DNA from: an uncultured Candidatus Saccharibacteria bacterium
GTDB lineage: Bacteria; Patescibacteriota; Minisyncoccia; Phycocordibacterales; JACOZG01
NCBI GenBank assembly: GCA_964361825.1
Contig: CAYICB010000003.1
Span: 2,643-66,642 of the forward strand
Direction of reading: 5' to 3'
DNA: 64,000 bases
The position numbers and the translations under genes were made by a program. The notes below the pieces were generated by a model. That model did not search any database and had not been told where the DNA came from. It worked only from the letters and a program-made list of their open reading frames with translations. Positions 1 through 64,000 of this stretch are shown here, piece by piece (the first letter of the stretch is position 1; the number at the start of each line of letters is the position of its first letter).

Positions 1-21
1 ATTTTAATGCAACTTGCCAAA

Positions 22-1551
22 TTAGCGAGCATATTCGATGGCCCGAGACTCGCGGATGGCCGTGATTTTAATTTCTCCGGGATATTTGAGCTCTTTTTCA
101 ATGCGGAGGGCGATCTCGCGGGCGATTTTGCGGGTTTCAATATCAGAAATTTCGCCCGGGCGCACAAAAACGCGTAATTCCCGACCAGCCTGAATGGCGT
201 AACTCTTATCGATTCCGGGGAAAGAGTTGGCGATATCTTCTAGATCTTTAAGCCGCTTGAGATAATTCTCGAGACTATCACGGCGCGCGCCGGGCCGACC
301 ACCAGAAATGGCGTCAGCCACCTGCACAATGATCGATTCGATGGTTTCGTAGGGATATTCTTCATGATGCGAGCGCATCGCCTTCACAATTTCTTTACTG
401 ACGCCAAATTTTTCGAGAATTCTGATGCCAATTTCCACATGAGTGCCGGGCACCTCATGATCGACTGCCTTACCAATATCGTGTAAGAGGGCGCCAGCGC
501 GCGAGACTTGTGGGTCGGCCCCCAATTCTTCGGCCAACATGCCCGCTAGATGCGCCATTTCTACCGAGTGTTGAAGCACATTTTGGCCATAACTAGTACG
601 GAAGTGGAGGCGGCCTAGGATTAAGATGATTCGCGGATCGAGGTTAAAGACACTCGCTTCGTAAGCCGCTTTCTCGCCCTTTTCCTTAATTAAGTTATTG
701 ATATTAGTTTTGGCTTTTTCTGTTACCTCCTCAATTCGCGAGGGGTTAATGCGACCATCGCTAATTAATTCTTCAAGCGCGGCCTTGGCAATGTGGCGGC
801 GCACGGGGTCAAAAGATGATAACACAATCGAGCCCGGTGTATCGTCAATAATTAGTTCCACGCCGGTGGCTTTTTCGAAGCTGCGGATATTTCGTCCCTC
901 TTTACCAATAATTTTACCCTTGAGATCATCGGAGGGGATTTCGACCAAGGTCGACATCACTTCTGGCACAGATGAATTGGCCAATCGTTGAATGGTGGTG
1001 GCCAGAATGTCGCGCGCTTTCCGTTCGAGCTCGGCTTGGCCATCATTTTCTAGTTTTCGGATGCGGACCAAGAGATCAGCCTCATTTTCTTGAGTAATGA
1101 GTTTAAATAATTCTTCTTTGGCCGCCTCTTGTTTTAAGCCGGCGATTCGTTCTAGTTCCGTCCGACGGTTATTCTCTAGTGCCTCAACCCGATCTTTAGT
1201 TTGATTAATTTCCAACACCTTCTGGCGCAATTCTTCCAGATCGCGATCAAGGTCAGTTTGGCGTTTATCTAGGGCGTCCTCCTTTTTCTCTACGCGCTCC
1301 TCGCGCTTTTTGAGATCCAGGTCTTTTTCTCGTTCTTTTTCTTTTACTTCTTTGAGAATAGTGTCGGCATCCGTTTCGGCCTTCTCGACAATTTTTTGGG
1401 CCTGATCCTTAGCCTCAAGCATTACTTGCTTGATGGTGACCTCCATGGACCCCTTTTGGCTCAAGGTAATTAACCAGCGGAGAAAATAGCCAAAAATCAA
1501 ACCACCCGCGGCGGCGGTACCGGCAATAATAATAAGCAGAGTGAGGTTCAC
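22..1551 (-). CDS. rny: ribonuclease Y
   Basis: N-terminal TM helix, long coiled-coil, KH motif (GKIIGKEGRNIR), HD domain (LLHDIGK..HH). Confidence 0.9.
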   Translation of the reverse strand: MNLTLLIIIAGTAAAGGLIFGYFLRWLITLSQKGSMEVTIKQVMLEAKDQAQKIVEKAETDADTILKEVKEKEREKDLDLKKREERVEKKEDALDKRQTDLDRDLEELRQKVLEINQTKDRVEALENNRRTELERIAGLKQEAAKEELFKLITQENEADLLVRIRKLENDGQAELERKARDILATTIQRLANSSVPEVMSTLVEIPSDDLKGKIIGKEGRNIRSFEKATGVELIIDDTPGSIVLSSFDPVRRHIAKAALEELISDGRINPSRIEEVTEKAKTNINNLIKEKGEKAAYEASVFNLDPRIILILGRLHFRTSYGQNVLQHSVEMAHLAGMLAEELGADPQVSRAGALLHDIGKAVDHEVPGTHVEIGIRILEKFGVSKEIVKAMRSHHEEYPYETIESIIVQVADAISGGRPGARRDSLENYLKRLKDLEDIANSFPGIDKSYAIQAGRELRVFVRPGEISDIETRKIAREIALRIEKELKYPGEIKITAIRESRAIEYAR

Positions 1552-1555
1552 AAAC

Positions 1556-2137
1556 TTAACTTTGAGTTTTAATAATACCGTCGATTAAGCCGTAATCTTT
1601 GGCCTCATCTGCCGACATGTAGTAATCACGGTCGGAGTCTTTTTCAATCTGCGCTAGGGTTTTGCCGGTCTGTTTGGCCAAAAGTTTATTGAGCCGATCT
1701 TTAATCTTGAGAATTTGTTTGGCGGTAATCGCAATGTCAGACGCCTGACCCTCGGTGCCACCGAGCGGTTGATGAATCATGATTTCGGCATTAGGCAAAG
1801 CAAAGCGCTTACCTTTAGCCCCCCCAGAAAGCACGATTGCTCCCCCCGAGGCGGCCAGCCCCACGCAGACAGTAGAAATATCAGACTTCACATAGTTCAT
1901 TGTGTCAAGAATGGCCATGGTCGAGGTTACTGATCCCCCGGGTGAATTGATATACATCGTAATATCCTTCTTTGGTCCCTCGGATTCGAGGAAAAGCAGT
2001 TGGGCAATAATCAGATTGGCCGAATGGTCATCAATGGGGCCACCAAGGAAGATGATGCGCTCCTTTAAGAGGCGAGAGTAAATATCGTAGGCACGCTCGC
2101 CAAAAGGCGACTTTTCGATTACGGTCGGTATTAACAT
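1556..2137 (-). CDS. clpP: ATP-dependent Clp protease proteolytic subunit
   Basis: ClpP family sequence (INSPGGSVT..., catalytic Ser/His region MIHQPLGG). Confidence 0.92.
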
Positions 2138-2172
2138 GATAATTTAAATTTAAAATGAGTAATTCTGTATTA

Positions 2173-3159
2173 TTAAACATTTTCGAGTTTTTGCCAAGCG
2201 AGCGAGATTAAGAGCTCCTGCTCGGCGTAAGCTTCAATTTTTGCCTGTTCCAGTTCGGGATAATGACTTTTTAGGTGCTGAACCAGTTTTTCTTGTTCTT
2301 TTTGATCCACGGTGAGGGTTTCTGCTTTAATAATCGCCCCCAAGAGGAGGTGGATCCGGACGCGCTTCTCAGCCTCGGGACGATTGTGGAGACGCAAATC
2401 AGCCTCGGTCTTTTTGAGGTGGTTTAAATAATCTTCAAACTTTAAACCAAAACGCTCCAAACTAGATTTTAGTTCGTCCATCAAGCGATCGGCTTCGCTG
2501 TCGATCAAAATGGCGGGTAATTCGAAAGGGGTTTGCTTGATTAGTTCCTCGATGATCACGAGCCGTCGTTTTTCTTTGGCTTCTCGAGTCCGGTCACCCT
2601 CTAATTGAGCGCGAAGCTTGGTTTTGAGCTCCTGTTTGTCGGCTAGTTCCGGCGCCTTGGGGTTTTTGATCTCTAAATCGGTAATAATCTTGGTGATTTC
2701 TTCTTCGGTTACTGGCAGAGGAGCAATTTTGGTTGCCGCGACGGTTTTAATTTTGGCCCGGTAATCACCCAAGCTAAAGGTGGGCAGAACCGCCGTTTTG
2801 ATGATCAGACCGAGAGGGTTACCCTTAGCCAATTTAGTGATGGTAACTTGGGGCGAGCCCAAAGCATCAATTTGTTTGGCTTTGAGTAATTTGGGATAGA
2901 AGTCATTTACCGCCAATTCGGCCATTTCTTGGAGAATAGAGGCTTCACCCAAGTGGCGCTCTAGGGTTTCTTCTGGAATGTGGCCCGAACGAAAACCGGC
3001 CAAATTAGTGTTGGTATTTAGCCTTTTTAGCGCCGCAACCCGAAACGAGGCAAAATCGTCAGTTTCGATTTCGCCCCTAATTTCGATTTCAGAATTAGCT
3101 AAAGACTTAACTTGCCAATTATTGAATGAGTTCTCCTTCGAGTTGGTTGAAACTGTCAT
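2173..3159 (-). CDS. tig: trigger factor (short form, apparently lacking a full PPIase domain)
   Basis: ribosome-binding signature GFRSGHIP (GFRxGxxP); sits upstream of clpP as usual. Confidence 0.75.
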   Translation of the reverse strand: MTVSTNSKENSFNNWQVKSLANSEIEIRGEIETDDFASFRVAALKRLNTNTNLAGFRSGHIPEETLERHLGEASILQEMAELAVNDFYPKLLKAKQIDALGSPQVTITKLAKGNPLGLIIKTAVLPTFSLGDYRAKIKTVAATKIAPLPVTEEEITKIITDLEIKNPKAPELADKQELKTKLRAQLEGDRTREAKEKRRLVIIEELIKQTPFELPAILIDSEADRLMDELKSSLERFGLKFEDYLNHLKKTEADLRLHNRPEAEKRVRIHLLLGAIIKAETLTVDQKEQEKLVQHLKSHYPELEQAKIEAYAEQELLISLAWQKLENV

Positions 3160-3442
3160 CGGTTTCGCTAAAAGTGGCGGGATTATTAAGTTCGGCTTCT
3201 AGTTGATTGAGTTCGTCAGCCTCATTTGGTGTGGTTGGGTTGGTGTTGAGCACGCCTTCACCGGTGGCGGGGGTTTCTCCGGGAGTGAGATCGGTGGCAG
3301 GGGCCGAAGATCGAGAAGCTAAGAGATAAATTACCGCTAAGACCACAATTAGAATCACCACAATGGTGCCGACCATCGAGCTTTTGCGTTCAGGAGCATT
3401 CATTCCCGGTTGAAACATATTATTTGGTTGATCGCCGTTCAT
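3119..3442 (-). CDS. small single-pass membrane protein, hypothetical
   Basis: ORF with one hydrophobic helix and acidic low-complexity tail; overlaps tig start. Confidence 0.35.
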   Translation of the reverse strand: MNGDQPNNMFQPGMNAPERKSSMVGTIVVILIVVLAVIYLLASRSSAPATDLTPGETPATGEGVLNTNPTTPNEADELNQLEAELNNPATFSETDDSFNQLEGELIQ

Positions 3443-3467
3443 GTTTTTGTTTTAAGTTAATGATTAA

Positions 3468-3968
3468 TTAATTGGTAGTTTCTGTTGCCCGCACTAGTTT
3501 AATTGCTTCCATCAAGGTGGTATGAATCGTGCGGAGATTGGTGCGGATCTTCTCTAGTTCTGGACGGAGGGTTTGGAACGAGGTTTTGAGCTCGGTGGCC
3601 GATAAGGCGGTGGCGACCTTGGGGATTAGGGCGGCTAAAGTGCTTTTGACTTCGGCATTTAATTTGGCCGCTTCTTCTACTTTAGTTTTGGCCGTGGCTA
3701 GATCTGCTCCTGTGGCGGTTTTTCGTTCAAGGTGAGCCGATAAGCGGGTAATAGTTTCGTCGAAGCGGTTAGAAAGTTTGGTTAAACGCTCAATTATCCG
3801 CTGGCTGATGGTGGTTAAACGCTCTTTGCGTGTGGCCACTCGTTCAGCCACTCTTTCTTGAACCGCTTCTGGGGCAGTGCGGAGCGGGGTTTCTTGAGCT
3901 CGGCTGGCCGCTAGAGGAGAGAGGGCCAAGCCTAGGGCTAAAACGCCTAAAAGTTGGTTTTTCGTCAT
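3468..3968 (-). CDS. secreted coiled-coil protein, hypothetical
   Basis: signal peptide (LALGLALSPLAASRAQ), Ala/Glu/Lys-rich helical repeats. Confidence 0.5.
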   Translation of the reverse strand: MTKNQLLGVLALGLALSPLAASRAQETPLRTAPEAVQERVAERVATRKERLTTISQRIIERLTKLSNRFDETITRLSAHLERKTATGADLATAKTKVEEAAKLNAEVKSTLAALIPKVATALSATELKTSFQTLRPELEKIRTNLRTIHTTLMEAIKLVRATETTN

Positions 3969-4010
3969 TTAATTATAATTTTTTAATTTTTAATACCTTC
4001 CCGCCTTATC

Positions 4011-4535
4011 TTAGTGTGCTGGTCGCTCCTTGTAAAGTTGGCAACCGCGCTCGAAGACGGCTTCGGCCTCGGTGCGGCCAGAAAAGCCCTTGACCACCAC
4101 CTCTTTATTTTGCAGTTTTTTATAAGTGGAGTAGAAGTGTTCAAACTCTTTTAGGGTGTGAGAGTTAATGTCGGCCAAATCTTGGACTTTGGACCAGCGC
4201 GGGTCATCAAGCGGGACGGCAATCAGCTTATCATCGCCCTCGCCGCCATCGGTCATGTGCATCACCGCCACGGGTCTTACTCGCACCAAGATGCCGGGGA
4301 GGAGGGGGTAGGTGGTGAGAATAATCACATCTACCGGATCATTGTCTTCCCACAAGGTTTGGGGCACAAAACCATAGTCAGCTGGGAAGTCTTGGCTGGA
4401 GTGCATCACGCGGTCAAGGGCAATCAGGCCAGTGGCCTTATCTACCTCATATTTGTTTTTGGAGCCCTTATTAATCTCCACTACCACATTGATCGCTGAT
4501 TTCTCACCAGCGGGTAAATCATGCCACAGGTTCAT
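4011..4535 (-). CDS. ppa: inorganic pyrophosphatase
   Basis: family I PPase motifs (DPVDVIIL, NKYEVDK). Confidence 0.9.
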   Translation of the reverse strand: MNLWHDLPAGEKSAINVVVEINKGSKNKYEVDKATGLIALDRVMHSSQDFPADYGFVPQTLWEDNDPVDVIILTTYPLLPGILVRVRPVAVMHMTDGGEGDDKLIAVPLDDPRWSKVQDLADINSHTLKEFEHFYSTYKKLQNKEVVVKGFSGRTEAEAVFERGCQLYKERPAH

Positions 4536-5640
4536 GGTTTTTATTTTCTACTTGATTAGGTCCAATAATATCGATATTCCAACCGGTGAGCTTGGCCGCT
4601 AGGCGGACATTTTGCCCGCCTTTACCCACCGCCAGCGAGAATTGATCGGGTTCTACTTCTACTTTTACCGTGCGATTGATGCCATCCAGAATCATGCCTT
4701 TAATTTTGGCCGGGGAGAGGGAGTTTTGGATAAAAACTTCTGGATTATCGGACCATTCCACAATATCAATTTTCTCTCCGCCGAGCTCGCTGATTACGGT
4801 ATTGACGCGCACTCCACGCTGGCCGACACAAGAACCCACCGGATCAATTTTGCGGTCTTTAGACGCCACGGCCACCTTGGTGCGGGAGCCGGCCTCTCTG
4901 GCCACCGAACGGAATTCTACCACGCCGGAAGCAATTTCTGGCGCTTCGAAGGAAAAAAGCTTTTCCACAAACTTAGGGTGAGCGCGGGAGAGTTTAAGGT
5001 TAATGCCGCGCGGCGTTTCTTCTACCGCATAGAGATAAGCCCGCAGGCGTTCGCCTTGGCGATAATGCTCACCCGGAATTTGCTCTTCGTAGGGGAGAAT
5101 CGCGGTGGTGCGGCCAAGGTCTAAGAAGACATTGCCGCGTTCCATCTTTTGCACCTTACCCGAGATCACTTCGCCTTGTTTATCGGTATATTCGCCCAGA
5201 ATCGAGGTGCGCTCGGCCTCGCGGATGCGTTGCACAATTACTTGCTTGGCGGTTTGAGCGGCAATACGGCCAAAATCGTCTTTGGTTTCAAGTGGGAAAA
5301 TAAGTTCCTCGCCCACTTGGGCCTCGCGTTTAATCTTCTTGGCATCCTCCAGCATAATATGATGCTCTTCGTCGAAGACCACGCGCTCATCGCCCTCGGC
5401 CACCTCTTCGTCTTCGGTTCTTAGCTTATTTTCATCTACCACAATCCGCACTTGGTAAAACTCGGTTTTGCCACTATCGAGATCAAACTGGGCGCGGATA
5501 ATCTGGCCGCGCTTACCAAAATCCTTTTTATAAGCGGCGGTTAAGGCATCGCCAATCGCCCCAAGGATTTTTTCCTTAGGGATACCGCGTTCTTCCTCGA
5601 GTTGCTCGAGGGCCGACTTTAATGTTTTTAAATCAATCAT
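4519..5640 (-). CDS. nusA: transcription termination/antitermination factor NusA
   Basis: N-terminal domain, S1 and two KH domains; typical NusA length. Confidence 0.9.
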   Translation of the reverse strand: MIDLKTLKSALEQLEEERGIPKEKILGAIGDALTAAYKKDFGKRGQIIRAQFDLDSGKTEFYQVRIVVDENKLRTEDEEVAEGDERVVFDEEHHIMLEDAKKIKREAQVGEELIFPLETKDDFGRIAAQTAKQVIVQRIREAERTSILGEYTDKQGEVISGKVQKMERGNVFLDLGRTTAILPYEEQIPGEHYRQGERLRAYLYAVEETPRGINLKLSRAHPKFVEKLFSFEAPEIASGVVEFRSVAREAGSRTKVAVASKDRKIDPVGSCVGQRGVRVNTVISELGGEKIDIVEWSDNPEVFIQNSLSPAKIKGMILDGINRTVKVEVEPDQFSLAVGKGGQNVRLAAKLTGWNIDIIGPNQVENKNHEPVA

Positions 5641-5677
5641 AATTTTTTAAGAAAAATGTCCGGGCGGGAAGCCGGAC
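5641..5677 (-). terminator. hairpin GTCCGG/CCGGAC followed by U-run on minus-strand RNA, between the TA pair and nusA
   Basis: perfect 6-bp stem, 8-nt loop, then A/T-rich run in the transcribed direction. Confidence 0.35.
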
Positions 5678-5738
5678 AGGACTGCTAAGCGGACACTAGT
5701 AGTCTACTATGGAAGTTATCAAGAAGCAAATTATGGTC

Positions 5739-6056
5739 TCAATCTTCAGAAAATCGTCCTTTGATGTGCTGGGCGGTATGGTAAACACGAATTAATTCGA
5801 ATCGAGTTGGGGTGTATTTGTAAAAGATAAGATAACGGAAACCCCTTAATGGATGCCACCTAACCTTTTTCAGTTTAGGTTCGTTATAGATCCACAGAGT
5901 GCCTATTTCGGGCATTGAGGCCAAGGTTTTAATCGTTTGAAAAAGAGTGTCTAAAAACCGCTGAGCGGTTTCGTTGTCGGCGTGTTTAATTAAGTAAGCT
6001 GTTTGCGAATCTATTTCTCTTTGAGCGATTGGACGGACAATGACTTCTCGATTCAC
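5739..6056 (-). CDS. type II toxin, ParE/RelE family
   Basis: ~100 aa, ParE/RelE-like C-terminal region (WHPLRGFRYLIFYKY..ELIRVYH); preceded by a small antitoxin-like gene. Confidence 0.7.
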   Translation of the reverse strand: MNREVIVRPIAQREIDSQTAYLIKHADNETAQRFLDTLFQTIKTLASMPEIGTLWIYNEPKLKKVRWHPLRGFRYLIFYKYTPTRFELIRVYHTAQHIKGRFSED

Positions 6057-6064
6057 GGTTCGAT

Positions 6065-6262
6065 TTATTTTTTTTCGAGAAGGCGATAACGATCTTTAAG
6101 CCAAGCTTTAGTCATTTTCACCGGTTTGCCACTATTAAGAGAAGCCAACAAACTATTTTCGATTTCTCGATGCAGGTGCTGTTTTAAGTCTTCCGAAACT
6201 ACTTTATTTTGCACCCAAGCTTGTGTTTCTTTTGGTAAGGATATTTTTAACGCTGTTTTCAT
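6065..6262 (-). CDS. type II antitoxin, ParD/RHH-like
   Basis: 65 aa; N-terminal KISLPKETQAWV resembles ParD ribbon-helix-helix; 9 nt upstream of the toxin gene. Confidence 0.5.
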   Translation of the reverse strand: MKTALKISLPKETQAWVQNKVVSEDLKQHLHREIENSLLASLNSGKPVKMTKAWLKDRYRLLEKK

Positions 6263-6318
6263 TGTTTTTCAGTTTAACATAATTTTAGGAGTTATCAACA
6301 ATCAAGCGCTCTTAAAAT

Positions 6319-6663
6319 TTGCTATCATTTAGCCATATGATTCGCCAAGAAGATTTGCCACCGGTCAAAACCCATCATCCGGTAATTATTACGCTGATTA
6401 TTTTAATTTTACTAGTCGTTATTGCCATTACTTTGGGCTATTTTGGTTTGTGGTCTCCGGCCGAGCCATCGGCCTCTGGCCTTACCGCCGAGCAGAAGGC
6501 GCGGATTTTAGAATCGCTCAATGCACCCGCCAATCAGCCGGAGCTTACCACCGAGCAGAAGGAACGCATTCTCAAATCGCTCAATGCGCCGGTAAACCAG
6601 CCCGAGCTCACCACCGAGCAAAAGGCCCGGATTTTAGAATCGCTTAATCGGCCAGTGAATTAA
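6319..6663 (+). CDS. membrane-anchored protein with 3 tandem 21-aa repeats (LTxEQKxRILxSLNxPxNQPE)
   Basis: N-terminal TM helix, then three near-identical in-frame repeats. Confidence 0.55.
   Translation: MLSFSHMIRQEDLPPVKTHHPVIITLIILILLVVIAITLGYFGLWSPAEPSASGLTAEQKARILESLNAPANQPELTTEQKERILKSLNAPVNQPELTTEQKARILESLNRPVN
6481..6660 (+). repeat. 63-bp tandem repeat x3 (coding)
   Basis: direct near-identical 63-nt units at 6481, 6544, 6607. Confidence 0.85.
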
Positions 6664-6692
6664 ATTAATAAATAAAAAATTAAATAAAATTT

Positions 6693-7790
6693 ATGAATAA
6701 AATTATCGATTACGCCAAAATTATTGCCCTTGCCCTTGTTTTGATGGCTGGTGTTGCCACGGTCCGTGCTTGGGATCCGCCACCCGACGACCCACCAACC
6801 TGTCCAGCCGGCACGCCGGGGTGTTTACCGCCAGTAAATGTGAGTGCGATAGATCAAACAAAACCGGCTCGCCTCACTTTGAATAGTTTAGCCGCGGTTT
6901 TTGCGAAATTGACGAATGGTAACGATAGTTATCAATTACTAAACAACTTGGTTTTGGGTGTAAATGGCAAGGTGGGAGCAGACTCATACTGCACGGCAGA
7001 TGGTGCTATTTGCACATCAGCCGCCAATCTGGGCAGTGGTCCGGATGGGGGGGTGGCCAGTTTGTCTGCTCTCAATGGTGGTGGGGTTCATTTTAACGGA
7101 GGTGGTTCTTTTGGACCATTCACTGGCGCCGTGACCACGGCACTAATCCCTTGTCCAGCAAATAAGATTTTGAAAGCGAGCGGTCCGGTGGGTTGGAGTA
7201 ATAATCCCGGGTGGACATGCGCCGATGACTTAACAACTGGAAATGTGGGTGGAGTTTCGCAATTGCTCGCCGGAGATAATATAACTCTTAGTCCTGAGGG
7301 TGGTACCGGGGTGGTAACTATCACTGCCACCGGTGGTACGGGCGGGGGGGATATTATGGGGATAAACACTGATGCCAGTGGGGGGTTAAGTGGTGGGGTT
7401 AATGCTGGGACGGCTAGCTTGAGAATCAAGGCTTGTACAGCGGGTCAAATTTTGAAATATCACAATACGGAAGATGAGCTTGGTTGGTATTGTGAAGAAG
7501 ATGAGAGTGCGAGCGTAAATGCCTCTGTCACATCCCCATATATGGCCACCGACAACACCGAGAACAATAGCCCGGTTTCTTTAACCATTGGTTCGAATCC
7601 GGAATTTTGTGCTTTAAACGAGGTTAGACTGACGCTTGAGGACGGTTCTTATATCACTGAGGACGCGCCACCAGGCAGATGCAGTGTGTATAAAAACAAT
7701 GTTGGTGAGTGGAAGGTTGAAGCAGATTTGGCTGGTGCCAACAGTAATGCATCATTGTCTTGCACGGCCCTCTGTCTTAATTTGCAATAA
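6693..7790 (+). CDS. secreted Gly/Thr-rich protein with conserved N-terminal W-PPP..TC..PGC..NVS..QTK module
   Basis: signal peptide; N-terminal module shared with the 8079 protein; Cys pairs. Confidence 0.6.
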   Translation: MNKIIDYAKIIALALVLMAGVATVRAWDPPPDDPPTCPAGTPGCLPPVNVSAIDQTKPARLTLNSLAAVFAKLTNGNDSYQLLNNLVLGVNGKVGADSYCTADGAICTSAANLGSGPDGGVASLSALNGGGVHFNGGGSFGPFTGAVTTALIPCPANKILKASGPVGWSNNPGWTCADDLTTGNVGGVSQLLAGDNITLSPEGGTGVVTITATGGTGGGDIMGINTDASGGLSGGVNAGTASLRIKACTAGQILKYHNTEDELGWYCEEDESASVNASVTSPYMATDNTENNSPVSLTIGSNPEFCALNEVRLTLEDGSYITEDAPPGRCSVYKNNVGEWKVEADLAGANSNASLSCTALCLNLQ

Positions 7791-7844
7791 TCTTGACCCC
7801 AGCAAGAGCCACCCTTCCGGAGTTTAAATGATATTATAAATATT

Positions 7845-8066
7845 ATGACCAAAGAGGATCAGTTTATTAAATTTTTTCAAGAAGCGTCGGAAGACCGTAA
7901 ACAGTATCGGCGTGATGTGGTGGCGATTCATGAGGAAAACAAAGAGAATATGAAGGTGTTGCTGGGACGCTTCGAATCAATGGAAAAAAAATGGAAACAG
8001 CACGATGAAAAACTGGACACCATTATCGAAACAGTGGGTGAAATTAAGGTGGAGTTAATTAAATAA
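7845..8066 (+). CDS. small charged hypothetical protein
   Basis: 73-aa ORF between two paralogous secreted-protein genes. Confidence 0.3.
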   Translation: MTKEDQFIKFFQEASEDRKQYRRDVVAIHEENKENMKVLLGRFESMEKKWKQHDEKLDTIIETVGEIKVELIK

Positions 8067-8078
8067 TTTTTATAAAAC

Positions 8079-10196
8079 ATGTCTCTCGAACAAAAATCTA
8101 AGCTAATCCAAACCGCCAAAACCCTCTCTCTCGCCCTCATCCTCACCCTCGGCGCCCACCTCGCCATGGCCAACTGGACCCCACCACCCAATGCTCCTAC
8201 AACTTGTGATAGCAATCCCAGTTCGCCAAATTATGAGCCGGGTTGTGCGCTACCGATTAATGTTTCGGATATCCCACAAACCAAGACGGGGTTTTTACAG
8301 GTTGGTAAATTGATTTCTAATACCAATTTAGAATTTTTTGGAGAAATAATTCCCCCCACTCCTGGAACTGGGGTTGGTGGTGCCTGTGTCGAGGGTCAAA
8401 CAATTAAAAAGAACGACGATACTGGTGAATGGGAATGTACATATCTTGCTCCAGGACTTTGGGTATTTGATGGGATAGGGAGCATTAGACCTGCTGCGAC
8501 GGTTTTTGATGAAGTTCGAGCGGTTAAATTGCGTTTTGAGGGGGAACTTTTACCAGGCGTTCCTGGTACCCCCGCTTGTAATCCTAACCAAACTATTTTT
8601 AAATACGCCCCTAATGATTGGAGGTGCACCTCATTTGCTCCCGGCTATTGGATACTTGATGGAGGTGGACCGGGGCTTACCACAGATAGCGCAAGAGATG
8701 TTAAGATGCTAAAGAATATTCTTTTGCCGAATACTGATCCGGCCGGTACGGGGGGGGTGATAAAGTTCGGCGGACAGGATTTTATTCATAATAGGGGTTC
8801 AGACCAAAGTTTACTGATCAACACTTTTATTGGTGCTGGTGCTGGTGTTGGCACCGGAGATGGTGGTTTAGGAAATGTTGGTGTGGGGACGGAGGCTTTA
8901 ACGGCCGATAATATGACTGGTTTACGTAATATTGCGATTGGTTACGCGTCTCTAAGTAGTTTGACTGGGGGGAATAATAATATTGCCATAGGTTATTCGG
9001 CCGGTGGTAATCTTGGAGCCGGAGGAATTACTGCTAGCCACAACAACATCGCGATTGGTAAAGAGTCTTTGTATCTTGGTGATGGTGGTGATGAAAATGT
9101 TTTAGTCGGCAATGATACCATGAGGGAAAACACAAATACAACATCTGATTACAATGTTGGGATAGGGCAGGCAGCGCTTAGGGTTAATGTTGCGCCCGGG
9201 TTGGTGGCGGTTGGGAAAAATGCGCTAACCTCAAATACTTCAGGCGTGGCGAATGTTGCGGTTGGTTACGGTGCTTTGGCGGCCAATATTACCTCTGCAA
9301 GTAGTACTGCGGTTGGTTATCAGGCTCTAGCTAACAGTACGGCGGGTTTAAATACTGCTATTGGTAGTCAAGCTCTCCGTTCTAATACTGCGGGTACTAG
9401 TAATACTGCTATTGGTTGGCGCGCCCTGTATGAATTAGATGGTGAAGCTTTGGATGATAAAAATACTGTTATTGGGGCCGAGGCGAGCGATTATTTTGAG
9501 GGTGATAGCAACACAATCATCGGTTTTAATGCCGTCTCTAACCCACTTTCACGTCAAGCCAGAGGTAATGGTAATGTGGTGGTGGGAGCGGTGGCTGCGC
9601 AACAATTAGGAGACAATGCTTCCGCTGGCTCTACTGCTACTAGTTACGGTAACAATAATACTATTGTGGGTCACAATGCCGGCCCCACCCTTGTTTCTGG
9701 GGATAGTAACACATTGCTTGGTAATGGCGCCGATGTTACTGCGAGTGGTGTAATAGATGCGGTTGCTCTTGGACAAGGCTCACTTGCCAACAGTACTTCG
9801 ACGGCGGTTGGTCGCAATTCTAACGCTGCTGGTTTTAATTCCGTTGTGATTGGGGCAAATGCTTTTGCCACAGGAAACAACTCTGTGGTTATTGGCACGA
9901 ACGCGGCCTCCGGTGGAAGTGATGTGTTCATTCTTGGATCATCTGCTACCAAGGTCGGCATCAGAAACACTCTTCCTATTAGTCCTTTTCAGCTCGGTTC
10001 GCCTAGTAGTGCGGGTACACCCACCTACGGTCAAATGGATGTTGAGGGTGTTGTTGGAAATTTGAGCGACTGCAATGACATGACAGAAGCCGGGCGTTTT
10101 TATCTTAGTACTAGCACCATACCAAATCGTATGTATGTTTGTGCTATGGTCACGGCTTCTACATACAATTGGAGATATTTGACTCTTTCTCCGTAA
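8079..10196 (+). CDS. large secreted fibre/beta-helix repeat protein (NxAIGxxAL-type repeats, phage tail-fibre / YadA-head-like)
   Basis: signal peptide; same N-terminal W-PPP..TC..PGC..NVS..QTK module as the 6693 protein; >15 degenerate repeats N(T/I)A(I/V)G..AL..NT.G. Confidence 0.65.
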   Translation: MSLEQKSKLIQTAKTLSLALILTLGAHLAMANWTPPPNAPTTCDSNPSSPNYEPGCALPINVSDIPQTKTGFLQVGKLISNTNLEFFGEIIPPTPGTGVGGACVEGQTIKKNDDTGEWECTYLAPGLWVFDGIGSIRPAATVFDEVRAVKLRFEGELLPGVPGTPACNPNQTIFKYAPNDWRCTSFAPGYWILDGGGPGLTTDSARDVKMLKNILLPNTDPAGTGGVIKFGGQDFIHNRGSDQSLLINTFIGAGAGVGTGDGGLGNVGVGTEALTADNMTGLRNIAIGYASLSSLTGGNNNIAIGYSAGGNLGAGGITASHNNIAIGKESLYLGDGGDENVLVGNDTMRENTNTTSDYNVGIGQAALRVNVAPGLVAVGKNALTSNTSGVANVAVGYGALAANITSASSTAVGYQALANSTAGLNTAIGSQALRSNTAGTSNTAIGWRALYELDGEALDDKNTVIGAEASDYFEGDSNTIIGFNAVSNPLSRQARGNGNVVVGAVAAQQLGDNASAGSTATSYGNNNTIVGHNAGPTLVSGDSNTLLGNGADVTASGVIDAVALGQGSLANSTSTAVGRNSNAAGFNSVVIGANAFATGNNSVVIGTNAASGGSDVFILGSSATKVGIRNTLPISPFQLGSPSSAGTPTYGQMDVEGVVGNLSDCNDMTEAGRFYLSTSTIPNRMYVCAMVTASTYNWRYLTLSP

Positions 10197-10331
10197 AGGC
10201 TTGCGGCAAGGTTTAAAGCCCAAGGCCTACTGCAAGGACTCTCCTCCCAGCCACAAAGTCCAGCAAAGGCTTGGGTTTCTCTTTGTCCACAGATGTCAAG
10301 GAAAGTCCTTGCCAAAGTTTGCTAGAATTGA
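10197..10331. repeat. REP-like imperfect palindromes upstream of the IS200-like gene
   Basis: GCAAGGACT ... AGTCCTTGC inverted repeat plus related CAAGG/CCTTG motifs. Confidence 0.35.
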
Positions 10332-11015
10332 GTGATGCAAAGAAAGGTGGCTTTTGCTCCAGACGAGTTTTATCACCTATATAATCGCGGGAATGACAAA
10401 AGGACGATTTTTCTTGATCAAAATGATCAACTGAGATTTACTCTACTCCTTTGTGTGTCCAACAAGAAACAGACCGTTCACTTGAGTGATCTCTCCAATT
10501 GGCAAGGAGAGTCCTTGACAGCAATTTGGGGCAAAGATTTTGGTGAAAGTTTGGTTGATATTGGCGCTTATTGCTTAATGCCAAACCATTTTCATCTTTT
10601 GGTGCGAGAAAAAACAGATAACGGTATTTCGTTGTTTACTAAAAAACTGCTTACGGGGTATTCGATGTATTTTAACAAGAAACATCAACGAACGGGTAAA
10701 TTATTTGAAGGACCTTTTCGTGCCGAGCGTGTTGCTGAAGATCGACACCTCAAATATTTGTTTGCTTATATTCATCTAAATCCCGTAAAAATTACTGATC
10801 CTAAAAATTGGGAGAGAAAACTTATTCCTGATCCAGAACAGGCAAGGAAATTTTTGAATACCTACCGCTTTTCAAGCCATTTGTATTATGCGGGTCAACC
10901 AAGACCAGAAGATGTAATTCTTAATCCGGTGGCTTTCTCAGAATATTTTCAAAATAAAAAAGAGTTTGGCGAGTTTATCAACGATTGGCTAACATTTGAA
11001 GCCACAGAAAATTGA
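10332..11015 (+). mobile_element. IS200/IS605-like Y1 HUH transposase homologue (RAYT-like)
   Basis: HUH motif in CLMPNHFHLLV, IS200-like fold, conserved Tyr-containing C-terminal region; 227 aa. Confidence 0.7.
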
Positions 11016-11036
11016 TCATCGTGCTATAATTTCCCC

Positions 11037-12788
11037 ATGTGGTTAGACTCGGGGAAAGTCAAACAATTTCTCGTTGACTCTGATTTGGTTAGTGCCAAAG
11101 ATTTTACTGAAGCGGAGGCGGAGGCGAGTCAGGACAATAAATCATTGGAGGAGGTTTTGCTCAATTCCGGCAAAGTCTCGGAAGAAGATTTCCGTCGAAT
11201 GAAGGCTTATTTGCTCGGCATTCCGTATATTAGTTTGTCTAAGCTCAAGGTTGACAAAGAAATTTTGTTTTTGGTGCCCGAGCCAATTGCTCGCAAGCAT
11301 AATATTGTGGCTTTCGCGAGAAGTGATAAGGGTCTAGAGGTGGCGATGCTTGATCCGGAGGATCTCCAAGCGATTGAGTTTATTAAAAAAGGGGTGGGGC
11401 TCAAGATTTTGCCTCGGCTAACCGATACCGAGTCAATAAAAACCATTCTCTTGCAGTATCAGAAGAGTTTGAAGGCCGAGTTTGGCGATATTATTAAAAC
11501 CGAGGCAGGTAAAATTGGGTTAGTGCCCGAAGAAGCGGGCAAAGAGGTGGGTGAGGGTGAGCTTAAGAAATTAGCCGAAGATTTGCCGGTGGTGCGAATT
11601 GTCGACACCTTGCTCTCGCATGCGATCACCCAAAAGGCCTCTGATATCCATATTGAGCCCTTCGAAACCGAGGTGGTGGTGCGTTATCGGATTGATGGCG
11701 TTTTGCACGATGCAATGATTTTACCCAAGAATGCTGGTTCGGGCATTACGGCGCGGATCAAAATTTTGGCCAATTTGCGCTTGGACGAGAAGCGTTTGCC
11801 CCAAGATGGCCGGTTTAAGATTGAAGCGGCGGGGAATAAGGTGTCTTTTCGCGTTTCGATTTTGCCGACCTATTTTGGGGAGAAAATTGTGATGCGTTTA
11901 CTCCCTGATTCTTCGCGCGGACTTACCCTAGAGCAAGCGGGCTTCCACGGTTTAGGTTTGGAGCGAGTGCATGAGGCAATGCGGGGCACGGTGGGGATGA
12001 TTTTGGTCACTGGCCCTACCGGTTCGGGTAAAAGCACCACACTCTACACTATGATGGATATTCTTAATACGCCGGATGTAAATATTTCGACCATTGAGGA
12101 TCCAATTGAGTATCAGATGCCGCGGATCAATCAAACGCAGGTAAAACCAGATATTGGCCTCACTTTTGCTGCCGGCTTGCGCTCGCTGGTGCGCCAAGAC
12201 CCCGATATTATTATGGTCGGTGAGATTCGTGATAAAGAAACGGTGACGCTGGCCATCAATGCCGCGCTCACTGGCCACTTGGTACTCTCTACCCTCCACA
12301 CCAATTCGGCCGCCGGCACGATTCCGCGTTTGCTAGATATGGGAGCCGAAAGCTTCCTCATTATTTCTACGGCTAAGTTGATTGTGGGTCAGCGCTTGGT
12401 GCGTAAATTATGGCCGAGCAAAGAGGCTTACACCCTTTCGGAAGCTGAGCTTAAGAGTTTGGCGGCTAAGGTGGATCTTGATCGGATGCTTGAGCTTTTG
12501 CGGGCGGAAAGGGTGGTGAAGGAGAAGGCGAATTGGAAAGATATTCCTTTTTACCGCGCGAAGTCGGTGCCCGATTGCCTAGAGGGTTTCCAAGGTCGAG
12601 TGGGAATCCATGAGGTGCTGATGATGTCGTCCTCACTTAAAGAGTTGGTGATTGCCGGAGCTACCGCCGAGAAAATTGAGGCTCAAGCCAAAAAGGAAGG
12701 GATGATTACCATGCTCGAAGACGGCGTGTTTAAGGCGGTGAGTGGCGTGACCACCCTAGAGGAGGTGCTCCGCGTGGTTTCGGAGTAA
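11037..12788 (+). CDS. pilB: type IV pilus assembly ATPase PilB / GspE family
   Basis: GSPII_E N-terminal domains, Walker A GPTGSGKSTTLY, Asp/His boxes. Confidence 0.9.
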   Translation: MWLDSGKVKQFLVDSDLVSAKDFTEAEAEASQDNKSLEEVLLNSGKVSEEDFRRMKAYLLGIPYISLSKLKVDKEILFLVPEPIARKHNIVAFARSDKGLEVAMLDPEDLQAIEFIKKGVGLKILPRLTDTESIKTILLQYQKSLKAEFGDIIKTEAGKIGLVPEEAGKEVGEGELKKLAEDLPVVRIVDTLLSHAITQKASDIHIEPFETEVVVRYRIDGVLHDAMILPKNAGSGITARIKILANLRLDEKRLPQDGRFKIEAAGNKVSFRVSILPTYFGEKIVMRLLPDSSRGLTLEQAGFHGLGLERVHEAMRGTVGMILVTGPTGSGKSTTLYTMMDILNTPDVNISTIEDPIEYQMPRINQTQVKPDIGLTFAAGLRSLVRQDPDIIMVGEIRDKETVTLAINAALTGHLVLSTLHTNSAAGTIPRLLDMGAESFLIISTAKLIVGQRLVRKLWPSKEAYTLSEAELKSLAAKVDLDRMLELLRAERVVKEKANWKDIPFYRAKSVPDCLEGFQGRVGIHEVLMMSSSLKELVIAGATAEKIEAQAKKEGMITMLEDGVFKAVSGVTTLEEVLRVVSE

Positions 12789-12797
12789 AATTAAATT

Positions 12798-14003
12798 ATG
12801 CGCTTTCGTTATCGAGGCAAAACAGCAAACGGTGAGGAGACTGAAGGCTTGCGCGATGCCAAAGACAAGTTTGAATTATCGCGCGAGATGCGGAATCAGG
12901 GCATTACTTTAGTTTCGGCCGAGCTCGTGGTAGAGGAGAAGGGGTGGTTCAACCTCAATTTTTCTGGTCGGGTAAAAATGAAGGATAAGATTGTGTTTGC
13001 TTCTTCACTCGCCTCCATGATTTCGGCGGGGCTCTCGCTCGCGCGAGCGCTCAATGTAATTGAGCGGCAAACTAAAGCTAAGGGTTTTAAAGAAATTATC
13101 AAAACGCTGGAAGAAAAGATCAAAAATGGCGAGAGCTTTAGCGCGGCGCTGGCCACTTTTCCTAAAGTTTTTCCGCCGGTATTTGTGGCCATGACCTCGG
13201 CGGGTGAAGAATCGGGTAAATTGCCGGCGGCGCTCCAAACGGTGGGGGAGCAAATGGCCAAGAGTTATGAATTGCGGCGCAAGGTAAAAGGCGCAATGAT
13301 TTATCCAGCAATTATTATTGTGGTGATTATTATTATCGCCATTTTGATGATGATCTTTCTGGTGCCCAATATCACCTCGCTCTTTAAGGAGATGAATGTG
13401 GAATTACCACTCTCCACGCGCGTGGTGATTTTTACCAGCGACCTTATTAGCGGCCACCCGATTTTATTTTTTGCTGGTTTGCTGGCGCTGGTTTCGGGGT
13501 TTGTGTCGCTGACACGAAGTAATTTTGGCCATCAGCTAATCTCGCGGGCGGTGTTGCGCCTACCCCTGTTTAAAGTGATTGCAAAACAAATGAATTCGGC
13601 GATGACCATGCGCACCTTATCTTCTTTGCTCTCGGCGGGCGTGGGAATGGTTGAAGCCATCAATATTACTGGGAAAGTGGTGCAGAATCCGGTATATCAA
13701 AAAGCGTTGACGGAAGCGGCGGCGGCTATTTCTAAGGGCGAAGTGTTGTCGAACATTTTTAAGGCCAAAGAAGATATTTATCCGGTGTTGGTGGGAGAAA
13801 TGGCCGAGGTGGGCGAGGAAACCGGTAATTTAACCGGCATGTTGGAAAAAGGCGCCACGCTTTATGAGGAGGAGGTTAATCAAGCTACTAAAAATCTCTC
13901 CACCATTATTGAGCCCGTGCTCATGATTATTATTGGGATTGCGGTGGGCTTTTTTGCTGTTTCGATGATGGGGCCAATTTACTCTTTGAGTAATCAAATC
14001 TAA
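12798..14003 (+). CDS. pilC: type IV pilus platform protein PilC / GspF family
   Basis: two GspF repeats, polytopic membrane protein. Confidence 0.85.
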   Translation: MRFRYRGKTANGEETEGLRDAKDKFELSREMRNQGITLVSAELVVEEKGWFNLNFSGRVKMKDKIVFASSLASMISAGLSLARALNVIERQTKAKGFKEIIKTLEEKIKNGESFSAALATFPKVFPPVFVAMTSAGEESGKLPAALQTVGEQMAKSYELRRKVKGAMIYPAIIIVVIIIIAILMMIFLVPNITSLFKEMNVELPLSTRVVIFTSDLISGHPILFFAGLLALVSGFVSLTRSNFGHQLISRAVLRLPLFKVIAKQMNSAMTMRTLSSLLSAGVGMVEAINITGKVVQNPVYQKALTEAAAAISKGEVLSNIFKAKEDIYPVLVGEMAEVGEETGNLTGMLEKGATLYEEEVNQATKNLSTIIEPVLMIIIGIAVGFFAVSMMGPIYSLSNQI

Positions 14004-15824
14004 ATGAAAGCAAAAGGCAAAAGGCAAAAGGCAAAAGTGGCGGGGGGGTTCACCCTGGTCGAAACTTTGGTGGGCGTCTTTTTATTTTCGATGTTGGCGC
14101 TCGCGATTTATCAGGGGTATTTGGCGGTGTTGGCGCTCTCGCGCTCGGCGCAATATAAGAGTTTGGCTACTTTGGTGGCTAATGACCAAATTGAATGGAT
14201 TAGAAATGTCGAGTATGAGGATGTGGGTATTTTAAACGGTTTGCCGGCGGGAGTAATTCCGCGCGAGGCTACCAAAACGGTTAGCAATATCACCTTTGAT
14301 CTCACTACCACGATTCGCAATATCGATGACCCCTTCGATGGGACGATTGGTGGTAGTCCCAACGATCTTTCTCCGGCTGATAATAAATTGGTTGAAGTGG
14401 AGGTGGGGTGTAGCACTTGCCCCAATTTTTCTCCGGTGATTATTACGACCACGGTGGCGCCAAAAAATCTGGAGACTACCTCGGGGAACGGGGCGCTTTT
14501 TGTGCAAGTGTTGGATGCCAGTGGCTTGCCAATCACCGAGGCGGAAGTAACGGTAGAAAATGCTTCGGCGATACCGCCCCTTACTATTCAAGATGAAACC
14601 AATAATTCGGGCATGTTGCAATTGGTGGATGTGCCACCCGGCGACTTGGTTTATGAAGTTACCGCCACCAAAGACGGTTATTCCGTAGCGCAAACTTATG
14701 CCATTGATCCCGCCACCAACCCTAACCCGATTCCGCCCCATGCCACGGTGGTGGCGGGTCAAGTAACGCAACTTAGTTTGGCGATTGATCGAGTGAGCGA
14801 GTTTGAGATTGGCACCAAAACCAGTACTTGCAGTGCGGTGCCAAGCGTGACCTTCAACCTTCGGGGTAATAAATTAATTGGCACTTTGCCCGATATTTTT
14901 AAGTTTAGTCAAAATTACACCAGCGATAGTGGCGGGAAGAAAACGGTGGGTGATTTGGAGTGGGATACTTATAATTTTACTTTAACTGGTGGCACTTATG
15001 ATTTAGCGGGGACGATCCCGCTTTTGCCTATCGCTCTCACCCCCGACACTACTCAAGAGGTGTCTCTGGTTTTGCGCGCCAAGGACCCCAAGGCCTTGAT
15101 GGTGACGGTAAAGGATGCGGTGACGGGTTTGCCACTATCAGATGCTTCGGTGCATCTCACCGGCAGCGGGGTTGATGAAACCGAGGTAACCAATCGCGGT
15201 TTTTTCCGTCAGACTGATTGGTCCGGGGGCGAAGGGCAGGATGTTTTTACCGTCAATAATCGTTTTTTTGCCACGGATGGCAATATTGATTTTGACACCC
15301 AGGTGGGAGACCTTAAGTTAAAAAATATTTTGGGTACTTATGTGGTGGATGGCTATTTAGAATCTTCAGCCTTCGATACTGGCGGCAATCAAGCGACTTA
15401 TTACAATTTAAGTTGGAGCCCGGGCACTCAACCGGTAGAAACTGGCGCCGACAGCATTAAGTTTCAGGTGGCCGCCTCTAGTTCACCCGCTGGACCTTGG
15501 GATTATACTGGACCAGATGGCACGGCGAGCACCTTCTATACCGCGAGCGACACCAATATCTCCAATGTGGTTTATAATCAACGCTATCTGCGTTATAAGG
15601 TTTTTTTGAGTACCACTGACCCCCTGTTTACCCCAACGATTTCTGATGTCGCGATTACTTATGGCACGGAGTGTTTACCTTATGGCCAAGTCCTGTTTAA
15701 TAATTTAACGGCCAATAGTTACAATTTAGATATTACGAAAACCGGCTATCAAGCTTATAGTGATAATGCCGTGAGCACCGCCGCCGAGTGGCAAAATTGG
15801 GAAGCCTCGTTACAACCAAATTAA
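14004..15824 (+). CDS. large prepilin-type protein (pseudopilin, 606 aa)
   Basis: N-terminal class III signal GFTLVETLV plus hydrophobic helix. Confidence 0.75.
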   Translation: MKAKGKRQKAKVAGGFTLVETLVGVFLFSMLALAIYQGYLAVLALSRSAQYKSLATLVANDQIEWIRNVEYEDVGILNGLPAGVIPREATKTVSNITFDLTTTIRNIDDPFDGTIGGSPNDLSPADNKLVEVEVGCSTCPNFSPVIITTTVAPKNLETTSGNGALFVQVLDASGLPITEAEVTVENASAIPPLTIQDETNNSGMLQLVDVPPGDLVYEVTATKDGYSVAQTYAIDPATNPNPIPPHATVVAGQVTQLSLAIDRVSEFEIGTKTSTCSAVPSVTFNLRGNKLIGTLPDIFKFSQNYTSDSGGKKTVGDLEWDTYNFTLTGGTYDLAGTIPLLPIALTPDTTQEVSLVLRAKDPKALMVTVKDAVTGLPLSDASVHLTGSGVDETEVTNRGFFRQTDWSGGEGQDVFTVNNRFFATDGNIDFDTQVGDLKLKNILGTYVVDGYLESSAFDTGGNQATYYNLSWSPGTQPVETGADSIKFQVAASSSPAGPWDYTGPDGTASTFYTASDTNISNVVYNQRYLRYKVFLSTTDPLFTPTISDVAITYGTECLPYGQVLFNNLTANSYNLDITKTGYQAYSDNAVSTAAEWQNWEASLQPN

Positions 15825-15825
15825 T

Positions 15826-16416
15826 ATGCATCAAAAAACCCAAGGTTTTGGCTTGCTTGAGTTGCTCGTTAGTTTGAGTATTTTTGTGGGTATTTTGTGG
15901 TTGCTGGGCAATTTTCAGGTCAATGTTTTTTCGCAAAATAATTTTATCGGCAGTGGTTTAAACGCCGAATTCGAGACCCGCACTTCGCTCAAAAAGTTGA
16001 TTGCCGAATTGCGCGCCGCCGTCATCTCCGACACCGGCACTTACCCCATTGCTTTGGCCACGGGGTCAGCGCTCACTTTCTATAGTGATCGGGATGGTGA
16101 TGGCTTAGTGGAGCAAATCCGTTTTTATGTTTCGGGAAATAAAATTTATAAAGGCGTCATTAAACCCACCGGAGCGCCTTTGAGTTACGTGGCGGGAAAT
16201 GAGAAAATTACTACGGAAGTAAATTTTATTACCAATCCCACGACCGTGTTCACTTATTTTGATGCGAATACGGCGCAATTAAATGAGCCGATCAATTTAC
16301 CCGAGGTGCGCTTGATTAAAATTACTTATACTGTGGACGAGAACGCTAGCCGCCCACCCGCTCCGCTAACGCTAAGCGCTCAAGTGAGTGTGCGGAGTCT
16401 TAAATTTCAACAATGA
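15826..16416 (+). CDS. prepilin-type minor pilin
   Basis: N-terminal GFGLLELLVSLSIFV cleavage/methylation motif. Confidence 0.7.
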   Translation: MHQKTQGFGLLELLVSLSIFVGILWLLGNFQVNVFSQNNFIGSGLNAEFETRTSLKKLIAELRAAVISDTGTYPIALATGSALTFYSDRDGDGLVEQIRFYVSGNKIYKGVIKPTGAPLSYVAGNEKITTEVNFITNPTTVFTYFDANTAQLNEPINLPEVRLIKITYTVDENASRPPAPLTLSAQVSVRSLKFQQ

Positions 16417-17882
16417 AGAATTTACGCGGCTATATTGTAATTCAGGCTTTAGTCTTTGGTGGCATTGGCGTGTTGCTAATTGGCGCCTTGGCTGGTTGGG
16501 CGAAGGTGAGTATTGTGGGTGCGCGCCAATTAACCGACCGCGAGCGCGCCTTCCAGATTGCCGAAGCGGGGATTGAGTATTATCGCTGGCACTTAGCTCA
16601 TGCCGCCACCGATTATCAAGATGGCACTGGTGGTTCGGGGCCATACCTGCATGATTATGAAGATAAGAATGGCGAGGTGGTGGGTAGTTTTACGCTCACC
16701 ATTACCCCGCCGCCCATTGGTTCTACGGTGGTGACGGTTTTATCGGAGGGGCGAGTCTTGAGTAATCCCGCCGCGGTGCGCAAGATTGAGGCTAAACTCG
16801 CGATTCCCTCCATTGCTAAGTATGCTTTTGTGGCCAATTCGGTAATGCGTTTTGGTTCGGGAACAGAAGTTTTTGGACCCATTCATTCTAATGATGGCAT
16901 TCGTTTTGATGGCTTGGTGCATAATTTAGTCACAAGTGCCAAGAGTGATTATGATGATCCGGATCATACTGGCAACAATGAGTTTGCGGTGCACACGCAT
17001 GTGACCGCGCCGCCCGGCTCGGGAGTTAATGACAGCTTTCGTTCTCAAGAGGCCCCACCCACCAGTCCGGTGCCCACGCGCAATGATGTGTTTTTGGCGG
17101 GTCGGCAGTTCCCGGTGCCGGCGGTGGATTTTGTGGGTTTTACCAATGATATGGCGACGATGAAGACTGATGCTCAAACCGGCGGCTTTTATCGGGGCGC
17201 TTCCGGCGGCAATGGTTATCGAGTGGTTTTGCGTACTGATGACACCTTCGATCTCTATCGAGTCAATAGTTTGCGCAATCCCCCGAGCGGCTGCAGTGCT
17301 TCTAGTCAAACGGGTTGGGGTACTTGGAGTATTGGCACTAGTGGCAGTTCGCAAACCAATTTGGGCCGGCAAAGTTTGCCGGCCAACGGCCTAATTTTTC
17401 TCGAGGATCATGTGTGGGTGGAGGGTCAGATTGATAGCGCGCGAGTAACCATTGCCTCGGCGCGTTTCCCCGAGAATCCTTCTACTTATACTAGTATCAC
17501 GGTTAATGAGGATCTCAAGTATACCAATTATGATGGCCAAGATGTGTTGGCGCTAATCGCCCAAAACAATATCAATATCGGTTTGTTTAGTGATAATAAT
17601 TTACAAATTGACGCCGCCTTAGTGGCCAAAAATGGCCGAGTGGGCAGGTATTATTATGAAAGTGATTGTCGTTTGAGTGGGACCAATTGGTATATTAGAA
17701 GCACGATTACTTTGTTTGGGATGATTGGCACCAATTTGCGTTACGGTTTTGCTTATACTGATGGCACTGGTTATCAAACGCGCAATATCAATTACGATGC
17801 CAACCTTCTCTACGGCCCACCGCCCTCCTTCCCTCTGACCTCCGATCAATACTCCACCATCTCCTGGCGCGAAGTGCCTTAG
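16413..17882 (+). CDS. pilus-associated protein (PilX-like, N-terminal TM anchor)
   Basis: N-terminal hydrophobic helix; translationally coupled to the upstream minor pilin. Confidence 0.45.
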   Translation: MKNLRGYIVIQALVFGGIGVLLIGALAGWAKVSIVGARQLTDRERAFQIAEAGIEYYRWHLAHAATDYQDGTGGSGPYLHDYEDKNGEVVGSFTLTITPPPIGSTVVTVLSEGRVLSNPAAVRKIEAKLAIPSIAKYAFVANSVMRFGSGTEVFGPIHSNDGIRFDGLVHNLVTSAKSDYDDPDHTGNNEFAVHTHVTAPPGSGVNDSFRSQEAPPTSPVPTRNDVFLAGRQFPVPAVDFVGFTNDMATMKTDAQTGGFYRGASGGNGYRVVLRTDDTFDLYRVNSLRNPPSGCSASSQTGWGTWSIGTSGSSQTNLGRQSLPANGLIFLEDHVWVEGQIDSARVTIASARFPENPSTYTSITVNEDLKYTNYDGQDVLALIAQNNINIGLFSDNNLQIDAALVAKNGRVGRYYYESDCRLSGTNWYIRSTITLFGMIGTNLRYGFAYTDGTGYQTRNINYDANLLYGPPPSFPLTSDQYSTISWREVP

Positions 17883-17890
17883 CTTAAACT

Positions 17891-18676
17891 TTGTTTCCGG
17901 TATGCTATACTCTCGGCGTGAAAATAGTGGTGGCCAATTGGAAGATGAATCCGCTCGCGCCAAGCGAAGCAAAGAAGCTTTTTGCGGGGGTCAAGAAGGC
18001 CACGGCTAAACTTAAGCGAACCAAAGTGGTGGTGTGCCCGCCGGCGGTTTTTTTACCTTTCTTTGCGGAGGCGAAAGGCGGGTTATCTCTGGGGGCCCAA
18101 GATGTTTTTACTGAAAAAGTTGGGGCTTATACCGGCGCGCTCTCGGCCGAGATGCTTGGTTATGTTGGGGCGAAGTACGCCCTTATCGGTCATTCAGAAG
18201 TGAGAGCAAGGGGCGATAATAATGAGGTGGTGAACAAGAAGGTCAAAGCGGCTTTGCGTGCCGGCCTTAAAGTAATTCTGTGCGTGGGCGAACTAGTGCG
18301 CGATGAGTCTGGGGAATATTTAGATTTTTTGAGATTAGAACTGGAGTCGGCGCTTACTGGTTTGCCACGACGATTGTTTAGTCAGATTATTGTGGCCTAT
18401 GAGCCTGTGTGGGCGATTGGTAAGAGTGCCGCCGAGTCAGCGACGCCGGCCGATTTTCTCGAGAAGAAACTTTTTTTGCGTAAGCTCTTGGTGGGACTTG
18501 CGGGCAAACCAGAGGCCGCGGCGGTGCCAATTCTCTATGGTGGTTCGGTGGAAGAGAAAAACGCCCTTGATTTTTTGCAAGCGGGAGAAGCGGACGGTCT
18601 CTTGGTGGGCCATACCTCTTTGCGGGCCGATAAATTTAGCGAGTTATTAACTATTGTTGACCATGGACGGAATTAA
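17891..18676 (+). CDS. tpiA: triosephosphate isomerase
   Basis: NWKMN, IGHSE, CVGE motifs. Confidence 0.9.
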   Translation: MFPVCYTLGVKIVVANWKMNPLAPSEAKKLFAGVKKATAKLKRTKVVVCPPAVFLPFFAEAKGGLSLGAQDVFTEKVGAYTGALSAEMLGYVGAKYALIGHSEVRARGDNNEVVNKKVKAALRAGLKVILCVGELVRDESGEYLDFLRLELESALTGLPRRLFSQIIVAYEPVWAIGKSAAESATPADFLEKKLFLRKLLVGLAGKPEAAAVPILYGGSVEEKNALDFLQAGEADGLLVGHTSLRADKFSELLTIVDHGRN

Positions 18677-19784
18677 ATTAGCCAGTGATTTAACGGCGGC
18701 TGATTTGCGAGGGAAAAAGGTTTTGGTTAGAGTGGATCTTAATTTGCCTTTGCAAGACGGAGAAGTGAGTGATGACTTTCGTTTCCAGAAAACTTTACCC
18801 CTGCTTCAGTTTTTGCTCAAGCAGGAGGCAAAGATCATTTTGCTTAGCCACCTTGGTGGCGCGGCGGGCTCGCTTTTGCCCGTTTCGCGCTGGTTGCAAA
18901 AGTTTTTACCCCATGTTTTTGTGGAAAGTTTTGATGCGGTGGCGGTGGAGCGGGGGCTCGCCGAAAAGCCGGTGGTTTTGCTAGAGAATTTGCGGCGTGA
19001 TCGCGGAGAAGAAAATAATCTATCCGAATTTGCTGAACGCTTGGCTAAATTTGGCGATTTGTATATTAATGAAGCGTTTTCTGTTTCCCACCGCGCACAT
19101 GCCTCGGTGGCGGCTTTACCCAAACTCTTACCTCATTATGTGGGACCACGGTTTAAACAAGAGTATGAGCAATTATCAAAGGCTTTTACGCCCGAGCACC
19201 CCTTCATTTTTATTTTAGGCGGCGCCAAGTTTACCACCAAGGTGCCGGTGCTTAAGAAGTTTATGTATTTAGCCGATCAAATTTTTATCCACGGGGCTTT
19301 GGCCAACGCTTTTTTTAAGGAGTTGGGTTATCAAACGGGGACATCGCTAGTAGATGAGCAAAGTGACCTAGCTCGACAATTTTTAAAGTTTGAGAAAATT
19401 ATTTTGCCCGTTGATGTGCGCGTGCGCCGAGGGACCGAAGTGAGTATCAAGAAACCAGATGAGCTTAATAAAGAGGATGAGATTATTGATGTGGGCGTGG
19501 ATTCGCTTGAGCAATTGGGCGAGGCGGTGGCCACGGCCAAGTTTGTGTTATGGAATGGTCCGGTGGGCCGCTTTGAGTTTGGTTTTAAGGGCGGCACCGA
19601 TGCAGTGGCCAAGATGGTGGCCGAAGCCGAAGCCTATTCTATTATCGGTGGCGGTGATACTTTAGCGGCGATTCGTGATCTCAACTTATTAGACAAATTT
19701 GATTTTATCTCTACGGCCGGTGGCGCGATGCTCGACTTTCTCGCCGAAGGCACCCTCCCCGGAATTGAAGCGTTGAAGGCTTAA
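18654..19784 (+). CDS. pgk: phosphoglycerate kinase
   Basis: PGK N- and C-domain motifs (RVDLNLP, GGGD, AGG). Confidence 0.9.
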   Translation: MLTMDGIKLASDLTAADLRGKKVLVRVDLNLPLQDGEVSDDFRFQKTLPLLQFLLKQEAKIILLSHLGGAAGSLLPVSRWLQKFLPHVFVESFDAVAVERGLAEKPVVLLENLRRDRGEENNLSEFAERLAKFGDLYINEAFSVSHRAHASVAALPKLLPHYVGPRFKQEYEQLSKAFTPEHPFIFILGGAKFTTKVPVLKKFMYLADQIFIHGALANAFFKELGYQTGTSLVDEQSDLARQFLKFEKIILPVDVRVRRGTEVSIKKPDELNKEDEIIDVGVDSLEQLGEAVATAKFVLWNGPVGRFEFGFKGGTDAVAKMVAEAEAYSIIGGGDTLAAIRDLNLLDKFDFISTAGGAMLDFLAEGTLPGIEALKA

Positions 19785-20764
19785 TACTCGCCGGTTTGTT
19801 TGGGTCTAATTTCTCCACCTTGATTAATATCGAAGACCTTGGTGCTTTGATAAGCGGGGTCATCATCGTCCGAGCCGGTGAGATCGCTCTCGTCGACATC
19901 AAAAGAGTCATCAACCGTTTGGTCGAAGTGATCACCATCAGAATCTTGGCCGCTAATGACATAAGTGACCAAATAAGTTCCGGGTTCGGTAATATTAGAA
20001 AAGATGCCAGTGTAAACGCCCGGTGAGACCTCGATAAGATTAACAGTAAACACTTGACCACTAGGTGAGGTGATAATAGCGATTACCGAGGCACCGGTAA
20101 TGGGGATCGTGACATTAAGACCAATGGTTTCTTGAATCGTGATGGTGAGGGTAGCATTGCCACCACTGATTGTTTCTTCACTGCCACCGTTGTCGTCCTC
20201 TTCTGAGTCATTGGAACCTGGCGTGCTCTCAATGTCTTCATCGGTCGACACATTAACGGCAAAGTTACTAGAAGTGTCATTGCTATTATTGGTCACCACA
20301 ATCTCAAAATTTCCGCTACTGGTGCCATTGGGGTTAATTTGGAAAAAGGTGGCCACGCGACCGGTGTCGGGATCAGCGATTACGGTTTTGGTAATAGTAA
20401 AATCATTGGGATTAGTGCCCGGAGCGGGGATAATGGTGGGAGTGAGCGCGGCCGAGTCGCTAACGACCTTAATGGTGGTGTTGCCATCTATCCCAAGCGC
20501 TTCTTCATAATGAGCGTTTGGTTGCAGGGCTTGCAGGAGGGCGCCCGAGAGACCGGCTTCCCAGATGAGGCGGCTTTTTTTGGGAGCGGTTTTTTGGAGG
20601 GTTTCTGTTTGGTTTGATTCTGGGGTGGGGAGCGCTTCGCCACCGGTAAGCCACCAGAGGGTTAAACTGGTGGCAATGAGTACCACTAAGCCCAAAACTA
20701 AGGGAACATTAGCTAAACCGTGATTTTTCATCATGCTATAATCATAGCCCATTGTGACCGACAT
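19781..20764 (-). CDS. secreted acidic Ser/Thr/Asp-rich surface protein
   Basis: signal peptide/TM (LVLGLVVLIATS), low-complexity acidic regions. Confidence 0.5.
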   Translation of the reverse strand: MSVTMGYDYSMMKNHGLANVPLVLGLVVLIATSLTLWWLTGGEALPTPESNQTETLQKTAPKKSRLIWEAGLSGALLQALQPNAHYEEALGIDGNTTIKVVSDSAALTPTIIPAPGTNPNDFTITKTVIADPDTGRVATFFQINPNGTSSGNFEIVVTNNSNDTSSNFAVNVSTDEDIESTPGSNDSEEDDNGGSEETISGGNATLTITIQETIGLNVTIPITGASVIAIITSPSGQVFTVNLIEVSPGVYTGIFSNITEPGTYLVTYVISGQDSDGDHFDQTVDDSFDVDESDLTGSDDDDPAYQSTKVFDINQGGEIRPKQTGEY

Positions 20765-22436
20765 CGTAAATCAACTCTTGGCGCGGCGGGGGATAACTAC
20801 GGAAGCGGCGCGCGAGCGCTTTTTGCGACCAAGTTATGAGCGCGATCTCCACGACCCTTTTCTGTTCTCGCAGATGAACCAAGCGGTGACAAGAATTTTG
20901 CACGCGCTAGAGAAAAACGAGAAAATCACGATTTTTGCCGATTACGATGCCGATGGGGTGCCGGCGGCCGTGATTTTGAGTGAATTTTTTAAAAAAGTGG
21001 GTCATGCCAATTTCGACGTTTACATCCCCGACCGGCATGAAGAAGAATTTGGGCTCAAAGAATTTGCGGTGCAAAAAATTGCGGCGACTGATACCAAGCT
21101 CGTGATTACGGTCGATTGCGGCATCACCGATCTGCCCGGCGCGGCCTTACTCGCTTCGCATGCCATTGATCTTATTATTACCGACCACCATTTGCCACCA
21201 GAACAATTGCCGAAAGCAGTAGCGATTATTGATCCCAAGTTGCTCGGCGATGAGTATCCGGAGAAAATGTTGTGTGGCGCTGGGGTGGCTTTCAAACTCG
21301 TGCAGGCTTTGATCAAAATTTTGAGCCAGAGGACCGTCCTTAAGAACCCAAACCCAAGGACGGTCCTCGGGGACATCGCGCCCGGTTGGGAAAAGTGGTT
21401 GCTCGACCTAGTGGCGATTGCGACCGTTAGTGATATGGTGCCGCTCACGGGCGAGAATCGGGCTTTGGTTTACTTCGGGCTTAAGGTCTTGCGTCAGACG
21501 CCGCGACTCGGCTTGCGCGCCCTCGCTCGGGTTTTAAAACTTGATCCACAATATCTCACCGAGGATGATATTGCTTTTTCCATCGGGCCGCGGATTAATT
21601 CGGCGAGCCGAATGACGCATGGTCGCGAGGCATATGAGCTGCTTGCTACAACCGATCTTGCCCGAGCCGAGGCTTTGGCTAAGCATTTAGACTTGAAAAA
21701 TCGCGAACGGCGAGACGAGGTACAGAAAATTATTGATAGTGTGGGGGTGATGACCGAGAGGGCCTTGCCGCCGGTGCTGATCTTTGGCCATGAAGATTGG
21801 TCGCTTGGGGTTTTGGGTTTGGCGGCTTCGAAATTGGTAGAACAATTTTCTCGAACAGTTTTCATCTGGGGGAAAAATGGTAGCGGTTTGATAAAAGGTT
21901 CTTGTCGCGCCGCGCCCGGAGTGAATGTGGTGGCGCTGATGGGTGCCGCTGGGCCAAATATTTTTTCCAACTTCGGTGGCCATGCAGCTTCGGGCGGATT
22001 CTCGCTGGTGCCAGAAAAATTGCCTAAACTCGAAGCTGGTTTGTTGGCGGCTTATGAACTGGCACCGCGAGGCGAGGGGGCGGTGGCGAAGGAGCCCGAT
22101 CTTGACTTACTGCTCGATGAGATCACTGAAGATTTTTGCGCCAACTTGCATCAATTGGCGCCGTTTGGTTTAGGGAATCCGAAGCCGCTACTCTCTTTCC
22201 GCCACGCGCCATTGATGCAGAAGAAAACTTTTGGTTCAACTCATCTCGAATTACAATTTTCTCGCGAGTTCAGCCGACCAATTAAAGCGATTAAATTCTT
22301 CGCCGCAGAATTGGCCAAGAACGATGACTTGGTGCCGGGGGCGATAATTAATTTGCTCGCCAATTTAGAAAAGTCATATTTCCGCGGTCGACCCGAGCTC
22401 CGCTTGCGGATTGTCGATCTCACGCCGGTGCGTTAG
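20754..22436 (+). CDS. recJ: single-stranded-DNA-specific exonuclease RecJ
   Basis: DHH motifs (ADYDADGV, DHH), DHHA1 region. Confidence 0.9.
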   Translation: MTDIVNQLLARRGITTEAARERFLRPSYERDLHDPFLFSQMNQAVTRILHALEKNEKITIFADYDADGVPAAVILSEFFKKVGHANFDVYIPDRHEEEFGLKEFAVQKIAATDTKLVITVDCGITDLPGAALLASHAIDLIITDHHLPPEQLPKAVAIIDPKLLGDEYPEKMLCGAGVAFKLVQALIKILSQRTVLKNPNPRTVLGDIAPGWEKWLLDLVAIATVSDMVPLTGENRALVYFGLKVLRQTPRLGLRALARVLKLDPQYLTEDDIAFSIGPRINSASRMTHGREAYELLATTDLARAEALAKHLDLKNRERRDEVQKIIDSVGVMTERALPPVLIFGHEDWSLGVLGLAASKLVEQFSRTVFIWGKNGSGLIKGSCRAAPGVNVVALMGAAGPNIFSNFGGHAASGGFSLVPEKLPKLEAGLLAAYELAPRGEGAVAKEPDLDLLLDEITEDFCANLHQLAPFGLGNPKPLLSFRHAPLMQKKTFGSTHLELQFSREFSRPIKAIKFFAAELAKNDDLVPGAIINLLANLEKSYFRGRPELRLRIVDLTPVR

Positions 22437-22446
22437 GATTTAGTCT

Positions 22447-23406
22447 ATGATAAGAGATTTTGATCGGTGGAATAAACGGAAAAAAGAAATTCAAACAGCC
22501 CTTCCAAAAGGAAACTTTTTCTATAAAGAAGGTGAAATTTGGTGGTGTGGACTTGGTGTGAATCTTGGAGTGGAAACGGACGGGAAGCATGATAACTTCG
22601 AGCGACCGGTTTTAATTATTAAAGTTTTTAATCGAGAGATGGTTTGGGTTTTGCCAGTGACTAGTGTTTTTCACCAAGCGCCATTTTATTACAAGTTTGA
22701 TCATGGTGGAGAGGATCAGTGGGTGGTCTTATCTCAAATTAGAACAGTAAGTACAAAAAGATTGTTTAGGAAAATCAGGGTATTAGACGAAACTGATTTT
22801 GAAAAAATTAAAGTTTTAGTAATTGATTACCTTAAAAAACGAAACCCCGCCGTGAGGCGGGGAATCTCGGAGCCCGAAGGCAATAATGGTTCTAGTCTAA
22901 TCGATGAGAAAGAGCTTGTCAAGCCGGTTATCCCCAATCAGCCTAAAATTATTCTCTATACCGATGGTGGTTCGCGGGGGAATCCGGGTATCGCTGGGGC
23001 CGGAGCCGTGATTACTGATGAGGCGGGGAAAGTGATCAAAGAAGCGTCGAAGCCGCTTGGGATTACGACCAATAATGAGGCTGAGTATCAAGGGGTAATC
23101 TTGGGTCTCGAGACAACTAAGAAACATTTTGGCCCGTCTATGGGCCGGGCAAGTAAAGAGAAAATTCGCGATTTAGACATTACGCTCAAGCTCGATAGTG
23201 AACTGGTGGCCAAGCAATTGCGGGGCGAATATCAGATTAAAGAAGATAATCTTGGTAAACTCTTCCTCAAAATTTGGAATGCCCGCGTCGCCGACTTCCC
23301 TAAGCTCACCATTACCCATATCCCGCGCGAACAAAACTCCGCCGCCGATTGCCTCGCCAACGAAGCGATGGATGCCCAAGAAAAAGCCCCAAAACCCTTA
23401 TTTTAA
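22447..23406 (+). CDS. fusion protein: N-terminal MazF/PemK-fold domain + C-terminal RNase HI domain
   Basis: N-terminus GEIWWCGLGVNLGVETDG..RPVLII...LSQIRTVSTKRL matches MazF/PemK; C-terminus ILYTDGGSRGNPG..TNNEAEY..D is RNase H. Confidence 0.75.
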   Translation: MIRDFDRWNKRKKEIQTALPKGNFFYKEGEIWWCGLGVNLGVETDGKHDNFERPVLIIKVFNREMVWVLPVTSVFHQAPFYYKFDHGGEDQWVVLSQIRTVSTKRLFRKIRVLDETDFEKIKVLVIDYLKKRNPAVRRGISEPEGNNGSSLIDEKELVKPVIPNQPKIILYTDGGSRGNPGIAGAGAVITDEAGKVIKEASKPLGITTNNEAEYQGVILGLETTKKHFGPSMGRASKEKIRDLDITLKLDSELVAKQLRGEYQIKEDNLGKLFLKIWNARVADFPKLTITHIPREQNSAADCLANEAMDAQEKAPKPLF

Positions 23407-23678
23407 GCCATATTTTAGCCTACTTGACAAATGGCTGCCAACTATGCTAAGCTATTGGGTAGGAAGTGAAGACAGGACCTTGAAAACTGAATAGCGAAGT
23501 ATAGGAAAACAATCGTTGAAAAACGACAATTGTTATTCCTCTTCGTCTCACGGAGGGATACGGGATAAATAACCGTTAAGCCTCGGTGCGACAAGAGGGA
23601 TCGCAAACTTTCGCAATGGGCGAGAGGGTGATCCAAAAGTGAGTTTTTTCCTGAGAAGATCGGGAGAAGGAGATAGTT

Positions 23679-24188
23679 ATGTTTAGCGTTAGTGATCCTT
23701 GCGTCATCGGATTTTATCGGGGAATGGCCATCACCAGCCAGAGCGATCTGGCTGACCAGCCGGAGGGATCGTACGTAAGTACGGTCTACCCGGCTTGGGT
23801 GGCGGCGAGCATGTTGGAAAACATGCTCGGGGCCACTCAGGCGGACCTTCGCCTTGCGGCGAAGGTCAAGGCCGTGGCCCGGCCCCTCACGGAGGAGGAG
23901 CTCGAAGAAATCGGCAACAAGGTTGTTGCCCGACTGAACAACCTTCCCCACATGGAGGTGGGGGAGGTCGAAGACGTGGAGGAGGTCGTCAACATCTTTT
24001 TTGAGGTCGTTGACTTCCTCTCCGTTGCCGGAGAGAGGGAGGCGGTGACGGAGGTCGTACGATTGGCGATGGAGAACGCTCAAAAGGGGTTGTTCTCCCC
24101 AGCCGCCGTTCAGGCGGCGGCAATCGCCGAAAGGGCGACCGATCGGAGGATCTTGGGGATTGTGAAGGAGGTAATCAACAACAATTAG
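23679..24188 (+). CDS. hypothetical acidic protein (GC-rich islet gene A)
   Basis: strong SD GGAGAAGGAG 7 nt upstream; GC-rich codon usage; opposite-strand ORF judged to be a GC artefact. Confidence 0.5.
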   Translation: MFSVSDPCVIGFYRGMAITSQSDLADQPEGSYVSTVYPAWVAASMLENMLGATQADLRLAAKVKAVARPLTEEELEEIGNKVVARLNNLPHMEVGEVEDVEEVVNIFFEVVDFLSVAGEREAVTEVVRLAMENAQKGLFSPAAVQAAAIAERATDRRILGIVKEVINNN

Positions 24189-24203
24189 AAAAAACGAGTT
24201 TCT

Positions 24204-24236
24204 GGAGATTTATCGTTATCAAATCTCCACTTTGTT
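24204..24236 (+). terminator. hairpin GGAGATTT/AAATCTCC + T-rich tail
   Basis: perfect 8-bp stem, 9-nt loop, then ACTTTGTT. Confidence 0.45.
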
Positions 24237-24294
24237 CAGCTAATGACTTGGGTCGTTGGCTGATCGGGTTAACCCAAAGAAAGGTAGTGCGAAC

Positions 24295-24489
24295 ATGATG
24301 TCTGAATCGGATATGAATCGGATCATGAAGAGGGTCGAGGACGACATGAATTTTTTGGCTGGATTACCGGCCAGAAAGGAGGAAGAGGAACGGCTCGGGC
24401 GTCCCTGGGGGGAATGGACCATTCAGGAAATGATGGCATGGATGGACAGGGCTCTCCCCCTCTTTGCGGAAGCGCCACCGCAAAACTAA
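24295..24489 (+). CDS. small hypothetical protein (islet gene B, ~64 aa)
   Basis: ATG with AAAGAAAGG SD-like upstream; the ORF-track TTG start lies further 5'. Confidence 0.4.
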   Translation: MMSESDMNRIMKRVEDDMNFLAGLPARKEEEERLGRPWGEWTIQEMMAWMDRALPLFAEAPPQN

Positions 24490-24614
24490 ATGGCGCAAAA
24501 GGGAACGCGATTCGCTACGGCAATCACGTTTCCCTTCTGATTGAACCCGTAAACATGTGCTTGTGGGTTCAATGGAAGATTTTTTCCCGAGAAGATCGGG
24601 AGAAGGAGATAGTC

Positions 24615-24812
24615 ATGTTTATCGTCACAGTTCATGCGCAAGAAGGAAACGGGGACCATGTGCTTGGAACAAGCGGCGAATTCGCCACTTGTTCCTCGGA
24701 GGTGGCCGTGGCGGGGTTTGCCACGGCCGAGGCTGCCGTTGCCGCTGGAATGGCGGCGGTGAATCGCTTTGGGGCAACCCCCAAAGCGGTCGAGGTCCGC
24801 ACCTCGTTCTAA
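24615..24812 (+). CDS. small hypothetical protein (islet gene C, 65 aa)
   Basis: preceded by a ~40-nt leader near-identical to that of gene A, including GGAGAAGGAG. Confidence 0.5.
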   Translation: MFIVTVHAQEGNGDHVLGTSGEFATCSSEVAVAGFATAEAAVAAGMAAVNRFGATPKAVEVRTSF

Positions 24813-24824
24813 AGCGGTGGGCAC

Positions 24825-24858
24825 AGGAGAAGGCCCAAACAAACTTCTCCTACTTATT
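24825..24858 (+). terminator. hairpin AGGAGAAG/CTTCTCCT
   Basis: 8-bp stem, 11-nt loop after gene C. Confidence 0.4.
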
Positions 24859-24939
24859 GAGTTCATCACAATGGGTGGTGGATTCATGGGTAGAACATTA
24901 AAAATTTAATGGGGCTTCGGCCCCAGAAAGGAAGTGTTT

Positions 24940-25965
24940 ATGACACTTCAGTTTGCAATTCTCGACCCCCGCAACATTCCGACCGCCGCGGAGGCCAACG
25001 ACAAGGTGTTCGCAAATCCGGTTTACGGAATCGAAGTAACGGTGCCCGCGCTCGCAAAGCGCTGCATCGCGAATCTCGACCCGCAACACACCGGTGGCGA
25101 TGCCAATCGCGCGGCCATCGAAGACGCGCTGACGGCCGAGCTCCCGACCGAGGGTTCCACTCTCGCGACGGTTCGCGCCGATCTGGACGCCGTCGGCGCG
25201 ATGGTTGTTTTCGGCCTTAGATTGAGAGGCCGAATGATAGAACCCTCTGCATGGAGGGTTTGTTCAATTTGTGGGGCGGGGCTACAATCTTGCTTTTTTG
25301 TTTGCGGCCACTGCGGTTGGGTGGTTGGGAGCCACTCTAACGAAGCAGTGGCGACCAGATTTCAACAGGTGGCCGCTGCCGACAAGTTCGCGCGTGGTGG
25401 CTGGTTGGGCCCCAAACCGTTACCAACCAAGGAAAACCCTTGGCCGAGCGAGGGGGCAGCGGATTCGACTCAATCGCTCGCGGCAATCGCCGCGGCGGTT
25501 ACGGACTTCAAGGTCCCGATGGCCGATCGCGTCGCCACGATGGAGAAGTGGCTACTGACGGGTGAAGAGCCCAAGCAGTACCGCGACTCCGTCGAGAAGG
25601 AACGGCTCGACATGATCGCTGCCCTCGAAAGCGGAGCGATCAGGTGCGAGACGCGCTCCGGCGGCAAGATCGCGGTCGTCGAGAGCACGCACCGAGCGGC
25701 CACCAGCGTGGGGTACTCACTCGCGCCAGTCGTGGTTGCTCGCAATCCGGCCTTCAAGCTGGGCGGTGGTGAGGCTCACGCGAAGTACACGGTTTGTGCC
25801 TTCGAGGCAGGCAAGTTTGCGGACATCAAGTCCGCGCTTGCCGAGCTCGCGACGATCGAAGCTGGTTGGGGCGGTTCGCCCGTCATCGGTGGTAGCCCCC
25901 AGGGTGTGAGTTCCGCCTTGACGATCGATCAGGTCGTCGAGGTGGTTGAGAAGCATCTTAAGTAA
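24940..25965 (+). CDS. hypothetical 342-aa protein with central Cys cluster (CSICG..CGHCG)
   Basis: SD AGAAAGGAAG; GC-rich; no family recognised. Confidence 0.55.
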   Translation: MTLQFAILDPRNIPTAAEANDKVFANPVYGIEVTVPALAKRCIANLDPQHTGGDANRAAIEDALTAELPTEGSTLATVRADLDAVGAMVVFGLRLRGRMIEPSAWRVCSICGAGLQSCFFVCGHCGWVVGSHSNEAVATRFQQVAAADKFARGGWLGPKPLPTKENPWPSEGAADSTQSLAAIAAAVTDFKVPMADRVATMEKWLLTGEEPKQYRDSVEKERLDMIAALESGAIRCETRSGGKIAVVESTHRAATSVGYSLAPVVVARNPAFKLGGGEAHAKYTVCAFEAGKFADIKSALAELATIEAGWGGSPVIGGSPQGVSSALTIDQVVEVVEKHLK

Positions 25966-26002
25966 ATGAGATGCTGGCCACCGGAAACGGCCGAGGAAGA
26001 GT

Positions 26003-26036
26003 TTCCGAAAATTGGACAAACAAGCTCTGCTGAAAG
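26003..26036 (+). terminator. rho-independent terminator
   Basis: AGCTCTGC-TGAAAG-GCGGAGCT followed by TTTTTCTTTTTT. Confidence 0.65.
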
Positions 26037-26149
26037 GCGGAGCTTTTTCTTTTTTGCTGGACAAGATTTGGTAAGTGTGCGAGAGTGGGGGCGGAATAGT
26101 ATTGTCTTCGCGAGGCGGAGACTCGCTGGGTTATTGAAAGGAGTGAGCC

Positions 26150-26380
26150 ATGTTAGTGTTATCTAGGAAGCGGGATGAGAGCATTATGATCGGCGACGAT
26201 ATTGAGATTACCGTCGTTGACATCCGTGGCGACAAGGTGCGACTCGGGATCGCGGCACCGCGTCCGGTGCAGGTTCATCGCAAAGAGGTGTATGAAGATA
26301 TCCAACAAGGGCAAATGAAACTGCCCTATATGGATGATCGGCCAGCCAGCAAGAATGGAACAGCCGATTATCAGGTGTGA
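26150..26380 (+). CDS. csrA: carbon storage regulator CsrA
   Basis: [45 protein letters not shown] aligns across the whole CsrA fold. Confidence 0.9.
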
Positions 26381-26411
26381 TATTTGATCGTCGGCAGGAG
26401 GTCGGGGGAGG

Positions 26412-26451
26412 GGGAGCTATTCACCAAGCGGGTAATAGCTTCCCTTTTTTT
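26412..26451 (+). terminator. terminator hairpin GGGAGCTATT/AATAGCTTCCC + T7, overlapping speH stop
   Basis: ~10-bp stem then TTTTTTT. Confidence 0.5.
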
Positions 26452-26830
26452 ATTTGCGGAAGAAGTGAAGGGTTTTGGCCGATTTAGCCTCGAGGAAGTT
26501 TTGGCAAAACTTTTCGGCCGTTTCTGGTTCAAAGAATTTGCAGGAGAACACATCAATGAAAGCGCGACTTTTGCCCTCGTCGAAGTGCATGGTGACGGAA
26601 GATGTTTCAATAAACTGAAAGGCAGAATAACCCTCCAGTGGCCCCTCGGCAAAGCGTTGGATCATGGGCTCACCATAACGCTTCATTTTTATTTCTTCAC
26701 ACAAGCCCTCAATAAGGACCCGAATTTTTTCCGGATCTTTGATAAACTGGGGATGGCAGTCATAGAGGTCAATTGAGGCCACCATCCCCCAACACTGGTT
26801 CTCTTCGTACTCGGTTTGAAGTTTGTTCAC
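26450..26830 (-). CDS. speH: S-adenosylmethionine decarboxylase proenzyme (class 1b, SpeH-type)
   Basis: self-processing site region FIETSSVTMHF, IDVFSCK motif. Confidence 0.85.
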   Translation of the reverse strand: MNKLQTEYEENQCWGMVASIDLYDCHPQFIKDPEKIRVLIEGLCEEIKMKRYGEPMIQRFAEGPLEGYSAFQFIETSSVTMHFDEGKSRAFIDVFSCKFFEPETAEKFCQNFLEAKSAKTLHFFRK

Positions 26831-26888
26831 TCGCGTAAAATTAATTAGTTTCTAATAAAACGTTTTCATTATAAGTAAACTGTCAAGG

Positions 26889-28325
26889 ATGACAATAGTG
26901 CATAACTTATTTGCCTTCTTCTTGAGCTTTGGACTGGGGGTGGTGGCCCAGTTTTATTGGGCTTTGCCTTGGCCTTTTTTGGTAGGCCTCACCTTTTTGA
27001 TTTTGATCTTTTTATTCTATTATCATTTTTCTCGCGCGGTTCCATATCTTTTGGCGGCGATTATTCTCTTTGGTTTTACCTTGGGGGTCGGTCGTTTGTG
27101 GTTAACCGAGAGTTTGCGCGATCGGGAATTAGATCAGTATTTGGGCCAAGAGATCACCTTTCAGGGTCACCTCATTGCGCCGCCCGATGAGCGCGAGGTA
27201 TTTACGCGAGTGGTGGTGCGTCCGGAGGGGTGGCGGGTGGCGATTGCTTTTGACTTGCCGCGGGGCGATGAGTGGCACTATGGCGATTTGGTGCAGGTCA
27301 CTGGTTTACTCGCACCCCGAGCTCGCGGGGCGAGTTTTACGCTTGATTATGAACTCAAATCAGCCGAGGTAGAGATTTTGCCTAGCCAAAATTTTAGCTT
27401 CCGGCGGAGCCTGTTTTGGCTTAAAGACCAATTTCTCGAAAACCTTAAACAACTTTATCCGGAGCCGGCGGCTGGTCTGGTGGCCGGCCTTCTCTTTGGC
27501 GAGAAGCATGCTTTGGGCGAAAAGTGGTCCGAGTATTTCCGTGCCGCTGGCCTTTCTCACATTGTGGTGCTCTCGGGTTATAACCTCACCTTGGTGGCCA
27601 CGCTAATTTTGAGCTTTTTTGCTTGGTGTCGAGTGTCTTTGCGCCCGCGTTTAATTCTGGGAGCCATAGGAATTATCGCTTTTACCTTGATGACTGGCGC
27701 TTCGGCCGCTACCGTGCGCGCGGCAATGATGGCTTTGGTGGCTCTGCTCGCTCGAGCGGCGGGTCGAGAATATGCGGCGGGCACGGCCCTGTTTCTGGCT
27801 GGTTTCTTGATGTTGCTGTATGAGCCGCGGTTATTGGTTGGTGACCTTGGCTTCCAATTATCCTTTTTGGCTACTTTTGCTTTAATTTATTTTTCTCCCG
27901 TGATGGAAAGAGTTTTTGGTTTTTGGCCCAAAACGCGACTAGCTCTCTGGCGCGAAGTAGCCATTACCACCCTCGCGGTACAAATCTTTCTGGTGCCTTG
28001 GCTTTTATATAAATTTGGTACTGTTTCTCTTCTTGGTTTACCGGCTAATATTTTGGTTTTACCGCTGGTGCCACCAGTGATGCTCTTGGGTTTTGGCGCG
28101 AGCTTGCTCGGATCAATTAGTTCGCTTTTAGCTTGGCCGGTGATGGCTATTTCTTATCCGATTATTGCCTTAATGCTTTGGCTCGCCAAGCTTTTTGCTA
28201 CGCCAACCATGGCCACCTTTGAGGTCACAAACTTTTCTGTTTCCACCGTGATAATTTGTTATTTGTTTTACTTCGGAATCATTCTGTGGCATAATCGGAA
28301 AGGATGGTTGCTGGTGGGCCAGTAA
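26889..28325 (+). CDS. comEC: ComEC/Rec2 family competence membrane protein (channel domain only)
   Basis: DUF4131-like N-terminus and competence domain (GLSHIVVLSGYNLTL), polytopic. Confidence 0.8.
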   Translation: MTIVHNLFAFFLSFGLGVVAQFYWALPWPFLVGLTFLILIFLFYYHFSRAVPYLLAAIILFGFTLGVGRLWLTESLRDRELDQYLGQEITFQGHLIAPPDEREVFTRVVVRPEGWRVAIAFDLPRGDEWHYGDLVQVTGLLAPRARGASFTLDYELKSAEVEILPSQNFSFRRSLFWLKDQFLENLKQLYPEPAAGLVAGLLFGEKHALGEKWSEYFRAAGLSHIVVLSGYNLTLVATLILSFFAWCRVSLRPRLILGAIGIIAFTLMTGASAATVRAAMMALVALLARAAGREYAAGTALFLAGFLMLLYEPRLLVGDLGFQLSFLATFALIYFSPVMERVFGFWPKTRLALWREVAITTLAVQIFLVPWLLYKFGTVSLLGLPANILVLPLVPPVMLLGFGASLLGSISSLLAWPVMAISYPIIALMLWLAKLFATPTMATFEVTNFSVSTVIICYLFYFGIILWHNRKGWLLVGQ

Positions 28326-28487
28326 CCAATTGGGCCATAGCGAAGGAGTGCTCGGCGTGTTTCATCTCGATTCTTCTTATTTTGGCGTGATGGGTTGTAT
28401 TGCGGTGGCGATTGCGTTGGCAGTGATTGTGGCGGGGCGTGTTTTCGACAAGAGGCGAGATTAGTGCTGATCGGGCGGGGTAGCTTG

Positions 28488-28530
28488 TTGCCAGTTTGGT
28501 TGAAAAACCGCTGGCAACTTTTTTGTTTTC
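28488..28530 (+). terminator. rho-independent terminator
   Basis: TTGCCAG...CTGGCAA stem + CTTTTTTGTTTT. Confidence 0.55.
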
Positions 28531-28548
28531 TCGCGATAATTTGGCTTA

Positions 28549-29415
28549 ATGATCAAATTGCTTCGCACGCACTACCTTTGGTTTTTGACCCTCTTTTTTC
28601 TGTTGGCAAATCTTTTGGTTTGGCCCAAGGTTTTGGCCGAGCGCCAAGCTTTACTCAAAGTCGCCTTTCTTGATATTGGTCAAGGCGATGCGATTTATAT
28701 TGAGGCACCCAATGGCAATCAAATTTTGCTTGATGGTGGCCGGGGGCGGCAAGTGCTCGCGGCGCTTGGCGAAGTGATGCCTTTCTCTGATCGTTCGCTT
28801 GATTTAGTGATTGCTTCGCATCCCGACGCTGACCATATTGGTGGTTTGGTGGATGTGTTTGATCGTTATGAAATTGGTGGTTTTATGGAGTCGGGAGTAG
28901 CGGCCGAGACCGAGGTTTACGGTTTTTTACAAGAGCGAGTGAAGGCAGAGGGAGCTAAACCAGTTTTGGCGCGGCGAGGAACCATTATTACTCTCGACGC
29001 CGCGCGCCAAATTTATCTCACGGTGCTTTTCCCCGATCGCGACACCACTGGCATGGAGACCAATGAGGCTTCCATTATCGCCAAACTTACCTACGGCGAG
29101 TCTGACTTTTTGCTCACTGGTGATTCACCGATGAAAATTGAAGAATATCTGACCGGTAGTGACGCCGAGAGTCTTGCGAGTGAGGTGCTCAAGCTGGGGC
29201 ATCATGGTTCCAAGACTTCGAGTAGCGCCGAATTTCTCGCCGCCGTTAAGCCGGCGTATGCCATTATTTCTGTGGGTAAAAATAGCTATGGTCACCCGAG
29301 CCCAGAGGTGCTTGATCGTTTAGAAAAGGCTCAAATTCCCTCTCTCCGCACCGATGAAGAAGGGACCATTATTTTTGAAACCGATGGCAAAAAAATTACT
29401 TGGCGCTCGATTTGA
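28549..29415 (+). CDS. membrane-anchored MBL-fold hydrolase (ComEC C-terminal beta-lactamase-like domain as separate gene)
   Basis: N-terminal TM; MBL motif HPDADHIGG, DIGQGDA. Confidence 0.75.
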   Translation: MIKLLRTHYLWFLTLFFLLANLLVWPKVLAERQALLKVAFLDIGQGDAIYIEAPNGNQILLDGGRGRQVLAALGEVMPFSDRSLDLVIASHPDADHIGGLVDVFDRYEIGGFMESGVAAETEVYGFLQERVKAEGAKPVLARRGTIITLDAARQIYLTVLFPDRDTTGMETNEASIIAKLTYGESDFLLTGDSPMKIEEYLTGSDAESLASEVLKLGHHGSKTSSSAEFLAAVKPAYAIISVGKNSYGHPSPEVLDRLEKAQIPSLRTDEEGTIIFETDGKKITWRSI

Positions 29416-29599
29416 GTTGGCGATTTTGCTTGAGGCAGGAGGTGCAGACTTTGATTCTGCCGCCACCGGGTAAAGCGGCCCATTGGAGATTGGGATATTT
29501 GCGCTTCATGCCGACGGGGTTAAACTTGGTCGCGCGGACGCGATTAGAATATTTCCCGGCCATGATCGTGCCTTTATTGCAGGTTGGGCAGACTTTCAT
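29396..29599 (-). CDS. rpmB: 50S ribosomal protein L28
   Basis: Cys4 zinc ribbon (CPTC...CTSC) and SNRVRATKFNP..NLQ core motif. Confidence 0.75.
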   Translation of the reverse strand: MKVCPTCNKGTIMAGKYSNRVRATKFNPVGMKRKYPNLQWAALPGGGRIKVCTSCLKQNRQLKSSAK

Positions 29600-29630
29600 T
29601 TCGGAGGTATGCTAACATGCTGGTTTAATT

Positions 29631-30230
29631 ATGACAATTACCTTTGTTTTCAGTTTAGCGATTCTTATTATGTCGGTGGTGATTCACGAGGTGGCCCATG
29701 GTTATGCCGCCGAGGCGCTCGGCGACTCCACCGCGCGCTTGCAAGGGCGACTCACGCTTAATCCGCTGGCGCATCTCGATTGGTTTGGTTCGGTAATTTT
29801 ACCGCTGATGCTCTCGCTTTTACCGGGCGGACTCGTTTTTGGCTGGGCCAAGCCGGTGCCGTATAATCCGTATAATCTCCGCGGGGGCAAATGGGGTCCG
29901 GCGTTGGTAGCCGCGGCTGGGCCAGCATCTAATTTATTCTTAATGGCGTTTTTTGCCCTCTTTTTGCGCCTTTTTGCTTGGTCGGGGCCAGTAATTTATT
30001 TGGCGAGTTCCATTGTGCTCGTTAATCTCGCCCTCGCTATTTTCAACTTAATTCCTGTTCCGCCACTCGATGGTTCTAAAATTCTTTTTGCTATCCTGCC
30101 ATACCGTTTGCGCTCCCTCGAGAACTTCCTCACCACCTATTCCCTTTTCTTCGTTTTCCTTCTCCTTTTCGTCCTTTGGGATTTTATCTCACCGCTCGTC
30201 TTCACCATCTTCACCTGGCTGGTGGGGTAG
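29631..30230 (+). CDS. site-2 protease family zinc metalloprotease (M50-like)
   Basis: HEVAH motif within TM helix, polytopic. Confidence 0.75.
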   Translation: MTITFVFSLAILIMSVVIHEVAHGYAAEALGDSTARLQGRLTLNPLAHLDWFGSVILPLMLSLLPGGLVFGWAKPVPYNPYNLRGGKWGPALVAAAGPASNLFLMAFFALFLRLFAWSGPVIYLASSIVLVNLALAIFNLIPVPPLDGSKILFAILPYRLRSLENFLTTYSLFFVFLLLFVLWDFISPLVFTIFTWLVG

Positions 30231-30280
30231 CGACTTGCGTCTTTGGGGGAAACATATTAAAGTGGTAGCTCACAAGTTTT

Positions 30281-30700
30281 ATGCCGACAGTTAATCAATT
30301 AATTAAGAACCCTCGCCGGGCCGTGCGCGTGAAGAGCCGCACGGTTGGCTTGGCGAATGGCTTCAACACCAAGAAGAGCCGCCCCATTTTTTACCCCTCA
30401 CCATTTAAGCGGGGAGTTTGTGTGCAGGTTAAAACGACGACACCGAAGAAGCCAAACTCCGCGGTGCGGAAAATCGCTCGGGTGCGCCTCTCTAATGGGA
30501 TGGAGGTCACCGCCTATATTCCCGGTATTGGTCACAATCTCCAAGAACACTCGGTGGTAATGATTCGTGGCGGTCGGGTGAAGGACCTTCCCGGCGTGCG
30601 TTATCATATTGTGCGTGGTCGATATGATTCATCCGGCGTAGATAAGCGGATGAAGGGCCGCTCGCTCTATGGAGCCAAGAGACCAAAGAAAGGCAAATAA
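30281..30700 (+). CDS. rpsL: 30S ribosomal protein S12
   Basis: PTVNQLI..PKKPNSA motif. Confidence 0.95.
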
Positions 30701-30706
30701 TTAAAC

Positions 30707-31201
30707 ATGAGACGCAAAGTTAAAAATCGAATTAAACTCCAACCAGATTTGGCCTACCAATCGCTCAAAATTGCGAAACTAATTAACTATGTGATGGATT
30801 CGGGTAAAAAGAATACCGCGCGTAAGGTGGTGTATGGCGCCCTTGACCAGATTAAAGAAAAAACCAAACAAGAGGCCTTAGAAGTTTTTGAAGAGGCGGT
30901 TAAGAATGCTGGGCCAGCCATGGAGCTCCGTTCGCGCCGGGTGGGTGGTGCTAATTATCAGATTCCTCACGAGGTGAGCCCAGAGCGCCGCCTCACGCTT
31001 GCCTTGCGGTGGATGGTAGAAGCTGCTTCGAGCAAAAAGGGGCGACCGATGGCCCAGAAATTGGCCGAAGAGATTGTGGCGGCGGCAAAAAATGAGGGTG
31101 AGGCGGTAAAAAAGCGCGAGATGATTCACCGGATGGCCGAGGCCAACCGCGCCTTTGCTCACTTTGCTCGGACACAAAATAAGCCTAAGGTTGTTGCTTA
31201 A
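30707..31201 (+). CDS. rpsG: 30S ribosomal protein S7
   Basis: S7 family sequence. Confidence 0.95.
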
Positions 31202-33343
31202 ATGAATCGCGATTATCCGCTCGAGAAGGTTCGGAATTTTGGAATTATTGCCCACATTGATGCGGGCAAAACTACGGTGAGCGAAAGAATCCTTTTCTAC
31301 ACCGGCGTCTCACACAAGATTGGCGAAGTGCATGAGGGCGATACGGTGATGGACTGGATGGAGCAAGAGCGCGAACGCGGGATTACGATTACCGCCGCGG
31401 CCACCACCTGTTTTTGGACCCCAAGTTATGCAGCCGGCGACCTCACCAAGAAGCATCGTTTTAATATTATCGATACGCCCGGTCACATTGATTTTACGAT
31501 TGAAGTAAAGCGTTCTTTGCGCGTGCTCGATGGTGCGGTGGTGGTCTTCGACGGCGTGAGCGGCGTCGAGCCGCAATCAGAAACCAATTGGCGCTATGCC
31601 GATGAGGGTAAGGTGCCTCGCCTATGCTTTATCAATAAACTAGACCGGATGGGCGCCTCCTTCGAATTTTCTTATGGCACGATTCTCGATCGGCTCACCA
31701 AGCAGGCGGTGCGTTACCAAATTCCGATTGGGCTTGAGGAAAACTTTGCTGGTGTGATCGATCTTTTGCAGAAAAAGGCTTATGGCTTCGAGGGTGAGAA
31801 GGGCCAAACGATTAAAGAAATTCCGATTCCCTCCGATTTGCAAGCCGAGGTTGATAAATATCATGCTGAATTAGTGGAACGCATTGCCGAGACAGACGAT
31901 GCGCTCATGACCGAGTATTTAGAGGGCAAAACGATTGCTCCTGATGTGCTTAAGGTCGCCCTGCGGAAGGCGGTGATTGCTAATAAGATTGTGCCGGTTT
32001 TTTGTGGTTCGGCGCTTAAGAATAAGGGGGTTCAGCTTGTGCTTGATGGAGTGGTGGATTATTTGCCTTCGCCGCTCGATATTCCGCCAACAAAAGGAAT
32101 TGATGAGCGCACGGGTGAAGTGGTGGAGCGCTTGCCTTCTGACGAGGCGCCTTTTGCCGCTCTCGCTTTCAAAATTCAAACTGATCCTTTTGTGGGGCAA
32201 CTCGTTTTCTTCCGGGTTTATTCGGGCAAGATTGAGGCCGGTTCATATATTTATAATACCCGCACGCGAACCAAAGAGCGGGTGGGTCGGATTGTGCGTT
32301 TGCATGCCAATGAGCGAGAGGATGTGAAGGTGGTTTATGCCGGAGAAATTGCCGCGACCGTGGGCTTGAAGGATGTGAAAACCTCCGACACTTTTTGCGA
32401 TATTGATAATCCGATTATTCTTGACCAAATTGTGGTGCCGGAGCCAGTGGTCTCGATGAAGATTGAGCCGAAGACTAAAGCCGACCAAGAGAAAATGGGC
32501 ATGGCGATGAAGAAGCTCTCCGACGAAGACCCAACTTTTAAAATTAAATCTGATCCAGAAACTCTTGAGACTATTATTTCTGGGATGGGTGAATTGCATC
32601 TTGAGGTGCTGGTAGAGCGGATGAAGCGCGAATTTGGCGTGGAGGCTAATGTGAGCAAACCACAAGTGGCTTATAAGGAAACAATTACCGCCGAGGCCGA
32701 AGCCGAAGGGAAGTATATTAAGCAAAGTGGTGGCCGTGGTCAGTATGGTCATGTGCGTTTGCGAGTGAAGCCGCTTAAACCGCTCGAGGAAGGGGCGAAG
32801 ATTCCGAAGAATGTGACCCGCGAGCCCGGTTTCGAATTTATCAATGCGATTAAAGGTGGCGTGGTGCCACAAGAATATATTACGCCGGTGGAGAAGGGGG
32901 TGCGTGAGGGGATGGAGCGTGGCGTGGTCGCCGGCTTTTTGCTCGTCGATATCTCGGTCGAGCTTTATGACGGCTCTTATCACGAGGTGGATTCTTCAGA
33001 AATGGCCTTCAAGATGGCGGGCTCGATGGCTTTGCAAGAAGCAGCGCGGCGCGCTAAACCCGTTCTTCTAGAACCTATTATGAAGATAGAAGTGATTGTG
33101 CCGGAGAAGTTTATGGGTGATATTACCGGGCATCTCAACTCTAAGCGCGGGCAGATTGAAGGGATGGAAGATCGCGGTAATGCCAAGGTTATTCGCGCTA
33201 AAGTGCCACTGGCCGAGATGTTTGGTTATGTCACCACTCTCCGCTCGCAAACCGAAGGCCGCGGTTCCTTCAATATGGAATTTGCCGAATACGCCATCAT
33301 TCCCAACAATGTGGCGCAGAAGATTGTGGAAGCGCGGCAGTGA
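31202..33343 (+). CDS. fusA: elongation factor G
   Basis: G-domain [17 protein letters not shown]; 713 aa. Confidence 0.95.
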
Positions 33344-33351
33344 TTTAATTT

Positions 33352-33978
33352 GTGATTAGCAAATGGCTTAAAAAGTTGTTTGCTTGGCGTTTATCTGGGG
33401 CCCGAAGGGAGAAGTTTGAAATAAAAGTTAGACCGTTTAAAGAAAAAATCTTTCGTGATTTGTTGGGCAAAGAAATTTTGGAACTCGGCGCCGGTGCTGG
33501 GGTAAATGTGCGTTATTATGCTGGTGCCAAGTTTGTTTATTTGGTTGAACCCAACCTAGAGATGAGATCTTATTTAGAGAAAAGATGCCAAGCCGAGAAA
33601 TTGCCAAGCAAAATTTTAACTGACCAAGCAGAAAATTTATCTCTCCCAGATCAATCGGTGGAGGTAGTGATCAGCTCTTTTGTTCTCTGTAGTGTGAAAA
33701 ATGTGCCTAAGGTGTTAACTGAAATTGCTCGAGTCCTCAAGCCCGGCGGGAAGTTTATCTTTGTAGAACATGTGGGAGCTAAGACGGGAATAAGGGCCAC
33801 AATGCAAAGAGCGATAAGGCCACTCTGGCGTTTTTGGTCTGATGGTTGTGATTGTTGTCGAAACACCGAGATCTTGATTCGTCAGGCGAATTTGTTTTCA
33901 AAAATTGAGTTACAAGAATACCATCAAGTTCCTAGCTTTATCGCTCGACCATGGATTTTGGGTGTAGCTTTTAAATAA
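33352..33978 (+). CDS. class I SAM-dependent methyltransferase
   Basis: motif I LELGAGAG, VLKPGG motif; inserted between fusA and tuf. Confidence 0.75.
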   Translation: MISKWLKKLFAWRLSGARREKFEIKVRPFKEKIFRDLLGKEILELGAGAGVNVRYYAGAKFVYLVEPNLEMRSYLEKRCQAEKLPSKILTDQAENLSLPDQSVEVVISSFVLCSVKNVPKVLTEIARVLKPGGKFIFVEHVGAKTGIRATMQRAIRPLWRFWSDGCDCCRNTEILIRQANLFSKIELQEYHQVPSFIARPWILGVAFK

Positions 33979-33984
33979 TACAAA

Positions 33985-34044
33985 CCACGAGGGTTCCCCT
34001 CGTGGGGAGAAAAAAAGAACCGCCGGGGATTTCCTCGGCGGTTC
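33985..34044. terminator. pair of hairpins between convergent genes
   Basis: CCACGAGGG/CCCTCGTGG and GAACCGCCGGGG/CCTCGGCGGTTC. Confidence 0.5.
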
Positions 34045-34060
34045 TTGGGGGCTGTGATTT

Positions 34061-34444
34061 TTACAACCAATGGATCTGTCCGTATTCGTCGGTTCGGTGG
34101 TCCTTGGTCATTGTGCCGAGCGCGGGGACCTTTTGGAGATTGCAGAAGCCTTTTTGGAGTAAAGCACGAGCCTTTTCTTTATCGGAAAGTTGATAGGTTT
34201 CCAAGACTTTCCTCATGGTTCGATTGCCACAATCCGCGCATTGAATGATTTCGTAATCGCGCCTGTTTCCCGGCTTGAGGTCGTCGGCATAAATGATCCA
34301 GTTTTGCTGTCTCTCAAATCGCCTTTCGCACCCCGGGCAACAATTGGGAACAAATCTCTCCACCCCGTACATCCACTTTCCCCCCTGCTCAATTATCGCT
34401 TGTTGTAGCCGATCAAGTTCTATCGCTGCCGGTAGCGTCATCAC
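34061..34444 (-). CDS. zinc-ribbon protein, hypothetical
   Basis: CCPGC and CADCG cysteine pairs. Confidence 0.45.
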   Translation of the reverse strand: MMTLPAAIELDRLQQAIIEQGGKWMYGVERFVPNCCPGCERRFERQQNWIIYADDLKPGNRRDYEIIQCADCGNRTMRKVLETYQLSDKEKARALLQKGFCNLQKVPALGTMTKDHRTDEYGQIHWL

Positions 34445-34519
34445 ATTTCTCCTAAAAAGGTGAACTATTTACCCTGTGGGGGAGTTAAGCATAAAAGTGT
34501 TACATTTGCTACTGTACTC

Positions 34520-34548
34520 ACTACATATATTTGACGCCCCCAGAGTGG
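34520..34548 (+). promoter_or_regulatory. sigma70-like promoter for tuf operon
   Basis: TTGACG - 17 nt - TAGTAT. Confidence 0.4.
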
Positions 34549-34666
34549 TTTGCTAGTATTCTAGGGCGCTTTGGGCGCGTCGGTTTTTCTCTAATTTCAA
34601 TCCTAAATTCGCCACAGGCGAATCGGACAAGAAAATTATTAGTTTAGTAAATTTAATTTAAAAAAT

Positions 34667-35872
34667 ATGGCAGTAGATAAATTTGATCGTAATAAGCCCC
34701 ATGTGAATGTGGGCACCATTGGTCACGTTGACCACGGCAAGACCACGCTCACCGCGAGTATTTTGCATGTTCTCGACCTCAATAAAGACAAGGGCTATGG
34801 CGCTCGAGTTGAGGGTATTGACGGTATCGATAATGCTCCCGAAGAGAAGGCTCGAGGTATCACCATTGCCCTCCACCACTCGGAGTATTGGACGCCAAAG
34901 CGTCACTATGCCCACATTGATGCGCCCGGTCATGCCGATTACATCAAAAACATGATTACCGGTGCCGCCCAAATGGATGGCGCGATTATTGTGGTGGCCG
35001 CTCCAGATGGCGCGATGCCGCAAACGCATGAACACATTTTGCTGGCTCGCCAAGTGGGTGTGCCAAAGATTATTGTTTTCCTCAACAAAGTAGACATGGT
35101 CGACGACAAAGAGTTGGTTGACTTGGTAGAAGCCGAGGTTCGCGAACTCTTAACTAAACACGGTTATGATGGCGCCAATACGCCCATTATCCGCGGTTCT
35201 GGTCTTAAGGCCCTAGAAGCCAAGAGCGCTGATGATGAATATGCTAAGAAAGTCCTTGAGCTTGTTGACACCCTCGACACCTTCATGCCTGATCCAGTGC
35301 GGGAGACTGATAAGCCCTTTTTGATGCCGATCGAAGACATTTTCTCGATCGAAGGTCGCGGTACGGTGGTTACTGGTCGGATTGAGCGCGGTCGGGTAAA
35401 AGTGGGCGAAGAAGTCGAGATTGTGGGTATTAAGGATACGGCCAAAACCACGATTACCGGTATCGAAATGTTTAATAAGCAACTCGATGAGGGTCTGGCT
35501 GGCGATAATGCCGGTATTCTTCTTCGGGGTACCAAGAAGGAGGATGTAACTCGTGGTCAGGTGCTCGCTAAAACTGGTTCGGTTACACCGCATACTGAAT
35601 TTACGGCTGAAGTTTATATTTTGAAGAAAGAAGAAGGTGGCCGTCATACGCCATTCTTTACGGGCTATAAGCCACAGTTCTATATTCGAACCACGGATGT
35701 GACGGGTGAAGTAACGCTCGATGAAGCGGTAAAGATGGTCATGCCCGGTGATACCGTTACCTTTAAGGTTAAGCTGGTGGCGCCAGTGGCTCTTGAAGAA
35801 AAGCAACGCTTTGCGATTCGTGAGGGTGGCAAAACCGTAGGTGCTGGCGTGGTCACTAAGATTACTGCCTAA
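34667..35872 (+). CDS. tuf: elongation factor Tu
   Basis: [18 protein letters not shown] motifs. Confidence 0.95.
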
Positions 35873-35875
35873 AGT

Positions 35876-36280
35876 TTGTCTGATAGCTTGGCCCCAATAA
35901 CCAACATGAGTTCAGAAATTACTAAAGAAAAGCCAGCTAAGTCTAAGGTTAAGGTGGCGCCTAAGGATGGTTTACCGCAAAAGATTAGAATTCGTGTTTC
36001 GGCTTACGAAAACAAGGTTTTAGACGCTAGTGTGAAGCAAATTATAGACACCGCTAGTCGTTACGATGCGGTGGTGCGTGGCCCGGTGCCTCTCCCAACC
36101 GAGATTAAGAAATATACGGTTAACCGCAGTTCTTTTGTTCACAAAAACGCGCGAGAGCAGTTTGAGATGCGAGTTCATAAGCGGTTGATTGACATTCTTA
36201 ATCCTTCGGGCAAGATTGTGGAACATCTCACTAATTTAAATTTGCCTTCAGCGGTAAATATTGATGTCAAAATGTTATGA
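35876..36280 (+). CDS. rpsJ: 30S ribosomal protein S10 (N-terminal extension; alternative ATG start at 35906)
   Basis: S10 core KIRIRVSAYE..; 3 nt after tuf stop. Confidence 0.88.
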   Translation: MSDSLAPITNMSSEITKEKPAKSKVKVAPKDGLPQKIRIRVSAYENKVLDASVKQIIDTASRYDAVVRGPVPLPTEIKKYTVNRSSFVHKNAREQFEMRVHKRLIDILNPSGKIVEHLTNLNLPSAVNIDVKML

Positions 36281-36723
36281 AAACCGTTTTAGTTACCAAG
36301 CAAGGCATGACCCAAGTGTTTACGGACTCGGGAGAGGTAATTCCGGCCACGGTGGTTTTGCCGGTGGTAACTAAGGAGGGCGAAGAGCTTTTTGGTGGTT
36401 TGGTGGTTGGCGATAGGGTCAAGGTGAGTGGCGTGACCAAGGGTAAGGGATTCCAAGGCGTGGTTAAGCGCCACGGCTTTAAGGGTGGCTCGCGCACTCA
36501 TGGTCAGAAGCACTCCGAACGCGAACCCGGTTCGATTGGTGGTGGTTTGCGCACTCGTATTCCTAAAAACATGCGAATGGCCGGTCGCATGGGTGGCAAT
36601 CGAGTGACGGTGGCCAATTTGTCGATCGTTGCCCTCAATGAGACAGAGAAGTCTTTGTTAATTTCTGGAGCAGTTCCTGGTCGACGGGGCACCAAGCTTG
36701 AGATCAAAACCAATGAAAACTAA
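36277..36723 (+). CDS. rplC: 50S ribosomal protein L3 (short form)
   Basis: KGKGFQGVVKRHGF motif; operon position. Confidence 0.85.
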   Translation: MKTVLVTKQGMTQVFTDSGEVIPATVVLPVVTKEGEELFGGLVVGDRVKVSGVTKGKGFQGVVKRHGFKGGSRTHGQKHSEREPGSIGGGLRTRIPKNMRMAGRMGGNRVTVANLSIVALNETEKSLLISGAVPGRRGTKLEIKTNEN

Positions 36724-37372
36724 AGTCTACAACCAAGAAGCCAAAGAAATTGGCCACTTTGATTTGCCCGAGCAACTTTTTGGGGCTAAGTGGAACGCTG
36801 ATTTGGTCCATCAAGTGGTCACTTCGGCTAATACTAGTCGTCGAGCTAATACTGCTCAAGCTAAGGATCGTAGCGCGGTGCGGGGTGGTGGCAAAAAGCC
36901 GTGGCGACAAAAGGGTACTGGGCGAGCGCGCCATGGTTCCACTCGGTCGCCTTTGTGGCGTGGTGGTGGAATTACCCATGGTCCTACTACCGAACGGAAT
37001 TATGATCGAAAAATAAACAAGACGATGAAAAATCGGGCTCTGGCCGCGGTTCTTTCTCGTAAGTTGCGTGATGGCGAAGTGGTGTTACTCGATAGCTTGG
37101 CTTGGCCAGAAGTAAAGACCAAACAGGCAATAGCGATGCTTAATCAGTTTGCCACTAAACCAGAATTCAAGAAGATCAATTATCGTTCTGGTAAGAGGGC
37201 CTTGCTGGCTTTACCCGAAATTAATCCCGAGTTGGTAAAAAGTTTTCGGAACATTGCCAGTGTGCAGGTGGCCGAAGCGAGAAACTTGGGTCCAGTTGAG
37301 GCTTTGGCCTATCGTTATATTTTGTTTGTTAAGCCAGAGGTGAGTCTGCCGATTTTGGCCAAACGTTTTTAA
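36713..37372 (+). CDS. rplD: 50S ribosomal protein L4
   Basis: KPWRQKGTGRAR motif. Confidence 0.9.
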   Translation: MKTKVYNQEAKEIGHFDLPEQLFGAKWNADLVHQVVTSANTSRRANTAQAKDRSAVRGGGKKPWRQKGTGRARHGSTRSPLWRGGGITHGPTTERNYDRKINKTMKNRALAAVLSRKLRDGEVVLLDSLAWPEVKTKQAIAMLNQFATKPEFKKINYRSGKRALLALPEINPELVKSFRNIASVQVAEARNLGPVEALAYRYILFVKPEVSLPILAKRF

Positions 37373-37375
37373 ACC

Positions 37376-37675
37376 ATGTCTAAAGTAAATAAATTATCCC
37401 CAGACGCCGTAATTCTTAAACCGCATCTTACCGAACGGGCGGCTTTGGGCGAGGCTTTAACTAAGCCGGTGTACACCTTTGTGGTAGCCTCTCGCGCCAC
37501 TAAACCGGAGATTTCGCGCGCGATTAAAACCCTTTATCAAGTAACGCCCCTCAAGGTAAATATTCTTCGGGCTAAACCCAAGCGCTTTGTTTACCGTGGT
37601 CGTGGGGGCAAAACTGCTGGTTTTAAGAAAGCCCGAGTTTTTTTACCAGCGGGTACTAAAATTACTTTGCTCTAA
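37376..37675 (+). CDS. rplW: 50S ribosomal protein L23
   Basis: L23 family, operon position. Confidence 0.9.
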   Translation: MSKVNKLSPDAVILKPHLTERAALGEALTKPVYTFVVASRATKPEISRAIKTLYQVTPLKVNILRAKPKRFVYRGRGGKTAGFKKARVFLPAGTKITLL

Positions 37676-37677
37676 AA

Positions 37678-38505
37678 ATGAAAACTTATCGCCCTACCAC
37701 CAAAAGTCGCCGTCATACTATTACGATCAATTATCGGGCGGTTTTAACGGCGGCTGAACCGCACAAACCCCTCACTTTTGGCCGGAAGCGTTACATGGGT
37801 CGAAACAAGGCTGGCCGCATTACCGTGCGACACAAGGGTGGCGGGTCAAAGCGGTTATATCGAGAAATTGATTTTCGTTACGACAAAATCAATATTCCGG
37901 CGCGAATCGAGACCATTGAGTATGACCCCAATCGTTCTGGTTTTATTGCTTTGGTGCTTTACGCTGATGGTGAGCGGCGTTATGTTTTGGCTCCAAAGGG
38001 TTTAAAAGTGGGCGATTCTTTAATGGCTTCAGCGGAGGCTGATCTGACCACCGGAAATCGTTTACCCTTGGCCAAGATTCCTGTTGGCTCCTTTGTTTAT
38101 AATCTAGAAGTAAAGCCGGGCGGTGGCGCTAAATTGGTGCGTTCGGCCGGTAATTTTGCGCAAGTTCTCTCTAATGATGCGGGCTACACCTTGATTAAGA
38201 TGCCATCGAGCGAAACGCGGAAGATTGATGATCAGGCCTGGGCCTCAATTGGCTCGGTCTCTAATGAAGAAAATAAATTGATTAAGCTTGGTAAAGCTGG
38301 TCGCTCGCGCTGGCTGGGGATTAGGCCAACCGTGCGGGGTAGCGCCATGAATCCGGTCGACCACCCCTATGGTGGTGGTGAGGGTCGCCAAGGTCGAGGG
38401 ACGCGTCGGCCCAAAACGATGTGGGGTAAAATCACTGGTGGTCGGAAGACCCGCCGCCCCAAGAAGTATTCTAACCATTTGATTATTTCTCGCCGTTCTG
38501 GTTAA
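37678..38505 (+). CDS. rplB: 50S ribosomal protein L2
   Basis: L2 motifs (GGG..R, HKGGGSKR). Confidence 0.95.
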   Translation: MKTYRPTTKSRRHTITINYRAVLTAAEPHKPLTFGRKRYMGRNKAGRITVRHKGGGSKRLYREIDFRYDKINIPARIETIEYDPNRSGFIALVLYADGERRYVLAPKGLKVGDSLMASAEADLTTGNRLPLAKIPVGSFVYNLEVKPGGGAKLVRSAGNFAQVLSNDAGYTLIKMPSSETRKIDDQAWASIGSVSNEENKLIKLGKAGRSRWLGIRPTVRGSAMNPVDHPYGGGEGRQGRGTRRPKTMWGKITGGRKTRRPKKYSNHLIISRRSG

Positions 38506-38520
38506 CTCAAGCCCGCCACC

Positions 38521-38883
38521 ATGACAAGATCGCTTAAAAAAGGCCCATTTATTGACCCAAAGCTCCTGAAGAAAATTTCGGGTAAAAAACCGATGGAAGC
38601 GGGGGTGATTAAAACTTGGTCACGAGCCAGTGAGATTAGTCCGGAGATGGTCGGTTTTACCTTCGGTGTGCATAATGGCCGAGATCATGTGCCGGTGTTG
38701 GTGGCGGAAGAAATGGTCGGACATCGTTTGGGAGAGTTTAGTCCAACCCGGAAGTTTATTCGCCATGGCGGTAAGATGCAGAAAGAAATGGAGCAGAAGA
38801 AAAAAGAAGCCGAGATTGCGGCAGCTAAGGCCGCCAAAGAGCCGGCCGCCGCGACTGGTGCCGCCACGGCCCCTAAAAAATAA
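38521..38883 (+). CDS. rpsS: 30S ribosomal protein S19 with Ala/Lys-rich C-terminal extension
   Basis: S19 core ([15 protein letters not shown]). Confidence 0.9.
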
Positions 38884-38898
38884 TTAATTAGAAAAAAC

Positions 38899-39240
38899 AT
38901 GAAAGCTGCCCTTTATCGTTATCGTCAATCACCACGCAAGGTTCGTTTGGTGGCTAATTTGGTGGCCGGAAAAAGGGTGGCTGAGGCGCTAAAGCAACTT
39001 GAGTTTTTGCCCAAGAGAGCGGCTTTGCCTCTGGCTAAATTAATTAAGTCGGCCGTGGCGAATGCGGTTAATAATTTAAAAATGAGCGCCGATCACCTGA
39101 TCGTTAAGAACTTAACGGTCGATAAGGATGTGGTCTTAAAGCGTTTTCGACCTCGAGCGCGAGGTTCGGCCAGCAGAATCAATAAACGCACCAGTCAGGT
39201 GCGAGTGATTTTGGCCGAACAGGTGACGAATAAAAAATAA
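38899..39240 (+). CDS. rplV: 50S ribosomal protein L22
   Basis: L22 family, operon position. Confidence 0.9.
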   Translation: MKAALYRYRQSPRKVRLVANLVAGKRVAEALKQLEFLPKRAALPLAKLIKSAVANAVNNLKMSADHLIVKNLTVDKDVVLKRFRPRARGSASRINKRTSQVRVILAEQVTNKK

Positions 39241-39241
39241 T

Positions 39242-39907
39242 ATGACGCATAAAGTTCATCCTTACGCTCATCGTTTAGGCCTGCTCACTGATTGGCGGTC
39301 GCGCTGGTTTGGCGGCCGAGACAATTATCAGGCCTTTTTGCGCACCGATGTGTTGGTGCGAGAATTTTTAGAAAAGAAATTGCGCGGTTTTTATGTGAGC
39401 GCGGTAGAGATGGAGCGCGGGGCTAATTATTGGCGAGTAATTATTAAAACTTCTCGACCGGGAATGGTTATTGGTCGTTCGGGTGAGGGGGCCACGAAAT
39501 TGCGCCAAGAGGTTTTGGCCTATGCCAAAAAAATCGAAGGGGTTATCCCGCGTGATTTCAAAATTGATATTGAGGAAGTAAAAAACCCTGATGCCGATGC
39601 CGCTATCGTGGCCTTCAATGTGGCTGAAGGTTTGGAGAAGCGTTTGCCCTTTCGCCGAGTGCTAAAGCAAACGACCGAGAAGGTTCTGGCCGCGCGCGGG
39701 GTGGACGGGGTGAGAATTGATGTTTCTGGCCGCTTGGGTGGCGCAGAGATTGCGCGTAAAGAAAGTTTGAAAAAGGGTCGCTTGCCGTTGCAAACTTTGC
39801 GCGCCAATATCGATTTTGCGCGCGAGAAAGCCTACCTTTCTTACGGAGTAATTGGGGTCAAGGTGTGGATTTATAAGGGGCAAGTTTTTGACGAAATTAA
39901 AAAATAA
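39242..39907 (+). CDS. rpsC: 30S ribosomal protein S3
   Basis: KH domain and S3 C-terminal domain. Confidence 0.92.
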   Translation: MTHKVHPYAHRLGLLTDWRSRWFGGRDNYQAFLRTDVLVREFLEKKLRGFYVSAVEMERGANYWRVIIKTSRPGMVIGRSGEGATKLRQEVLAYAKKIEGVIPRDFKIDIEEVKNPDADAAIVAFNVAEGLEKRLPFRRVLKQTTEKVLAARGVDGVRIDVSGRLGGAEIARKESLKKGRLPLQTLRANIDFAREKAYLSYGVIGVKVWIYKGQVFDEIKK

Positions 39908-39910
39908 ACC

Positions 39911-40327
39911 ATGTTGCTCCCGAAAAAAGTAAAATATCGCAAATGGCATACCATGCGGCGCAACCCCAAAAAGGTGATGGTGGAGACACGCGGCCTAACC
40001 TTAGCCTTCGGTTCTCATGGGTTAAAAGCTGAAACTGTTGGTCGGGTGCGCTCGAATCAAATTGAGTCGGCGCGTAAAGTGATTGTGCGCGAAATTAAGA
40101 AAGGCGGAAAACTTTGGATTAGAATTTTCCCCGATAAACCCTACACGGCTAAACCCGCCGAAGTGGGTATGGGTAAAGGTAAGGGTGATCCACAGGGTTA
40201 TGAGTTTGAAGTCAAACCCGGTCGAGTTATCTTTGAGCTTGATGGTTTGCCCGATGAACAAGCAAAAGATGTTTTGCGCCAAGCGGGCAGCAAATTACCC
40301 CTTAAAACCAGAGTGATTAGTCGATAA
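39911..40327 (+). CDS. rplP: 50S ribosomal protein L16
   Basis: L16 family sequence. Confidence 0.95.
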   Translation: MLLPKKVKYRKWHTMRRNPKKVMVETRGLTLAFGSHGLKAETVGRVRSNQIESARKVIVREIKKGGKLWIRIFPDKPYTAKPAEVGMGKGKGDPQGYEFEVKPGRVIFELDGLPDEQAKDVLRQAGSKLPLKTRVISR

Positions 40328-40331
40328 AAAC

Positions 40332-40526
40332 ATGGCCAAAGATAAAACAAAAATTTGGATTGATAAGAACCCGAGTGATTTGAAAAAACTCGTGACGGAG
40401 CGGGTGGCTAAATTACGCACCTTTCGCTTTAGTGTGGCCGGAAGCAAAATTACCAATGTGAAGGAGGGGAAAAAATTGCGTCGAGAAATTGCCCAGGTTC
40501 TTACGGCACTACGAAACACTAAATAA
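40332..40526 (+). CDS. rpmC: 50S ribosomal protein L29
   Basis: 64 aa, operon position. Confidence 0.85.
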   Translation: MAKDKTKIWIDKNPSDLKKLVTERVAKLRTFRFSVAGSKITNVKEGKKLRREIAQVLTALRNTK

Positions 40527-40527
40527 T

Positions 40528-40752
40528 ATGACCAAAGGTAAAATGTTGACGGGGGTAATCGTTTCGACCAAAATGGCCAAAACCGCGGTGGTGGAAGTTT
40601 CGCGATTGGTTAAACATCCTAAATATGGTAAGTTCTTGCGGCGGAGCAAGCGCTATTTGGCCCACGATGAGGCTGGGCACCAAACGGGCGAGAAAGTTAC
40701 CATCGTCGAAACCGCCCCGCTCTCTAAACGCAAACACTTTCGAGTAGTGTAA
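40528..40752 (+). CDS. rpsQ: 30S ribosomal protein S17
   Basis: S17 motif GVVVS.KM.KT; start set at ATG after rpmC stop. Confidence 0.9.
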   Translation: MTKGKMLTGVIVSTKMAKTAVVEVSRLVKHPKYGKFLRRSKRYLAHDEAGHQTGEKVTIVETAPLSKRKHFRVV

Positions 40753-40768
40753 ATTATTTAATAAAACC

Positions 40769-41140
40769 ATGATTCAACCGCGTTCGATTGTGAAGATTGC
40801 TGATAATACCGGAGCTAAGCTTGGGCGCGTGTTTAAGGTGCTTGGCGGTTCTAAACGGCGCTATGCTCGGCTTGGTGATTTGGTGGTGATCTCGATCCAA
40901 ACCGCCGAACCGCAAAAAGCGGTTAAGAAAAAAGAAGTTTGCCGCGCGGTGGTGGTGCGCAGTCGCGAGGCGCATCGTCGGGCTGATGGTTCTTATGTTC
41001 GCTTTGATGAAAATGCTGTGGTGCTTTTAGAAAAAGATAAACCAGAGCCACGCGGGGGGCGTATTTTCGGACCAATTCCGCGCGAAATTGCTGATCTTGG
41101 CTATCAGAAAATTGTTTCTTTAGCGCCAGAAATTGTTTAA
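40769..41140 (+). CDS. rplN: 50S ribosomal protein L14
   Basis: MIQ..S.L.VADNSGA-type N-terminus. Confidence 0.95.
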   Translation: MIQPRSIVKIADNTGAKLGRVFKVLGGSKRRYARLGDLVVISIQTAEPQKAVKKKEVCRAVVVRSREAHRRADGSYVRFDENAVVLLEKDKPEPRGGRIFGPIPREIADLGYQKIVSLAPEIV

Positions 41141-41145
41141 GAATC

Positions 41146-41454
41146 ATGATGAAACTCAAGAAAAACGATGAGGTGGTGGTGATGACGGGCAAAGATCGCA
41201 CTAAGCGGGGTAAGATTTTGCGCGTTTTGCCCAAAGAGTATCGGTTGGTGGTAGAGGGGGTAAATGTGCGTAAGGTGAGAGAACGAGCGCGTAAGGCTGG
41301 CGCCAAGGGTCAAGTGATTGAGCGACCTTCTCCGGTGGCCATTTCTAATGTTTTGCTTTATTGTGCCGCTTGTAAAAAGGGGGTGCGCGTGGGGAGTAAA
41401 TTACTTAAAACCAAGAAGGTGAGAATTTGTAAACAGTGTGAGAAAGAAATTTAA
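41146..41454 (+). CDS. rplX: 50S ribosomal protein L24
   Basis: KOW motif (KKNDEVVVMTGKD). Confidence 0.9.
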   Translation: MMKLKKNDEVVVMTGKDRTKRGKILRVLPKEYRLVVEGVNVRKVRERARKAGAKGQVIERPSPVAISNVLLYCAACKKGVRVGSKLLKTKKVRICKQCEKEI

Positions 41455-41459
41455 AAAAC

Positions 41460-41993
41460 ATGATTCCGGTTAAAGAAAAATTAAAACAAGCTCGACCGGC
41501 GCTTAAAGAGGCGCTAAAAATTACTAATGATCTAGCCGCTCCGCGGCTTCTAAAGGTGGTTTTGAGTTCTGGTACGGGTAAGGCTAAAGATAAGAAGCGT
41601 AATGAGCTAGTGGCGAATCGTCTGGCCAAAATTACAGGGCAAAAAGCCTCACCCCGAGGAGCAAAAAAGGCTATTGCCTCGTTTAAAACTCGTCAGGGTG
41701 ATGTGGTTGGTTTTGCGGTGACTTTGCGGGGTGAGCGAATGTATCACTTTTTAGACCGTTTGCTTAATGTGGCTGTGCCTCGGATTCGCGATTTTCGTGG
41801 TTTTGATGATAAAAGCGTGGATGAGATTGGCAACTTGACCATTGGAATTCGCGAGCACACCGTTTTTCCTGAAACCGCTGATGAAGATCTCAAAGATGTG
41901 TTTGGTTTTGCGGTGACGATTGCCACTACAGCCAAGAATCGCGCCGAGGCCCTCGCCCTCTTTCGTGGCATCGGCTTTCCATTTAAGAAGTAA
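41460..41993 (+). CDS. rplE: 50S ribosomal protein L5
   Basis: L5 family sequence. Confidence 0.95.
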   Translation: MIPVKEKLKQARPALKEALKITNDLAAPRLLKVVLSSGTGKAKDKKRNELVANRLAKITGQKASPRGAKKAIASFKTRQGDVVGFAVTLRGERMYHFLDRLLNVAVPRIRDFRGFDDKSVDEIGNLTIGIREHTVFPETADEDLKDVFGFAVTIATTAKNRAEALALFRGIGFPFKK

Positions 41994-42046
41994 GAGCCCC
42001 GATTGACTTAAGGTTGGGCTCTTGCTAGCATGGTGACGCTTTCTTT

Positions 42047-42232
42047 ATGGCAAAAACATCAGTCATTGCGAGGGCAAAAAAGCCCCCGAAGTTTAGTACT
42101 CGCCTCGTGCGGCGCTGTTTTCGTTGTGGTCGTAAGCGGGCCTTTATGCGCTCTTTCGAGCTATGCCGAATTTGTTTTCGGGAGCTAGCTAATGAGGGCA
42201 AGATTCCCGGGGTAAAGAAATCTTCTTGGTAA
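42047..42232 (+). CDS. rpsZ: 30S ribosomal protein S14 type Z (zinc-binding)
   Basis: 61 aa, CxxC..CxxC. Confidence 0.9.
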
Positions 42233-42233
42233 T

Positions 42234-42626
42234 ATGAACACCGATCCCATTGCTGATTTTCTAATTCGTCTACAAAATGCCGCCGGCGCTGGTAAGGTGG
42301 CGGTAGATGTGCCGTTTTCTAATTTTAAATTAGCGATTGCTAAGTTGTTAGAAGAAAATAATTATCTCAAAATTGTGCCGGCCAAGAGTAAGACCGGCCG
42401 CAAGATTTTGCATCTGGAATTAGTCAAAGATGGTTCACGCTTTAAGTTGCAAGGCGTGGAGCGGTTATCTAAGGTTTCTCGTCGGGTGTATGAACCGGCG
42501 AGCAATCTCCGTTTGGTCAAACGCGGCCACGGCCTCTTGGTGGTCTCCACCTCGCAAGGTTTGATGACCGGCACCAAGGCGCGTCAAGCCGGTTTGGGTG
42601 GCGAGCTTTTATTTAAAATTTGGTAA
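42234..42626 (+). CDS. rpsH: 30S ribosomal protein S8
   Basis: S8 family, operon position. Confidence 0.9.
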   Translation: MNTDPIADFLIRLQNAAGAGKVAVDVPFSNFKLAIAKLLEENNYLKIVPAKSKTGRKILHLELVKDGSRFKLQGVERLSKVSRRVYEPASNLRLVKRGHGLLVVSTSQGLMTGTKARQAGLGGELLFKIW

Positions 42627-42627
42627 T

Positions 42628-43164
42628 ATGTCACGCCTAGTTAAAAAACCGATTAGTTTGCCACCTAAGGTTGAGTTTAGCCAAAATGGTGAGACGATAA
42701 CTGTTAAGGGGCCGCTCGGCACGCTTAGTCGTGATTTTAGGAATTTGATTGATTTTGCTCTCGAGGAGGGTGGAGTTAAACTAAGTGCCAAGCGGGAGAC
42801 CTTGGAAACAAAAACTCTTTTGGGTACATATGCTTCGCACCTCAAAAATATGGTTTTGGGTGTCAGTCAAGGTTTTACCAAAAAGTTAATTTTGGAAGGG
42901 GTGGGCTTTAAGGCCAATGTGGCTGGTAATAAACTCGCGCTTAGTTTAGGCTTTTCTCATCCGGTAGAAGTGGCAATTCCGGCCGAGCTTAAAGTGACGA
43001 GCGAAAAGAATTTGGTGACGGTCACGGGAAACAATAAGGAGACGGTCGGCCAATTTTCGGCCAACCTTCGGTCTCTGAAGAAGCCGGAACCGTATAAAGG
43101 CAAAGGCTTTCGTTATGAGGGTGAGGTCATTTCTCGCAAACAGGGTAAGAAGGTGGTCGCTTAA
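42628..43164 (+). CDS. rplF: 50S ribosomal protein L6
   Basis: two L6 repeats; start set at ATG after rpsH stop. Confidence 0.9.
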
Positions 43165-43166
43165 AC

Positions 43167-43547
43167 ATGCTTAAACTTAAAACCAAAAACGATCAGCGCC
43201 AGCATCGACACCGCAAAATTCGGACCAAAATTAGCGGGGATGAAACACGGCCACGGTTGGCAGTTTTCCGGTCTAATCGGCATATTTATGCTCAACTCAT
43301 CAATGACCAAGTGGGTAAAACCTTGCTGGCCGCGAGTGATGCTGATATTAAGGGTCTAAAGCGTGATGGTGAAGCGGCTAAGCTTTTGCCCAAACAGGGC
43401 GATGCCTTTTTGGTGGGGCAATTGCTGGCCACTAAGGCTTTGGGTTTGCGCGTTAAAGACATTTCTTTTGATCGGGGGGGCTACCTTTTTAGTGGTCGAG
43501 TGAAGGCGCTGGCTTTGGGCGCGCGCGCTGGAGGACTTAATTTTTAA
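43167..43547 (+). CDS. rplR: 50S ribosomal protein L18
   Basis: L18 family sequence. Confidence 0.9.
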
Positions 43548-43554
43548 AATATTT

Positions 43555-44040
43555 ATGGCTAGACCAGAACATCAACATCGCGGCCGCGGCGGACGACAAA
43601 CCGAAAAGCCGGAATTTGACCAAAAAACGATTACGATTCGTCGGGTAACTCGGGTGGTTAAAGGTGGGCGCCGGTTTAGCTTCTCGGCAGTGATTGCCGC
43701 GGGCGATCGCCTTGGTCGGGTGGGTCTTGGGGTCGGCAAAGCGGCTGATGTCTCGCTTGCGATTGAGAAAGGCTTCAAAGATGCACGTAAACACATGTTT
43801 AAATTGGCGCTAACCAAAGATTCTTCTTTGCCTTACGATGTTTCGGCCAAGTTTTCTAGTTCACAAGTACGCTTGGCGCCGGCGCCCGGCCGGGGTTTAT
43901 CGGCCGGTTCCGCTGCCCGAATTATTTTAGAACTGGCGGGCGTGCGTAATGTTTCGGCCAAATTTATTTCGCGTAGTAAAAATAAGCTCAATAATGCTCG
44001 AGCGGCCATGAAGGCGTTGGAGCATTTTGTCCAAAAATAA
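43555..44040 (+). CDS. rpsE: 30S ribosomal protein S5
   Basis: dsRBD-like N-domain and S5 C-domain. Confidence 0.92.
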   Translation: MARPEHQHRGRGGRQTEKPEFDQKTITIRRVTRVVKGGRRFSFSAVIAAGDRLGRVGLGVGKAADVSLAIEKGFKDARKHMFKLALTKDSSLPYDVSAKFSSSQVRLAPAPGRGLSAGSAARIILELAGVRNVSAKFISRSKNKLNNARAAMKALEHFVQK

Positions 44041-44473
44041 TATGCAACTTCAAGATTTAAAACCTCAACACTCGTGGGCAAAGAAGAAAACGGTGGGTCG
44101 GGGCGGTAAACGCGGGACCACGGCCGGTCGCGGTACTAAGGGGCAAAAGGCGCGTGCTGGTCATCGGATGCGCCCAGAATTGCGTGATATTATTAAAAAA
44201 TTACCCAAGCAGAGAGGTTATCACTTTAGTTCGATAAATACGCGACCGGCGGTGGTAGATTTGGCGGTGATTGCTAGCAAGTTTACCGCTGGAGAAATAA
44301 TTTCCCCCAAAACCCTAGTGGCTAAGGGTTTGGCCAAGATGGTTGGCGGTTATTTACCTAAGATTAAGATTTTGGGGACAGCTGAACTCAAGACTAAACT
44401 GATCATCAATGATTGCCTCTTTTCGAGCGGGGCGCGCGAGGTGGTGCAAGCGGCTGGCGGCACGATTAAATGA
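44027..44473 (+). CDS. rplO: 50S ribosomal protein L15 (directly after S5; no L30 gene)
   Basis: Gly/Arg-rich N-terminus typical of L15. Confidence 0.9.
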   Translation: MSKNNMQLQDLKPQHSWAKKKTVGRGGKRGTTAGRGTKGQKARAGHRMRPELRDIIKKLPKQRGYHFSSINTRPAVVDLAVIASKFTAGEIISPKTLVAKGLAKMVGGYLPKIKILGTAELKTKLIINDCLFSSGAREVVQAAGGTIK

Positions 44474-45741
44474 ATAATTTTCTCCACAAACTAAAAGTAA
44501 TTTGGAGTGATCGGAGTTTGCGACGCAAAGTGTTGTTTTTGGTTTTGGCCCTAATTCTTTTCCGTTTAGGGGCGGCGGTGCCGATCCCCGGAGTTAATCA
44601 TGAGGTGCTAAATCGTTTTTTGGCGAGCAATCAATTTTTCGGTTTGCTCAATATCTTTTCTGGTGGCGGCCTTTCTAATTTGTCGGTGGTGATGCTAGGG
44701 GTTGGTCCATTTATTACCGCTTCCATTATCATGCAGTTGCTCACCATTATGGTGCCGGCGCTTAAGGAGCTTTATCATGAGTCGGGGGAGTTGGGCCGCC
44801 GGAAATTTGCCCAATACTCACGCGTGCTTACGGTACCGCTTGCCATGTTGCAAGGTTTTAGTTTGCTAATTTTACTCGAGCGGCAAGGAGCGCTTTTGCC
44901 CTTATCCATTTTTGATCGCTTGACCAATGTTTTGGTAGTAACCGCCGGATCAATCATTTTAATGTGGCTTGGTGAGTTGATTAGCGAATATGGTATTGGT
45001 AATGGGACTTCGCTCCTGATTTTTGCCGGTATTGTGGCGGGGATTCCTTCCCAGTTGAGTCAGGTGATTGTGAACTTTGAGCCGGCGCAAGTGCCAATTT
45101 ATTTGGCCTTTGTACTGGTGGCGATTATTACGATTGCGGGAGTGGTGGTGGTCACCGAGGCTGAGCGCCCGGTGCCGATTACTTATGCTAAGCAGGTGCG
45201 GGGCAATAAGGTGTATGGCGGTGTTTCCACTTATTTACCCTTGCGGCTTAATCAGTCGGGAGTGATGCCGATTATTTTTGCCTTATCACTTCTTTTGTTT
45301 CCGCAAATGATTGCCCAGTTTTTAACCAATGTTTCTAGTGATTTGGTGCGGGCCATGGCGAGCTTAATTTTAGAATTGCTCAATAATCAGTGGGTTTACG
45401 GCGTGTCTTACTTTGTGTTGATCTTTTTGTTTACTTATTTTTATTCAGCGATCACTTTTGACCCAGAAGCGATTGCGAATAATTTGCAAAAAGGAGGCGC
45501 TTTTATCCCCGGCGTTCGACCCGGCATACCCACGCGCGACCACCTTAATCGCACGGTTAATCGTTTAACCTTGGTGGGAGCAATGTTTTTGGGGGTGGTA
45601 GCGATTTTACCTCTAATTATGCGCGCGGTCACGGGGATGCAGTCTCTCGCGATTGGTGGCACCGCCCTTTTGATTGTGGTCTCGGTGTCGCTTGATCTGA
45701 TGAAGCAACTTGATGCCCAAACCACCATGCGGGAGTATTAG
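44470..45741 (+). CDS. secY: preprotein translocase subunit SecY
   Basis: 10 TM segments, SecY motifs. Confidence 0.95.
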   Translation: MNNFLHKLKVIWSDRSLRRKVLFLVLALILFRLGAAVPIPGVNHEVLNRFLASNQFFGLLNIFSGGGLSNLSVVMLGVGPFITASIIMQLLTIMVPALKELYHESGELGRRKFAQYSRVLTVPLAMLQGFSLLILLERQGALLPLSIFDRLTNVLVVTAGSIILMWLGELISEYGIGNGTSLLIFAGIVAGIPSQLSQVIVNFEPAQVPIYLAFVLVAIITIAGVVVVTEAERPVPITYAKQVRGNKVYGGVSTYLPLRLNQSGVMPIIFALSLLLFPQMIAQFLTNVSSDLVRAMASLILELLNNQWVYGVSYFVLIFLFTYFYSAITFDPEAIANNLQKGGAFIPGVRPGIPTRDHLNRTVNRLTLVGAMFLGVVAILPLIMRAVTGMQSLAIGGTALLIVVSVSLDLMKQLDAQTTMREY

Positions 45742-45763
45742 TTTGTGTTAAAATAGGCTTACT

Positions 45764-45955
45764 ATGTCACAAATTGTTTTTAACCCCGACGACAGAGAGT
45801 ATCGTCGGGCGGGGCGCGGTGTTGGGCGGGGCGGTTTGGTGGGGCTAGTGATGCGCTTGGGGGCGCGGAGCGAAGCGTCCGCCAATTTTATTTTATTAGT
45901 TTCAGCGCTAGCCATCTTCGTTTTAGCCGGTATTATTTTCTTTTTTAATTCATGA
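45764..45955 (+). CDS. small Arg/Gly-rich membrane protein, hypothetical
   Basis: 63-aa ORF with C-terminal TM helix between secY and adk. Confidence 0.3.
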   Translation: MSQIVFNPDDREYRRAGRGVGRGGLVGLVMRLGARSEASANFILLVSALAIFVLAGIIFFFNS

Positions 45956-46563
45956 ATCAACCAGAAAATAAGTTTCAAGCTTTTATCTTGATGGGTCGAT
46001 CGGCGTCGGGTAAAGGGACACAAGCCGTGCTCCTTCGAGATTTTTTAAAACAGCGCGAGACTTCTACCCCTGACCCTGTTCTCTATATTGAAACCGGGGC
46101 AAATTTCCGTGAATATATCAAAGCCGATAATTACTCTAGTGGTATTTCACGCCAGATTATGACCGATAGTGGTCTCCAGCCAGCCTTTTTGGCTAATTGG
46201 TTGTGGGCTGATCTTTTGATCAAAAATTATCGCGGTGAGCAACATTGGGTGGTGGACGGCACGCCACGCACTTTGGCCGAGGCTTTAACCTTCGACTCTG
46301 CCCTCAAGTTTTATGGTTTTAAACGACCAACGGTGGTCTTGCTCGATATTCCCAACGATATCGCCCATGATCGCTTGCTAAAGCGGGGTCGTTTTGATGA
46401 TTTGCAACACGAGGGTAATGAAAAGAGGTTGGCTTGGTTTGAGACTGAAGTAATGCTTGCTGTCGACCTTTTTCGTCAGCATCAGGAATATTATCGTTTT
46501 GTAACCCTAGATGGCACGGCGGGTATTGAGGTAATCCATAAACAAATTTTGGCTTTGGTATGA
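45952..46563 (+). CDS. adk: adenylate kinase (short-LID type)
   Basis: P-loop GRSASGKGTQA, DGTPRTLAEA (DGFPR motif), R..RGRFDD. Confidence 0.8.
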   Translation: MNQPENKFQAFILMGRSASGKGTQAVLLRDFLKQRETSTPDPVLYIETGANFREYIKADNYSSGISRQIMTDSGLQPAFLANWLWADLLIKNYRGEQHWVVDGTPRTLAEALTFDSALKFYGFKRPTVVLLDIPNDIAHDRLLKRGRFDDLQHEGNEKRLAWFETEVMLAVDLFRQHQEYYRFVTLDGTAGIEVIHKQILALV

Positions 46564-47321
46564 CGATTAAAAGTCCAGAAGAGATTGCGCTTTTGCGTTT
46601 GGGTGGTCAGCATTTATCACGGATTTTGGCTCAAGTGGCAGAAGCTACTAAGGCGGGGGTAACCACCGGCGAGCTTGATTTGTTGGCCCGGGATTTAATT
46701 AAACAGGCTGGCGCCTACCCCGCTTTTTTGGGTTATGCCCCAGAGGGAGGCAAAACTTATCCAGCAGCCCTTTGTGTTTCAATTAACGAGGAGGTTGTGC
46801 ATGGCTTGCCGGGCAAAAGGAAAATTGCTAATGGTGAGGTGGTCAGTCTCGACCTGGGTTTGCGTTATGAGGGCTTGTATACCGATATGGCCACTACCAT
46901 AATTGTGGGCGAGGTGGCGGCGGCAGTAAAAAATTTGGTAGCAAAGACCAAAGAGGCTTTACTCGCTGGCGTGGCCACGGTAAAACCGGGGACCACCTTG
47001 GGTGATATTGGCGCGGCGGTGGCGCGAGTGGCCGAGCGAGAAAAACTGGCGATTATTCGCGAGCTTGGTGGTCACGGAGTGGGTTATGCGGTGCATGAAG
47101 AGCCGCTAATTCCTAATTATGGCACTCCGGGTAAGGGGCCCAAGCTTATTGCTGGAGTGGTGATTGCTATTGAGCCGATGTTGGCGCTGGGTAAGGGTAA
47201 AGCCAAATTGGCCCCAGACGGTTTTACTTATATCACTCGCGATGGTGGCCTCGCCGCCCACTTTGAAGCCACGGTGGTGGTGACCGAAACCGGAGTTGAA
47301 GTTTTAACAGCAATAATTTAG
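46560..47321 (+). CDS. map: type I methionine aminopeptidase
   Basis: metal ligand pattern D..D..H..E..E. Confidence 0.9.
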   Translation: MTIKSPEEIALLRLGGQHLSRILAQVAEATKAGVTTGELDLLARDLIKQAGAYPAFLGYAPEGGKTYPAALCVSINEEVVHGLPGKRKIANGEVVSLDLGLRYEGLYTDMATTIIVGEVAAAVKNLVAKTKEALLAGVATVKPGTTLGDIGAAVARVAEREKLAIIRELGGHGVGYAVHEEPLIPNYGTPGKGPKLIAGVVIAIEPMLALGKGKAKLAPDGFTYITRDGGLAAHFEATVVVTETGVEVLTAII

Positions 47322-47331
47322 ATTTAGAGAT

Positions 47332-47916
47332 ATGATCCACCCAAAAGAGGAAAAGACATTTTTGATGGTTAAGCCGGACGGCGTGCGTAAGGGGTTGATT
47401 GGCGAGATTATTAAGCGTTTAGAACAGCGCGATTTGAAAATTGTAGCCTTGGAAATGTTCCAAGCCACTAAAGCCCAGGTTGATGGCCACTATCCTAAGG
47501 ATGAAAAGTGGATTCGGCGTTTGGGCGAGAAAACCCTCGCGACTTATGAGAAGTATGGCTATGATCCCAAAAAAGAAATTGGGACTACCGATCTAATGAA
47601 AATTGGGAAAAATGTGCGGGGCTGGTTAATTGATTTTATGGTTAGTGCGCCCATGGTTAGAATGGTGGTGCAGGGGGTGCACGCGGTAGATATGGTCAGA
47701 AAAATTGTGGGACCGACTCTGCCTTATTTAGCTGATATGGGAACCATTCGCGGTGATTTTTCGGCGGATTCACCCGCTTTGGCTAATAAAGAAAAGCGCG
47801 CGGTGGCCAATTTGGTCCACGCTTCAGAAACGGCCGAAGAAGCGGCTCACGAAATTAAGTTTTGGTTCAAGGATCAAGCCGTTTTTACTTACAAAAGATT
47901 TGGGGTTGATGAGTAG
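47332..47916 (+). CDS. ndk: nucleoside diphosphate kinase (with ~45-aa insertion)
   Basis: ERTFIMVKPDGV-like N-terminus, NLVHASET (active-site His). Confidence 0.85.
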   Translation: MIHPKEEKTFLMVKPDGVRKGLIGEIIKRLEQRDLKIVALEMFQATKAQVDGHYPKDEKWIRRLGEKTLATYEKYGYDPKKEIGTTDLMKIGKNVRGWLIDFMVSAPMVRMVVQGVHAVDMVRKIVGPTLPYLADMGTIRGDFSADSPALANKEKRAVANLVHASETAEEAAHEIKFWFKDQAVFTYKRFGVDE

Positions 47917-47940
47917 TGAAATACGGTGTACGCTAAATAG

Positions 47941-48192
47941 ATGACCAGCCAAGTGGTATTCAAAATTGATAGTAAGTTGAAGCGCGCGGCTCAAAGCCAA
48001 GCTAAAGCCAGCGGTTTAACCTTGAGTGAGTGGTACAAACAAGCCACAGAATCTTTCTTGACCGCGCCAGAAATTCCGAATGCGAAAACCGCTCGCTCGC
48101 TTAAATCGGCCCTGAAAGATGTGAAATTAGGCCGGAACTTTTCCCCGTCTTTTGATAATATTGACGATATGATTGCGCATCTCGAAAAATGA
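47941..48192 (+). CDS. type II antitoxin, DinJ/RelB family
   Basis: 83 aa, RHH-like N-terminus; immediately precedes and overlaps a YafQ-like gene. Confidence 0.7.
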   Translation: MTSQVVFKIDSKLKRAAQSQAKASGLTLSEWYKQATESFLTAPEIPNAKTARSLKSALKDVKLGRNFSPSFDNIDDMIAHLEK

Positions 48193-48449
48193 TTGTTGAC
48201 TATCATCGCCTTTTTAAGAAAGATTGGAAACATTTACAACCTAAAGTTAAACAAGCATTTCGAGCGCGATTTCAAATTTTCAGGACCAACCCTTTTAATC
48301 CCATTTTAAGTAATCATAAACTCCAAGGATATTATGGTGGTTGTCGTAGTATTAATGTCACTGGTGATTACCGAGCAATTTTTGTTGAGGAAATGGATTC
48401 AATAAAGTTTTTACGGATTGGCACTCATGCTGAATTATATGGGAGATAA
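48189..48449 (+). CDS. type II toxin, YafQ/RelE family mRNA interferase
   Basis: HKLQGYYGGCRSINVTGDYRAIF..FLRIGTHAELYG aligns with YafQ. Confidence 0.8.
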   Translation: MIVDYHRLFKKDWKHLQPKVKQAFRARFQIFRTNPFNPILSNHKLQGYYGGCRSINVTGDYRAIFVEEMDSIKFLRIGTHAELYGR

Positions 48450-48468
48450 AAAACAAAAATTTTAAGAC

Positions 48469-49341
48469 ATGGAAGACCTTTTCGATCCAAGGAAGATAGA
48501 AAAAACTTGGGCATTAGAAAATGTAACCCAAGAAAGAGTTTTGCAACAAAACGAAGACCGATTGGTGGTTTTGTTTAACTCCGATCAAGGAAAGTTTGTT
48601 TGCAAAACAGCTAGTCCTTGGAAGACGGCCGTAGCACTTGAGAAAGACACTACTGTTTTCCAATTTTTACTGGAGCAAAATTTTTCTCATGCTCCTAAAT
48701 TTTTGTTGACCAAAAGCGGAAAAAGGTTTGCGGAACTAGACAGCAGGCTTGTTTATCTAATGGAATATGTCGAGGGGAAGAAGCCGGAAGCGACCGTCGA
48801 GACTTATCAGAAACTCGGGGCGATGACGGCGGAGCTGCATTTGCTAGAAAACTATCCCCATAAAACAGATTTCGATCCCGCAATAATTATTGCTACTAAT
48901 TTTCCCGATAACGCTAAGAAACCACCTTTTGGTGAAGAATATTTGAAAGTTGCGGCGACCTTGCCTAATTTTAGTGTTTTTTCTCAAACTCTTATTCATA
49001 CTGACATTGCTCCGGCCAATGCGATCGAGAAAGCAGACGGCTCTCTGACGCTTATTGATTGGGATGATGCTGGTGTTGGTTCGGCGGTGCTTGATTTGGG
49101 TTACCCCTTACTGTCTCAATTTACAACCGAAGATTTGGAGTTGAGGCCAGAATTAGCACGAGCCTTCTACGGAGCCTATCTGGCTAAACGAGAAATCACA
49201 GCCACAGAAAAGAAAGTTTTGTTTTCGGCCGGTTTATTTTTTGCTCTGATGTATCTGATTTATGGTGATACTACTAAGCGCTGGGAGAGACTCAACTGGG
49301 CGCTAAAACATCGAGAAGAGATTGAGGGGATGATTCCATAA
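48469..49341 (+). CDS. aminoglycoside/choline-kinase-like phosphotransferase (APH family)
   Basis: HTDIAPANAI (Brenner motif) and IDWDDAG. Confidence 0.75.
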   Translation: MEDLFDPRKIEKTWALENVTQERVLQQNEDRLVVLFNSDQGKFVCKTASPWKTAVALEKDTTVFQFLLEQNFSHAPKFLLTKSGKRFAELDSRLVYLMEYVEGKKPEATVETYQKLGAMTAELHLLENYPHKTDFDPAIIIATNFPDNAKKPPFGEEYLKVAATLPNFSVFSQTLIHTDIAPANAIEKADGSLTLIDWDDAGVGSAVLDLGYPLLSQFTTEDLELRPELARAFYGAYLAKREITATEKKVLFSAGLFFALMYLIYGDTTKRWERLNWALKHREEIEGMIP

Positions 49342-49554
49342 CAGTGGATAAGTAACTTGCGAGGGGGGTGAGGAGAGTTATAATAGATGGGAGGTTATTT
49401 GGAAGTGATCTAAGTTAATTTTTTAGGGAACTCACATAATTCTAGGCCGTGGTCTAGGATTGAGAGATCCCCCTTGGGTAAGCATCTCTTCCAATTAACC
49501 CCCAGAAGTTAAGCCCCGACGCGAGTCGGGGCTTAACTGTGTTAAAATGGCTCA

Positions 49555-50919
49555 ATGAAAATCACTTTTTGTGGTGGCGCCGGCACAGTCACCGGGTCCA
49601 ATTTTTTAGTTGAAGAATCGACGGGTGAGGGCAAGAAGTTTTTAGTGGATTGCGGTTTATTGCAGGGCGGCAAAATTTGCGAAGAAGACAATTTCAAACC
49701 TTTTGCTTATGACCCCAAAGATATTACGGCCATTTTTATTACTCACGCCCACATCGATCATATTGGCCGTTTGCCGCGCTTGGTGAAGCAAGGTTTCCGT
49801 GGCCAGATTTATTCTACGGCGCCCACCAAGGCGATTGCGGAATTAAATTTGCTCGATAGTTTGGGGGTGTTCCAAAAAGAGGCGCGGAAGAGTGGCCGCG
49901 AAGAATTGCTCTATCAAGAGGTTGATGTGGTTGAAACAATTAAACACTGGCAGACGGTAGAGTATCACGAAGCGATCAAATTTGCTGACCTCACGATTAG
50001 CTTGCTTAATGCGGGCCATATTTTGGGCTCGGCGATGGTCGTTTTTTCTCGTGGCGGCAAAAAATTGGTGTTTACTGGTGATTTGGGCAATTCTCCTACG
50101 CCGCTTTTACCAGATACGGAAATTATAAATGATGCTGACTATTTGGTAATGGAGAGTGTGTATGGTGACCGACTTCATGAGGCTAAAGCGGAGCGTAAGC
50201 GGCGCCTAGAGGCGGTAATTGAGGAGGTGGTGGGGCGGGGTGGAGTGCTGGTGATCCCCGCCTTCTCGATTGAACGCACCCAAGAACTATTATTTGAAAT
50301 TGAGGAGTTGATTGAACGCTCGCGGGTGCCGGTGGTGCCCGTTTTTCTCGACTCACCGCTTGCGATTAAGGTCACTCGGGTTTACCGCGATTATCTCGAT
50401 TTTCTCAACCTTTCCGCCCAAGAAAAAGATTCTTTGAGCGACGGCATTTTCCGTTTTCCTAATTTACACCAAACTTTAACGACCGAGGAATCCAAGGCCA
50501 TTTTGGGCTTACCGGATCCAAAAATTATTATTGCCGGTTCGGGGATGAGTAATGGCGGAAGAATTCTTCATCATGAGCGCCATTATTTGGGCGACCAGAA
50601 AAACGCTCTGCTTTTGGTGGGTTATCAGGCAGGAGGGAGTCTGGGGCGCTTATTGCTTGAGGGCGCTCGCTCGGTAAGAATTATGGGTGAGGAGGTGATG
50701 GTGGCGGCGCAAATTATTAATCTCACCGGCTATTCGGCCCACCGTGATTCTGATGGCCTATTTAACTTTGTGCGTCAAAGTGCCGACACCTTAAAACGGG
50801 TTTTTGTGGTTTTGGGTGAGCCCCGCTCCGCTTTGTTTTTGGTCCAGCGCTTGAGAGATTACTTGGGTCTTGAGGCCAGCGCGCCCCAAGCTGGCGAAAG
50901 TGTGGACTTGCCCTTATAA
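49555..50919 (+). CDS. MBL-fold beta-CASP ribonuclease (RNase J / CPSF-like)
   Basis: HAHIDHIG, beta-CASP motifs; 454 aa. Confidence 0.75.
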   Translation: MKITFCGGAGTVTGSNFLVEESTGEGKKFLVDCGLLQGGKICEEDNFKPFAYDPKDITAIFITHAHIDHIGRLPRLVKQGFRGQIYSTAPTKAIAELNLLDSLGVFQKEARKSGREELLYQEVDVVETIKHWQTVEYHEAIKFADLTISLLNAGHILGSAMVVFSRGGKKLVFTGDLGNSPTPLLPDTEIINDADYLVMESVYGDRLHEAKAERKRRLEAVIEEVVGRGGVLVIPAFSIERTQELLFEIEELIERSRVPVVPVFLDSPLAIKVTRVYRDYLDFLNLSAQEKDSLSDGIFRFPNLHQTLTTEESKAILGLPDPKIIIAGSGMSNGGRILHHERHYLGDQKNALLLVGYQAGGSLGRLLLEGARSVRIMGEEVMVAAQIINLTGYSAHRDSDGLFNFVRQSADTLKRVFVVLGEPRSALFLVQRLRDYLGLEASAPQAGESVDLPL

Positions 50920-50925
50920 TTTATC

Positions 50926-51513
50926 TTGATGAATAATCTTAAACACGCGCATCTCAAACTAAAGTTATGTGTTTCTGGCGCGGCCGAAACGGGTCACTGC
51001 GGTGAGGGGGCGATGGTTAAGGCCAAAGAACTCGGGCGAGAAATTGTGCGTCAGGGGGCAGTGATCGTTACCGGGGCGACTACCGGCTTTCCCTTGTGGG
51101 CGAGTATTGGGGCCAAAGAGGAGGGCGGAGTTTCGCTTGGTTTATCGCCCGCGATGAGCGAGCGCGACCATGTGAAGAATTATGGTTTGCCTCTCGATTA
51201 TCTTGATTTGGTAATTTATACCGGTGCGGGTTACTCGGGGCGTAATTTGCTGATGACGCGATCTTCAGATGCGGTGTTGGTGGGTTGCGGGCGGGTGGGC
51301 ACGATCAATGAGTTCTCGGTCGCTTTTGAAGACAAAAAGCCGATTGGTGTCTTGCAGGGGGCGTGGGAGACCGATGAGGTGATCCGCGATATCATGCAAA
51401 AAGGCCACCGCACCAATGAGTTGGTGGTCTTCGATAGTGACCCCAAGCATTTGGTGGAGAAAGTAATTAAACTAATTCAGACTAATAAGTATAAAGATCA
51501 GCGAATTTTATAA
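50926..51513 (+). CDS. Rossmann-fold protein, TIGR00725/LOG-like
   Basis: Gly-rich Rossmann motif and PGGxGTxxE-like region. Confidence 0.45.
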   Translation: MMNNLKHAHLKLKLCVSGAAETGHCGEGAMVKAKELGREIVRQGAVIVTGATTGFPLWASIGAKEEGGVSLGLSPAMSERDHVKNYGLPLDYLDLVIYTGAGYSGRNLLMTRSSDAVLVGCGRVGTINEFSVAFEDKKPIGVLQGAWETDEVIRDIMQKGHRTNELVVFDSDPKHLVEKVIKLIQTNKYKDQRIL

Positions 51514-51521
51514 ACGAGAAA

Positions 51522-51866
51522 TTATTTTACCGAAGCCACAATTTTTTCAAAAATGGCGGGGTGATTCATGGCAAAACCAGATAAGATTTTGCGATCAAGA
51601 GCGATGTTTTTGACCTTGAGAATATTGATAAAGCGCGAGTAAGTGAGGCCGAGCGGACGGAGGGCGGCATTAAGTCTAATGGTCCAAAGGCGGCGAAAAT
51701 CATTCTTTTTATCGCGCCGGTGGGCAAAGGCGTGTTGGCCGGCCTTAAGGAGCGCCGTGCGCGCCTCGCGCTCTTTCTTAGAGCGGCCAAAGCGAAAGCC
51801 CTTGGCGTCTTTTAGCACTTGGCGCCGGCGTTTATTGGCAATCGTTCCGCGTTTTACTCTAGGCAT
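51522..51866 (-). CDS. rplT: 50S ribosomal protein L20
   Basis: MPRVKRG N-terminus. Confidence 0.95.
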   Translation of the reverse strand: MPRVKRGTIANKRRRQVLKDAKGFRFGRSKKEREARTALLKAGQHAFAHRRDKKNDFRRLWTIRLNAALRPLGLTYSRFINILKVKNIALDRKILSGFAMNHPAIFEKIVASVK

Positions 51867-51878
51867 AGTGGTTATAAA

Positions 51879-52070
51879 CTACCTTACGGGGAGCATCCGC
51901 GTCAAGGTTTTGCGCTTAATTTGCACTTTGATTGGCCGCTTGCCCGCTAATTGCTTGGAGCGACTCGCCTTGGCATTGAAGTGGTCTTGACCCGACTTGC
52001 GACCCAGCACCTTGCCGTTCTTGGTAAATTTTAGCCGTTTACTAAAGGATTTATTGGTTTTGATACTCAT
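51879..52070 (-). CDS. rpmI: 50S ribosomal protein L35
   Basis: 63 aa, basic, operon position. Confidence 0.9.
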   Translation of the reverse strand: MSIKTNKSFSKRLKFTKNGKVLGRKSGQDHFNAKASRSKQLAGKRPIKVQIKRKTLTRMLPVR

Positions 52071-52100
52071 GTTTATTTTTTTTATGGTAAATTCGTCGAA

Positions 52101-52613
52101 TTATTTAGCTCTTTCGATAATTAAACTGGGGCCACGCGGACCGCTTTGGATTGGCGAGGCAATTTGGTAATTCTCGGAAATAAAGCGGAGCAAGCGCCCG
52201 AGCCTTTCTTCTAAAAACTTTTTATCAAAGTATTTGGCCCGACCAGAGAGGAAGAGTTCTACCTTCACGCGGTGACCCTCGCGCAGGAATTCCGAAATTT
52301 TGCCCGCTTTAATCTCTAGATCATGATCGCCAGTGCCAATTTTGGCCTGAATCGATTTGACCTCGCCGCTTGCTCCCTTGGGCTTAGTCTGCTTGGTTTT
52401 TTTATTTTCGAGATACTGATACTTGCCGAAGTCCATAATTTTGGCCACGGGCGGATTGGCCGTGGGTGAGATCTCAATGAGATCAAGGCCCGAGGCATCA
52501 GCTTGGCGCAGGGCTTCGCTAAGAGAGATGACCCCAAAATTATCACCATTCTCTCCGATGACTCGGAGTTCCGGTGACTTGATTTGATGATTAATTCTAA
52601 TCCGGTCTTTCAC
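52101..52613 (-). CDS. infC: translation initiation factor IF-3
   Basis: RINHQIKSPELRVIGENG.. N-domain and C-domain. Confidence 0.9.
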   Translation of the reverse strand: MKDRIRINHQIKSPELRVIGENGDNFGVISLSEALRQADASGLDLIEISPTANPPVAKIMDFGKYQYLENKKTKQTKPKGASGEVKSIQAKIGTGDHDLEIKAGKISEFLREGHRVKVELFLSGRAKYFDKKFLEERLGRLLRFISENYQIASPIQSGPRGPSLIIERAK

Positions 52614-52737
52614 TCGTTAGTGCTGGTATGGTAATCGGTTTTGCCACAAAAGTCAAATCTTGCTAGGCTGGGTATGGCTATTGGTTCTCTGAGGCAAAAT
52701 TGCTCTTTATAATCATCAAGAAAGGAGGTGATTTAAG

Positions 52738-52953
52738 GTGGTTAAATTCTGGAACCCTAAAACCGAATGGGAAGAAGCCAAAAAGTATTATGGCTTTACT
52801 GATGAGGAGGCCGCAATGTACTTCTACAGCCAGAGCCTGCTTCCGGAGGGCAAAAAGCGTTTCTTGCCTTCTGTTGGGCAACGGGCCGAGGTTTGGGAGC
52901 TAGCTCAGGCTAGAATTAGGCGCAAGAGACCGGGAGGTGGCGTCGATGATTAA
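52738..52953 (+). CDS. hypothetical 71-aa protein (GTG start, SD AAAGGAGG)
   Basis: good SD; 3' end lies in the left copy of the direct repeat. Confidence 0.4.
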   Translation: MVKFWNPKTEWEEAKKYYGFTDEEAAMYFYSQSLLPEGKKRFLPSVGQRAEVWELAQARIRRKRPGGGVDD

Positions 52954-53018
52954 GGGGCGAGTGAAGAAGAAAAAAAGCCGTTTGTTGGTTAACCCCCAAC
53001 CTACGGCTTTTTGATTTT
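52931..53018 (+). repeat. direct repeat, left copy (SD + 22-codon Lys-rich ORF + terminator hairpin)
   Basis: 53-nt identical core GAAGAAAAAAAGCCGTTTGTTGGTTAACCCCCAACCTACGGCTTTTTGATTTT shared with 53697-53751. Confidence 0.85.
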
Positions 53019-53640
53019 TATGACAGACAAATCAAATGTGGACACATCACTAAGGTCGTCTTGGTTGGGCACAACAAGATCGATCGTGGTAGCATTGAAT
53101 AACTTCAAAAAAATGACTGTCGCTTTATCACTCATCCCTCCCGAACGGATCGAGAAAATAATTTTGGTAATCCGCAACCAACGAGTGATTATCGATACTG
53201 ATCTGGCCGCCCTGTACGGGGTAACCACCAAGCGACTCAATGAACAGGCCAAGCGTAACCGTGATCGTTTTCCCGCCGATTTCATGTTTCATTTGACCGT
53301 TAATGAGTGGGCCAACTTGAAGTCGCAATTTGCGACCTCAAGTGCTGACCATGGTGGTCGTCGTACTCTTCCGTTTGTGTTTACCGAACATGGCGCTATC
53401 ATGGCTGCCAATATTCTCAATAGCCCCGTGGCGGTCAAAGCGAGCATTCAGGTTGTGCGCGCCTTCGTCCGTCTACGGCGAATGCTAATTGATAACGCCG
53501 AGCTCGCGAAGAAGCTGTTTTCCCTCGAAGCGAAGTACGATGACCAGTTCAAGGTCGTGTTCCGGGCGATCCGTGAGCTGATGACGCCACCACCGGAGCC
53601 GGATAAGCCGAAAATTGGGTTTCGGGTGGATAATAAATAG
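53011..53640 (+). CDS. ORF6N-domain protein (phage/mobile-element-associated, KilA-N-related); alternative start at 53113
   Basis: VIIDTDLAALYGVTTKRLNEQAKRNRDRFPADFMFHLT..ATSS..GGRR matches ORF6N domain. Confidence 0.7.
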   Translation: MIFMTDKSNVDTSLRSSWLGTTRSIVVALNNFKKMTVALSLIPPERIEKIILVIRNQRVIIDTDLAALYGVTTKRLNEQAKRNRDRFPADFMFHLTVNEWANLKSQFATSSADHGGRRTLPFVFTEHGAIMAANILNSPVAVKASIQVVRAFVRLRRMLIDNAELAKKLFSLEAKYDDQFKVVFRAIRELMTPPPEPDKPKIGFRVDNK

Positions 53641-53660
53641 TTGGCCATTTGGGAAAATGC

Positions 53661-53751
53661 AAAGGAGGAAAGGTGATGACCCGGGCGAAGCGAGTTAGGA
53701 AGAAAAAAAGCCGTTTGTTGGTTAACCCCCAACCTACGGCTTTTTGATTTT
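53661..53751 (+). repeat. direct repeat, right copy (SD + 23-codon Lys-rich ORF + terminator hairpin)
   Basis: same 53-nt core plus weaker upstream similarity; stem AAGCCGT/ACGGCTT then TTTTTGATTTTTT. Confidence 0.85.
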
Positions 53752-53815
53752 TTGTGGCAAGGCTTAGCCTTGTTGAGATGACTTGAATTGCCCGATTTAA
53801 TCAATGTGATCAATA

Positions 53816-55435
53816 TTAATCCCCAATGTATTCTACCGAATTACTAAACAGATCGAACGCGGATTCAATCTGCCCTCTCGAATTAGTTGTATACCCGCCA
53901 ACACTAATTGAAACGATCTTATTTGGAGTAGCAAAATCAAATGAGCGAACTAGCCAATCGCCCTTACTGGTTGTGAGTGTGTTCCAATATGAAACAAAGG
54001 GTACTTCTGTGTCTAGATTTATCCCACTCTCATCCTCAATAAACTCTATGTGCTCACTCGATTTTTGAACGATTTTTGTTAAATCATCGAGTGTTGCATG
54101 CTTGCTTTCTGGTAGATTAATAAAACTAATTAGATAGCGAAAACCGTCATTACTATACACATCATAAAAAACAAAGTTTTCATTCTCGGTACGCACGGGT
54201 TTATCAGGAAAACCAACGCTCCACCCCTCTTTTAAACTATAAGTTTTCCACCCCACAGACCCATGGTTCTCTGTTTGGTCTAAATCTCCTTCGGTAGAGA
54301 TGTGTTTAATTTCTCCAAAGTTATTTCCAAGAATGTTTTCCATTTCTGACAATGCCTCCTCCTGTGCCCTGACCGTTACGTCGGCAACAATAATTACTCG
54401 CTTTTCGTTACCCCTCTGGTCGGTGAATGAAAGGTATGGCAAACCTACCGGTTCGTCACTGAAAAATTTTGATAAGTAGTCATTGAGTTCACGGGAATTA
54501 TTACAGGAATCAGATTTAACAACGAAATTTGATTTGTAATTCTCTATGTCTAGTTCCCTCACAATATTGCACTGTTCTAGGTTTTCTAAACGAGTTATTA
54601 CCCCAAGTTTGTCTGACAAAATAACAACGCTATAGTAGTAACTACTCTGATTAATCCGTGCAACAATACCCAAATATGCAATATAACCAGAAACGCCAAG
54701 TAATAGTATCAGTATAATAGTGAGTAGGGTCGTGTTTTTCGGCCTTTCGGGTTTTACAGTCAGTTGTTCTTCCTTAGAAACATTGTGTGGCAAAGTATAT
54801 TCCTCATTTTTAAATTTATAAAACAGATAGATTGACCCAGCAACGGCCAAAACTAGTGTGGCTAGACCGAACTCAACATTCGTAATATCTGTCACATGTA
54901 GCGAAATGTTAAATAAACTGTGAACAAGTACTGCCAAAATAAATCCTTTGAAAAATAATTTAGTTCTCTCTTTCTCGCCTCTAAACCATAATAATCCCCA
55001 GTAGAAACCAAAAATACCTGAGGTTGCCAAATGCATAAGTGTTGTGGCAATCGCGCGAAGGCCAAATGTATTCAATACATCTGTCCAAATAAATATAGAA
55101 TTGAACCCCAAACTATGGTTCATTTGATAGGACTCATAGAAGTATTTGAAATTCTCAACAAAAGCAAAAGCTGCTGCCGCTACCACCATATAAATGATCC
55201 CGTCAACAATTTGAGTAAAATACTTTTTATTCCTTTGAACGACCGTTTTAGCAATCCAGTACTTAACAAATTCCTCGATCGGAGCAACAAGAAAAAACGT
55301 TGAGATAACGCTCAGCCAAATTAATTTCGCAGTAGTGTCTGGTGAACTAAATAAATACTGCTCCCCAATACTTTCTGCAATATATGTCACTGGGAGTGCC
55401 AGAATTACGCCGAGAAGAAAGATCTTCAAAAGCAA
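53816..55435 (-). CDS. PrsW-family intramembrane protease fused to a large extracytoplasmic domain
   Basis: PrsW motifs EEFVKY, FAFVEN, H..G in the TM region; AT-rich codon usage unlike neighbours. Confidence 0.65.
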   Translation of the reverse strand: MLLKIFLLGVILALPVTYIAESIGEQYLFSSPDTTAKLIWLSVISTFFLVAPIEEFVKYWIAKTVVQRNKKYFTQIVDGIIYMVVAAAAFAFVENFKYFYESYQMNHSLGFNSIFIWTDVLNTFGLRAIATTLMHLATSGIFGFYWGLLWFRGEKERTKLFFKGFILAVLVHSLFNISLHVTDITNVEFGLATLVLAVAGSIYLFYKFKNEEYTLPHNVSKEEQLTVKPERPKNTTLLTIILILLLGVSGYIAYLGIVARINQSSYYYSVVILSDKLGVITRLENLEQCNIVRELDIENYKSNFVVKSDSCNNSRELNDYLSKFFSDEPVGLPYLSFTDQRGNEKRVIIVADVTVRAQEEALSEMENILGNNFGEIKHISTEGDLDQTENHGSVGWKTYSLKEGWSVGFPDKPVRTENENFVFYDVYSNDGFRYLISFINLPESKHATLDDLTKIVQKSSEHIEFIEDESGINLDTEVPFVSYWNTLTTSKGDWLVRSFDFATPNKIVSISVGGYTTNSRGQIESAFDLFSNSVEYIGD

Positions 55436-55551
55436 TTTGCGCGGTTCAGGTTCTCGGTAGTCCTTTCTTAGAAATATAATGAGCCAAAATAAACTGGGCA
55501 GGAGAGCTAAAATTAGAAGAAAAAAATTGTCATTGTTATATTATAATCCTA

Positions 55552-55857
55552 TTACTCTGACCTTTTTCTGTTTGATATTCCCTCCTCGTGTTGTTTTACG
55601 AGCTTCTTGTAAATAAAGTGATTGGCTACAAGGATAAGAACTATGACCACAACAAGAGCTGAGGCATTATCAATAATTGTAATATCATTGATGTTTATTC
55701 TTTCAGACCCGACATTGTATCCGTAAATTAAACCTACAATGAAAGACAGTACCCAAGCAATGGGCTTAAAGAGGATTATTACTACTAAATATTCTTTCCA
55801 CGAATTTCCAAAGGTTATCTTAGGTTTCCAGCCATCACTTGCTCTATATTTTTTCAT
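55552..55857 (-). CDS. small two-TM membrane protein, hypothetical
   Basis: 101 aa, AT-rich, two hydrophobic helices. Confidence 0.4.
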   Translation of the reverse strand: MKKYRASDGWKPKITFGNSWKEYLVVIILFKPIAWVLSFIVGLIYGYNVGSERININDITIIDNASALVVVIVLILVANHFIYKKLVKQHEEGISNRKRSE

Positions 55858-56145
55858 ATTAATTTTTTATTTTGCCAACAAACACAAAAAGCCCACCGCC
55901 AGGCGACAACCTTTCGGTCGTCCACACCTCTTTCGAAGCGTGACCAATCACGGTGAACCTAGACGATGGGTTCTTTACCCGTGATTGGTTTTTTAAGCCA
56001 TGCCCAACTAAACAGTTGGGTTTAGGCCATTATTAAATTGTGCTTACAATTTAGCATTAAATTCGCACAGAGAAAACAACCCGTATCAATTATATGATCG
56101 AGTGGTTTACCATGAGCGAGTTCGTCTTTCAACGAACGAGTCGAA

Positions 56146-56524
56146 TGGAGATGCCGGGAATCGAACCCGGGTGCAGAAAGAGATCTCAAGTAGGTCTACA
56201 AGCGTAGTTGGTTTGGTGTTGTCGGGAGTGGCATAGAAAGCCAACAAAAACGCACACCCCGTAGCTCTAGGTTTTCGTCTCTCGCCTCGAGCGCGGGCGG
56301 GAGCTTATTCCGAATTTATGACACCACTTTGATCTTATCGGAAGTCAGACCAAGTGATGTCGCTTAGGCTAAAGCGTAAGCGAAAGGAAGAGGATATGGC
56401 GAAGCCACACCTTCTCCCTCGTTAGATAAGTTGGCACTTATCAGTGTGCCGCGGTTTTACGAGTGGGCGGCAACTCGGCTTGCATAGCAAGAGAGTGATC
56501 CTTCTGTCGAAGCCAATCATCCCC
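56146..56524 (-). ncRNA. ssrA: tmRNA (SsrA)
   Basis: 5' GGGGATGATTGGCTTCGACAG; 3' T-arm CCCGGGTTCGATTCCCGG + acceptor CATCTCC with G3:U70 (Ala identity); internal frame ends ..PFAYALA-TAA; immediately downstream of smpB. Confidence 0.88.
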
Positions 56525-56533
56525 TTATGTAAA

Positions 56534-56980
56534 TTAACTTTTCAATGATCTTTCGATCTGTCTTTTGGCCTCGCGCTTTTTAATGCTTTCGCGCTTGTCG
56601 TGCGTTTTTTTGCCGCGAGCGAGGCCAATTTCCAGCTTGAGCTGGTTCCGCTTACTATACAGTGATAATGGAATTATTGTCAAGCCGCGTTCATTGGTTT
56701 TGCTGGCCAGTTCCTTCAATTCTTTCTCATTGAGAAGCAATTTGCGTCGTCGCTCGGGCTTATAATCCTCGGGTGTATTGCCGGGCTGATAGGGGGCGAT
56801 GGTGGCGCCCACCAAGTAAGCTTCGCCGTTTTCGAAACTGATATAACTGCCGGCCAGCGAGGCGCCGCGACCGCTTTTAAGCGATTTGACCTCAAGGCCG
56901 AGCAAAACCAAACCCGCCTCCCATTTCTCAAGGATTTCGTAGTCGAAAGTGGCTTTTTGATTGCGAATCGCGGTGGCCAT
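56534..56980 (-). CDS. smpB: SsrA-binding protein SmpB
   Basis: SmpB family sequence (IAENRKA.., basic C-terminal tail). Confidence 0.9.
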   Translation of the reverse strand: MATAIRNQKATFDYEILEKWEAGLVLLGLEVKSLKSGRGASLAGSYISFENGEAYLVGATIAPYQPGNTPEDYKPERRRKLLLNEKELKELASKTNERGLTIIPLSLYSKRNQLKLEIGLARGKKTHDKRESIKKREAKRQIERSLKS

Positions 56981-57026
56981 TGTCAGATTCTAGCATTTTC
57001 TCTAACTTTCATTATAATCAGGTCGC

Positions 57027-58946
57027 GTGATGAAAAAGATGTCAAAATTGAATAAAACCAGTCCGCGAGGCTTTGGTCAATTTGGTCGCCAAATTGCTTC
57101 CACGGTCTTGATTTTTCTCGTTTTGCTCGGAATCTATTCTGCGGTGACCAGCAATCAGCAAACCGCCAAAGAGCTAACTTTATCAGAATTAGCCCAAGCG
57201 ATTAATCAGGGTGAGGTGGCCAAAATTGTGATTCAAGGCGATGCTTTAGCTGTGACCCTGCAAACCGGGGAAGAGCTTCGGTCGCAAAAAGAGGCCGAAA
57301 CTTCGCTCTCCGAAAGTTTGGCTAATTATGGCGTTTTGCCGACTAGTTTGGGCGGGGTTTCGGTGGCGGTGGCTAATCCCTCGGGCCTTACTTTTTGGTT
57401 GCTCAATTTATTGCCTTTTATTTTACCAGCGATTTTTGTACTTCTGATTTTTTGGTTTATCTCGCGCCAAGTGCGCGGGGCTTCGGTGCAAGCGTTCTCT
57501 TTTGGTCAATCGCGCGCGCGAGTAATTGACCCCAATGATCAGTCGCAGAAAATTACTTTCAAAGATGTGGCTGGCGTAAAGGAGGCCAAAGAAGAATTGT
57601 TAGAAATTGTCGATTTTCTCAAAAGTCCAAAAAAGTTTTTAGACATTGGCGCCAAGATTCCCAAGGGTGTTTTGCTTATTGGTGCGCCGGGGACCGGTAA
57701 AACTTTGTTGGCGCGCGCGGTGGCGGGTGAAGCGGGTGTGCCCTTCTTTTATCTCTCGGGTTCGGAGTTTGTTGAGATGTTTGTAGGCGTGGGCGCTTCG
57801 CGCGTGCGCGACCTCTTCAAAATGGCCAAGAAAACGGCCCCAGCGATTATTTTTATTGATGAAATCGATGCCATCGGTCGTCATCGCGGTGGCGGCATGG
57901 GTGGCGGCAATGATGAGCGCGAGCAAACACTTAATCAAATTCTCGTGGAGATGGATGGCTTCGAGCCTAATGAAAAACTGATTGTAATGGCGGCCACCAA
58001 TCGGCCTGATGTGCTCGATATCGCGCTTTTGCGCCCCGGTCGCTTTGACCGTCGCGTGGTGCTCGATAAGCCGGATCTTAAAGATCGTGAAGAAATTCTT
58101 GGCATTTATGCCCGCAAGAAACCGCTCCACGAGGATGTGAACTTGCGCGTCATTGCTCAACGCACGCCCGGTTTCTCTGGCGCGGATCTCGCTAATGTGA
58201 TGAATGAAGGCGCGATTTTGGCGGCGCGCGAGAATCGCAAGCAGATTACGCAATACGATCTCATTCGCTCGGTGGAGAAGGTAATTCTTGGTCCGGAGCG
58301 CAAGAGTCATATCTTGTCTGAACGAGAAAAGAAAATCACGGCTTACCACGAGATGGGCCATGCGCTCATTGGCTCGGTTTTGCCGCATTCGGATCCGGTG
58401 CACAAGGTCTCGATTATTTCTCGCGGGCATGCGGCGGGCTACACGCTTAAATTGCCGTTCGAAGACCGCAAACTGGAGTCGAAGAAAGAATTCTTGGATG
58501 AAATCGCGGCGCTCCTCGGTGGTTATGCCGCCGAGCAACTGATTTTTGGCGATATTACTACCGGCGCTTCTAATGATCTTGCGGTGGCGACCTATACGGC
58601 GCGTAATATGGTCACCAAGTATGGTATGAGCGAGAAGCTCGGGCCGGTGGCCTTCGACACTGGCGGCGAACGCCACTTGGTGAGCGGCGGGCAACTAGTG
58701 GAGAAGGCGTCATCGGAGGCGGTGTCGGCGCTCATTGATCAAGAAATTTCTAAAATTCTTAGCGAAGGTCTGACGCGCGCTAATCAAGTGCTTACCGATT
58801 ACCGCGCCGCTCTCGACGCGATGTCGGAAGAACTGATTAAAGTCGAAACCATCGATCGCGAAGACTTCGATAAACTGCTTATTTTGAACGGCATCAAGCC
58901 GAAGGAGGATACTAATAAGGTTGTGGATAACTTATCGGCCCGGTAG
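57027..58946 (+). CDS. ftsH: ATP-dependent zinc metalloprotease FtsH
   Basis: two N-terminal TM, AAA Walker A/B, SRH, HEMGH zinc site. Confidence 0.95.
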
Positions 58947-59006
58947 GATTCGAACCTACAACCAGCCGTGTATAAGACGGCGGCTCCACCATTGAGCTAC
59001 GGGCCG
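58935..59006 (-). tRNA. tRNA, anticodon UAU (Ile, AUA-decoding), no encoded CCA
   Basis: cloverleaf: acceptor CGGCCCG/CGGGCCG, D GCTC..GAGC, anticodon stem GCCGT/ACGGC with loop CTTATAC, T-arm GTAGG-TTCGAAT-CCTAC; overlaps ftsH stop by ~11 nt on the opposite strand. Confidence 0.7.
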
Positions 59007-59088
59007 GAAGGTGTTACCATAATAATGGCCAAAATATACTGACTGGTCAATCTCAAGTTTTTGGCTTTATTACTTAATTTTTCTTTAA

Positions 59089-59841
59089 ATGAACAAATCT
59101 CTTATTAGTTTCTTTTTGGTGTTTGCTTTGGTTTTGGCGCCAGTTTTTACTGTTAGTGCTAAATCGGTCAATGAGAAAAAAAGTTTGCTTTCGCGTTTAT
59201 TGGCGCGTTTTCAGCGAGTAGAGAAAGTGGAGCGCGTGGTATTAGAACCGGTGGTGGAGATTAATCAGCCCGCGATCAATGCCGAGAGTTTATCACTGGT
59301 TTCGAGTAATCCGCCGTCTGGGGCCATTAGAACTGGTCAACCATCTAATCCTGATGGCACCGGCTTTTGGGATCCTAAAGGCGCTTGGCAAACCATTGAG
59401 GTGATAATGAGTGGTAATACCGCTTCGGTGGCGCCAGAAATGTTTGAGGTTAAGGGGACTTCGGCCGATACGCCTAAGGTCACTGGTATTATGCCGAGCG
59501 AGAAGGCGGGAGCGGTTACGCTGGTTTTAAGTCACCCGATTCAAGTTGGTTGGACCACGATTGTTCTAAAATCAAGTGGTCAAACTATTAATCTGGGTTA
59601 TTTACCCGGAGATGTGGATCAAAGTGGCGCTTTTACTGCTGCTGATTGGCTAAAGTTAATCGACGCTCTTAATGGAGTGGCTGATTTGCCTCTCTACATG
59701 ACCGATATCGATAATAGCGGTGTTTTTACCCCGGCTGATCTCTTGCGTTTAATCGACATGATTAATGGCGCAGACCATTTTGTGGCCCTCAACCTTTTTG
59801 GCGCTTCGATCCCTGCCTTGCCAGAGGTAAGTCTTAATTAA
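59089..59841 (+). CDS. secreted protein with C-terminal dockerin-like Ca-binding repeat pair
   Basis: signal peptide; DVDQSGAFTAAD and DIDNSGVFTPAD loops each followed by LxxLIDxxNG. Confidence 0.55.
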   Translation: MNKSLISFFLVFALVLAPVFTVSAKSVNEKKSLLSRLLARFQRVEKVERVVLEPVVEINQPAINAESLSLVSSNPPSGAIRTGQPSNPDGTGFWDPKGAWQTIEVIMSGNTASVAPEMFEVKGTSADTPKVTGIMPSEKAGAVTLVLSHPIQVGWTTIVLKSSGQTINLGYLPGDVDQSGAFTAADWLKLIDALNGVADLPLYMTDIDNSGVFTPADLLRLIDMINGADHFVALNLFGASIPALPEVSLN

Positions 59842-59845
59842 ACTG

Positions 59846-60832
59846 ATGAAGAAGCGCCTTTTTGCTTTTTTGTTGGTTTTGGTTTTTGGCGGTGTTTTAC
59901 CCTTAGGAGCTTCGGCCGAAGGCTTTTTAACCGAGACGATTGCTGGACTTAAGGCGCAAATTGCCGAATTGGAAGCGCGGTTAGCTCAACTCCAAGGTTT
60001 AGAAGTTGGCGAAACGGAGCAAGGCTTTCTCAACCGAAATTACCAATTGGGTGAAACTGGACCAGAGGTCATTGCTTTACAAGACTTCTTACGTGCCAAA
60101 GGTTTTTTTAGTTTACCCCAGTCCACTGGTTATTTTGGCGAAGTCACGCAAAAGGCGCTTCGGGCTTACACAGAATCTTTGAGTAAAACAGTTACTCCAG
60201 TAACAACGGTAATTACTACTACCATTTTAGCTACCTCTACGCCCACCACTACGCCGTTGGTGGTAGAGAAGCCACTTCCCGTTACCGGCTTTGGCTTTAA
60301 GGCGGTTAAACCACCAGCTGAAGCCATTGATGCTCGGAGTCCGGTTTCGCTTGAGCCAAACAGTAAAGAGATTTTTGGCTGGCAAGAATTTGAGTTTGCT
60401 TTTACTCCTGATCCCAAAACTAGGGCAAAAAAGCCAGTTTTGGCCGATTTTAGCGTGGAAACGGCCAAACCAGATTTCGATTTGAAAGTGGTGGCGGTGG
60501 TGGCTAGCGATCCGGTGGTGGTGAAGCTAAGTCAACCCATTCCGGCCGGAGTGTGGACCAAGGTTATCCACAAGCCCACACAAACCACCTTCCGTTTTGG
60601 TTACCTTCCGGGGGATGTTAATCAGGACGCTTTAGTGAGTTATGAGGACCTGCTTTTATTGATTGATGTGGTAAACAAGGTTAAATCTGCCCCAGATTAC
60701 ACGGCAGATATCGATCGTAATGGTTTGGTGAATCGGGCTGATCAGCTCGCTTGGCTTAATTTGGTTAAAACTGGCGAGGGAGAAAGTTCTTGGCATCGAC
60801 ACTCCTTGCCAAGCGAAGTCATCCCAAGTTAA
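59846..60832 (+). CDS. secreted protein: coiled-coil, peptidoglycan-binding domain, C-terminal dockerin-like repeats
   Basis: PG_binding_1-like LGETGPEVIALQDFLRAKGF..GYFGEVTQKAL; DVNQDALVSYED / DIDRNGLVNRAD. Confidence 0.55.
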   Translation: MKKRLFAFLLVLVFGGVLPLGASAEGFLTETIAGLKAQIAELEARLAQLQGLEVGETEQGFLNRNYQLGETGPEVIALQDFLRAKGFFSLPQSTGYFGEVTQKALRAYTESLSKTVTPVTTVITTTILATSTPTTTPLVVEKPLPVTGFGFKAVKPPAEAIDARSPVSLEPNSKEIFGWQEFEFAFTPDPKTRAKKPVLADFSVETAKPDFDLKVVAVVASDPVVVKLSQPIPAGVWTKVIHKPTQTTFRFGYLPGDVNQDALVSYEDLLLLIDVVNKVKSAPDYTADIDRNGLVNRADQLAWLNLVKTGEGESSWHRHSLPSEVIPS

Positions 60833-60841
60833 AATTTAGAC

Positions 60842-61666
60842 ATGAAAAAATTATTCATTCTTTTGCTTATTAGTTTAAGTTTGCCATTTTTGGCGCAAGC
60901 GCAAGTGGCGAGTAATCCTGCCGCCAGAATGCAGGTGACCCAGCTTATCGAGGCGCTGAAAAGTCGCGGTCTCACACCGATAAGGCCAAGCGCGGTATCC
61001 GCAGTTTCTCCCATGACCTATCAACCAGTGGCCGTGCCACGGCTGATGCGTAACTTGACAGTGGGTGATAAGGGCGAAGATGTGCGCTCACTCCAGACCT
61101 TTCTTAAGACCAAAGGTTACTTTAAGGATGAGGCCACCGGCTTTTTTGGACCAATGACGGCCACGGCGCTGACTGATTGGCAAATGGCCGAAAAAATTAT
61201 TACCAATCGAGCTAATGGTGGGGTGGTGGGCACCTATACTCGTAGCAAATTGGATTCATTAGCGGGGAGTAATCCGATGGTTAGCGCGACAATGGTTAAT
61301 AAGTTGCCCGGTAGTCGCGTGGGCGTAAAATTTGGGGTAACTAATCCGCTCCCTGATAGTGAGTTGAAGCGCGGTGAACGCTTCTCGATTACTTGGCGCC
61401 TGGCCAGAACCTTGGCTACGCCACTAGTAGACACCGAAACAGAAACAGTGACCAATGAGGTGCCGGCCCTTGATGCCGCGCCAGAGGTTAATATTATCCT
61501 TTTGCCAGTTTCTGGCCAGCCGATTGCTTTGATAAGTAATTTGGCTAATAAATCTTTTTATCACTGGACGCCGGCGAACACCATTTTGCCCGGCAAGTAT
61601 CGCGTACAAGTGGAGTCTACCGATCGGGCAATCTCGGCTACCAGCGAAATTTTCACTCTCAAATAA
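60842..61666 (+). CDS. secreted peptidoglycan-binding-domain protein
   Basis: signal peptide; LTVGDKGEDVRSLQTFLKTKGYF..GFFGPMTATAL. Confidence 0.55.
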   Translation: MKKLFILLLISLSLPFLAQAQVASNPAARMQVTQLIEALKSRGLTPIRPSAVSAVSPMTYQPVAVPRLMRNLTVGDKGEDVRSLQTFLKTKGYFKDEATGFFGPMTATALTDWQMAEKIITNRANGGVVGTYTRSKLDSLAGSNPMVSATMVNKLPGSRVGVKFGVTNPLPDSELKRGERFSITWRLARTLATPLVDTETETVTNEVPALDAAPEVNIILLPVSGQPIALISNLANKSFYHWTPANTILPGKYRVQVESTDRAISATSEIFTLK

Positions 61667-61684
61667 GTAAGAAAGCGTGGTGGT

Positions 61685-62212
61685 TTGCGTCTCCAACTAA
61701 TGTCGCTCAATCCACAGCAAGAACTTTTAGAGGCTCATGAGGCTTGGGCGGAGGCTATTTTTCGTCACTTGTTTTTTCGGCTTAGTGATCGAGAGCGAGC
61801 TTTAGAATTGGTCCAAGAGGTTTTTCTGCGGGTGTGGCAAACCCTTGTTCGGGGGGAAAGGGTCGAGAACATGCGCGCTTTTCTTTATCGGATTGCCCAT
61901 AATTTGATTATTGATGAATATCGCAAGACTAAAAGTTCCTCCCTTGAGGCCTTAAACGAGGAGACGGGTTTTGAGCCAGTGGGCGGTGATGAAAATGATT
62001 TGGTGGCTGAATTAGAGAGGGTCGAAATTATCGCCCAATTGCACCAAGTGCCGACCCCCTATCGTGAGGCGCTAGTTTATCGTTATGTGGATGATTTACC
62101 GGTCAAAGAGATTGCCACCTTGCTCGGTGAGACCGAAAATGTGATCTCGGTGAGAATTCATCGCGGTTTGGGTAAATTACGCCAATTAATTTTGCAACAT
62201 GGAAACGCTTAA
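61685..62212 (+). CDS. ECF-type sigma-70 family RNA polymerase sigma factor
   Basis: region 2 (LVQEVFLRVWQ) and region 4 HTH (LPVKEIATLLGETENVISVRIHRGL). Confidence 0.8.
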   Translation: MRLQLMSLNPQQELLEAHEAWAEAIFRHLFFRLSDRERALELVQEVFLRVWQTLVRGERVENMRAFLYRIAHNLIIDEYRKTKSSSLEALNEETGFEPVGGDENDLVAELERVEIIAQLHQVPTPYREALVYRYVDDLPVKEIATLLGETENVISVRIHRGLGKLRQLILQHGNA

Positions 62213-62678
62213 ACAAGCGCTCAATCGGGCGAAAAGTGAGGTGAGTTTGACCCCGGGCGAATGGGCGAGTTCGCGTCGGGCCTTAGAATGGAAAATCGGT
62301 CAAGGTGAACAATCAGTAAGAATTCCCGAAGACTATCGTCATCAAGCTTGGTGGCAGGGTTCACCCCTTTGGCGGGGGTTGGCCCTAGTTTTGCCACTTA
62401 TTGTCATTTTTATTGCCGCGCGTCAAGTGGCGGCACCGGAACCAATTTTACCCCTGACCGTTCCGGCGCCGCTTGTGTCTCCGGAAGCGCCGGTGAGATT
62501 GAAGCGGTTGCCAGCGCCAGAATTGCCGGTGGCGCCGGTAGTGCCCCAAGTTCCATTAATGATGCCGTCGGCTGGTGGCCCGGTGTCTGCTCCAGCCAGT
62601 GAGACCAACTTATTACGCGCCACCTCCACAGCCACCACTTCAGTAGACGAATTACCAGAAGACAGTTATAATAATTAA
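62199..62678 (+). CDS. putative anti-sigma factor (single TM, Pro-rich extracytoplasmic tail)
   Basis: overlaps the sigma gene stop; one TM helix. Confidence 0.45.
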   Translation: METLKQALNRAKSEVSLTPGEWASSRRALEWKIGQGEQSVRIPEDYRHQAWWQGSPLWRGLALVLPLIVIFIAARQVAAPEPILPLTVPAPLVSPEAPVRLKRLPAPELPVAPVVPQVPLMMPSAGGPVSAPASETNLLRATSTATTSVDELPEDSYNN

Positions 62679-62679
62679 T

Positions 62680-64000
62680 ATGAAAAAATTTAATATTTGG
62701 TTGATGGGTTTTGTTTTTCTCGGAATTTTGGCAGCTCCGGCGATTACTCGAGCCCAAGTGGAGACAAAATTTAAAATTGGTGATTTTGGTCAATATGTGA
62801 AAGAACTTCAAGAAAAACTCCGCGCCTCGGGCGACTTCACTTACCCTCAAATCACCGGTTATTACGGTAAAATTACCGACGAAGCGGTGAAGAAGTATGA
62901 GGCGAGAACGAAAGAGAAAATCCTCAGACCTATCCCTCGGCCATTACCCGTACCTCCGGTTGGTAATATGCCTATTACTGTTATTTCACCGAATGGTGGG
63001 GAAAGGGATTGGCAGACAGGCGCAGTAAGACAAATCAATTGGACATTGGGAGGAGGTTTTAGTCTCGGTGTCTACACGGTAGACATTAATTGGGTTCCAG
63101 CCGTTATTCCAATGATTTATTGTGCTCAAGAGGATGATTCCCGGTGTGATTTCTCAAAGAAAATTGTTTCTGGTGTACCAATGACCAGTTATGTTGGTGC
63201 GGGTTTTAGTGGTAATGGCGGGGGTTCTTATAATTGGAAGGTCGGGACATTTGAAGATGGTTCAAATTTTGCTACGAACTCTGATTTTGAAGGTAGAATT
63301 CGTGTTTGCTTGTCTGGTACTAAGACATGTGACTACAGTGACTCCCACTTCACCATCTCTTCTAATAACACCATTCCTTACCCTCAACCTGTTGGCAATC
63401 AACCGCCAGTAATTCATGGTGTGTCTGGTCCGACCCTGCTTAAGGTTGGCGAGATGGGTGAGTGGTCCGTGAAGGCGAGCGATCCCGAGAACGGTAGTTT
63501 GAAGTACGCTATTGATTGGGGTGACCGCAACGCTTCGGCTGGGGCGGCTGGGTTGCCGATGATGTCTGGTTTAACCTATGACACCACACAAAACAGCACC
63601 TTTACTCATAGTTATAGCTCGGCTGGCACTTACACCGTGACCTTCGCCGTGAGCGACAATTTGGGTAGTGTGAACAAGTCGAGCATGAGTGTGCAGGTTG
63701 GTGGCAGCGATATTCCTCGGGATATTATCCAAGTTCTTTCGCCGAATGGCGGGGAGCGTTGGCTTGTTGGTTCAACTCAGTCAGTTCAGTGGCGTTGGTC
63801 GGGCCCTTCTAACCCTCACTACCCACAATATAAGTCAACCAACTTGAATATCTATTTGCTCGGTGAGTACGGTTCCAAGCGTCCTTTAGTTCAGGGGGTG
63901 GACAGTCGTAACGGAGGAGGGTTTTCGGTAAAAGTTCCTTCTTGGGCACCCGCAGGGAATTACCGTGTCGGTGTGTGTGATGATTATCTTTCGGATGCTA
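62680..64000 (+). CDS. secreted peptidoglycan-binding / PKD-like repeat protein (partial; runs off window)
   Basis: signal peptide; FKIGDFGQYVKELQEKL..GYYGKITDEAV; repeated SPNGGER.W modules; no stop before 64000. Confidence 0.5.
   Translation, partial: MKKFNIWLMGFVFLGILAAPAITRAQVETKFKIGDFGQYVKELQEKLRASGDFTYPQITGYYGKITDEAVKKYEARTKEKILRPIPRPLPVPPVGNMPITVISPNGGERDWQTGAVRQINWTLGGGFSLGVYTVDINWVPAVIPMIYCAQEDDSRCDFSKKIVSGVPMTSYVGAGFSGNGGGSYNWKVGTFEDGSNFATNSDFEGRIRVCLSGTKTCDYSDSHFTISSNNTIPYPQPVGNQPPVIHGVSGPTLLKVGEMGEWSVKASDPENGSLKYAIDWGDRNASAGAAGLPMMSGLTYDTTQNSTFTHSYSSAGTYTVTFAVSDNLGSVNKSSMSVQVGGSDIPRDIIQVLSPNGGERWLVGSTQSVQWRWSGPSNPHYPQYKSTNLNIYLLGEYGSKRPLVQGVDSRNGGGFSVKVPSWAPAGNYRVGVCDDYLSDA

What the first reader, a model, noticed from the sequence alone, without database searches (positions are those of the whole stretch)
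23644..23686. Duplicated ~40-nt leader with tandem GGA motifs in front of islet genes A and C (second copy 24580-24622)
The sequences TTTTTTCCTGAGAAGATCGGGAGAAGGAGATAGTTATGTTTA (23644-23686) and TTTTTTCCCGAGAAGATCGGGAGAAGGAGATAGTCATGTTTA (24580-24622) are near-identical, although the proteins they start diverge after MF-V. The leader carries GGA at least twice (CGGGAGAAGGAGA), overlapping the SD, which is the architecture of CsrA binding sites. The second copy sits directly after a perfect 8-bp hairpin (TTGAACCC..GGGTTCAA, 24541-24572). With csrA about 1.5 kb downstream, this may be a self-contained CsrA-regulated module. Alternatively it is a recently duplicated translation-initiation region.
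Basis: seen in the sequence. Interest (0 to 1): 0.7.

Follow-up and report, generated by a model that had tools for sequence, protein, structure and literature searches.

The report
Duplicated Shine-Dalgarno-masking hairpin leader
Two unrelated orphan genes in a foreign gene islet of a groundwater Patescibacteria genome begin with the same 46-base ribosome-binding module, in which a run of U's folds back onto the ribosome-binding site; it looks like an ordinary translation-gating hairpin of the 'fourU' type, not a docking site for the nearby CsrA regulator.

Summary
A 46-nt direct repeat (23644-23689 and 24580-24625, 43/46 identical) heads ORFan genes A and C, occurs nowhere else in the window, and was found in the public collections only in the same organism.

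The repeat is a complete translation-initiation module. Its 5' edge is the base of an 11-bp sense-strand RNA hairpin (UUUUUUCCYGA-GAAGA-UCGGGAGAAGG, -11 and -13 kcal/mol). The U-run pairs with the first four bases of a strong SD (AAGGAGA). The one stem difference between the copies keeps the pair (C-G to U-G).

The "tandem GGA" is a by-product of this design. GGA #1 is the complement of UCC in the stem and is never single-stranded. GGA #2 is the SD itself. They lie 6 nt apart, the loop has no GGA, and GGA counts match composition.

The same architecture (U4, a variable GC stem, U4 paired to AAGG or AGGA of the SD) heads genes beside homologues of islet gene D in unrelated contigs: 7 sites against 0.1 expected. 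Those loci carry no csrA.

Best reading: a fourU-type SD-masking hairpin module, copied within a horizontally acquired islet. CsrA control is not excluded but has no specific support. This is a new member of a known kind, of modest interest.

The parts
23644..23689 (+). Leader repeat copy 1: hairpin, SD, 5-nt spacer, ATG and codons 2-4 of gene A
23644..23670 (+). Hairpin 1. 5' arm 23644-23654 (UUUUUUCCUGA), loop 23655-23659 (GAAGA), 3' arm 23660-23670 (UCGGGAGAAGG). -11.0 kcal/mol at 37 C and -17.7 at 10 C. The minus-strand RNA folds at only -2.7.
23667..23673 (+). SD AAGGAGA of gene A. Its first four bases (23667-23670) pair with the U-run. The start codon is at 23679-23681.
23679..24188 (+). 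Gene A, 169 aa, acidic ORFan. Only itself was found among 1.84 billion representative proteins. GC by codon position 0.64/0.38/0.74 supports this frame.
24580..24625 (+). Leader repeat copy 2: hairpin, SD, spacer, ATG and codons 2-4 of gene C
24580..24606 (+). Hairpin 2. 5' arm 24580-24590 (UUUUUUCCCGA), loop 24591-24595, 3' arm 24596-24606. -13.2 kcal/mol at 37 C and -20.2 at 10 C.
24603..24609 (+). SD AAGGAGA of gene C. The start codon is at 24615-24617.
24615..24812 (+). Gene C, 65 aa. Public gene calls use an upstream in-frame ATG at 24438 (124 aa) that reads through the leader. The duplicated SD and ATG argue for the 65-aa form.
24534..24578 (+). 18-bp hairpin after gene B (-19.4 kcal/mol, z -4.9). 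It ends 1 nt before the U6 run of copy 2, so hairpin plus A plus U6 looks like an intrinsic terminator or a processing/stabilising hairpin.
23598..23634 (+). Stable hairpin (-20.1 kcal/mol, z -3.6) that ends 9 nt upstream of copy 1. Its 5' arm belongs to a block (CAAGAGGGATCGCAAA) shared with the D leader of locus L019.
23424..23453 (+). Promoter-like site read by eye: TTGACA, 15 nt, TGC, TAAGCT (extended -10). It was not called by the consensus scan. It would give gene A a 5' UTR of about 220 nt.
   Evidence: sequence; not listed
23480..23610 (+). Part of the 5' UTR of A that is homologous to the leader driving the D homologue in L019 (blocks ATTGTTATTCCTCTTCG and CAAGAGGGATCGCAAA). In the window the 46-nt module stands where L019 has its own TIR.
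24295..24489 (+). Gene B, 64 aa, no family match, with its own different SD context
24940..25965 (+). Gene D, 341 aa, the conserved core of the islet. More than 440 Patescibacteria homologues. DHH/DHHA1 fold.
26150..26380 (+). csrA, 76 aa, in the same acquired islet. It follows a terminator-like hairpin at 26022-26045 and is followed by another at about 26404-26451.

Best explanation
The 46-nt repeat is a portable translation-initiation module. It consists of a sense-strand RNA hairpin, a strong SD (AAGGAGA), a 5-nt spacer and the AUG with the first codons.

In the hairpin, a run of U's followed by CCYGA pairs with UCGGGAGAAGG, so the U's mask the 5' half of the SD. One copy was pasted in front of a second, unrelated gene inside a horizontally acquired islet.

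Shown here:
- the repeat, its sharp edges and its uniqueness;
- the predicted strand-specific hairpin and its overlap with the SD;
- recurrence of the same architecture, with different stems, at genes next to D homologues elsewhere;
- the foreign, SD-rich nature of the islet in an SD-poor genome.

Inferred:
- the hairpin gates 30S binding, as in a fourU-type element, so A and C are translated at a low, co-ordinated level;
- translation rises when the weak U:A and U:G base of the stem frays (through warmth, a helicase, S1 or a trans factor);
- the tandem GGA is a consequence of anti-SD pairing, not a protein site.
For: Repeat and uniqueness. Only self matches were found in the genome, metagenome and viral scans.

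Hairpin:
- 11 bp; -11.0 and -13.2 kcal/mol alone; z -3.3 and -3.6 for the 46-mers.
- It forms in every sequence context tested. The SD bases AAGG are paired with probability 0.94 or more at 10 C and 0.53-0.99 at 37 C in five of the six context folds (A at -35/+11, -60/+30 and -120/+40; C at -35/+11 and -120/+40). In the C -60/+30 context it is 0.69-0.85 at 10 C.
- It depends on 3-4 G-U pairs, so it is specific to the plus-strand RNA. The minus-strand RNA folds at -2.7 and -8.9, and DNA at -2.8 and -6.0.
- The 5' edge of the repeat is exactly the base of the stem.
- The only stem difference between the copies is C-G to U-G, which preserves the pair.

Class recurrence:
- A descriptor scan (U4, a GC-containing stem, a loop, the complementary arm, four purines that pair the U4 and overlap an SD, then a start codon) found 7 distinct sites in 192 kb, against 0.1 expected.
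- Five of the seven are annotated gene starts that are a D homologue or its immediate neighbour: window A and C; L006 g1 and g3 (UUUUCCCCGC/GCGGGGAAGG, again duplicated before two different genes); and the D start in L007 (UUUUCCUG/CAGGAGGA).
- None of those loci carries csrA.

Islet status:
- The closest relative keeps the backbone RecJ, RNase H ... ComEC, S12, S7, EF-G but lacks A-D and csrA.
- GC is 0.55-0.65 in the islet against about 0.47-0.50 outside it.
- Host housekeeping genes lack an SD, whereas A, B, C, D and csrA have SD-like purine-rich motifs, canonical in A, C and csrA.

Definition: in fourU elements four consecutive U's pair with the SD in a stem (PMC10586365, PMC3185406).
Against: - Everything about function is in silico. 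There are no expression, probing or 5'-end data.
- Only two copies exist, with three differences, so the pair-preserving change has no statistical weight.
- A recent 46-nt copy event would look identical whether or not the hairpin matters.
- The 3' half of the SD (GAGA) and the AUG of gene A stay largely accessible. A hairpin just upstream of an SD can be neutral or even stimulatory, so the direction of the effect is uncertain.
- The upper stem (CCYGA/UCGGG) is much more stable than classical thermometers. The organism lives in cold, thermally stable groundwater, which makes a genuine temperature-sensing role doubtful.
- The recurrence in other loci was found by a search that required the architecture, and within-locus duplicates reduce it to about three independent lineages.
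- The covariance model links the loci only weakly (L006 21 and 13 bits, L007 11 bits), so common descent of the modules is unproven.
Confidence: 0.55

Rival explanations
1. CsrA operator. The islet-encoded CsrA binds the GGA motifs of both leaders and represses, or by opening the hairpin activates, translation of A and C. This would be a self-contained post-transcriptional module.
For: - A bona fide csrA with the conserved N-terminus and VHR motif lies in the same acquired islet, 1.5 kb downstream.
- csrA paralogues carried on mobile elements have precedent in Legionella ICEs (PMC4471563).
- Two unrelated genes share an identical leader, as expected for a common operator.
- GGA #2, in the SD, is partly accessible, and single SD-overlapping sites are known.
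- CsrA-family proteins are known to act on SD:anti-SD hairpins (psl, phz2; PMC7652899).
Against: - GGA #1 is fully base-paired, and the loop is GAAGA, not GGA.
- The GGAs are 6 nt apart, against the 10-63 nt needed for bridging.
- The stem is 11 bp, against 4 bp or fewer in SELEX ligands, and there is no match to RUACARGGAUGU beyond GGA.
- In psl the protein binds a GGA in the loop, which is absent here.
- GGA counts are as expected from composition.
- The same hairpin class occurs at D-islet genes in loci without csrA, and csrA is absent from all other D loci fetched.
- csrA's own leader shows a more classical layout: the SD GGA in a GAAAGG loop of a weak hairpin, plus a GGA 23 nt upstream. 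The A and C leaders do not.
Confidence: 0.12
2. Functionally neutral recent copy. A short-patch recombination or illegitimate duplication placed an existing RBS in front of a second gene. The hairpin is incidental, and the module does nothing beyond supplying an SD and an AUG.
For: - There are only two copies, 93% identical, with sharp edges and unrelated flanks.
- The repeat runs 11 nt into the coding sequence, which a pure regulatory element need not do.
- A and C are ORFans, and A has no detectable relatives.
- The leader is not seen outside this organism.
Against: - The 5' edge coincides with the base of a hairpin that is strand-specific and well above shuffled expectation.
- The same U4-stem-SD design recurs with different stem sequences at D-islet genes elsewhere, 7 sites against 0.1 expected. 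Chance does not explain that.
Confidence: 0.2
3. DNA-level element. The direct repeats are recombination or cassette boundaries (att-like or Xer/dif-like) flanking the A-B segment, or an operator for a DNA-binding protein.
For: - Two direct repeats bracket a 936-bp segment holding two ORFans.
- The islet lies in a variable slot.
- D-family loci show gene-cassette-like turnover next to an identical D gene.
- The Hainich R2 assembly breaks at 24640-24643, just after copy 2.
Against: - As DNA the palindrome is poor (-2.8 and -6.0 kcal/mol), and in copy 1 the complementary strand loses it. The stem needs G-U pairs.
- No recombinase is in the islet.
- The repeat is positioned precisely as SD plus AUG for both genes.
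- The contig break is equally explained by 4x coverage.
Confidence: 0.05
4. Terminator or attenuator use of the U-run. At copy 2 the 18-bp hairpin at 24534-24578 followed by A and U6 terminates the A-B transcript. The U-run then either serves as the terminator tract or, in read-through RNA, as the anti-SD.
For: The hairpin is -19.4 kcal/mol (z -4.9) and ends 1 nt before the U6 run.
Against: - At copy 1 the upstream hairpin ends 9 nt before the U-run, so this cannot explain the shared module.
- The consensus terminator scan did not list the site.
- No promoter for C is evident downstream.
Confidence: 0.08

Closest known systems
FourU-type RNA thermometers (Salmonella agsA, SPbeta blyA and others)
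   Same: - Consecutive U's in the 5' arm of a hairpin pair with the purines of the SD (here U4:AAGG; in L007 U4:AGGA, the canonical pairing).
- The element lies immediately upstream of the start codon.
- The SD-masking pairs are weak A-U and G-U pairs at the base of the stem.
   Different: - The upper stem is GC-rich and stable (-11 to -13 kcal/mol).
- Only half of the SD is masked.
- There was no Rfam match.
- The host is a cold-groundwater Patescibacteria bacterium, in which temperature sensing is not an obvious need.
- Thermal response is untested.
- The module is duplicated together with the first codons.
CsrA/RsmA binding sites (glgC and hcnA type; psl SD:anti-SD hairpin type)
   Same: - The leader has GGA motifs, one of them overlapping the SD.
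- A csrA gene is nearby.
- The psl precedent involves an SD:anti-SD hairpin.
   Different: - GGA is not in a loop.
- The motifs are 6 nt apart, too close for a dimer to bridge.
- The stem is long and stable.
- The flanking consensus is absent.
- The module class occurs without csrA nearby.
Mobile-element-borne CsrA paralogues (Legionella ICE csrA-like genes)
   Same: csrA sits in a horizontally acquired islet. Homologues of the islet's core gene D are found next to type IV secretion genes in other contigs (L007).
   Different: - There is no evidence that this CsrA targets islet genes.
- csrA is not a conserved part of D islets.
- No T4SS or integrase lies in the window islet.
Repeated leader and hammerhead units in D-family loci of other Patescibacteria (L006, L020-L022, L030)
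   Same: - Different genes of one locus carry the same leader.
- In L006 the leader ends in the same U4-stem-SD hairpin.
- The window's 5' UTR of A is homologous to a D leader (L019).
   Different: - The window repeat is only 46 nt, against about 190 nt in L006.
- No hammerhead ribozyme was detected in the window islet.

Membership tests
fourU-type SD-masking hairpin (RNA thermometer class) | Four or more consecutive U's predicted to pair with the SD in a stem | tested here: met
   U23644-23647 and U24580-24583 pair with AAGG of AAGGAGA. The paired probability is 0.94 or more at 10 C in five of the six context folds (0.69-0.85 in the C -60/+30 fold) and 0.53-0.99 at 37 C. Definition from PMC10586365 and PMC3185406.
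fourU-type SD-masking hairpin (RNA thermometer class) | Located in the 5' UTR directly upstream of the regulated start codon, on the sense strand | tested here: met
   The stem ends 8 nt before the AUG. The fold is specific to plus-strand RNA.
fourU-type SD-masking hairpin (RNA thermometer class) | SD released by melting within the organism's physiological temperature range | tested here: inconclusive
   In silico, pairing of the outermost SD base falls from 0.97 (10 C) to 0.53 (37 C) and 0.16-0.32 (45-55 C). The inner pairs stay at 0.8 or more, and the organism's temperature range is unknown.
fourU-type SD-masking hairpin (RNA thermometer class) | Temperature-dependent translation shown experimentally | not testable with these tools
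   Needs reporter assays or toeprinting.
fourU-type SD-masking hairpin (RNA thermometer class) | Match to a curated thermometer model | tested here: not met
   No Rfam family of any kind matched 23400-24700 at E of 1 or less. These elements have little sequence conservation, so this is weak evidence.
CsrA/RsmA binding site | GGA core present | tested here: met
   GGA at 23663 and 23669, and at 24599 and 24605. This is trivially expected from an AAGGAG SD and from the complement of UCC.
CsrA/RsmA binding site | GGA single-stranded, typically in the loop of a short (4 bp or fewer) hairpin | tested here: not met
   GGA #1 has unpaired probability 0.00. GGA #2 has 0.19, 0.44 and 0.77 for its three bases. 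The loop is GAAGA and the stem is 11 bp. Rule from PMC7652899.
CsrA/RsmA binding site | Two sites spaced 10-63 nt apart for dimer bridging | tested here: not met
   Spacing is 6 nt, centre to centre. Rule. One known CsrA target mRNA has a single binding site, so this lowers the claim without excluding it.
CsrA/RsmA binding site | Flanking consensus RUACARGGAUGU | tested here: not met
   AGAUCGGGAGAA and GAGAAGGAGAUA match the consensus essentially only at RGGA (sequence; consensus).
CsrA/RsmA binding site | GGA enrichment of the target leader or transcript beyond composition | tested here: not met
   Gene A has 21 against 19.9 +/- 2.1 expected. The 5' UTR has 9 against 6.2 +/- 2.0 (P=0.12). 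The B-C spacer gives P=0.23.
CsrA/RsmA binding site | Co-occurrence of the element with csrA across loci | tested here: not met
   Hairpin-class members in L006 and L007 have no csrA within the contigs, and none of the 29 other D loci carries csrA. The contigs are partial, so csrA elsewhere in those genomes is not excluded.
CsrA/RsmA binding site | Physical binding by CsrA | not testable with these tools
   Needs a gel shift or footprint.
CsrA protein family (gene 26150-26380) | Passes curated family thresholds and keeps the RNA-binding residues | tested here: met
   Pfam PF02599, 94.7 bits against 27. NCBIfam NF002469, 96.9 against 73, and TIGR00202, 86.5 against 70.1. The N-terminal MLVLSRK and the VHRKEVY motif (equivalent to E. 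coli L4 and R44, by my own knowledge) are visible in the translation.

The most novel reading that the evidence does not exclude
The leader is one visible piece of an undescribed, modular RNA-level expression system in Patescibacteria. Variable, mostly ORFan genes cluster around a conserved DHH/DHHA1-fold gene (D). Each would be equipped from a shared kit: repeated 5' leaders, hammerhead ribozymes that could cut the operon into units, and fourU-type SD-masking hairpins. That kit would allow newly captured genes to be expressed, and jointly gated, in hosts whose own genes largely lack SDs. In this genome the kit would be combined with an islet-borne CsrA.
Probability: 0.25. Interest if true: 0.6.

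Novelty: new member of a known kind. Interest (0 to 1): 0.3.

Why it matters
Taken alone, the finding is a routine cis-acting translation element. SD-masking hairpins with U-runs are well known, and the CsrA idea does not hold up to the checks that can be run.

Three things give it modest value:
- It corrects the likely start of gene C (65 aa, not the 124 aa of the public calls).
- It shows that a horizontally acquired islet brings strong SDs with built-in masking hairpins into a Patescibacteria genome whose housekeeping genes are largely SD-less. This bears on how foreign genes are translated in these reduced organisms.
- It led to related loci in which the same hairpin design, long repeated leaders and hammerhead ribozymes flank a conserved DHH-fold gene with hypervariable neighbours. 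That organisation may deserve a study of its own.

Tried and rejected
1. Leader elsewhere. A 20-mer scan of 185,579 genomes gave four hits with unrelated flanks, which are chance. Hairpin-pattern scans of metagenomes and IMG/VR gave only the same Hainich contig plus one unrelated phage gene TIR (L013/L015) with a similar hairpin. BLASTN of 23400-24940 against phages and plasmids found nothing.

2. Longer homology between the two leaders. MAFFT suggested an upstream block (CAAGAGGGATCGC... against CAAAAGGGAACGC...), but local-alignment scores are at chance (P=0.20). I did not count it, although both blocks resemble D-leader motifs in other loci.

3. A and C as diverged paralogues. No similarity was found.

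4. GGA enrichment as a CsrA signature. The islet holds the densest GGA windows of the plus strand, but synonymous-codon and composition shuffles explain them.

5. Known RNA families. There was no Rfam hit in the leaders. A weak CsrC-like hit (21.6 bits against a gathering score of 61) lies over the csrA coding sequence and terminator, and I treat it as spurious.

6. Function of A, B and C. Pfam, PHROGs, NCBIfam and PADLOC gave nothing at or below E 0.05, only marginal PHROGs matches (E 0.06-0.08) to families of unknown function. A has no relatives in two searches. C is not on record under the 65-aa form.

7. csrA as a conserved partner of D or of the hairpin. Rejected.

8. Covariance model from the two copies. 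It is too sequence-specific to unite the class: L006 scores 21 and 13 bits and L007 scores 11 bits. Its third-best window hit (6067-6097) is a U-run without a hairpin or start codon.

9. My first ad hoc gene caller mis-set many starts. I replaced it with public gene calls.
Full report
**1. Observation**

The two sequences are present as described. The repeat finder defines a 46-nt direct repeat at 23644-23689 and 24580-24625 with 43/46 identities. The 25-nt core has no third match in the window with up to three mismatches, against 0 expected. A covariance model built from the two copies scores 68 bits on them and at most 17 bits elsewhere in the window.

The edges are sharp. Local alignments of the upstream and downstream flanks are at chance (P=0.20 and 0.42), and proteins A and C share nothing. 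The sequence is reproduced in independent assemblies of two Hainich groundwater replicates, so it is not an assembly artefact. The window is a Patescibacteria MAG contig.

**2. Anatomy**

Each copy runs from -35 to +11 relative to an ATG. The first 27 nt fold as an 11-bp hairpin: UUUUUUCCYGA, loop GAAGA, UCGGGAGAAGG.
- Alone it is worth -11.0 (A) and -13.2 (C) kcal/mol at 37 C, and -17.7 and -20.2 at 10 C.
- The 46-mers have z-scores of -3.3 and -3.6 against dinucleotide shuffles.
- The hairpin persists in all sequence contexts tried (-35/+11, -60/+30, -120/+40).
- The 3' arm ends in AAGG, the first four bases of the SD AAGGAGA (23667-23673 and 24603-24609), which lies 5 nt before the ATG. These four bases are predicted to be paired with probability 0.94 or more at 10 C in five of the six context folds (0.69-0.85 for C at -60/+30), and 0.53-0.99 at 37 C.
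- The stem needs three or four G-U pairs. It therefore exists only in the plus-strand RNA: the complementary RNA gives -2.7 and -8.9 kcal/mol, and DNA gives -2.8 and -6.0.
- The 5' edge of the repeat is exactly the first U of the stem.
- The single stem difference between the copies (23652 U, 24588 C) changes U-G to C-G and keeps the pair. With only three differences this carries no statistical weight.

Both copies are preceded by an unrelated stable hairpin: 23598-23634 at -20.1 kcal/mol, and 24534-24578 at -19.4.

**3. The tandem GGA and CsrA**

GGA #1 (23663, 24599) is the complement of the UCC in the 5' arm and has an unpaired probability of 0.00. GGA #2 (23669, 24605) is the SD itself, with unpaired probabilities of 0.19, 0.44 and 0.77 for its three bases. 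The loop has no GGA.

The CsrA review PMC7652899 gives these rules:
- High-affinity sites are GGA in a hexaloop on stems of four or fewer base pairs, with the consensus RUACARGGAUGU.
- A dimer bridges sites 10-63 nt apart.
- In the psl SD:anti-SD case the protein binds a GGA in the loop.

The A and C leaders fit none of these: 6-nt spacing, an 11-bp stem, and only the GGA core matching.

The plus strand of the islet holds the most GGA-dense windows of the 64 kb. Synonymous-codon shuffles of A and B and composition shuffles of the spacers reproduce the counts (A has 21 against 19.9 +/- 2.1; the 5' UTR gives P=0.12).

csrA itself is genuine. Its own leader looks more like a classical CsrA target: the SD GGA sits in a GAAAGG loop of a weak hairpin, with another GGA 23 nt upstream.

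**4. Context**

The order of genes is:
- RecJ (20754-22436);
- a MazF-RNase H fusion (22447-23406);
- a 270-nt spacer with a promoter-like site;
- A (169 aa), B (64 aa), C (65 aa) and D (341 aa);
- a terminator-like hairpin;
- csrA and another terminator-like hairpin;
- then, on the minus strand, an AdoMet decarboxylase-like gene, followed by ComEC.

The closest relative found (ComEC 49% identical) keeps RecJ, RNase H ... decarboxylase, ComEC, beta-lactamase-fold, M50, S12, S7 and EF-G, but has other genes in place of A-D and csrA. GC rises to 0.55-0.65 across A-D.

Public gene calls show that S12, S7, EF-G, EF-Tu and other host genes have no recognisable SD, whereas A, C and csrA have AAGGAG-type SDs and B and D weaker ones. 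So the islet is foreign, the leader is not a generic SD context, and csrA arrived in the same variable slot.

On the individual genes:
- A is an ORFan in two independent searches.
- A, B and C match no family.
- D has more than 440 homologues in Patescibacteria at 57-74% identity among the 120 listed.
- D gives a confident AlphaFold model (pLDDT 85.5).

**5. Related loci**

D homologues sit in many contexts, and neither the 46-mer, A, B, C nor csrA accompanies them. However, a scan for SDs paired to U-runs at ORF starts picked out genes next to D in other contigs.
- In L006 (D 74% identical) the genes on either side of D start with CAUUUUCCCCGC-AGA-GCGGGGAAGGAGAAUUGAAAUG and CAUUUUCCCCGC-UGAU-GCGGGGAAGGAGAAAAGAAUG.
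- In L007, L008 and L009, D itself starts with UUUUUUCCUG-CGAAA-CAGGAGGAUGACUCAUG.

A stricter descriptor was then run. It required U4; a stem of 3-7 bp with at least three G-C pairs; a loop of 3-6 nt; four purines that pair the U4 and overlap an SD; and a start codon 3-13 nt later.
- It found 7 distinct sites in 192 kb of non-redundant sequence, on both strands, against 0.1 expected in composition-preserving local shuffles.
- Five of the seven are annotated gene starts that are a D homologue or its immediate neighbour.
- The stems differ (CCYGA/UCGGG, CCCCGC/GCGGGG, CCUG/CAGG), but the U4:AAGG or U4:AGGA pairing to the SD is constant. That pairing is the defining feature of fourU elements (PMC10586365, PMC3185406).

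Because the search demanded pairing, the stem differences are not independent covariation evidence. The enrichment and its location are. Within-locus duplicates reduce the sample to about three lineages, and the two-sequence covariance model links them only weakly.

Duplicated leaders appear to be a habit of these loci.
- L006 repeats about 190 nt of leader before two different genes (blocks of 61 nt at 93% and 42 nt at 98%), plus a 115-nt hammerhead unit.
- The window's own 5' UTR of A (about 23480-23610) is homologous to the leader that drives D in L019. In the window, a D-type leader therefore now ends in the 46-nt module and drives an ORFan.

**6. Mechanism**

Shown:
- a strand-specific hairpin whose U-run covers half of a strong SD;
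- its copying, together with the start codon, to two unrelated genes of a foreign islet;
- recurrence of the same design at genes of related islets without csrA.

Inferred:
- The hairpin competes with 30S binding and sets a low, common translation level for A and C.
- The weak U-A and U-G base is the part that must fray. Heat, a helicase, S1 or a trans-acting factor could do this.

I put this reading at about 0.55. A functionally neutral recent copy is at about 0.2, CsrA control at about 0.12, terminator or attenuator use of the U-run at about 0.08, and a DNA-level recombination site at about 0.05. The direction of the effect (repression rather than neutral or stimulatory) and any temperature dependence are untested. 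A true thermosensor role is doubtful for a cold-groundwater organism.

**7. Comparison and novelty**

The element works like a fourU-type SD-masking hairpin and meets the structural definition, but its thermal behaviour is unknown. It does not meet the defining features of a CsrA site apart from the trivial GGA. Islet-borne csrA has a precedent in Legionella ICEs (PMC4471563), but nothing ties this CsrA to these leaders.

Verdict: a new member of a known kind, and an ordinary finding in itself (interest 0.3). The more interesting lead is the wider organisation seen in related loci, where repeated leaders, hammerhead ribozymes and fourU-type hairpins surround a conserved DHH-fold gene with variable neighbours.

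Noticed in passing
L006:878-962 and 1993-2083; L020:1235-1290; L021:1639-1686; L030:1457-1511; L022 about 2790-2850; L019:8377-8431; L032:5099-5143: Hammerhead ribozyme-like elements (intact CUGAUGAG...CGAAAC cores) lie in the spacers just upstream or downstream of D homologues. Rfam Hammerhead_3 scores up to 46.1 bits against a gathering score of 48.5 (E 5e-7). None was detected in the window islet.
   Followed up: partly
L022-L031 (identical D protein P0035), spacer of about 287 nt upstream of D: The same D protein is preceded by different upstream genes (530, 499, 431+95, 347 and 307 aa) at a constant distance. The spacer is conserved: hammerhead, a long hairpin, GGGAACGC..CGCUCACGG, then the SD. 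This looks like a hypervariable gene slot plus a conserved structured leader for a DHH-family gene.
   Followed up: partly
[not shown]
   Followed up: partly
L006:190-378 and 2084-2272: About 190 nt of 5' leader is repeated (61 nt at 93% plus 42 nt at 98%, then the U4 hairpin) in front of two unrelated genes flanking D. After each hammerhead, and after the promoter, the RNA starts with UUGUUCUUUGAAGU.
   Followed up: partly
window 23480-23610 against L019:5800-5975: The 5' UTR of gene A shares blocks (ATTGTTATTCCTCTTCG, CAAGAGGGATCGCAAA) with the leader that directly drives the D homologue in L019. This suggests the window islet is a rearranged D locus.
   Followed up: partly
window 28549, 30281, 30707, 31202 and 34667 (gene starts): Housekeeping genes (beta-lactamase-fold, S12, S7, EF-G, EF-Tu) have A/U-rich leaders without a recognisable SD, while all islet genes have purine-rich SD-like motifs (canonical in A, C and csrA, weaker in B and D). 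RecJ also has far fewer GGA than synonymous shuffles predict (15 against 28 +/- 3.6).
   Followed up: partly
window 24438-24812 against 24615-24812: Public gene calls give C as 124 aa from ATG 24438. That form overlaps B by 52 nt and translates the leader. The duplicated SD and ATG module argues for the 65-aa form.
   Followed up: partly
window 26100-26152: csrA's own leader places its SD GGA in the GAAAGG loop of a weak hairpin, with another GGA 23 nt upstream at 26117. This is a more classical CsrA-site layout and hints at autoregulation.
   Followed up: partly
window 22447-23406: A single ORF fuses a PemK/MazF-like toxin domain (residues 27-122) to an RNase H domain (residues 167-307). In the closest relative (L018) the RNase H is a stand-alone 150-aa protein, 69% identical.
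   Followed up: partly
window 55905-56028, 56143-56524 and 58935-59006 (all minus strand): A LOOT RNA (Rfam RF03000, 92.7 bits) lies next to the tmRNA gene. Nearby is a tRNA-Ile with anticodon TAT.
   Followed up: no
L013:4950-4976(-) and L015:5043-5069(-): A phage gene (N-terminus MTDEEKKALAGKEAEQ..., unannotated; I guess a scaffold protein, untested) is preceded by UUUUCCGGA-AAGAU-UCCGGAGAAGGAGG. The hairpin logic is the same, the flanks are unrelated, and the start codon lies 13-14 nt after the SD.
   Followed up: partly
window 24640-24643: The Hainich R2 assembly breaks into two contigs (L001 ends at 24643, L017 starts at 24640) about 15 nt after leader copy 2. This could reflect repeat-induced graph branching, strain variation or simply 4x coverage.
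   Followed up: no
L007:7033-7537(-) and L008:464-968(-): In these contigs the D homologue with the fourU-type TIR lies directly next to the RNase P RNA gene, and in L007 downstream of VirB4/TrwB-like type IV secretion genes.
   Followed up: no

What the first reader, a model, noticed from the sequence alone, without database searches (positions are those of the whole stretch)
52931..53751. ORF6N mobile-element gene bracketed by ~55-90-bp direct repeats that each contain an SD, a 22-23-codon Lys-rich ORF and a terminator
A 53-nt sequence (GAAGAAAAAAAGCCGTTTGTTGGTTAACCCCCAACCTACGGCTTTTTGATTTT) occurs at 52966-53018 and at 53697-53751, with weaker similarity extending ~35 nt upstream in both copies. 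Each copy encodes M-(IKG/TRA)-RV(K/R)KKKSRLLVNPQPTAF, ending inside a hairpin+T-run terminator. The only gene between the copies is an ORF6N-domain protein, a family typical of prophages and integrative elements. This looks like att-site or target duplication from insertion of a minimal element into the 3' end of a small gene. The duplicated mini-ORF may itself be functional, as a leader or entericidin-like peptide.
Basis: seen in the sequence. Interest (0 to 1): 0.7.

Follow-up and report, generated by a model that had tools for sequence, protein, structure and literature searches.

The report
Conserved terminator duplicated around ORF6N gene
In a groundwater Patescibacterium, two copies of an unusually conserved terminator hairpin bracket an acquired ORF6N gene; the second copy still carries the tail of a displaced variant of a neighbouring small gene, so the repeat is a recombination scar, not a transposon footprint or a conserved peptide gene.

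Summary
The repeat is real: 63 nt at 97% identity (54 nt exact), two copies only, bracketing one ORF6N gene. A sister strain from the same aquifer has the same locus with one copy and no ORF6N. There the copy is the 3' end plus terminator of an intact 71-codon gene (B71), a very divergent homologue of the window's own 71-codon gene (A71). So copy 1 (T1) is A71's terminator. Copy 2 (T2) is the last 14 codons of B71 plus B71's terminator.

The weak upstream similarity is the homologous C-terminal coding sequence of the two small genes. About 983 bp (A71 + T1 + ORF6N) replaces 223 bp of the B-type locus. I read this as a displacement-type recombination scar, not a target-site duplication.

One thing is unexplained. 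The terminator (T) is more conserved than ribosomal-protein genes in a different species (core 50 nt with one indel, versus infC 78% and the small gene 60%). A GGAGG–ATG start signal in front of it is kept in three contexts, although the mini-ORF's peptide is not.

ORF6N matches the defence candidate PDC-S05. This is a new example of a known process, of moderate interest.

The parts
52101..52613 (-). infC (IF-3). It is the conserved left anchor of the locus and is identical in protein sequence in both strain types.
   Evidence: Pfam IF3_N and IF3_C. Exact-protein look-up returns both haplotypes.
52666..53648 (+). Strain-specific 983-bp segment: A71 promoter region, A71, T1, spacer and ORF6N. 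It replaces 223 bp (promoter region plus the first ~57 codons of B71) of the sister-strain locus.
   Evidence: blastn of L004 and L090-L092 against the window: homology stops at 52665 and resumes at 53649. Alignments.
52738..52953 (+). A71, an intact 71-codon small gene (A-type) divergent from infC. It has a strong SD (AAGGAGGTGAT) and a GTG start.
   Evidence: ORF and SD. Called as a gene in independent assemblies. AlphaFold single-sequence pLDDT 81, four helices. Homologue P0128 sits at the same position in L194.
52946..53014 (+). Mini-ORF 1 (22 codons). It overlaps the last two sense codons and the stop codon of A71 in another frame and runs through the T1 hairpin. Probably not a conserved peptide.
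   Evidence: Frame not conserved in L194. No Pfam family.
52957..53019 (.). T1, copy 1 of the conserved element. Hairpin arms are 52972-52988 and 52996-53012, with an A-run before and a T-run after, which is the shape of a bidirectional intrinsic terminator. It is the native 3' module of A71.
   Evidence: The same element follows the A-type homologue in L194.
53020..53112 (+). 93-nt spacer between T1 and the ORF6N start. The simple scan found no sigma-70-like promoter here. NCBI/ENA annotate it as an N-terminal extension (206 aa), which has no counterpart in homologues.
53113..53640 (+). ORF6N-domain protein of 175 aa, intact. It matches the PADLOC defence candidate PDC-S05 and PHROG 'anti-repressor' families. 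Closest homologues are ~70% identical and come from non-Patescibacteria.
   Evidence: Homologue contexts in type I R-M and toxin-antitoxin islands.
53649..53698 (+). B', the truncated 3' remnant of a B-type small gene. Codons 58-71 are 53654-53695 and the stop is 53696-53698. It is 100% identical to the intact B71 of the sister strain.
   Evidence: tblastn of B71 residues 58-71 at 100%. blastn. Alignment.
53676..53747 (+). Mini-ORF 2 (23 codons), the same situation as mini-ORF 1. It is also present unchanged in the sister strain, where it overlaps the end of intact B71.
53690..53752 (.). T2, copy 2 of the conserved element. Hairpin arms are 53705-53721 and 53729-53745. It lies between the convergent ORF6N/B' and PrsW genes.
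   Evidence: Identical to the single T of the sister strain.
53757..53775 (.). Second small hairpin just after T2 (CAAGGC-TTA-GCCTTG). The sister strain keeps it through a paired C>T / G>A change.
53816..55390 (-). PrsW-family membrane protease gene in a low-GC (35-40%) stretch. The sister strain has other genes here (X185, then a membrane-protein ORF that I read by eye as LivH-like).

Best explanation
The repeat is two tandem copies of the conserved 3' module of a small gene family that sits next to infC in this Patescibacteria lineage. The module (T) consists of the last codons of the small gene followed by an A-run, a hairpin and a T-run. It has the shape of a bidirectional intrinsic terminator.

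The population carries two very divergent versions of the small gene, A71 and B71, at the same position. Each ends in T. The window strain descends from a B-type locus (infC | B71-T | ...). A recombination event brought in a segment [A71 promoter-A71-T1-spacer-ORF6N].

On the left the segment joined within the conserved infC-side sequence. On the right it joined illegitimately, about 8 nt after the ORF6N stop codon, to codon ~57 of B71. This deleted the B71 promoter and its first four-fifths. It left the tail B' plus T2.

This is the pattern of homology-facilitated illegitimate recombination, or 'sequential displacement'. The direct repeat was therefore not created by the insertion. T1 came with A71, and T2 is the resident copy.

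The SD-like GGAGG, the ATG and the Lys-rich mini-ORF arise from three things read in another frame: the Arg/Lys/Gly-rich C-terminal codons of the small genes, the A-run, and the hairpin.

Function: T1 ends A71 transcripts, and ORF6N is then expressed by read-through or from an unrecognised promoter. T2 terminates ORF6N and the convergent PrsW gene.

Shown: the anatomy, the polarity (B' is a truncation of an intact B71), the empty site, and the conservation of T. Inferred: the recombination route and terminator activity.
For: 1. A sister strain is 97.7-99.3% identical in infC-rplT and has an identical IF-3 protein. Its locus reads infC | B71 (71 codons) | one T | a different convergent gene, with no ORF6N.
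2. Window 53649-53771 is 95.9% identical to that strain, and the B'-T2 part has no mismatch. All five differences lie downstream, in the second hairpin.
3. B' equals B71 codons 58-71.
4. A simple deletion between T1 and T2 would leave A71, not B71. Full-length B71 is therefore ancestral to B', which sets the polarity.
5. A71 and B71 are homologues:
- They share position, strand, length and SD.
- The global alignment has z = 3.8 and the local alignment z = 4.6.
- Their predicted helix patterns are alike, with pLDDT 81 and 83.
- A profile of the two finds one A-like protein (P0128) and one B-like protein (P0129) elsewhere.
- Read past their stop codons, both genes enter T in the same frame.
6. 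In L194, a second species, the A-like gene sits in the same synteny and is followed by T. T therefore belongs to the small-gene module independently of ORF6N.
7. T folds as a strong hairpin on both strands, with a U-run after it on each.
8. No recombinase or transposase gene lies in or around the segment. There are no terminal inverted repeats.
9. Published analogue: displacement of T6SS effector genes that leaves 3' ends and downstream genes behind, attributed to homology-facilitated illegitimate recombination (PMC5361080).
Against: - The donor arrangement (A71-T-spacer-ORF6N without B') was not observed.
- The right junction lies only ~8 nt after the ORF6N stop, and the left edge of the novel DNA after T1 lies exactly at the end of the T-run. 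Such tidy edges would be more expected of a defined cassette or a crossover inside T.
- Only two haplotypes were recovered, so intermediate steps are missing.
- A71/B71 homology is statistically modest: BLASTP finds nothing.
- T's extreme sequence conservation is not explained by a terminator role alone.
- Terminator activity is untested, and the simple terminator scan did not list T.
Confidence: 0.55

Rival explanations
1. Campbell-type or site-specific integration at T. A 733-bp unit [T-spacer-ORF6N-B'], circular or carried on foreign DNA, recombined by one crossover inside T with an A-type chromosome (A71-T-flank). This duplicated T around the cargo. T would act as an att-like or attC-like site, and B' would be sequence the unit captured in an earlier B-type host.
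For: - One crossover within the 54-nt identical core explains all four junctions, including the sharp T1|spacer edge at 53019/53020.
- T is conserved at sequence level, not just in structure, as protein-recognised sites are.
- In strain comparisons T is flanked by variable DNA on both sides.
- It gives two co-oriented single-gene units, each ending in an imperfect palindrome. This resembles a short integron-like array.
Against: - No integrase or other recombinase gene is in the unit or within several kb.
- No other T copies exist in the 64-kb window, in about 1 Mb of related loci, or in the collections scanned.
- The integron core motifs RYYYAAC/GTTRRRY are not at the ends of the palindrome (read from the sequence).
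- It needs an extra earlier event to explain B'.
- The predicted haplotype A71-T-PrsW was not seen.
Confidence: 0.2
2. The mini-ORF and T form a translation-dependent regulatory device, as a leader peptide or attenuator. Ribosomes initiating at the conserved SD-ATG run over the Lys codons into the 5' arm of the hairpin. This modulates termination and so the expression of the co-directional downstream gene. This concerns T's function and is compatible with either recombination route.
For: - GGAGG, then 6-8 nt, then ATG is kept in all three contexts (A, B, L194). The upstream gene reads these bases in different frames: GGA GGT / AGG AGG, and GAT GAT TAA / CGA TGA / GAT GAC.
- In L194 the ATG overlaps the small gene's TGA stop (ATGA), a typical coupling arrangement.
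- T1 and the L194 copy are each followed by a co-directional gene.
- T's unusual conservation asks for a role beyond plain termination.
Against: - The peptide is not conserved: one extra A shifts the frame in L194.
- No alternative antiterminator pairing is predicted. Only the hairpin appears in the consensus fold, and there is no variation with which to test covariation.
- T2 and the sister-strain T have no co-directional downstream gene.
- There are only three sequences.
- No Rfam family matches.
Confidence: 0.2
3. Old in-situ tandem duplication of the small-gene module, giving [A71-T][B71-T] as paralogues. ORF6N later replaced most of the second copy in the window strain, and the sister strain lost the first copy.
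For: Two co-oriented modules each end in T. A-like and B-like subfamilies both exist outside this species.
Against: - No genome with both intact modules was seen. L194 and the sister strain each have a single module directly next to infC.
- Losing A71-T1 while keeping B71 would need a second special deletion whose left edge happens to lie in the infC spacer.
Confidence: 0.08
4. Classical transposition or integrase-mediated insertion of a minimal ORF6N element into the small gene, creating a target-site duplication or att repeats.
For: Direct repeats bracket a single accessory gene, and an empty site exists.
Against: - The left copy is attached to a different gene version (A71) than the right copy (B').
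- The change is a replacement, not an insertion.
- The repeat is 63-100 nt with graded similarity upstream, far longer than transposase duplications.
- There are no terminal inverted repeats, no transposase and no integrase.
- T pre-exists as a single copy in other genomes.
Confidence: 0.03
5. Assembly chimera joining A-type and B-type haplotypes at the shared repeat.
For: Both haplotypes occur in the same aquifer. One Logan contig (L002) ends inside T1.
Against: - The full arrangement through both copies is recovered in the window and in two independent ENA assemblies of other samples, L001 and L101.
- ORF6N is never seen in the B-type context.
- The L002 end is what a k = 31 graph gives at a 54-nt repeat (my own reasoning about the assembler, not a tool result).
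Confidence: 0.02

Closest known systems
Sequential displacement / orphan-module arrays (T6SS effector-immunity clusters of Vibrio cholerae; Rhs and CDI loci), attributed to homology-facilitated illegitimate recombination (PMC5361080)
   Same: An incoming module is anchored by a conserved upstream sequence. It displaces the 5' part of the resident gene and pushes the resident gene's 3' end and downstream sequence behind the new module. Divergent versions of one gene occupy one locus.
   Different: Here the variable gene is a 71-codon helical protein of unknown role, not a toxin. One event is visible rather than an array. The passenger is an unrelated ORF6N gene. The host is a Patescibacterium. 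The route is inferred, not demonstrated.
Phage 'morons' and other single-gene accessory insertions
   Same: One accessory gene with atypical phylogenetic affinity sits between resident genes and is bounded by a terminator.
   Different: It lies in a chromosome, not a prophage. No own promoter was recognised. It is bracketed by two copies of the neighbour's terminator.
Integron gene cassettes with attC sites
   Same: Co-oriented single-gene units each end in a ~60-100-nt imperfect palindrome with unpaired bases. Sequence around the palindromes varies between strains.
   Different: There is no IntI, attI or Pc nearby. The RYYYAAC/GTTRRRY core motifs are not at the palindrome ends. The palindrome carries a U-run and looks like a terminator. 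Only two units exist, and one is a housekeeping-adjacent small gene.
Campbell-type integration / IMEX elements at dif
   Same: A duplicated site flanks an integrated unit that has no recombinase of its own.
   Different: T is not at a GC-skew switch. It is not dif-like in sequence or context. No excised form is known.
Leader-peptide transcription attenuators
   Same: A short ORF with an SD and a run of one kind of codon (Lys) leads into a terminator hairpin, upstream of a co-directional gene in two of four copies.
   Different: There is no alternative antiterminator structure. The peptide frame is not conserved. The ORF starts inside the preceding gene.
ORF6N / KilA-N-like 'anti-repressor' proteins; PADLOC candidate PDC-S05
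   Same: Full-length match to PDC-S05 models (E = 1.5e-48) and to PF10543. Close homologues lie in type I R-M and toxin-antitoxin islands, as here in a strain-variable spot.
   Different: No R-M or other defence genes lie next to it here. The PDC-S05 representative tested in the cited preprint (10.1101/2024.09.26.614923) carries a RhuM domain, so its result cannot be carried over to this protein.

Membership tests
Intrinsic (Rho-independent) terminator, bidirectional | Stable GC-containing stem-loop immediately followed by a U-run, on both strands for a bidirectional one | tested here: met
   Hairpin of -22 to -29 kcal/mol, z = -5 to -6. U-runs follow it on both strands: UUUUUGAUUUUU and UUUUUUUCUUC. 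The simple scan did not list it, presumably because of the internal loop.
Intrinsic (Rho-independent) terminator, bidirectional | Transcripts actually end there | not testable with these tools
   Needs RNA 3'-end mapping.
Transposon target-site duplication | Short identical duplication made by the insertion, flanking an element with terminal inverted repeats and a transposase | tested here: not met
   The repeat is 63 nt or more, imperfect, and pre-exists as a single copy elsewhere. There are no terminal inverted repeats and no transposase. The two copies belong to different gene versions.
Integrase-mediated island with att repeats | Tyrosine or serine recombinase gene in the element, and an identical core at both ends within an otherwise unchanged target | tested here: not met
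   The only gene is ORF6N. Neighbours within several kb carry no recombinase domain. The target is not unchanged: B71 is four-fifths deleted and A71 is added.
Integron cassette / attC | Adjacent intI, attI and Pc | tested here: not met
   The genes on both sides are infC and a PrsW-like protease.
Integron cassette / attC | Inverse core RYYYAAC and core GTTRRRY at the outer ends of the palindrome | tested here: not met
   By reading the sequence, the outer ends are AAAAAGCCG / CGGCTTTTT. The near-matches CCCCAAC / GTTGGGG lie next to the loop.
dif site / IMEX | Unique site at the replication terminus, where GC skew switches | tested here: not met
   GC skew is positive on both sides of T over about 58 kb.
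Leader-peptide attenuator | Short translated ORF with SD upstream of a terminator | tested here: inconclusive
   SD-ATG is present in all three contexts. Translation is untested.
Leader-peptide attenuator | Mutually exclusive antiterminator/terminator structures and a regulated co-directional gene | tested here: not met
   Only the terminator hairpin is predicted. Two of the four copies have no co-directional downstream gene.
Entericidin-like small peptide | Lipoprotein signal with Cys, a hydrophobic segment, and a Pfam match | tested here: not met
   The mini-ORF has no Cys and no hydrophobic stretch, and no Pfam match at E <= 1.
ORF6N domain family (PF10543) / PADLOC PDC-S05 | Significant full-length match to the family models | tested here: met
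   PF10543 at 111.5 bits against a cut-off of 27.8. PDLC04856 at E = 1.5e-48 over positions 6-175 of 177. Thirty-three homologues at 60-69% identity, with the invariant residues kept.
ORF6N domain family (PF10543) / PADLOC PDC-S05 | Anti-phage activity | not testable with these tools
   Only a different PDC-S05 representative was tested, in the preprint 10.1101/2024.09.26.614923.
Displacement by homology-facilitated illegitimate recombination | One junction in sequence shared by donor and recipient, the other junction non-homologous, with a truncated resident gene left behind | tested here: met
   Left edge at 52665/52666, at the end of a shared infC-side sequence. Right edge at about 53648/53649, inside B71, with at most a few nt of microhomology. 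The B' remnant is kept.
Displacement by homology-facilitated illegitimate recombination | Identified donor arrangement | tested here: not met
   No contig with A71-T-spacer-ORF6N lacking B' was found. In L194, T is followed by a different co-directional gene.

The most novel reading that the evidence does not exclude
T may not be just a terminator. It could be a sequence-specific functional element of a small Patescibacteria lineage. One possibility is a recombination site at which single-gene units such as [ORF6N + T] are captured behind the infC-adjacent small gene, by a recombinase encoded elsewhere. Another is a conserved RNA device whose hairpin is invaded by ribosomes starting at the conserved SD-ATG. 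Either would explain why 50-60 nt of 'terminator' are better conserved than ribosomal-protein genes, while the gene it belongs to is hypervariable.
Probability: 0.12. Interest if true: 0.7.

Novelty: new member of a known kind. Interest (0 to 1): 0.38.

Why it matters
The case shows at nucleotide resolution how a streamlined, episymbiont-type genome acquires a defence-candidate gene with no mobile-element machinery. The route is recombination at a polymorphic locus, which leaves a dated scar.

It also warns against reading "direct repeats + SD + short ORF" as att sites or peptide genes when they are the tails of divergent gene versions.

The one point that could matter more widely is the terminator-like element. 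It is conserved far beyond its coding neighbours. If that reflects a recombination or regulatory function, it would be a new handle on gene flux or gene control in Patescibacteria.

Tried and rejected
- dif/IMEX idea for T (palindrome of two ~12-nt arms and a 7-nt spacer): rejected. GC skew stays positive on both sides.
- Integron attC: rejected on motifs and the absence of intI.
- Known RNA family: none at E <= 1 on either strand of 52500-54000.
- T as antisense or pairing partner of tmRNA, tRNA or another window sequence: only chance 10-14-mers.
- T as a multi-copy terminator or REP-like family. No support anywhere:
  - No further copy in the window.
  - A covariance model finds only the known copies (93-100 bits), with generic terminators at 26 bits or less, in 1.05 Mb of related loci.
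  - Zero hits in genome contigs and viral contigs.
  - One hit in metagenome contigs, which is the sister-strain contig.
  - Caveat: the collection pattern was exact in the stems and would have missed the L194-type variant.
- tmRNA-3'-end att repeat for the low-GC PrsW island: none.
- Mini-ORF as a known small-protein family: none.
- Homologues of A71 and B71 by word-indexed search: only themselves. Found only by the exhaustive profile search.
- ORF6N as an autonomous mobile gene with different contexts for one protein: the most widespread close homologue (P0108) is always in the same type I R-M operon.
- Donor or intermediate haplotypes: not found with the look-ups available.
- Look-ups of the 206-aa ORF6N and the 524-aa PrsW as read from the window returned nothing.
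Full report
**1. Observation**

The window carries a direct repeat at 52957-53019 and 53690-53752. It is 63 nt with two mismatches, and 54 nt are exact. A 41-nt core occurs twice and never in 100 shuffles. No third copy exists in the 64 kb.

Each copy is a 17-bp hairpin with a 2x2 internal loop and a 7-nt loop. An A-run precedes it and TTTTTGATTTTT follows it. It folds well on both strands, with z about -5 to -6.

The only gene between the copies is an ORF6N-domain protein (PF10543, E = 2.4e-32). Its family-supported start is 53113, giving 175 aa.

Three independent assemblies span both copies, namely the window, L001 and L101. Two more contigs, L003 and L006, run through copy 1 into or towards ORF6N. 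The arrangement is therefore not a chimera.

**2. Context**

The organism is a groundwater Patescibacterium of the Paceibacteria type, sampled in the Hainich wells. The closest species representative has IF-3 at 78% identity.

Gene order is rplT(-), rpmI(-), infC(-), then a 71-codon gene A71(+), T1, ORF6N(+), T2, a PrsW-like gene(-), tmRNA(-) and smpB(-). The stretch between infC and the tmRNA gene differs completely in the nearest species representative. Its PrsW part has low GC, 35-40% against about 48%.

**3. The key comparison**

Looking up contigs that encode the identical IF-3 returned a second haplotype from well H51: L004 and L089-L092. It is 97.7-99.3% identical in the housekeeping genes.

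Next to infC this haplotype has a different 71-codon gene, B71. One copy of the hairpin element follows it, then a different convergent gene (X185), then a membrane-protein ORF that I read by eye as LivH-like. There is no ORF6N.

Homology with the window stops at 52665 and resumes at 53649. Window 53649-53771 is 95.9% identical to that strain. There is no mismatch in the part that corresponds to the last 14 codons of B71 plus the hairpin element.

Copy 1 is the terminator of the intact A71. A deletion between the two copies would leave A71, not B71. Intact B71 is therefore ancestral to B', and the window arrangement is the derived one.

Relative to the B-type locus, 983 bp (A71 promoter region, A71, T1, a 93-nt spacer and ORF6N) replace 223 bp (the B71 promoter region and about 57 codons).

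**4. A71 and B71 are real, divergent homologues**

BLASTP sees nothing between them. The other evidence points to homology:
- They share position, strand, length and the SD.
- The global alignment scores z = 3.8 and the local alignment z = 4.6 against shuffles.
- Single-sequence AlphaFold models have pLDDT 81 and 83 with matching helix patterns.
- An exhaustive profile search with the pair finds an A-like protein (P0128) and a B-like protein (P0129).
- Read past their stop codons, both genes enter the hairpin element in the same frame...DD*GASEEEKKPFVG* and ...DDPGEAS*EEKKPFVG*.

It is homologous C-terminal coding sequence, in which GGAGG encodes Gly-Gly or Arg-Arg and the ATG lies inside Asp-Asp codons.

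**5. The element in another species**

P0128 lies on L194 in the same synteny: SLOG gene, rplT, rpmI, infC | small gene. The same hairpin element follows it, and then a co-directional membrane-protein gene.

L194 is a different species, with IF-3 at 84% aa identity. Nucleotide identities are infC 78%, rplT 79%, the infC-small gene spacer 61% and the small gene 60% (44% aa). The 63-nt element is 92-94% identical. Its 50-nt core differs only by a one-base deletion in the internal loop, and the A-run just upstream of it has one extra A.

T is thus part of the small-gene module, independent of ORF6N. It is the best-conserved stretch of the locus. A consequence follows: the near-identity of T1 and T2 does not show that the insertion made a recent duplication. 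A-type and B-type modules would carry near-identical T anyway.

T is absent from 80 other Paceibacteria infC loci and from the collections scanned. The collection pattern was too strict to catch L194-like variants.

**6. The mini-ORF**

In L194 the extra A shifts the frame. The ORF reads MIRASRKKKKPFVG* and stops in the loop. The peptide ...SRLLVNPQPTAF is therefore not conserved. It has no family match and no entericidin-like features.

However, GGAGG followed 6-8 nt later by ATG is present in all three contexts. The upstream gene reads these bases in different frames: GAT GAT TAA, CGA TGA and GAT GAC. That is more than the coding explanation alone predicts.

Translation into the 5' arm of the hairpin, as a leader-like modulation of termination, therefore remains a live but unsupported idea. 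No alternative structure is predicted, and there is no variation with which to test covariation.

**7. ORF6N**

The protein belongs to a very large family whose members are 60-72% identical across phyla (Acidobacteria, Armatimonadetes, Gemmatimonadetes and others). No relative is closer than 72%.

It matches PHROG 'anti-repressor' families. It also matches, over its full length, the PADLOC defence candidate PDC-S05. One PDC-S05 representative, with a different domain, protected E. coli from phages in a preprint (10.1101/2024.09.26.614923).

Close homologues lie in type I R-M and toxin-antitoxin islands, or inside an hsdM-hsdS operon. None sits next to an integrase.

**8. How the structure arose**

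This step is inferred. The best fit is a displacement event of the homology-facilitated illegitimate kind. DNA carrying [infC side-A71-T-spacer-ORF6N] paired with a B-type chromosome on the conserved infC side. It joined illegitimately just after the ORF6N stop to codon ~57 of B71.

The same logic has been proposed for T6SS effector-immunity arrays and for Rhs/CDI orphan modules (PMC5361080).

The main rival is a single crossover inside T between an A-type chromosome and a 733-bp unit [T-spacer-ORF6N-B']. It accounts neatly for the sharp T1|spacer edge. It would also fit T's sequence-level conservation if T were a recombination site.

That rival needs an earlier event to load B' into the unit. 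It also lacks any recombinase, any further T copy and any excised form. Transposition with target duplication, an integrase island, an integron cassette and a dif-type site each fail a defining feature (see the membership tests).

**9. Verdict**

It is wrong on mechanism. The repeat is not a target duplication or an att core, and the mini-ORF is not a conserved peptide.

This is a new example of a known kind of event, accessory-gene gain by displacement at a polymorphic locus. One feature is genuinely unexplained: a terminator-like hairpin conserved beyond ribosomal-protein genes, with a conserved translation start in front of it.

Noticed in passing
L095 4945-5026 and 5543-5624; L105/L106 2880-2912 and 3601-3642; L093 5546-5600 and 5680-5734 (plus 4893-4920 and 5638-5665): Four of six distinct loci of the close ORF6N subfamily (at least 56% identical), counting the window, have imperfect direct repeats (76-97%) bracketing just the ORF6N gene. 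Same-geometry control windows and more distant phage homologues mostly have none: median score 18, control 95th percentile 24, three of about 400 control windows above 30, and one distant homologue (L141) at 57. In each case the extra copy is a truncated end of a neighbouring or previous gene. L095 has the promoter plus 9 codons of another ORF6N allele. L106 has the first 11 codons of the downstream AAA-ATPase gene. L093 has the last ~17 codons of the large helicase-like ORF downstream, by my reading of the sequence. This suggests that the family is often gained by displacement-type recombination between related genomes. The sample is small.
   Followed up: partly
window 53750-56000: A low-GC stretch (35-40% against about 48%) holds the PrsW-like gene and a 101-codon ORF. 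It lies between T2 and the 3' end of the tmRNA gene. It is replaced by other genes in the sister strain and in the nearest species. No repeat of the tmRNA 3' end was found.
   Followed up: partly
window 53757-75 versus L004 760-778: The small hairpin after T2 differs between strains by a paired C>T / G>A change that keeps the stem. All five strain differences in the 123-nt shared block fall in or next to this hairpin.
   Followed up: no
window 52738-52953; L004 838-1053; L194 3244-3450: The infC-adjacent small gene is a lineage-restricted, hypervariable family (A and B types, 22% identical). It is predicted to be a small helical protein and matches no known family. Its two types behave like alternative alleles of one locus.
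   Followed up: partly
window 58935-59006: A tRNA-Ile gene with anticodon TAT, uncommon in bacteria. The same is seen in the related locus L050.
   Followed up: no
window 23644-23689 and 24580-24625: A 46-nt direct repeat (93%) covers an SD and a start codon 936 nt apart. Two nearby ORFs appear to share a duplicated 5' leader.
   Followed up: no
window 6481-6669: Three tandem 63-nt units (71-79% identical), probably a repeated 21-residue motif at the end of a coding region.
   Followed up: no
window about 5600-6700: Gene orientation switches from the minus strand to the plus strand. GC skew goes from about 0 to a steady +0.1 for the remaining 58 kb. This could be a replication origin.
   Followed up: no
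L093 4890-4920, 5880-5940, 6030-6060; L095 4800-4930: Intergenic regions of the (non-Patescibacteria) genomes holding the closest ORF6N homologues are full of short tandem heptamer repeats, such as AAACAGC, GAGTTTT, CGAGTTT and GGACGTT.
   Followed up: no

Follow-up and report, generated by a model that had tools for sequence, protein, structure and literature searches.

A lineage-specific interval between ssrA and infC of a groundwater Patescibacteria bacterium carries a LOOT RNA gene and a PrsW protease fusion, and may be the remnant of an integrative element

The locus described here lies in a 64,000-nucleotide stretch of DNA (hereafter, the window) from a groundwater Patescibacteria (CPR) bacterium. 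Between the tmRNA gene, ssrA, and infC stand 3,532 bp (52614-56145) of lineage-specific DNA. From high to low coordinates, the anchors and the features of this interval are:

56534-56980, minus strand: smpB, an ORF serving as conserved left anchor; homologues lie beside ssrA in 20+ Patescibacteria loci
56146-56524, minus strand: ssrA (tmRNA), complete, with tag ANLSNEGEGVASPYPLPFAYALA (ARAGORN; Rfam RF00023, 131 bits, full length)
56029-56145, minus strand: spacer of 117 nt between ssrA and LOOT, of ordinary GC like LOOT and its terminator
55905-56028, minus strand: gene for the LOOT small RNA, matching Rfam RF03000 over its full length; its four hairpins carry GAAA loops
55885-55909, minus strand: intrinsic terminator ending LOOT, stem TTGTCGCCTGGCGGTGG then GCTTTTTGTG; right edge of the AT-rich block
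55552-55857, minus strand: tm101, an orphan ORF of 101 aa that is the first of the two AT-rich genes and has two hydrophobic segments (GC 0.35, GC3 0.356)
53816-55533, minus strand: PrsW-ectodomain fusion gene, start ATG 55533; uninterrupted ORF as listed, 53816-55435
55520-55526, minus strand: T7 homopolymer, with a one-base frame shift between ATG 55533 (MTIFF...) and the PrsW frame
54650-55435, minus strand: PrsW intramembrane protease domain, seven TM helices counting the upstream helix
53819-54658, minus strand: C-terminal 280-aa domain after the eighth TM helix, predicted to be extracytoplasmic; orphan
53690-53752, no strand: copy 2 of a 63-nt direct repeat, containing a bidirectional terminator hairpin; left edge of the AT-rich block
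53113-53640, plus strand: ORF6N-domain gene (phage anti-repressor-like DNA-binding protein) of host-like GC, between the 63-nt repeats
52957-53019, no strand: copy 1 of the 63-nt direct repeat (repeat search family D1)
52738-52953, plus strand: orphan 71-aa ORF with which the variable interval ends its gene content, also called on a second contig (L001, see below)
52101-52613, minus strand: infC, conserved right anchor by tblastn synteny; blastn homology to the nearest relative found (L002) resumes at 52612

The tmRNA gene named in an earlier note made on this DNA is confirmed, at 56146-56524 on the minus strand, downstream of smpB, which is on the same strand. The gene order ftsH / smpB-ssrA-gap-infC-rpmI-rplT is kept across nine related Patescibacteria loci (tblastn). 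The ssrA-infC gap is short, about 20-230 bp (<0.25 kb), in L011, L013, L022 and L023, and long, 1.7-4.4 kb, in L002, L007, L009, L015 and L020; the ORFs within these gaps appear to differ locus by locus. Homologues of the interval proteins of the window were found at none of the nine syntenic loci, L002 included. With gaps that are short or different in all nine, the 3,532-bp gap of the window therefore looks, from the sequence comparison, like inserted DNA. The earlier note had proposed foreign DNA at an ssrA hot spot and had named synteny in relatives as the comparison to make; the outcome favours acquisition, the genes of the interval being absent from L002 and the eight other syntenic loci and ssrA and infC almost touching in four of them. 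Its single scar of roughly 3 kb, including the ORF6N gene, also stands, with the extent corrected to 3,532 bp. L002 is itself a distant relative (SmpB 71% identical). In a SmpB scan of metagenomes no match among those listed was closer than 61%, the source contig itself not being among them, and no empty site was obtained; an empty ssrA-infC site from a close relative was likewise not found. Some relatives carry housekeeping-type genes, metK and ribonucleotide reductase, inside the gap, which indicates that rearrangement, besides mobile DNA, fills this site.

The sharp change of GC at both edges of the AT-rich block would also be expected if foreign AT-rich DNA from another organism had been joined to the contig by mis-assembly, but this is extremely unlikely. 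A separately assembled 5.4-kb contig, L001, in which 5,415 bp compared with the window show 8 SNPs and no indels, runs from ftsH to rplT across both junctions of the block with a structure identical to that of the window, and the segment is thus not a chimera.

Islander-type islands are integrated at tRNA or tmRNA genes (Hudson et al. 2015, PMC4383910). The interval resembles them in its position just 3' of ssrA, its foreign composition, its variability among relatives and its phage-type and orphan cargo. As in the Islander scheme, the variable DNA begins directly at the 3' end of ssrA, at position 56145, and leaves ssrA intact, and atypical composition goes together with absence from the related genomes, which are distant ones. 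In contrast to such islands, the segment is only 3.5 kb long and has no integrase, no displaced ssrA fragment and no att repeat. Firstly, the last 25 nt of ssrA, with up to 3 mismatches (<=3), had no match as a displaced 3' fragment or att repeat anywhere in the window, and blastn-short with the last 80 nt of ssrA returned chance 9-10-mers only. Secondly, Pfam scans of the interval ORFs detected no integrase or recombinase, and tblastn of three serine recombinases against the whole window gave no match at E<=1e-3. These searches agree with the earlier note, which had seen neither an integrase nor an ssrA 3'-end repeat. When tmRNAs were aligned in search of a hybrid ssrA 3' end, the 3' part was merely more divergent. 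Since the formal island signature failed, the segment can only be called a remnant. The core of the idea of a decayed island, voiced before, is supported: no integrase, no att repeat, and a phage-type ORF6N gene in the same scar.

The compositional difference holds up quantitatively in GC, GC3 and tetranucleotides. Over 53816-55857 the GC is 0.371, while the window averages 0.480 (sd 0.035, 1-kb windows); the GC minimum of the window, 0.359, falls inside the block, and GC shifts abruptly at either edge. The PrsW ORF has a GC3 of 0.362 and the 101-aa ORF one of 0.356 (z about -2 versus 66 ORFs, mean GC3 0.50), and the tetranucleotide distance of the block, 0.0365, exceeds that of all 124 2-kb windows (mean 0.0197, sd 0.004). 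The remaining low-GC3 ORFs of the window are likewise accessory, encoding an IS200-like transposase, a ParE toxin and an APH kinase without counterpart in L002. The AT-rich islet had been drawn from about 53.8 to 56.1 kb and placed directly against the 3' end of ssrA. The AT-rich part is confirmed for 53816-55857, while 55858-56145 has a GC of 0.42 and LOOT itself 0.49; what adjoins ssrA, at 55885-56145, is the 117-nt spacer, the LOOT gene and its terminator, and the placement against ssrA is thus withdrawn.

We asked whether the AT-rich pair could instead be ancestral, i.e. vertically inherited, with a low GC owed to the amino acids that membrane proteins use or to weak expression. The two products are hydrophobic, their genes have the low GC2 expected of membrane proteins, stand-alone PrsW genes are commonly ordinary chromosomal genes in similar bacteria, and the relatives compared are distant ones. 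Yet the deficit is also seen in GC3 (0.36 versus a mean of 0.50) and in tetranucleotides, and other membrane-protein genes of the window, such as ftsH (0.55), have ordinary GC3. The pair is missing from nine of nine syntenic loci, four of these lineages having no room for it, and none of the loci compared has a homologue of the ectodomain or of tm101. Ancestry of the pair is thus quite improbable.

Within the interval, GC forms a mosaic of about 0.49-0.51 for LOOT and ORF6N and 0.37 for the AT-rich cassette, a pattern that fits several separate events as well as one. Terminators stand on both sides of the AT-rich gene pair. Phage morons are AT-rich, independently transcribed accessory genes in prophages. 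The pair would resemble such a moron, as a terminator-bounded cassette with putative cargo function: its GC is below that of its neighbours, it is bounded by terminators and it encodes membrane proteins. Unlike morons, it has no identified promoter, and a surrounding prophage is no longer recognisable.

Beyond the cassette, the ORF6N protein matches Pfam PF10543 (2e-32, 111.5 bits versus a gathering cut-off of 27.8), a PHROG anti-repressor (3e-23) and the PADLOC candidate PDC-S05 (7e-51), and its gene has a GC3 of 0.58. The two 63-nt repeats are 97% identical and are the only copies in the window; copy 2 folds with -26.7 kcal/mol (z -4.7). The 71-aa ORF had no match in Pfam, NCBIfam, PADLOC or PHROG.

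The N-terminal TM region of the fusion is a PrsW domain, as the earlier note had read it. Pfam PF13367 matches at 1e-30 (107 bits for the ORF as listed, gathering cut-off 23.5), and the motifs EExxK, FAxxEN, H and HxxxN, the last reading HSLFN, are present. In a 33-sequence alignment the invariant residues E89, E90, K93, E129, N130, H170 and H207 are all kept, and the protein should therefore be a protease when expressed. In the AF2 model most of the first ~250 residues have pLDDT values of 86-98, three 10-residue blocks falling to 62-76, and the best fold match of the model in the PDB is APH-1 (8oqy_C, prob 0.99, TM 0.60). Each of the 32 PrsW homologues stands alone, with a length of 239-276 aa, and the four homologue genes whose contigs were fetched sit on contigs low in GC (0.36-0.44). 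When the full fusion protein was used in a word-indexed search, it retrieved only itself, and relatives of the fusion or of tm101 were found neither in INPHARED phages nor in IMG/VR.

In Bacillus subtilis, PrsW acts on the anti-sigma factor RsiW as its site-1 protease (Ellermeier and Losick 2006, summarised in PMC4602095), and the active-site motifs are EExxK, a histidine in TM5 and HxxxD/N (PMC4602095). Compared with the B. subtilis protein, the window protein shares the Pfam family, the three motifs and the helical fold; it differs in scoring 64 bits against an equivalog cut-off of 225, in an extra TM helix, in the 280-aa outer domain, in its frameshift and in having no evident anti-sigma partner. 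If expressed, the fusion would be a membrane-embedded protease presumably acting on envelope or membrane substrates, and the outer domain would choose or sense the target.

The 539-aa ORF, previously taken as the full protein, proved to be a truncated reading of a gene with a frameshifted 5' end. Invariant P, S and E residues of the family are encoded upstream of its start, TTG 55435, and the tblastn alignments of homologues begin at 55468-55495, also upstream. Adding 34 upstream codons raises the Pfam score from 107 to 118 bits and the score for NCBIfam NF033739, the RsiW site-1 protease equivalog, from 45.6 to 64.4 bits, its cut-off of 225 not being reached with either. In a three-frame translation ATG 55533 is the sole ATG and lies 1 nt out of frame with PrsW across the T7 run; no in-frame ATG, GTG or TTG was found upstream of the conserved first helix. 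The present allele, as judged from its sequence, is thus probably off or decaying. The gene caller took a later start, yielding a 524-aa version (P0001) on contig L001, and an exact look-up of the 539-aa product gave no match.

The 221-nt region around the T7 tract is identical in L001. With the frameshift present in two assemblies, the gene is thus decaying, phase-variable or recoded. The gene could be fully functional and be expressed through a -1 slip on U_UUU_UUC, through phase variation of the T7 run or from an ATT or CTG start, a possibility that we take seriously but doubt. The frameshift falls exactly in the T7 run; the U_UUU_UUC formed there could serve as a -1 slippery heptamer and precedes the zero-frame stop by three codons; the downstream PrsW frame is open for 573 codons with all invariant residues kept, and the allele is the same in two haplotypes. 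However, a T7 run is short for phase variation, the two haplotypes are near-identical and, with 1 non-synonymous SNP, give no power to detect selection, and a recent inactivating mutation accounts for the identical facts.

In the fusion protein K+R counts alternate from loop to loop in a positive-inside pattern. The large outer domain described before is retained as a 280-aa, predicted extracytoplasmic domain; the domain search suggested for it gave no Pfam or PDB sequence match. An exhaustive HMMER scan of 1.84e9 (1.84 billion) representatives recovered, besides the ectodomain itself, only P0002 and P0003. Both are built of repeats, which multiply a single chance similarity of 40 aa, and they were rejected as homologues. 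A word-indexed search with the ectodomain had no matches and missed even P0001, so this negative is unreliable and the orphan status is taken from the HMMER scan. AF2 gave no confident model (pLDDT 36 for the ectodomain alone, <50 in the full-length model), and a structural match of the fusion model to PsbP (rank 24, E 2.9, prob 0.13) is not evidence. The 101-aa protein, earlier described as having two TM segments, does have two hydrophobic segments. It had no significant match in Pfam, NCBIfam, PADLOC or PHROG, and no relatives in the IMG/VR scan or by tblastn across 172 loci.

In polymorphic toxin systems, fusions of a PrsW peptidase to toxins likewise combine an N-terminal PrsW with a C-terminal domain that varies (Iyer et al. 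2011, PMC3239186). The agreement with this scheme, and the occurrence of a unique domain in a variable, mobile context, would suit a C-terminal domain that is an exported effector or toxin freed by self-cleavage of a PrsW channel-protease, as put forward for such toxin fusions, with tm101 as helper or immunity protein. Such a role is unlikely: the published examples have 12 TM helices, not 8, and recognisable toxin domains (PMC3239186), whereas the C-terminal 280 aa match no toxin family or structure. The downstream neighbour of the fusion is the convergent ORF6N gene rather than an adjacent immunity gene, the candidate immunity gene being located upstream.

The LOOT motif is said to be among the candidate RNAs reported by Weinberg et al. 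in 2017; on LOOT biology nothing was found in the literature. The window copy scores 92.7 bits with the covariance model (gathering 46.4, E 3e-17, model positions 1-121 of 121), folds with -64.9 kcal/mol (z -5.3) and has the hairpins and GAAA loops of the RF03000 family, from which it shows no structural difference. The GGGCTTTTTG tail is also present 3' of LOOT in two other loci, L003 and L008. In the ssrA-infC interval of L002, LOOT was not found even at permissive thresholds. The antisense translation of the ssrA-LOOT spacer, EFVFQRTSRMEMPGIEPGCRKRS, resembles the C-terminus of the L003 recombinase, EFVCTNSHDVEMGGIEPPCRRCS, with a very weak match. This is only a hint because most of the match lies antisense to the conserved T-arm, and a vestige of a recombinase 3' end in the spacer was set aside as too weak.

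The remaining LOOT copies found all lie within mobile DNA, i.e. in phage contigs or in a serine-recombinase element at ssrA, about five independent LOOT loci being counted for this link. In L003/L082 and L008, LOOT is inside a segment whose first gene, for a large serine recombinase, overlaps the 3' end of ssrA. In L003, a sequence similar (82-100% over 34-74 nt) to the one that adjoins the ssrA 3' end in relatives (loci without the recombinase at ssrA) recurs ~6.9 kb downstream, and LOOT thus lies within the insertion. On IMG/VR contigs, LOOT stands beside a serine recombinase (L170) or beside portal and SU10 capsid genes (L171/L172). L003 and L008 are collinear as far as LOOT, and the genes after it differ save for one common ~150-nt block. 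LOOT is the missing link of the window locus to mobile DNA; its association with phages and recombinases is an observation from a handful of loci, not an established property.

The window locus shares with the ssrA serine-recombinase elements (L003/L082, L008 and L004) the position after ssrA, the orientation of LOOT and a variable cargo after LOOT. In those elements, however, a recombinase of 541-546 aa still overlaps the 3' end of ssrA, and ssrA and LOOT also have a MerR-like gene between them; the window has neither gene, and its LOOT is separated from ssrA by 117 nt only. We lean, with modest confidence, towards the interval being what is left, now immobile, of an integrative element or prophage that carried LOOT and used a large serine recombinase at ssrA. 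The whole of 52614-56145 would be accessory DNA at a hot spot for insertions on the 3' side of the tmRNA gene, and the element would be of the type of the serine-recombinase insertions at ssrA in other Patescibacteria. Its remaining parts would be, in order, LOOT with its terminator, the two-gene AT-rich cassette, ORF6N with the 63-nt repeats and the 71-aa ORF; the putative cargo would be the 101-aa membrane protein and a PrsW protease that an eighth TM helix joins to an extracytoplasmic domain of 280 aa, unique to it. With its recombinase and any att scar lost, the segment could no longer move. With no recombinase, att repeat or displaced ssrA fragment present, the origin of all parts on one element is an argument by analogy, and we infer it as such.

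Alternatively, the site may have been filled piecemeal, LOOT being a resident host sRNA and the AT-rich pair, the ORF6N cassette and the 71-aa ORF having arrived separately, with no single element. The mosaic GC (0.37 for the cassette versus 0.49-0.51 for the rest), the flanking repeats that ORF6N has of its own, a window with neither recombinase nor att scar, and the diverse, partly housekeeping-type genes in the gaps of relatives all suit such a history, but the other LOOT copies are confined to phage contigs or a recombinase-bounded ssrA insertion, and LOOT is absent from the interval of the nearest relative at permissive thresholds too. We consider piecemeal filling improbable, if by no means far-fetched, and keep the remnant of an integrative element as the preferred reading.

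The feature as a whole looks to be of a known kind, an ordinary decayed integrated element, and one of its cargo proteins looks unusual. Patescibacteria have tiny genomes with few recognised mobile elements, and an ssrA hot spot that holds both remnants and intact serine-recombinase elements helps to map gene gain in them. The orphan LOOT RNA gains a genomic context, i.e. phages and integrative elements, from which studies of its function could profit. In a protease family known for envelope-stress signalling, the architecture of the PrsW fusion had not been seen before, and so far it is a curiosity. In a broader and distinctly speculative extension, LOOT might be a signature ncRNA of Patescibacteria serine-recombinase phages and elements, at least some of which insert at ssrA, with a cargo slot 3' of LOOT; the PrsW fusion might then be a phage-borne, T7-switchable surface protease for exclusion or host-surface remodelling in episymbiotic bacteria. 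The protease part of the fusion, for its part, could be a relocated host gene, stand-alone PrsW being chromosomal in similar bacteria.

The earlier note had placed an AT-rich islet against the 3' end of ssrA and proposed a decayed island remnant. The features found between smpB and infC are as follows.

56980-56534, minus strand: smpB
56524-56146, minus strand: tmRNA gene, ssrA (ARAGORN; Rfam 131 bits)
between tmRNA and LOOT: spacer of 117 nt
56028-55905, minus strand: full-length LOOT small RNA (Rfam RF03000, 92.7 bits; gathering score 46.4)
55909-55885, minus strand: intrinsic terminator (terminator scan)
55857-55552, minus strand: tm101, ORF of 101 aa with two hydrophobic segments
55435-53816, minus strand: PrsW-like ORF, as listed
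53690-53752 and 52957-53019: two copies of a 63-nt direct repeat, 97% identical, bracketing the ORF6N gene
53113-53640, plus strand: ORF6N gene, convergent to the AT-rich pair
52738-52953, plus strand: ORF of 71 aa
52613-52101, minus strand: infC, beyond the ORF6N gene and the 71-aa ORF

The islet is real but its edges had been misplaced: a full-length LOOT gene (fold -64.9 kcal/mol, z -5.3), overlooked in the earlier note, follows ssrA, and the AT-rich DNA therefore starts about 260 nt from ssrA. The claim of AT-richness itself is borne out quantitatively. GC content is 48.0% for the window (sd 3.5%, 1-kb windows) versus 37.1% for the pair formed by tm101 and the PrsW fusion (53816-55857), within which the lowest value of the window, 35.9%, falls. 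The deficit extends to synonymous sites, GC3 being 0.362 and 0.356 for the two ORFs versus a mean of 0.499 (sd 0.068, 66 ORFs). The tetranucleotide distance of the block (0.0365) exceeds that of 124/124 sliding 2-kb windows (mean 0.0197, sd 0.004), and its dinucleotide delta* ranks fourth. LOOT, the ORF6N gene and the 71-aa ORF have host-like GC (0.49, 0.51 and 0.51, respectively), and thus the interval is a mosaic.

Low GC marks accessory genes in this genome: the remaining low-GC3 ORFs of the window encode an IS200-like Y1 transposase (10332-11015, GC3 0.33), a ParE toxin (5739-6056, GC3 0.40) and an APH-family kinase of the aminoglycoside/choline-kinase type (48469-49341). The latter lies inside a second lineage-specific insertion of lower GC (47917-49537, 1.6 kb) between the beta-CASP gene and ndk, which are directly adjacent in L002, a complete 716-kb Patescibacteria chromosome. 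The high-GC outlier of the window is a 343-aa ORF at 24934-25965 (GC 0.62, GC3 0.71) with no match in Pfam; the region around it, 23.5-26.5 kb, has the second-ranked tetranucleotide distance.

A strong bidirectional terminator hairpin is found within each copy of the 63-nt repeat, of which the window has only these two. The repeat pair may have been left by the insertion of a cassette, or may stem from duplication of a terminator. The ORF6N protein has matches to phage anti-repressor families as well as to a PADLOC candidate. Since repeat copy 2 and the LOOT terminator flank the AT-rich pair, its layout resembles that of terminator-bounded phage morons.

An assembly artefact is ruled out by L001, a 5,448-bp metagenomic contig from Hainich groundwater, which has the same structure from ftsH to rplT with 8 SNPs and no indels. 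Loci were then retrieved using SmpB as query, 80 from species genomes and 80 from metagenomes. Closest among the matches listed is L002 (SmpB 71% and FtsH 89% identical); its alignment with the window covers ftsH, smpB and the 5' portion of ssrA, is absent between the ssrA 3' end and infC, and resumes from infC up to the beta-CASP gene. The order ftsH, smpB-ssrA-gap-infC-rpmI-rplT is found in nine loci. The gap, 3,532 bp in the window, is about 20-230 bp in four of them (L011, L013, L022, L023) and 1.7-4.4 kb in five (L002, L007, L009, L015, L020). The five long gaps encode no homologues of the window's interval proteins, and their ORFs seem to vary from one to another; some relatives' gaps are occupied by housekeeping-type genes. 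Downstream of ssrA by 170 nt, L009 carries a perfect 17-nt duplicate of its ssrA 3' end (9102-9118), an att-like scar. No syntenic smpB-ssrA locus contains a homologue of any of the four interval proteins; across 172 loci, matches are confined to the PrsW-homologue and ORF6N loci, for which these very proteins had served as queries. Together, these varying gaps indicate, by comparison with relatives that are distant, that the ssrA-infC site is a hot spot at which insertion and rearrangement recur, and that the interval found in the window is lineage-specific. The comparison with relatives that the earlier note had called for, in which these genes are missing from the locus, thus supports a decayed island at an ssrA hot spot. 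Phenomena of this kind are well known; of lasting interest are the association of LOOT with mobile DNA, the orphan ectodomain carried by a PrsW protease and the frameshift at the T7 run.

In Nomurabacteria and Yonathbacteria loci (L003/L082 and L008), ssrA is followed by a large serine recombinase of 541-546 aa, the 3' end of which covers the final 71 nt of ssrA. A MerR-like gene comes next and then, 3.3 kb downstream, LOOT, oriented like ssrA. L004 has such a recombinase as well. The sequence at L003 14789-15042 resembles that directly 3' of ssrA in the recombinase-less L006, L009 and L010 (82-100% over 34-74 nt), and thus a segment of about 6.9 kb including LOOT is an insertion. L003 and L008 remain collinear as far as LOOT, beyond which the genes differ save for one common block of about 150 nt: L008 encodes a membrane-anchored trypsin-like protease (12352-13353), and L003 (11663-14366) a HATPase_c_3/Hypoth_Ymh protein (Pfam) followed by a 352-aa ORF read, from its sequence, as a putative cytosine DNA methyltransferase. 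The conserved sequence just 3' of ssrA in several genomes of this type (L003 14789-15042, L006 8949-9019, L009 8966-9038, L010 9090-9123) includes an inverted copy of a tRNA-like acceptor/T-arm end, TGGAGATG...GGGAATCGAA, and has no Rfam match; this sequence may represent an RNA that lacks annotation, or what is left of an att site.

A LOOT-specific pattern retrieved four IMG/VR contigs, three of them with bona fide LOOT (74-79 bits): LOOT adjoins a serine recombinase and a DNA methylase in L170, and portal and SU10 major-capsid genes in L171/L172. The fourth, L169, has no LOOT by Rfam; it carries a group II intron RNA (2938-3026). ORF 565-1668 of L171 encodes a putative reverse transcriptase, as read from its sequence. 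LOOT is absent from the ssrA-infC interval of L002, even at permissive thresholds. Because all other LOOT copies in this small sample lie within a phage or integrative element, the ssrA-LOOT-cargo layout of the window would represent such a LOOT-carrying element, the recombinase of which has since been lost. As the earlier note had stated, there is no integrase and no obvious ssrA 3'-end repeat: no recombinase remnant is detectable, apart from a very weak hint in the 117-nt spacer, and no ssrA repeat was found.

The PrsW assignment also holds. The domain clearly belongs to PF13367 and keeps all residues invariant in the homologue alignments (E-E-x-x-K, F-A-x-x-E-N, R, H, G, H), in agreement with published active-site motifs (PMC4602095). 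Its homologues (28-45% identity) are stand-alone proteins of 239-276 aa in 32/32 cases; contigs fetched for three of them have low GC (0.36-0.44), and one, P0007, neighbours ordinary genes (tsaD, a tRNA synthetase, HSP20). The protease part is modelled confidently, with APH-1 as best solved match (prob 0.99), consistent with the known superfamily.

The coding sequence extends upstream of the listed TTG start. There, 34 codons encode invariant P, S and E and near-invariant W, L, D and P; when they are included, profile matches reach position 1-2 and both scores rise. Homologue tblastn alignments begin at 55468-55495, and the helix encoded by these codons has an AF2 pLDDT of 81-93. This stretch contains no canonical in-frame start. 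The sole ATG, at 55533, lies 18 nt past the tm101 stop and one base out of frame, the shift sitting in a T7 run (55526-55520) around which L001 is identical. This out-of-frame ATG leaves three readings of the gene: fresh inactivation, switching through the length of the tract, or translation by means of a -1 slip on U_UUU_UUC.

In the fusion, a loop rich in K/R precedes an eighth TM helix, which leads into 280 net-acidic residues. Loop K+R counts alternate (5, 0, 5, ..., 6), which predicts that the 280-residue domain is outside the cell. Pfam and PDB sequence searches returned nothing for this ectodomain, and AF2 models of it were unusable. When 1.84 billion representatives were scanned exhaustively with HMMER, the ectodomain matched only itself and two repeat proteins, dismissed as spurious; with no credible matches, the PrsW-ectodomain architecture is unique at sequence level. 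By analogy with PrsW-toxin fusions, for which effector release has been proposed (PMC3239186), a minority alternative is that the ectodomain would be released as an effector; the favoured reading is that it would choose or sense the protease's target.

Beyond smpB, a tRNA-Ile gene (anticodon UAU; 58935-59006, minus strand) shares the final 12 nt of the ftsH ORF, and 59089-60832 encodes two adjacent predicted secreted proteins with dockerin-type domains, one of which also has a peptidoglycan-binding domain.
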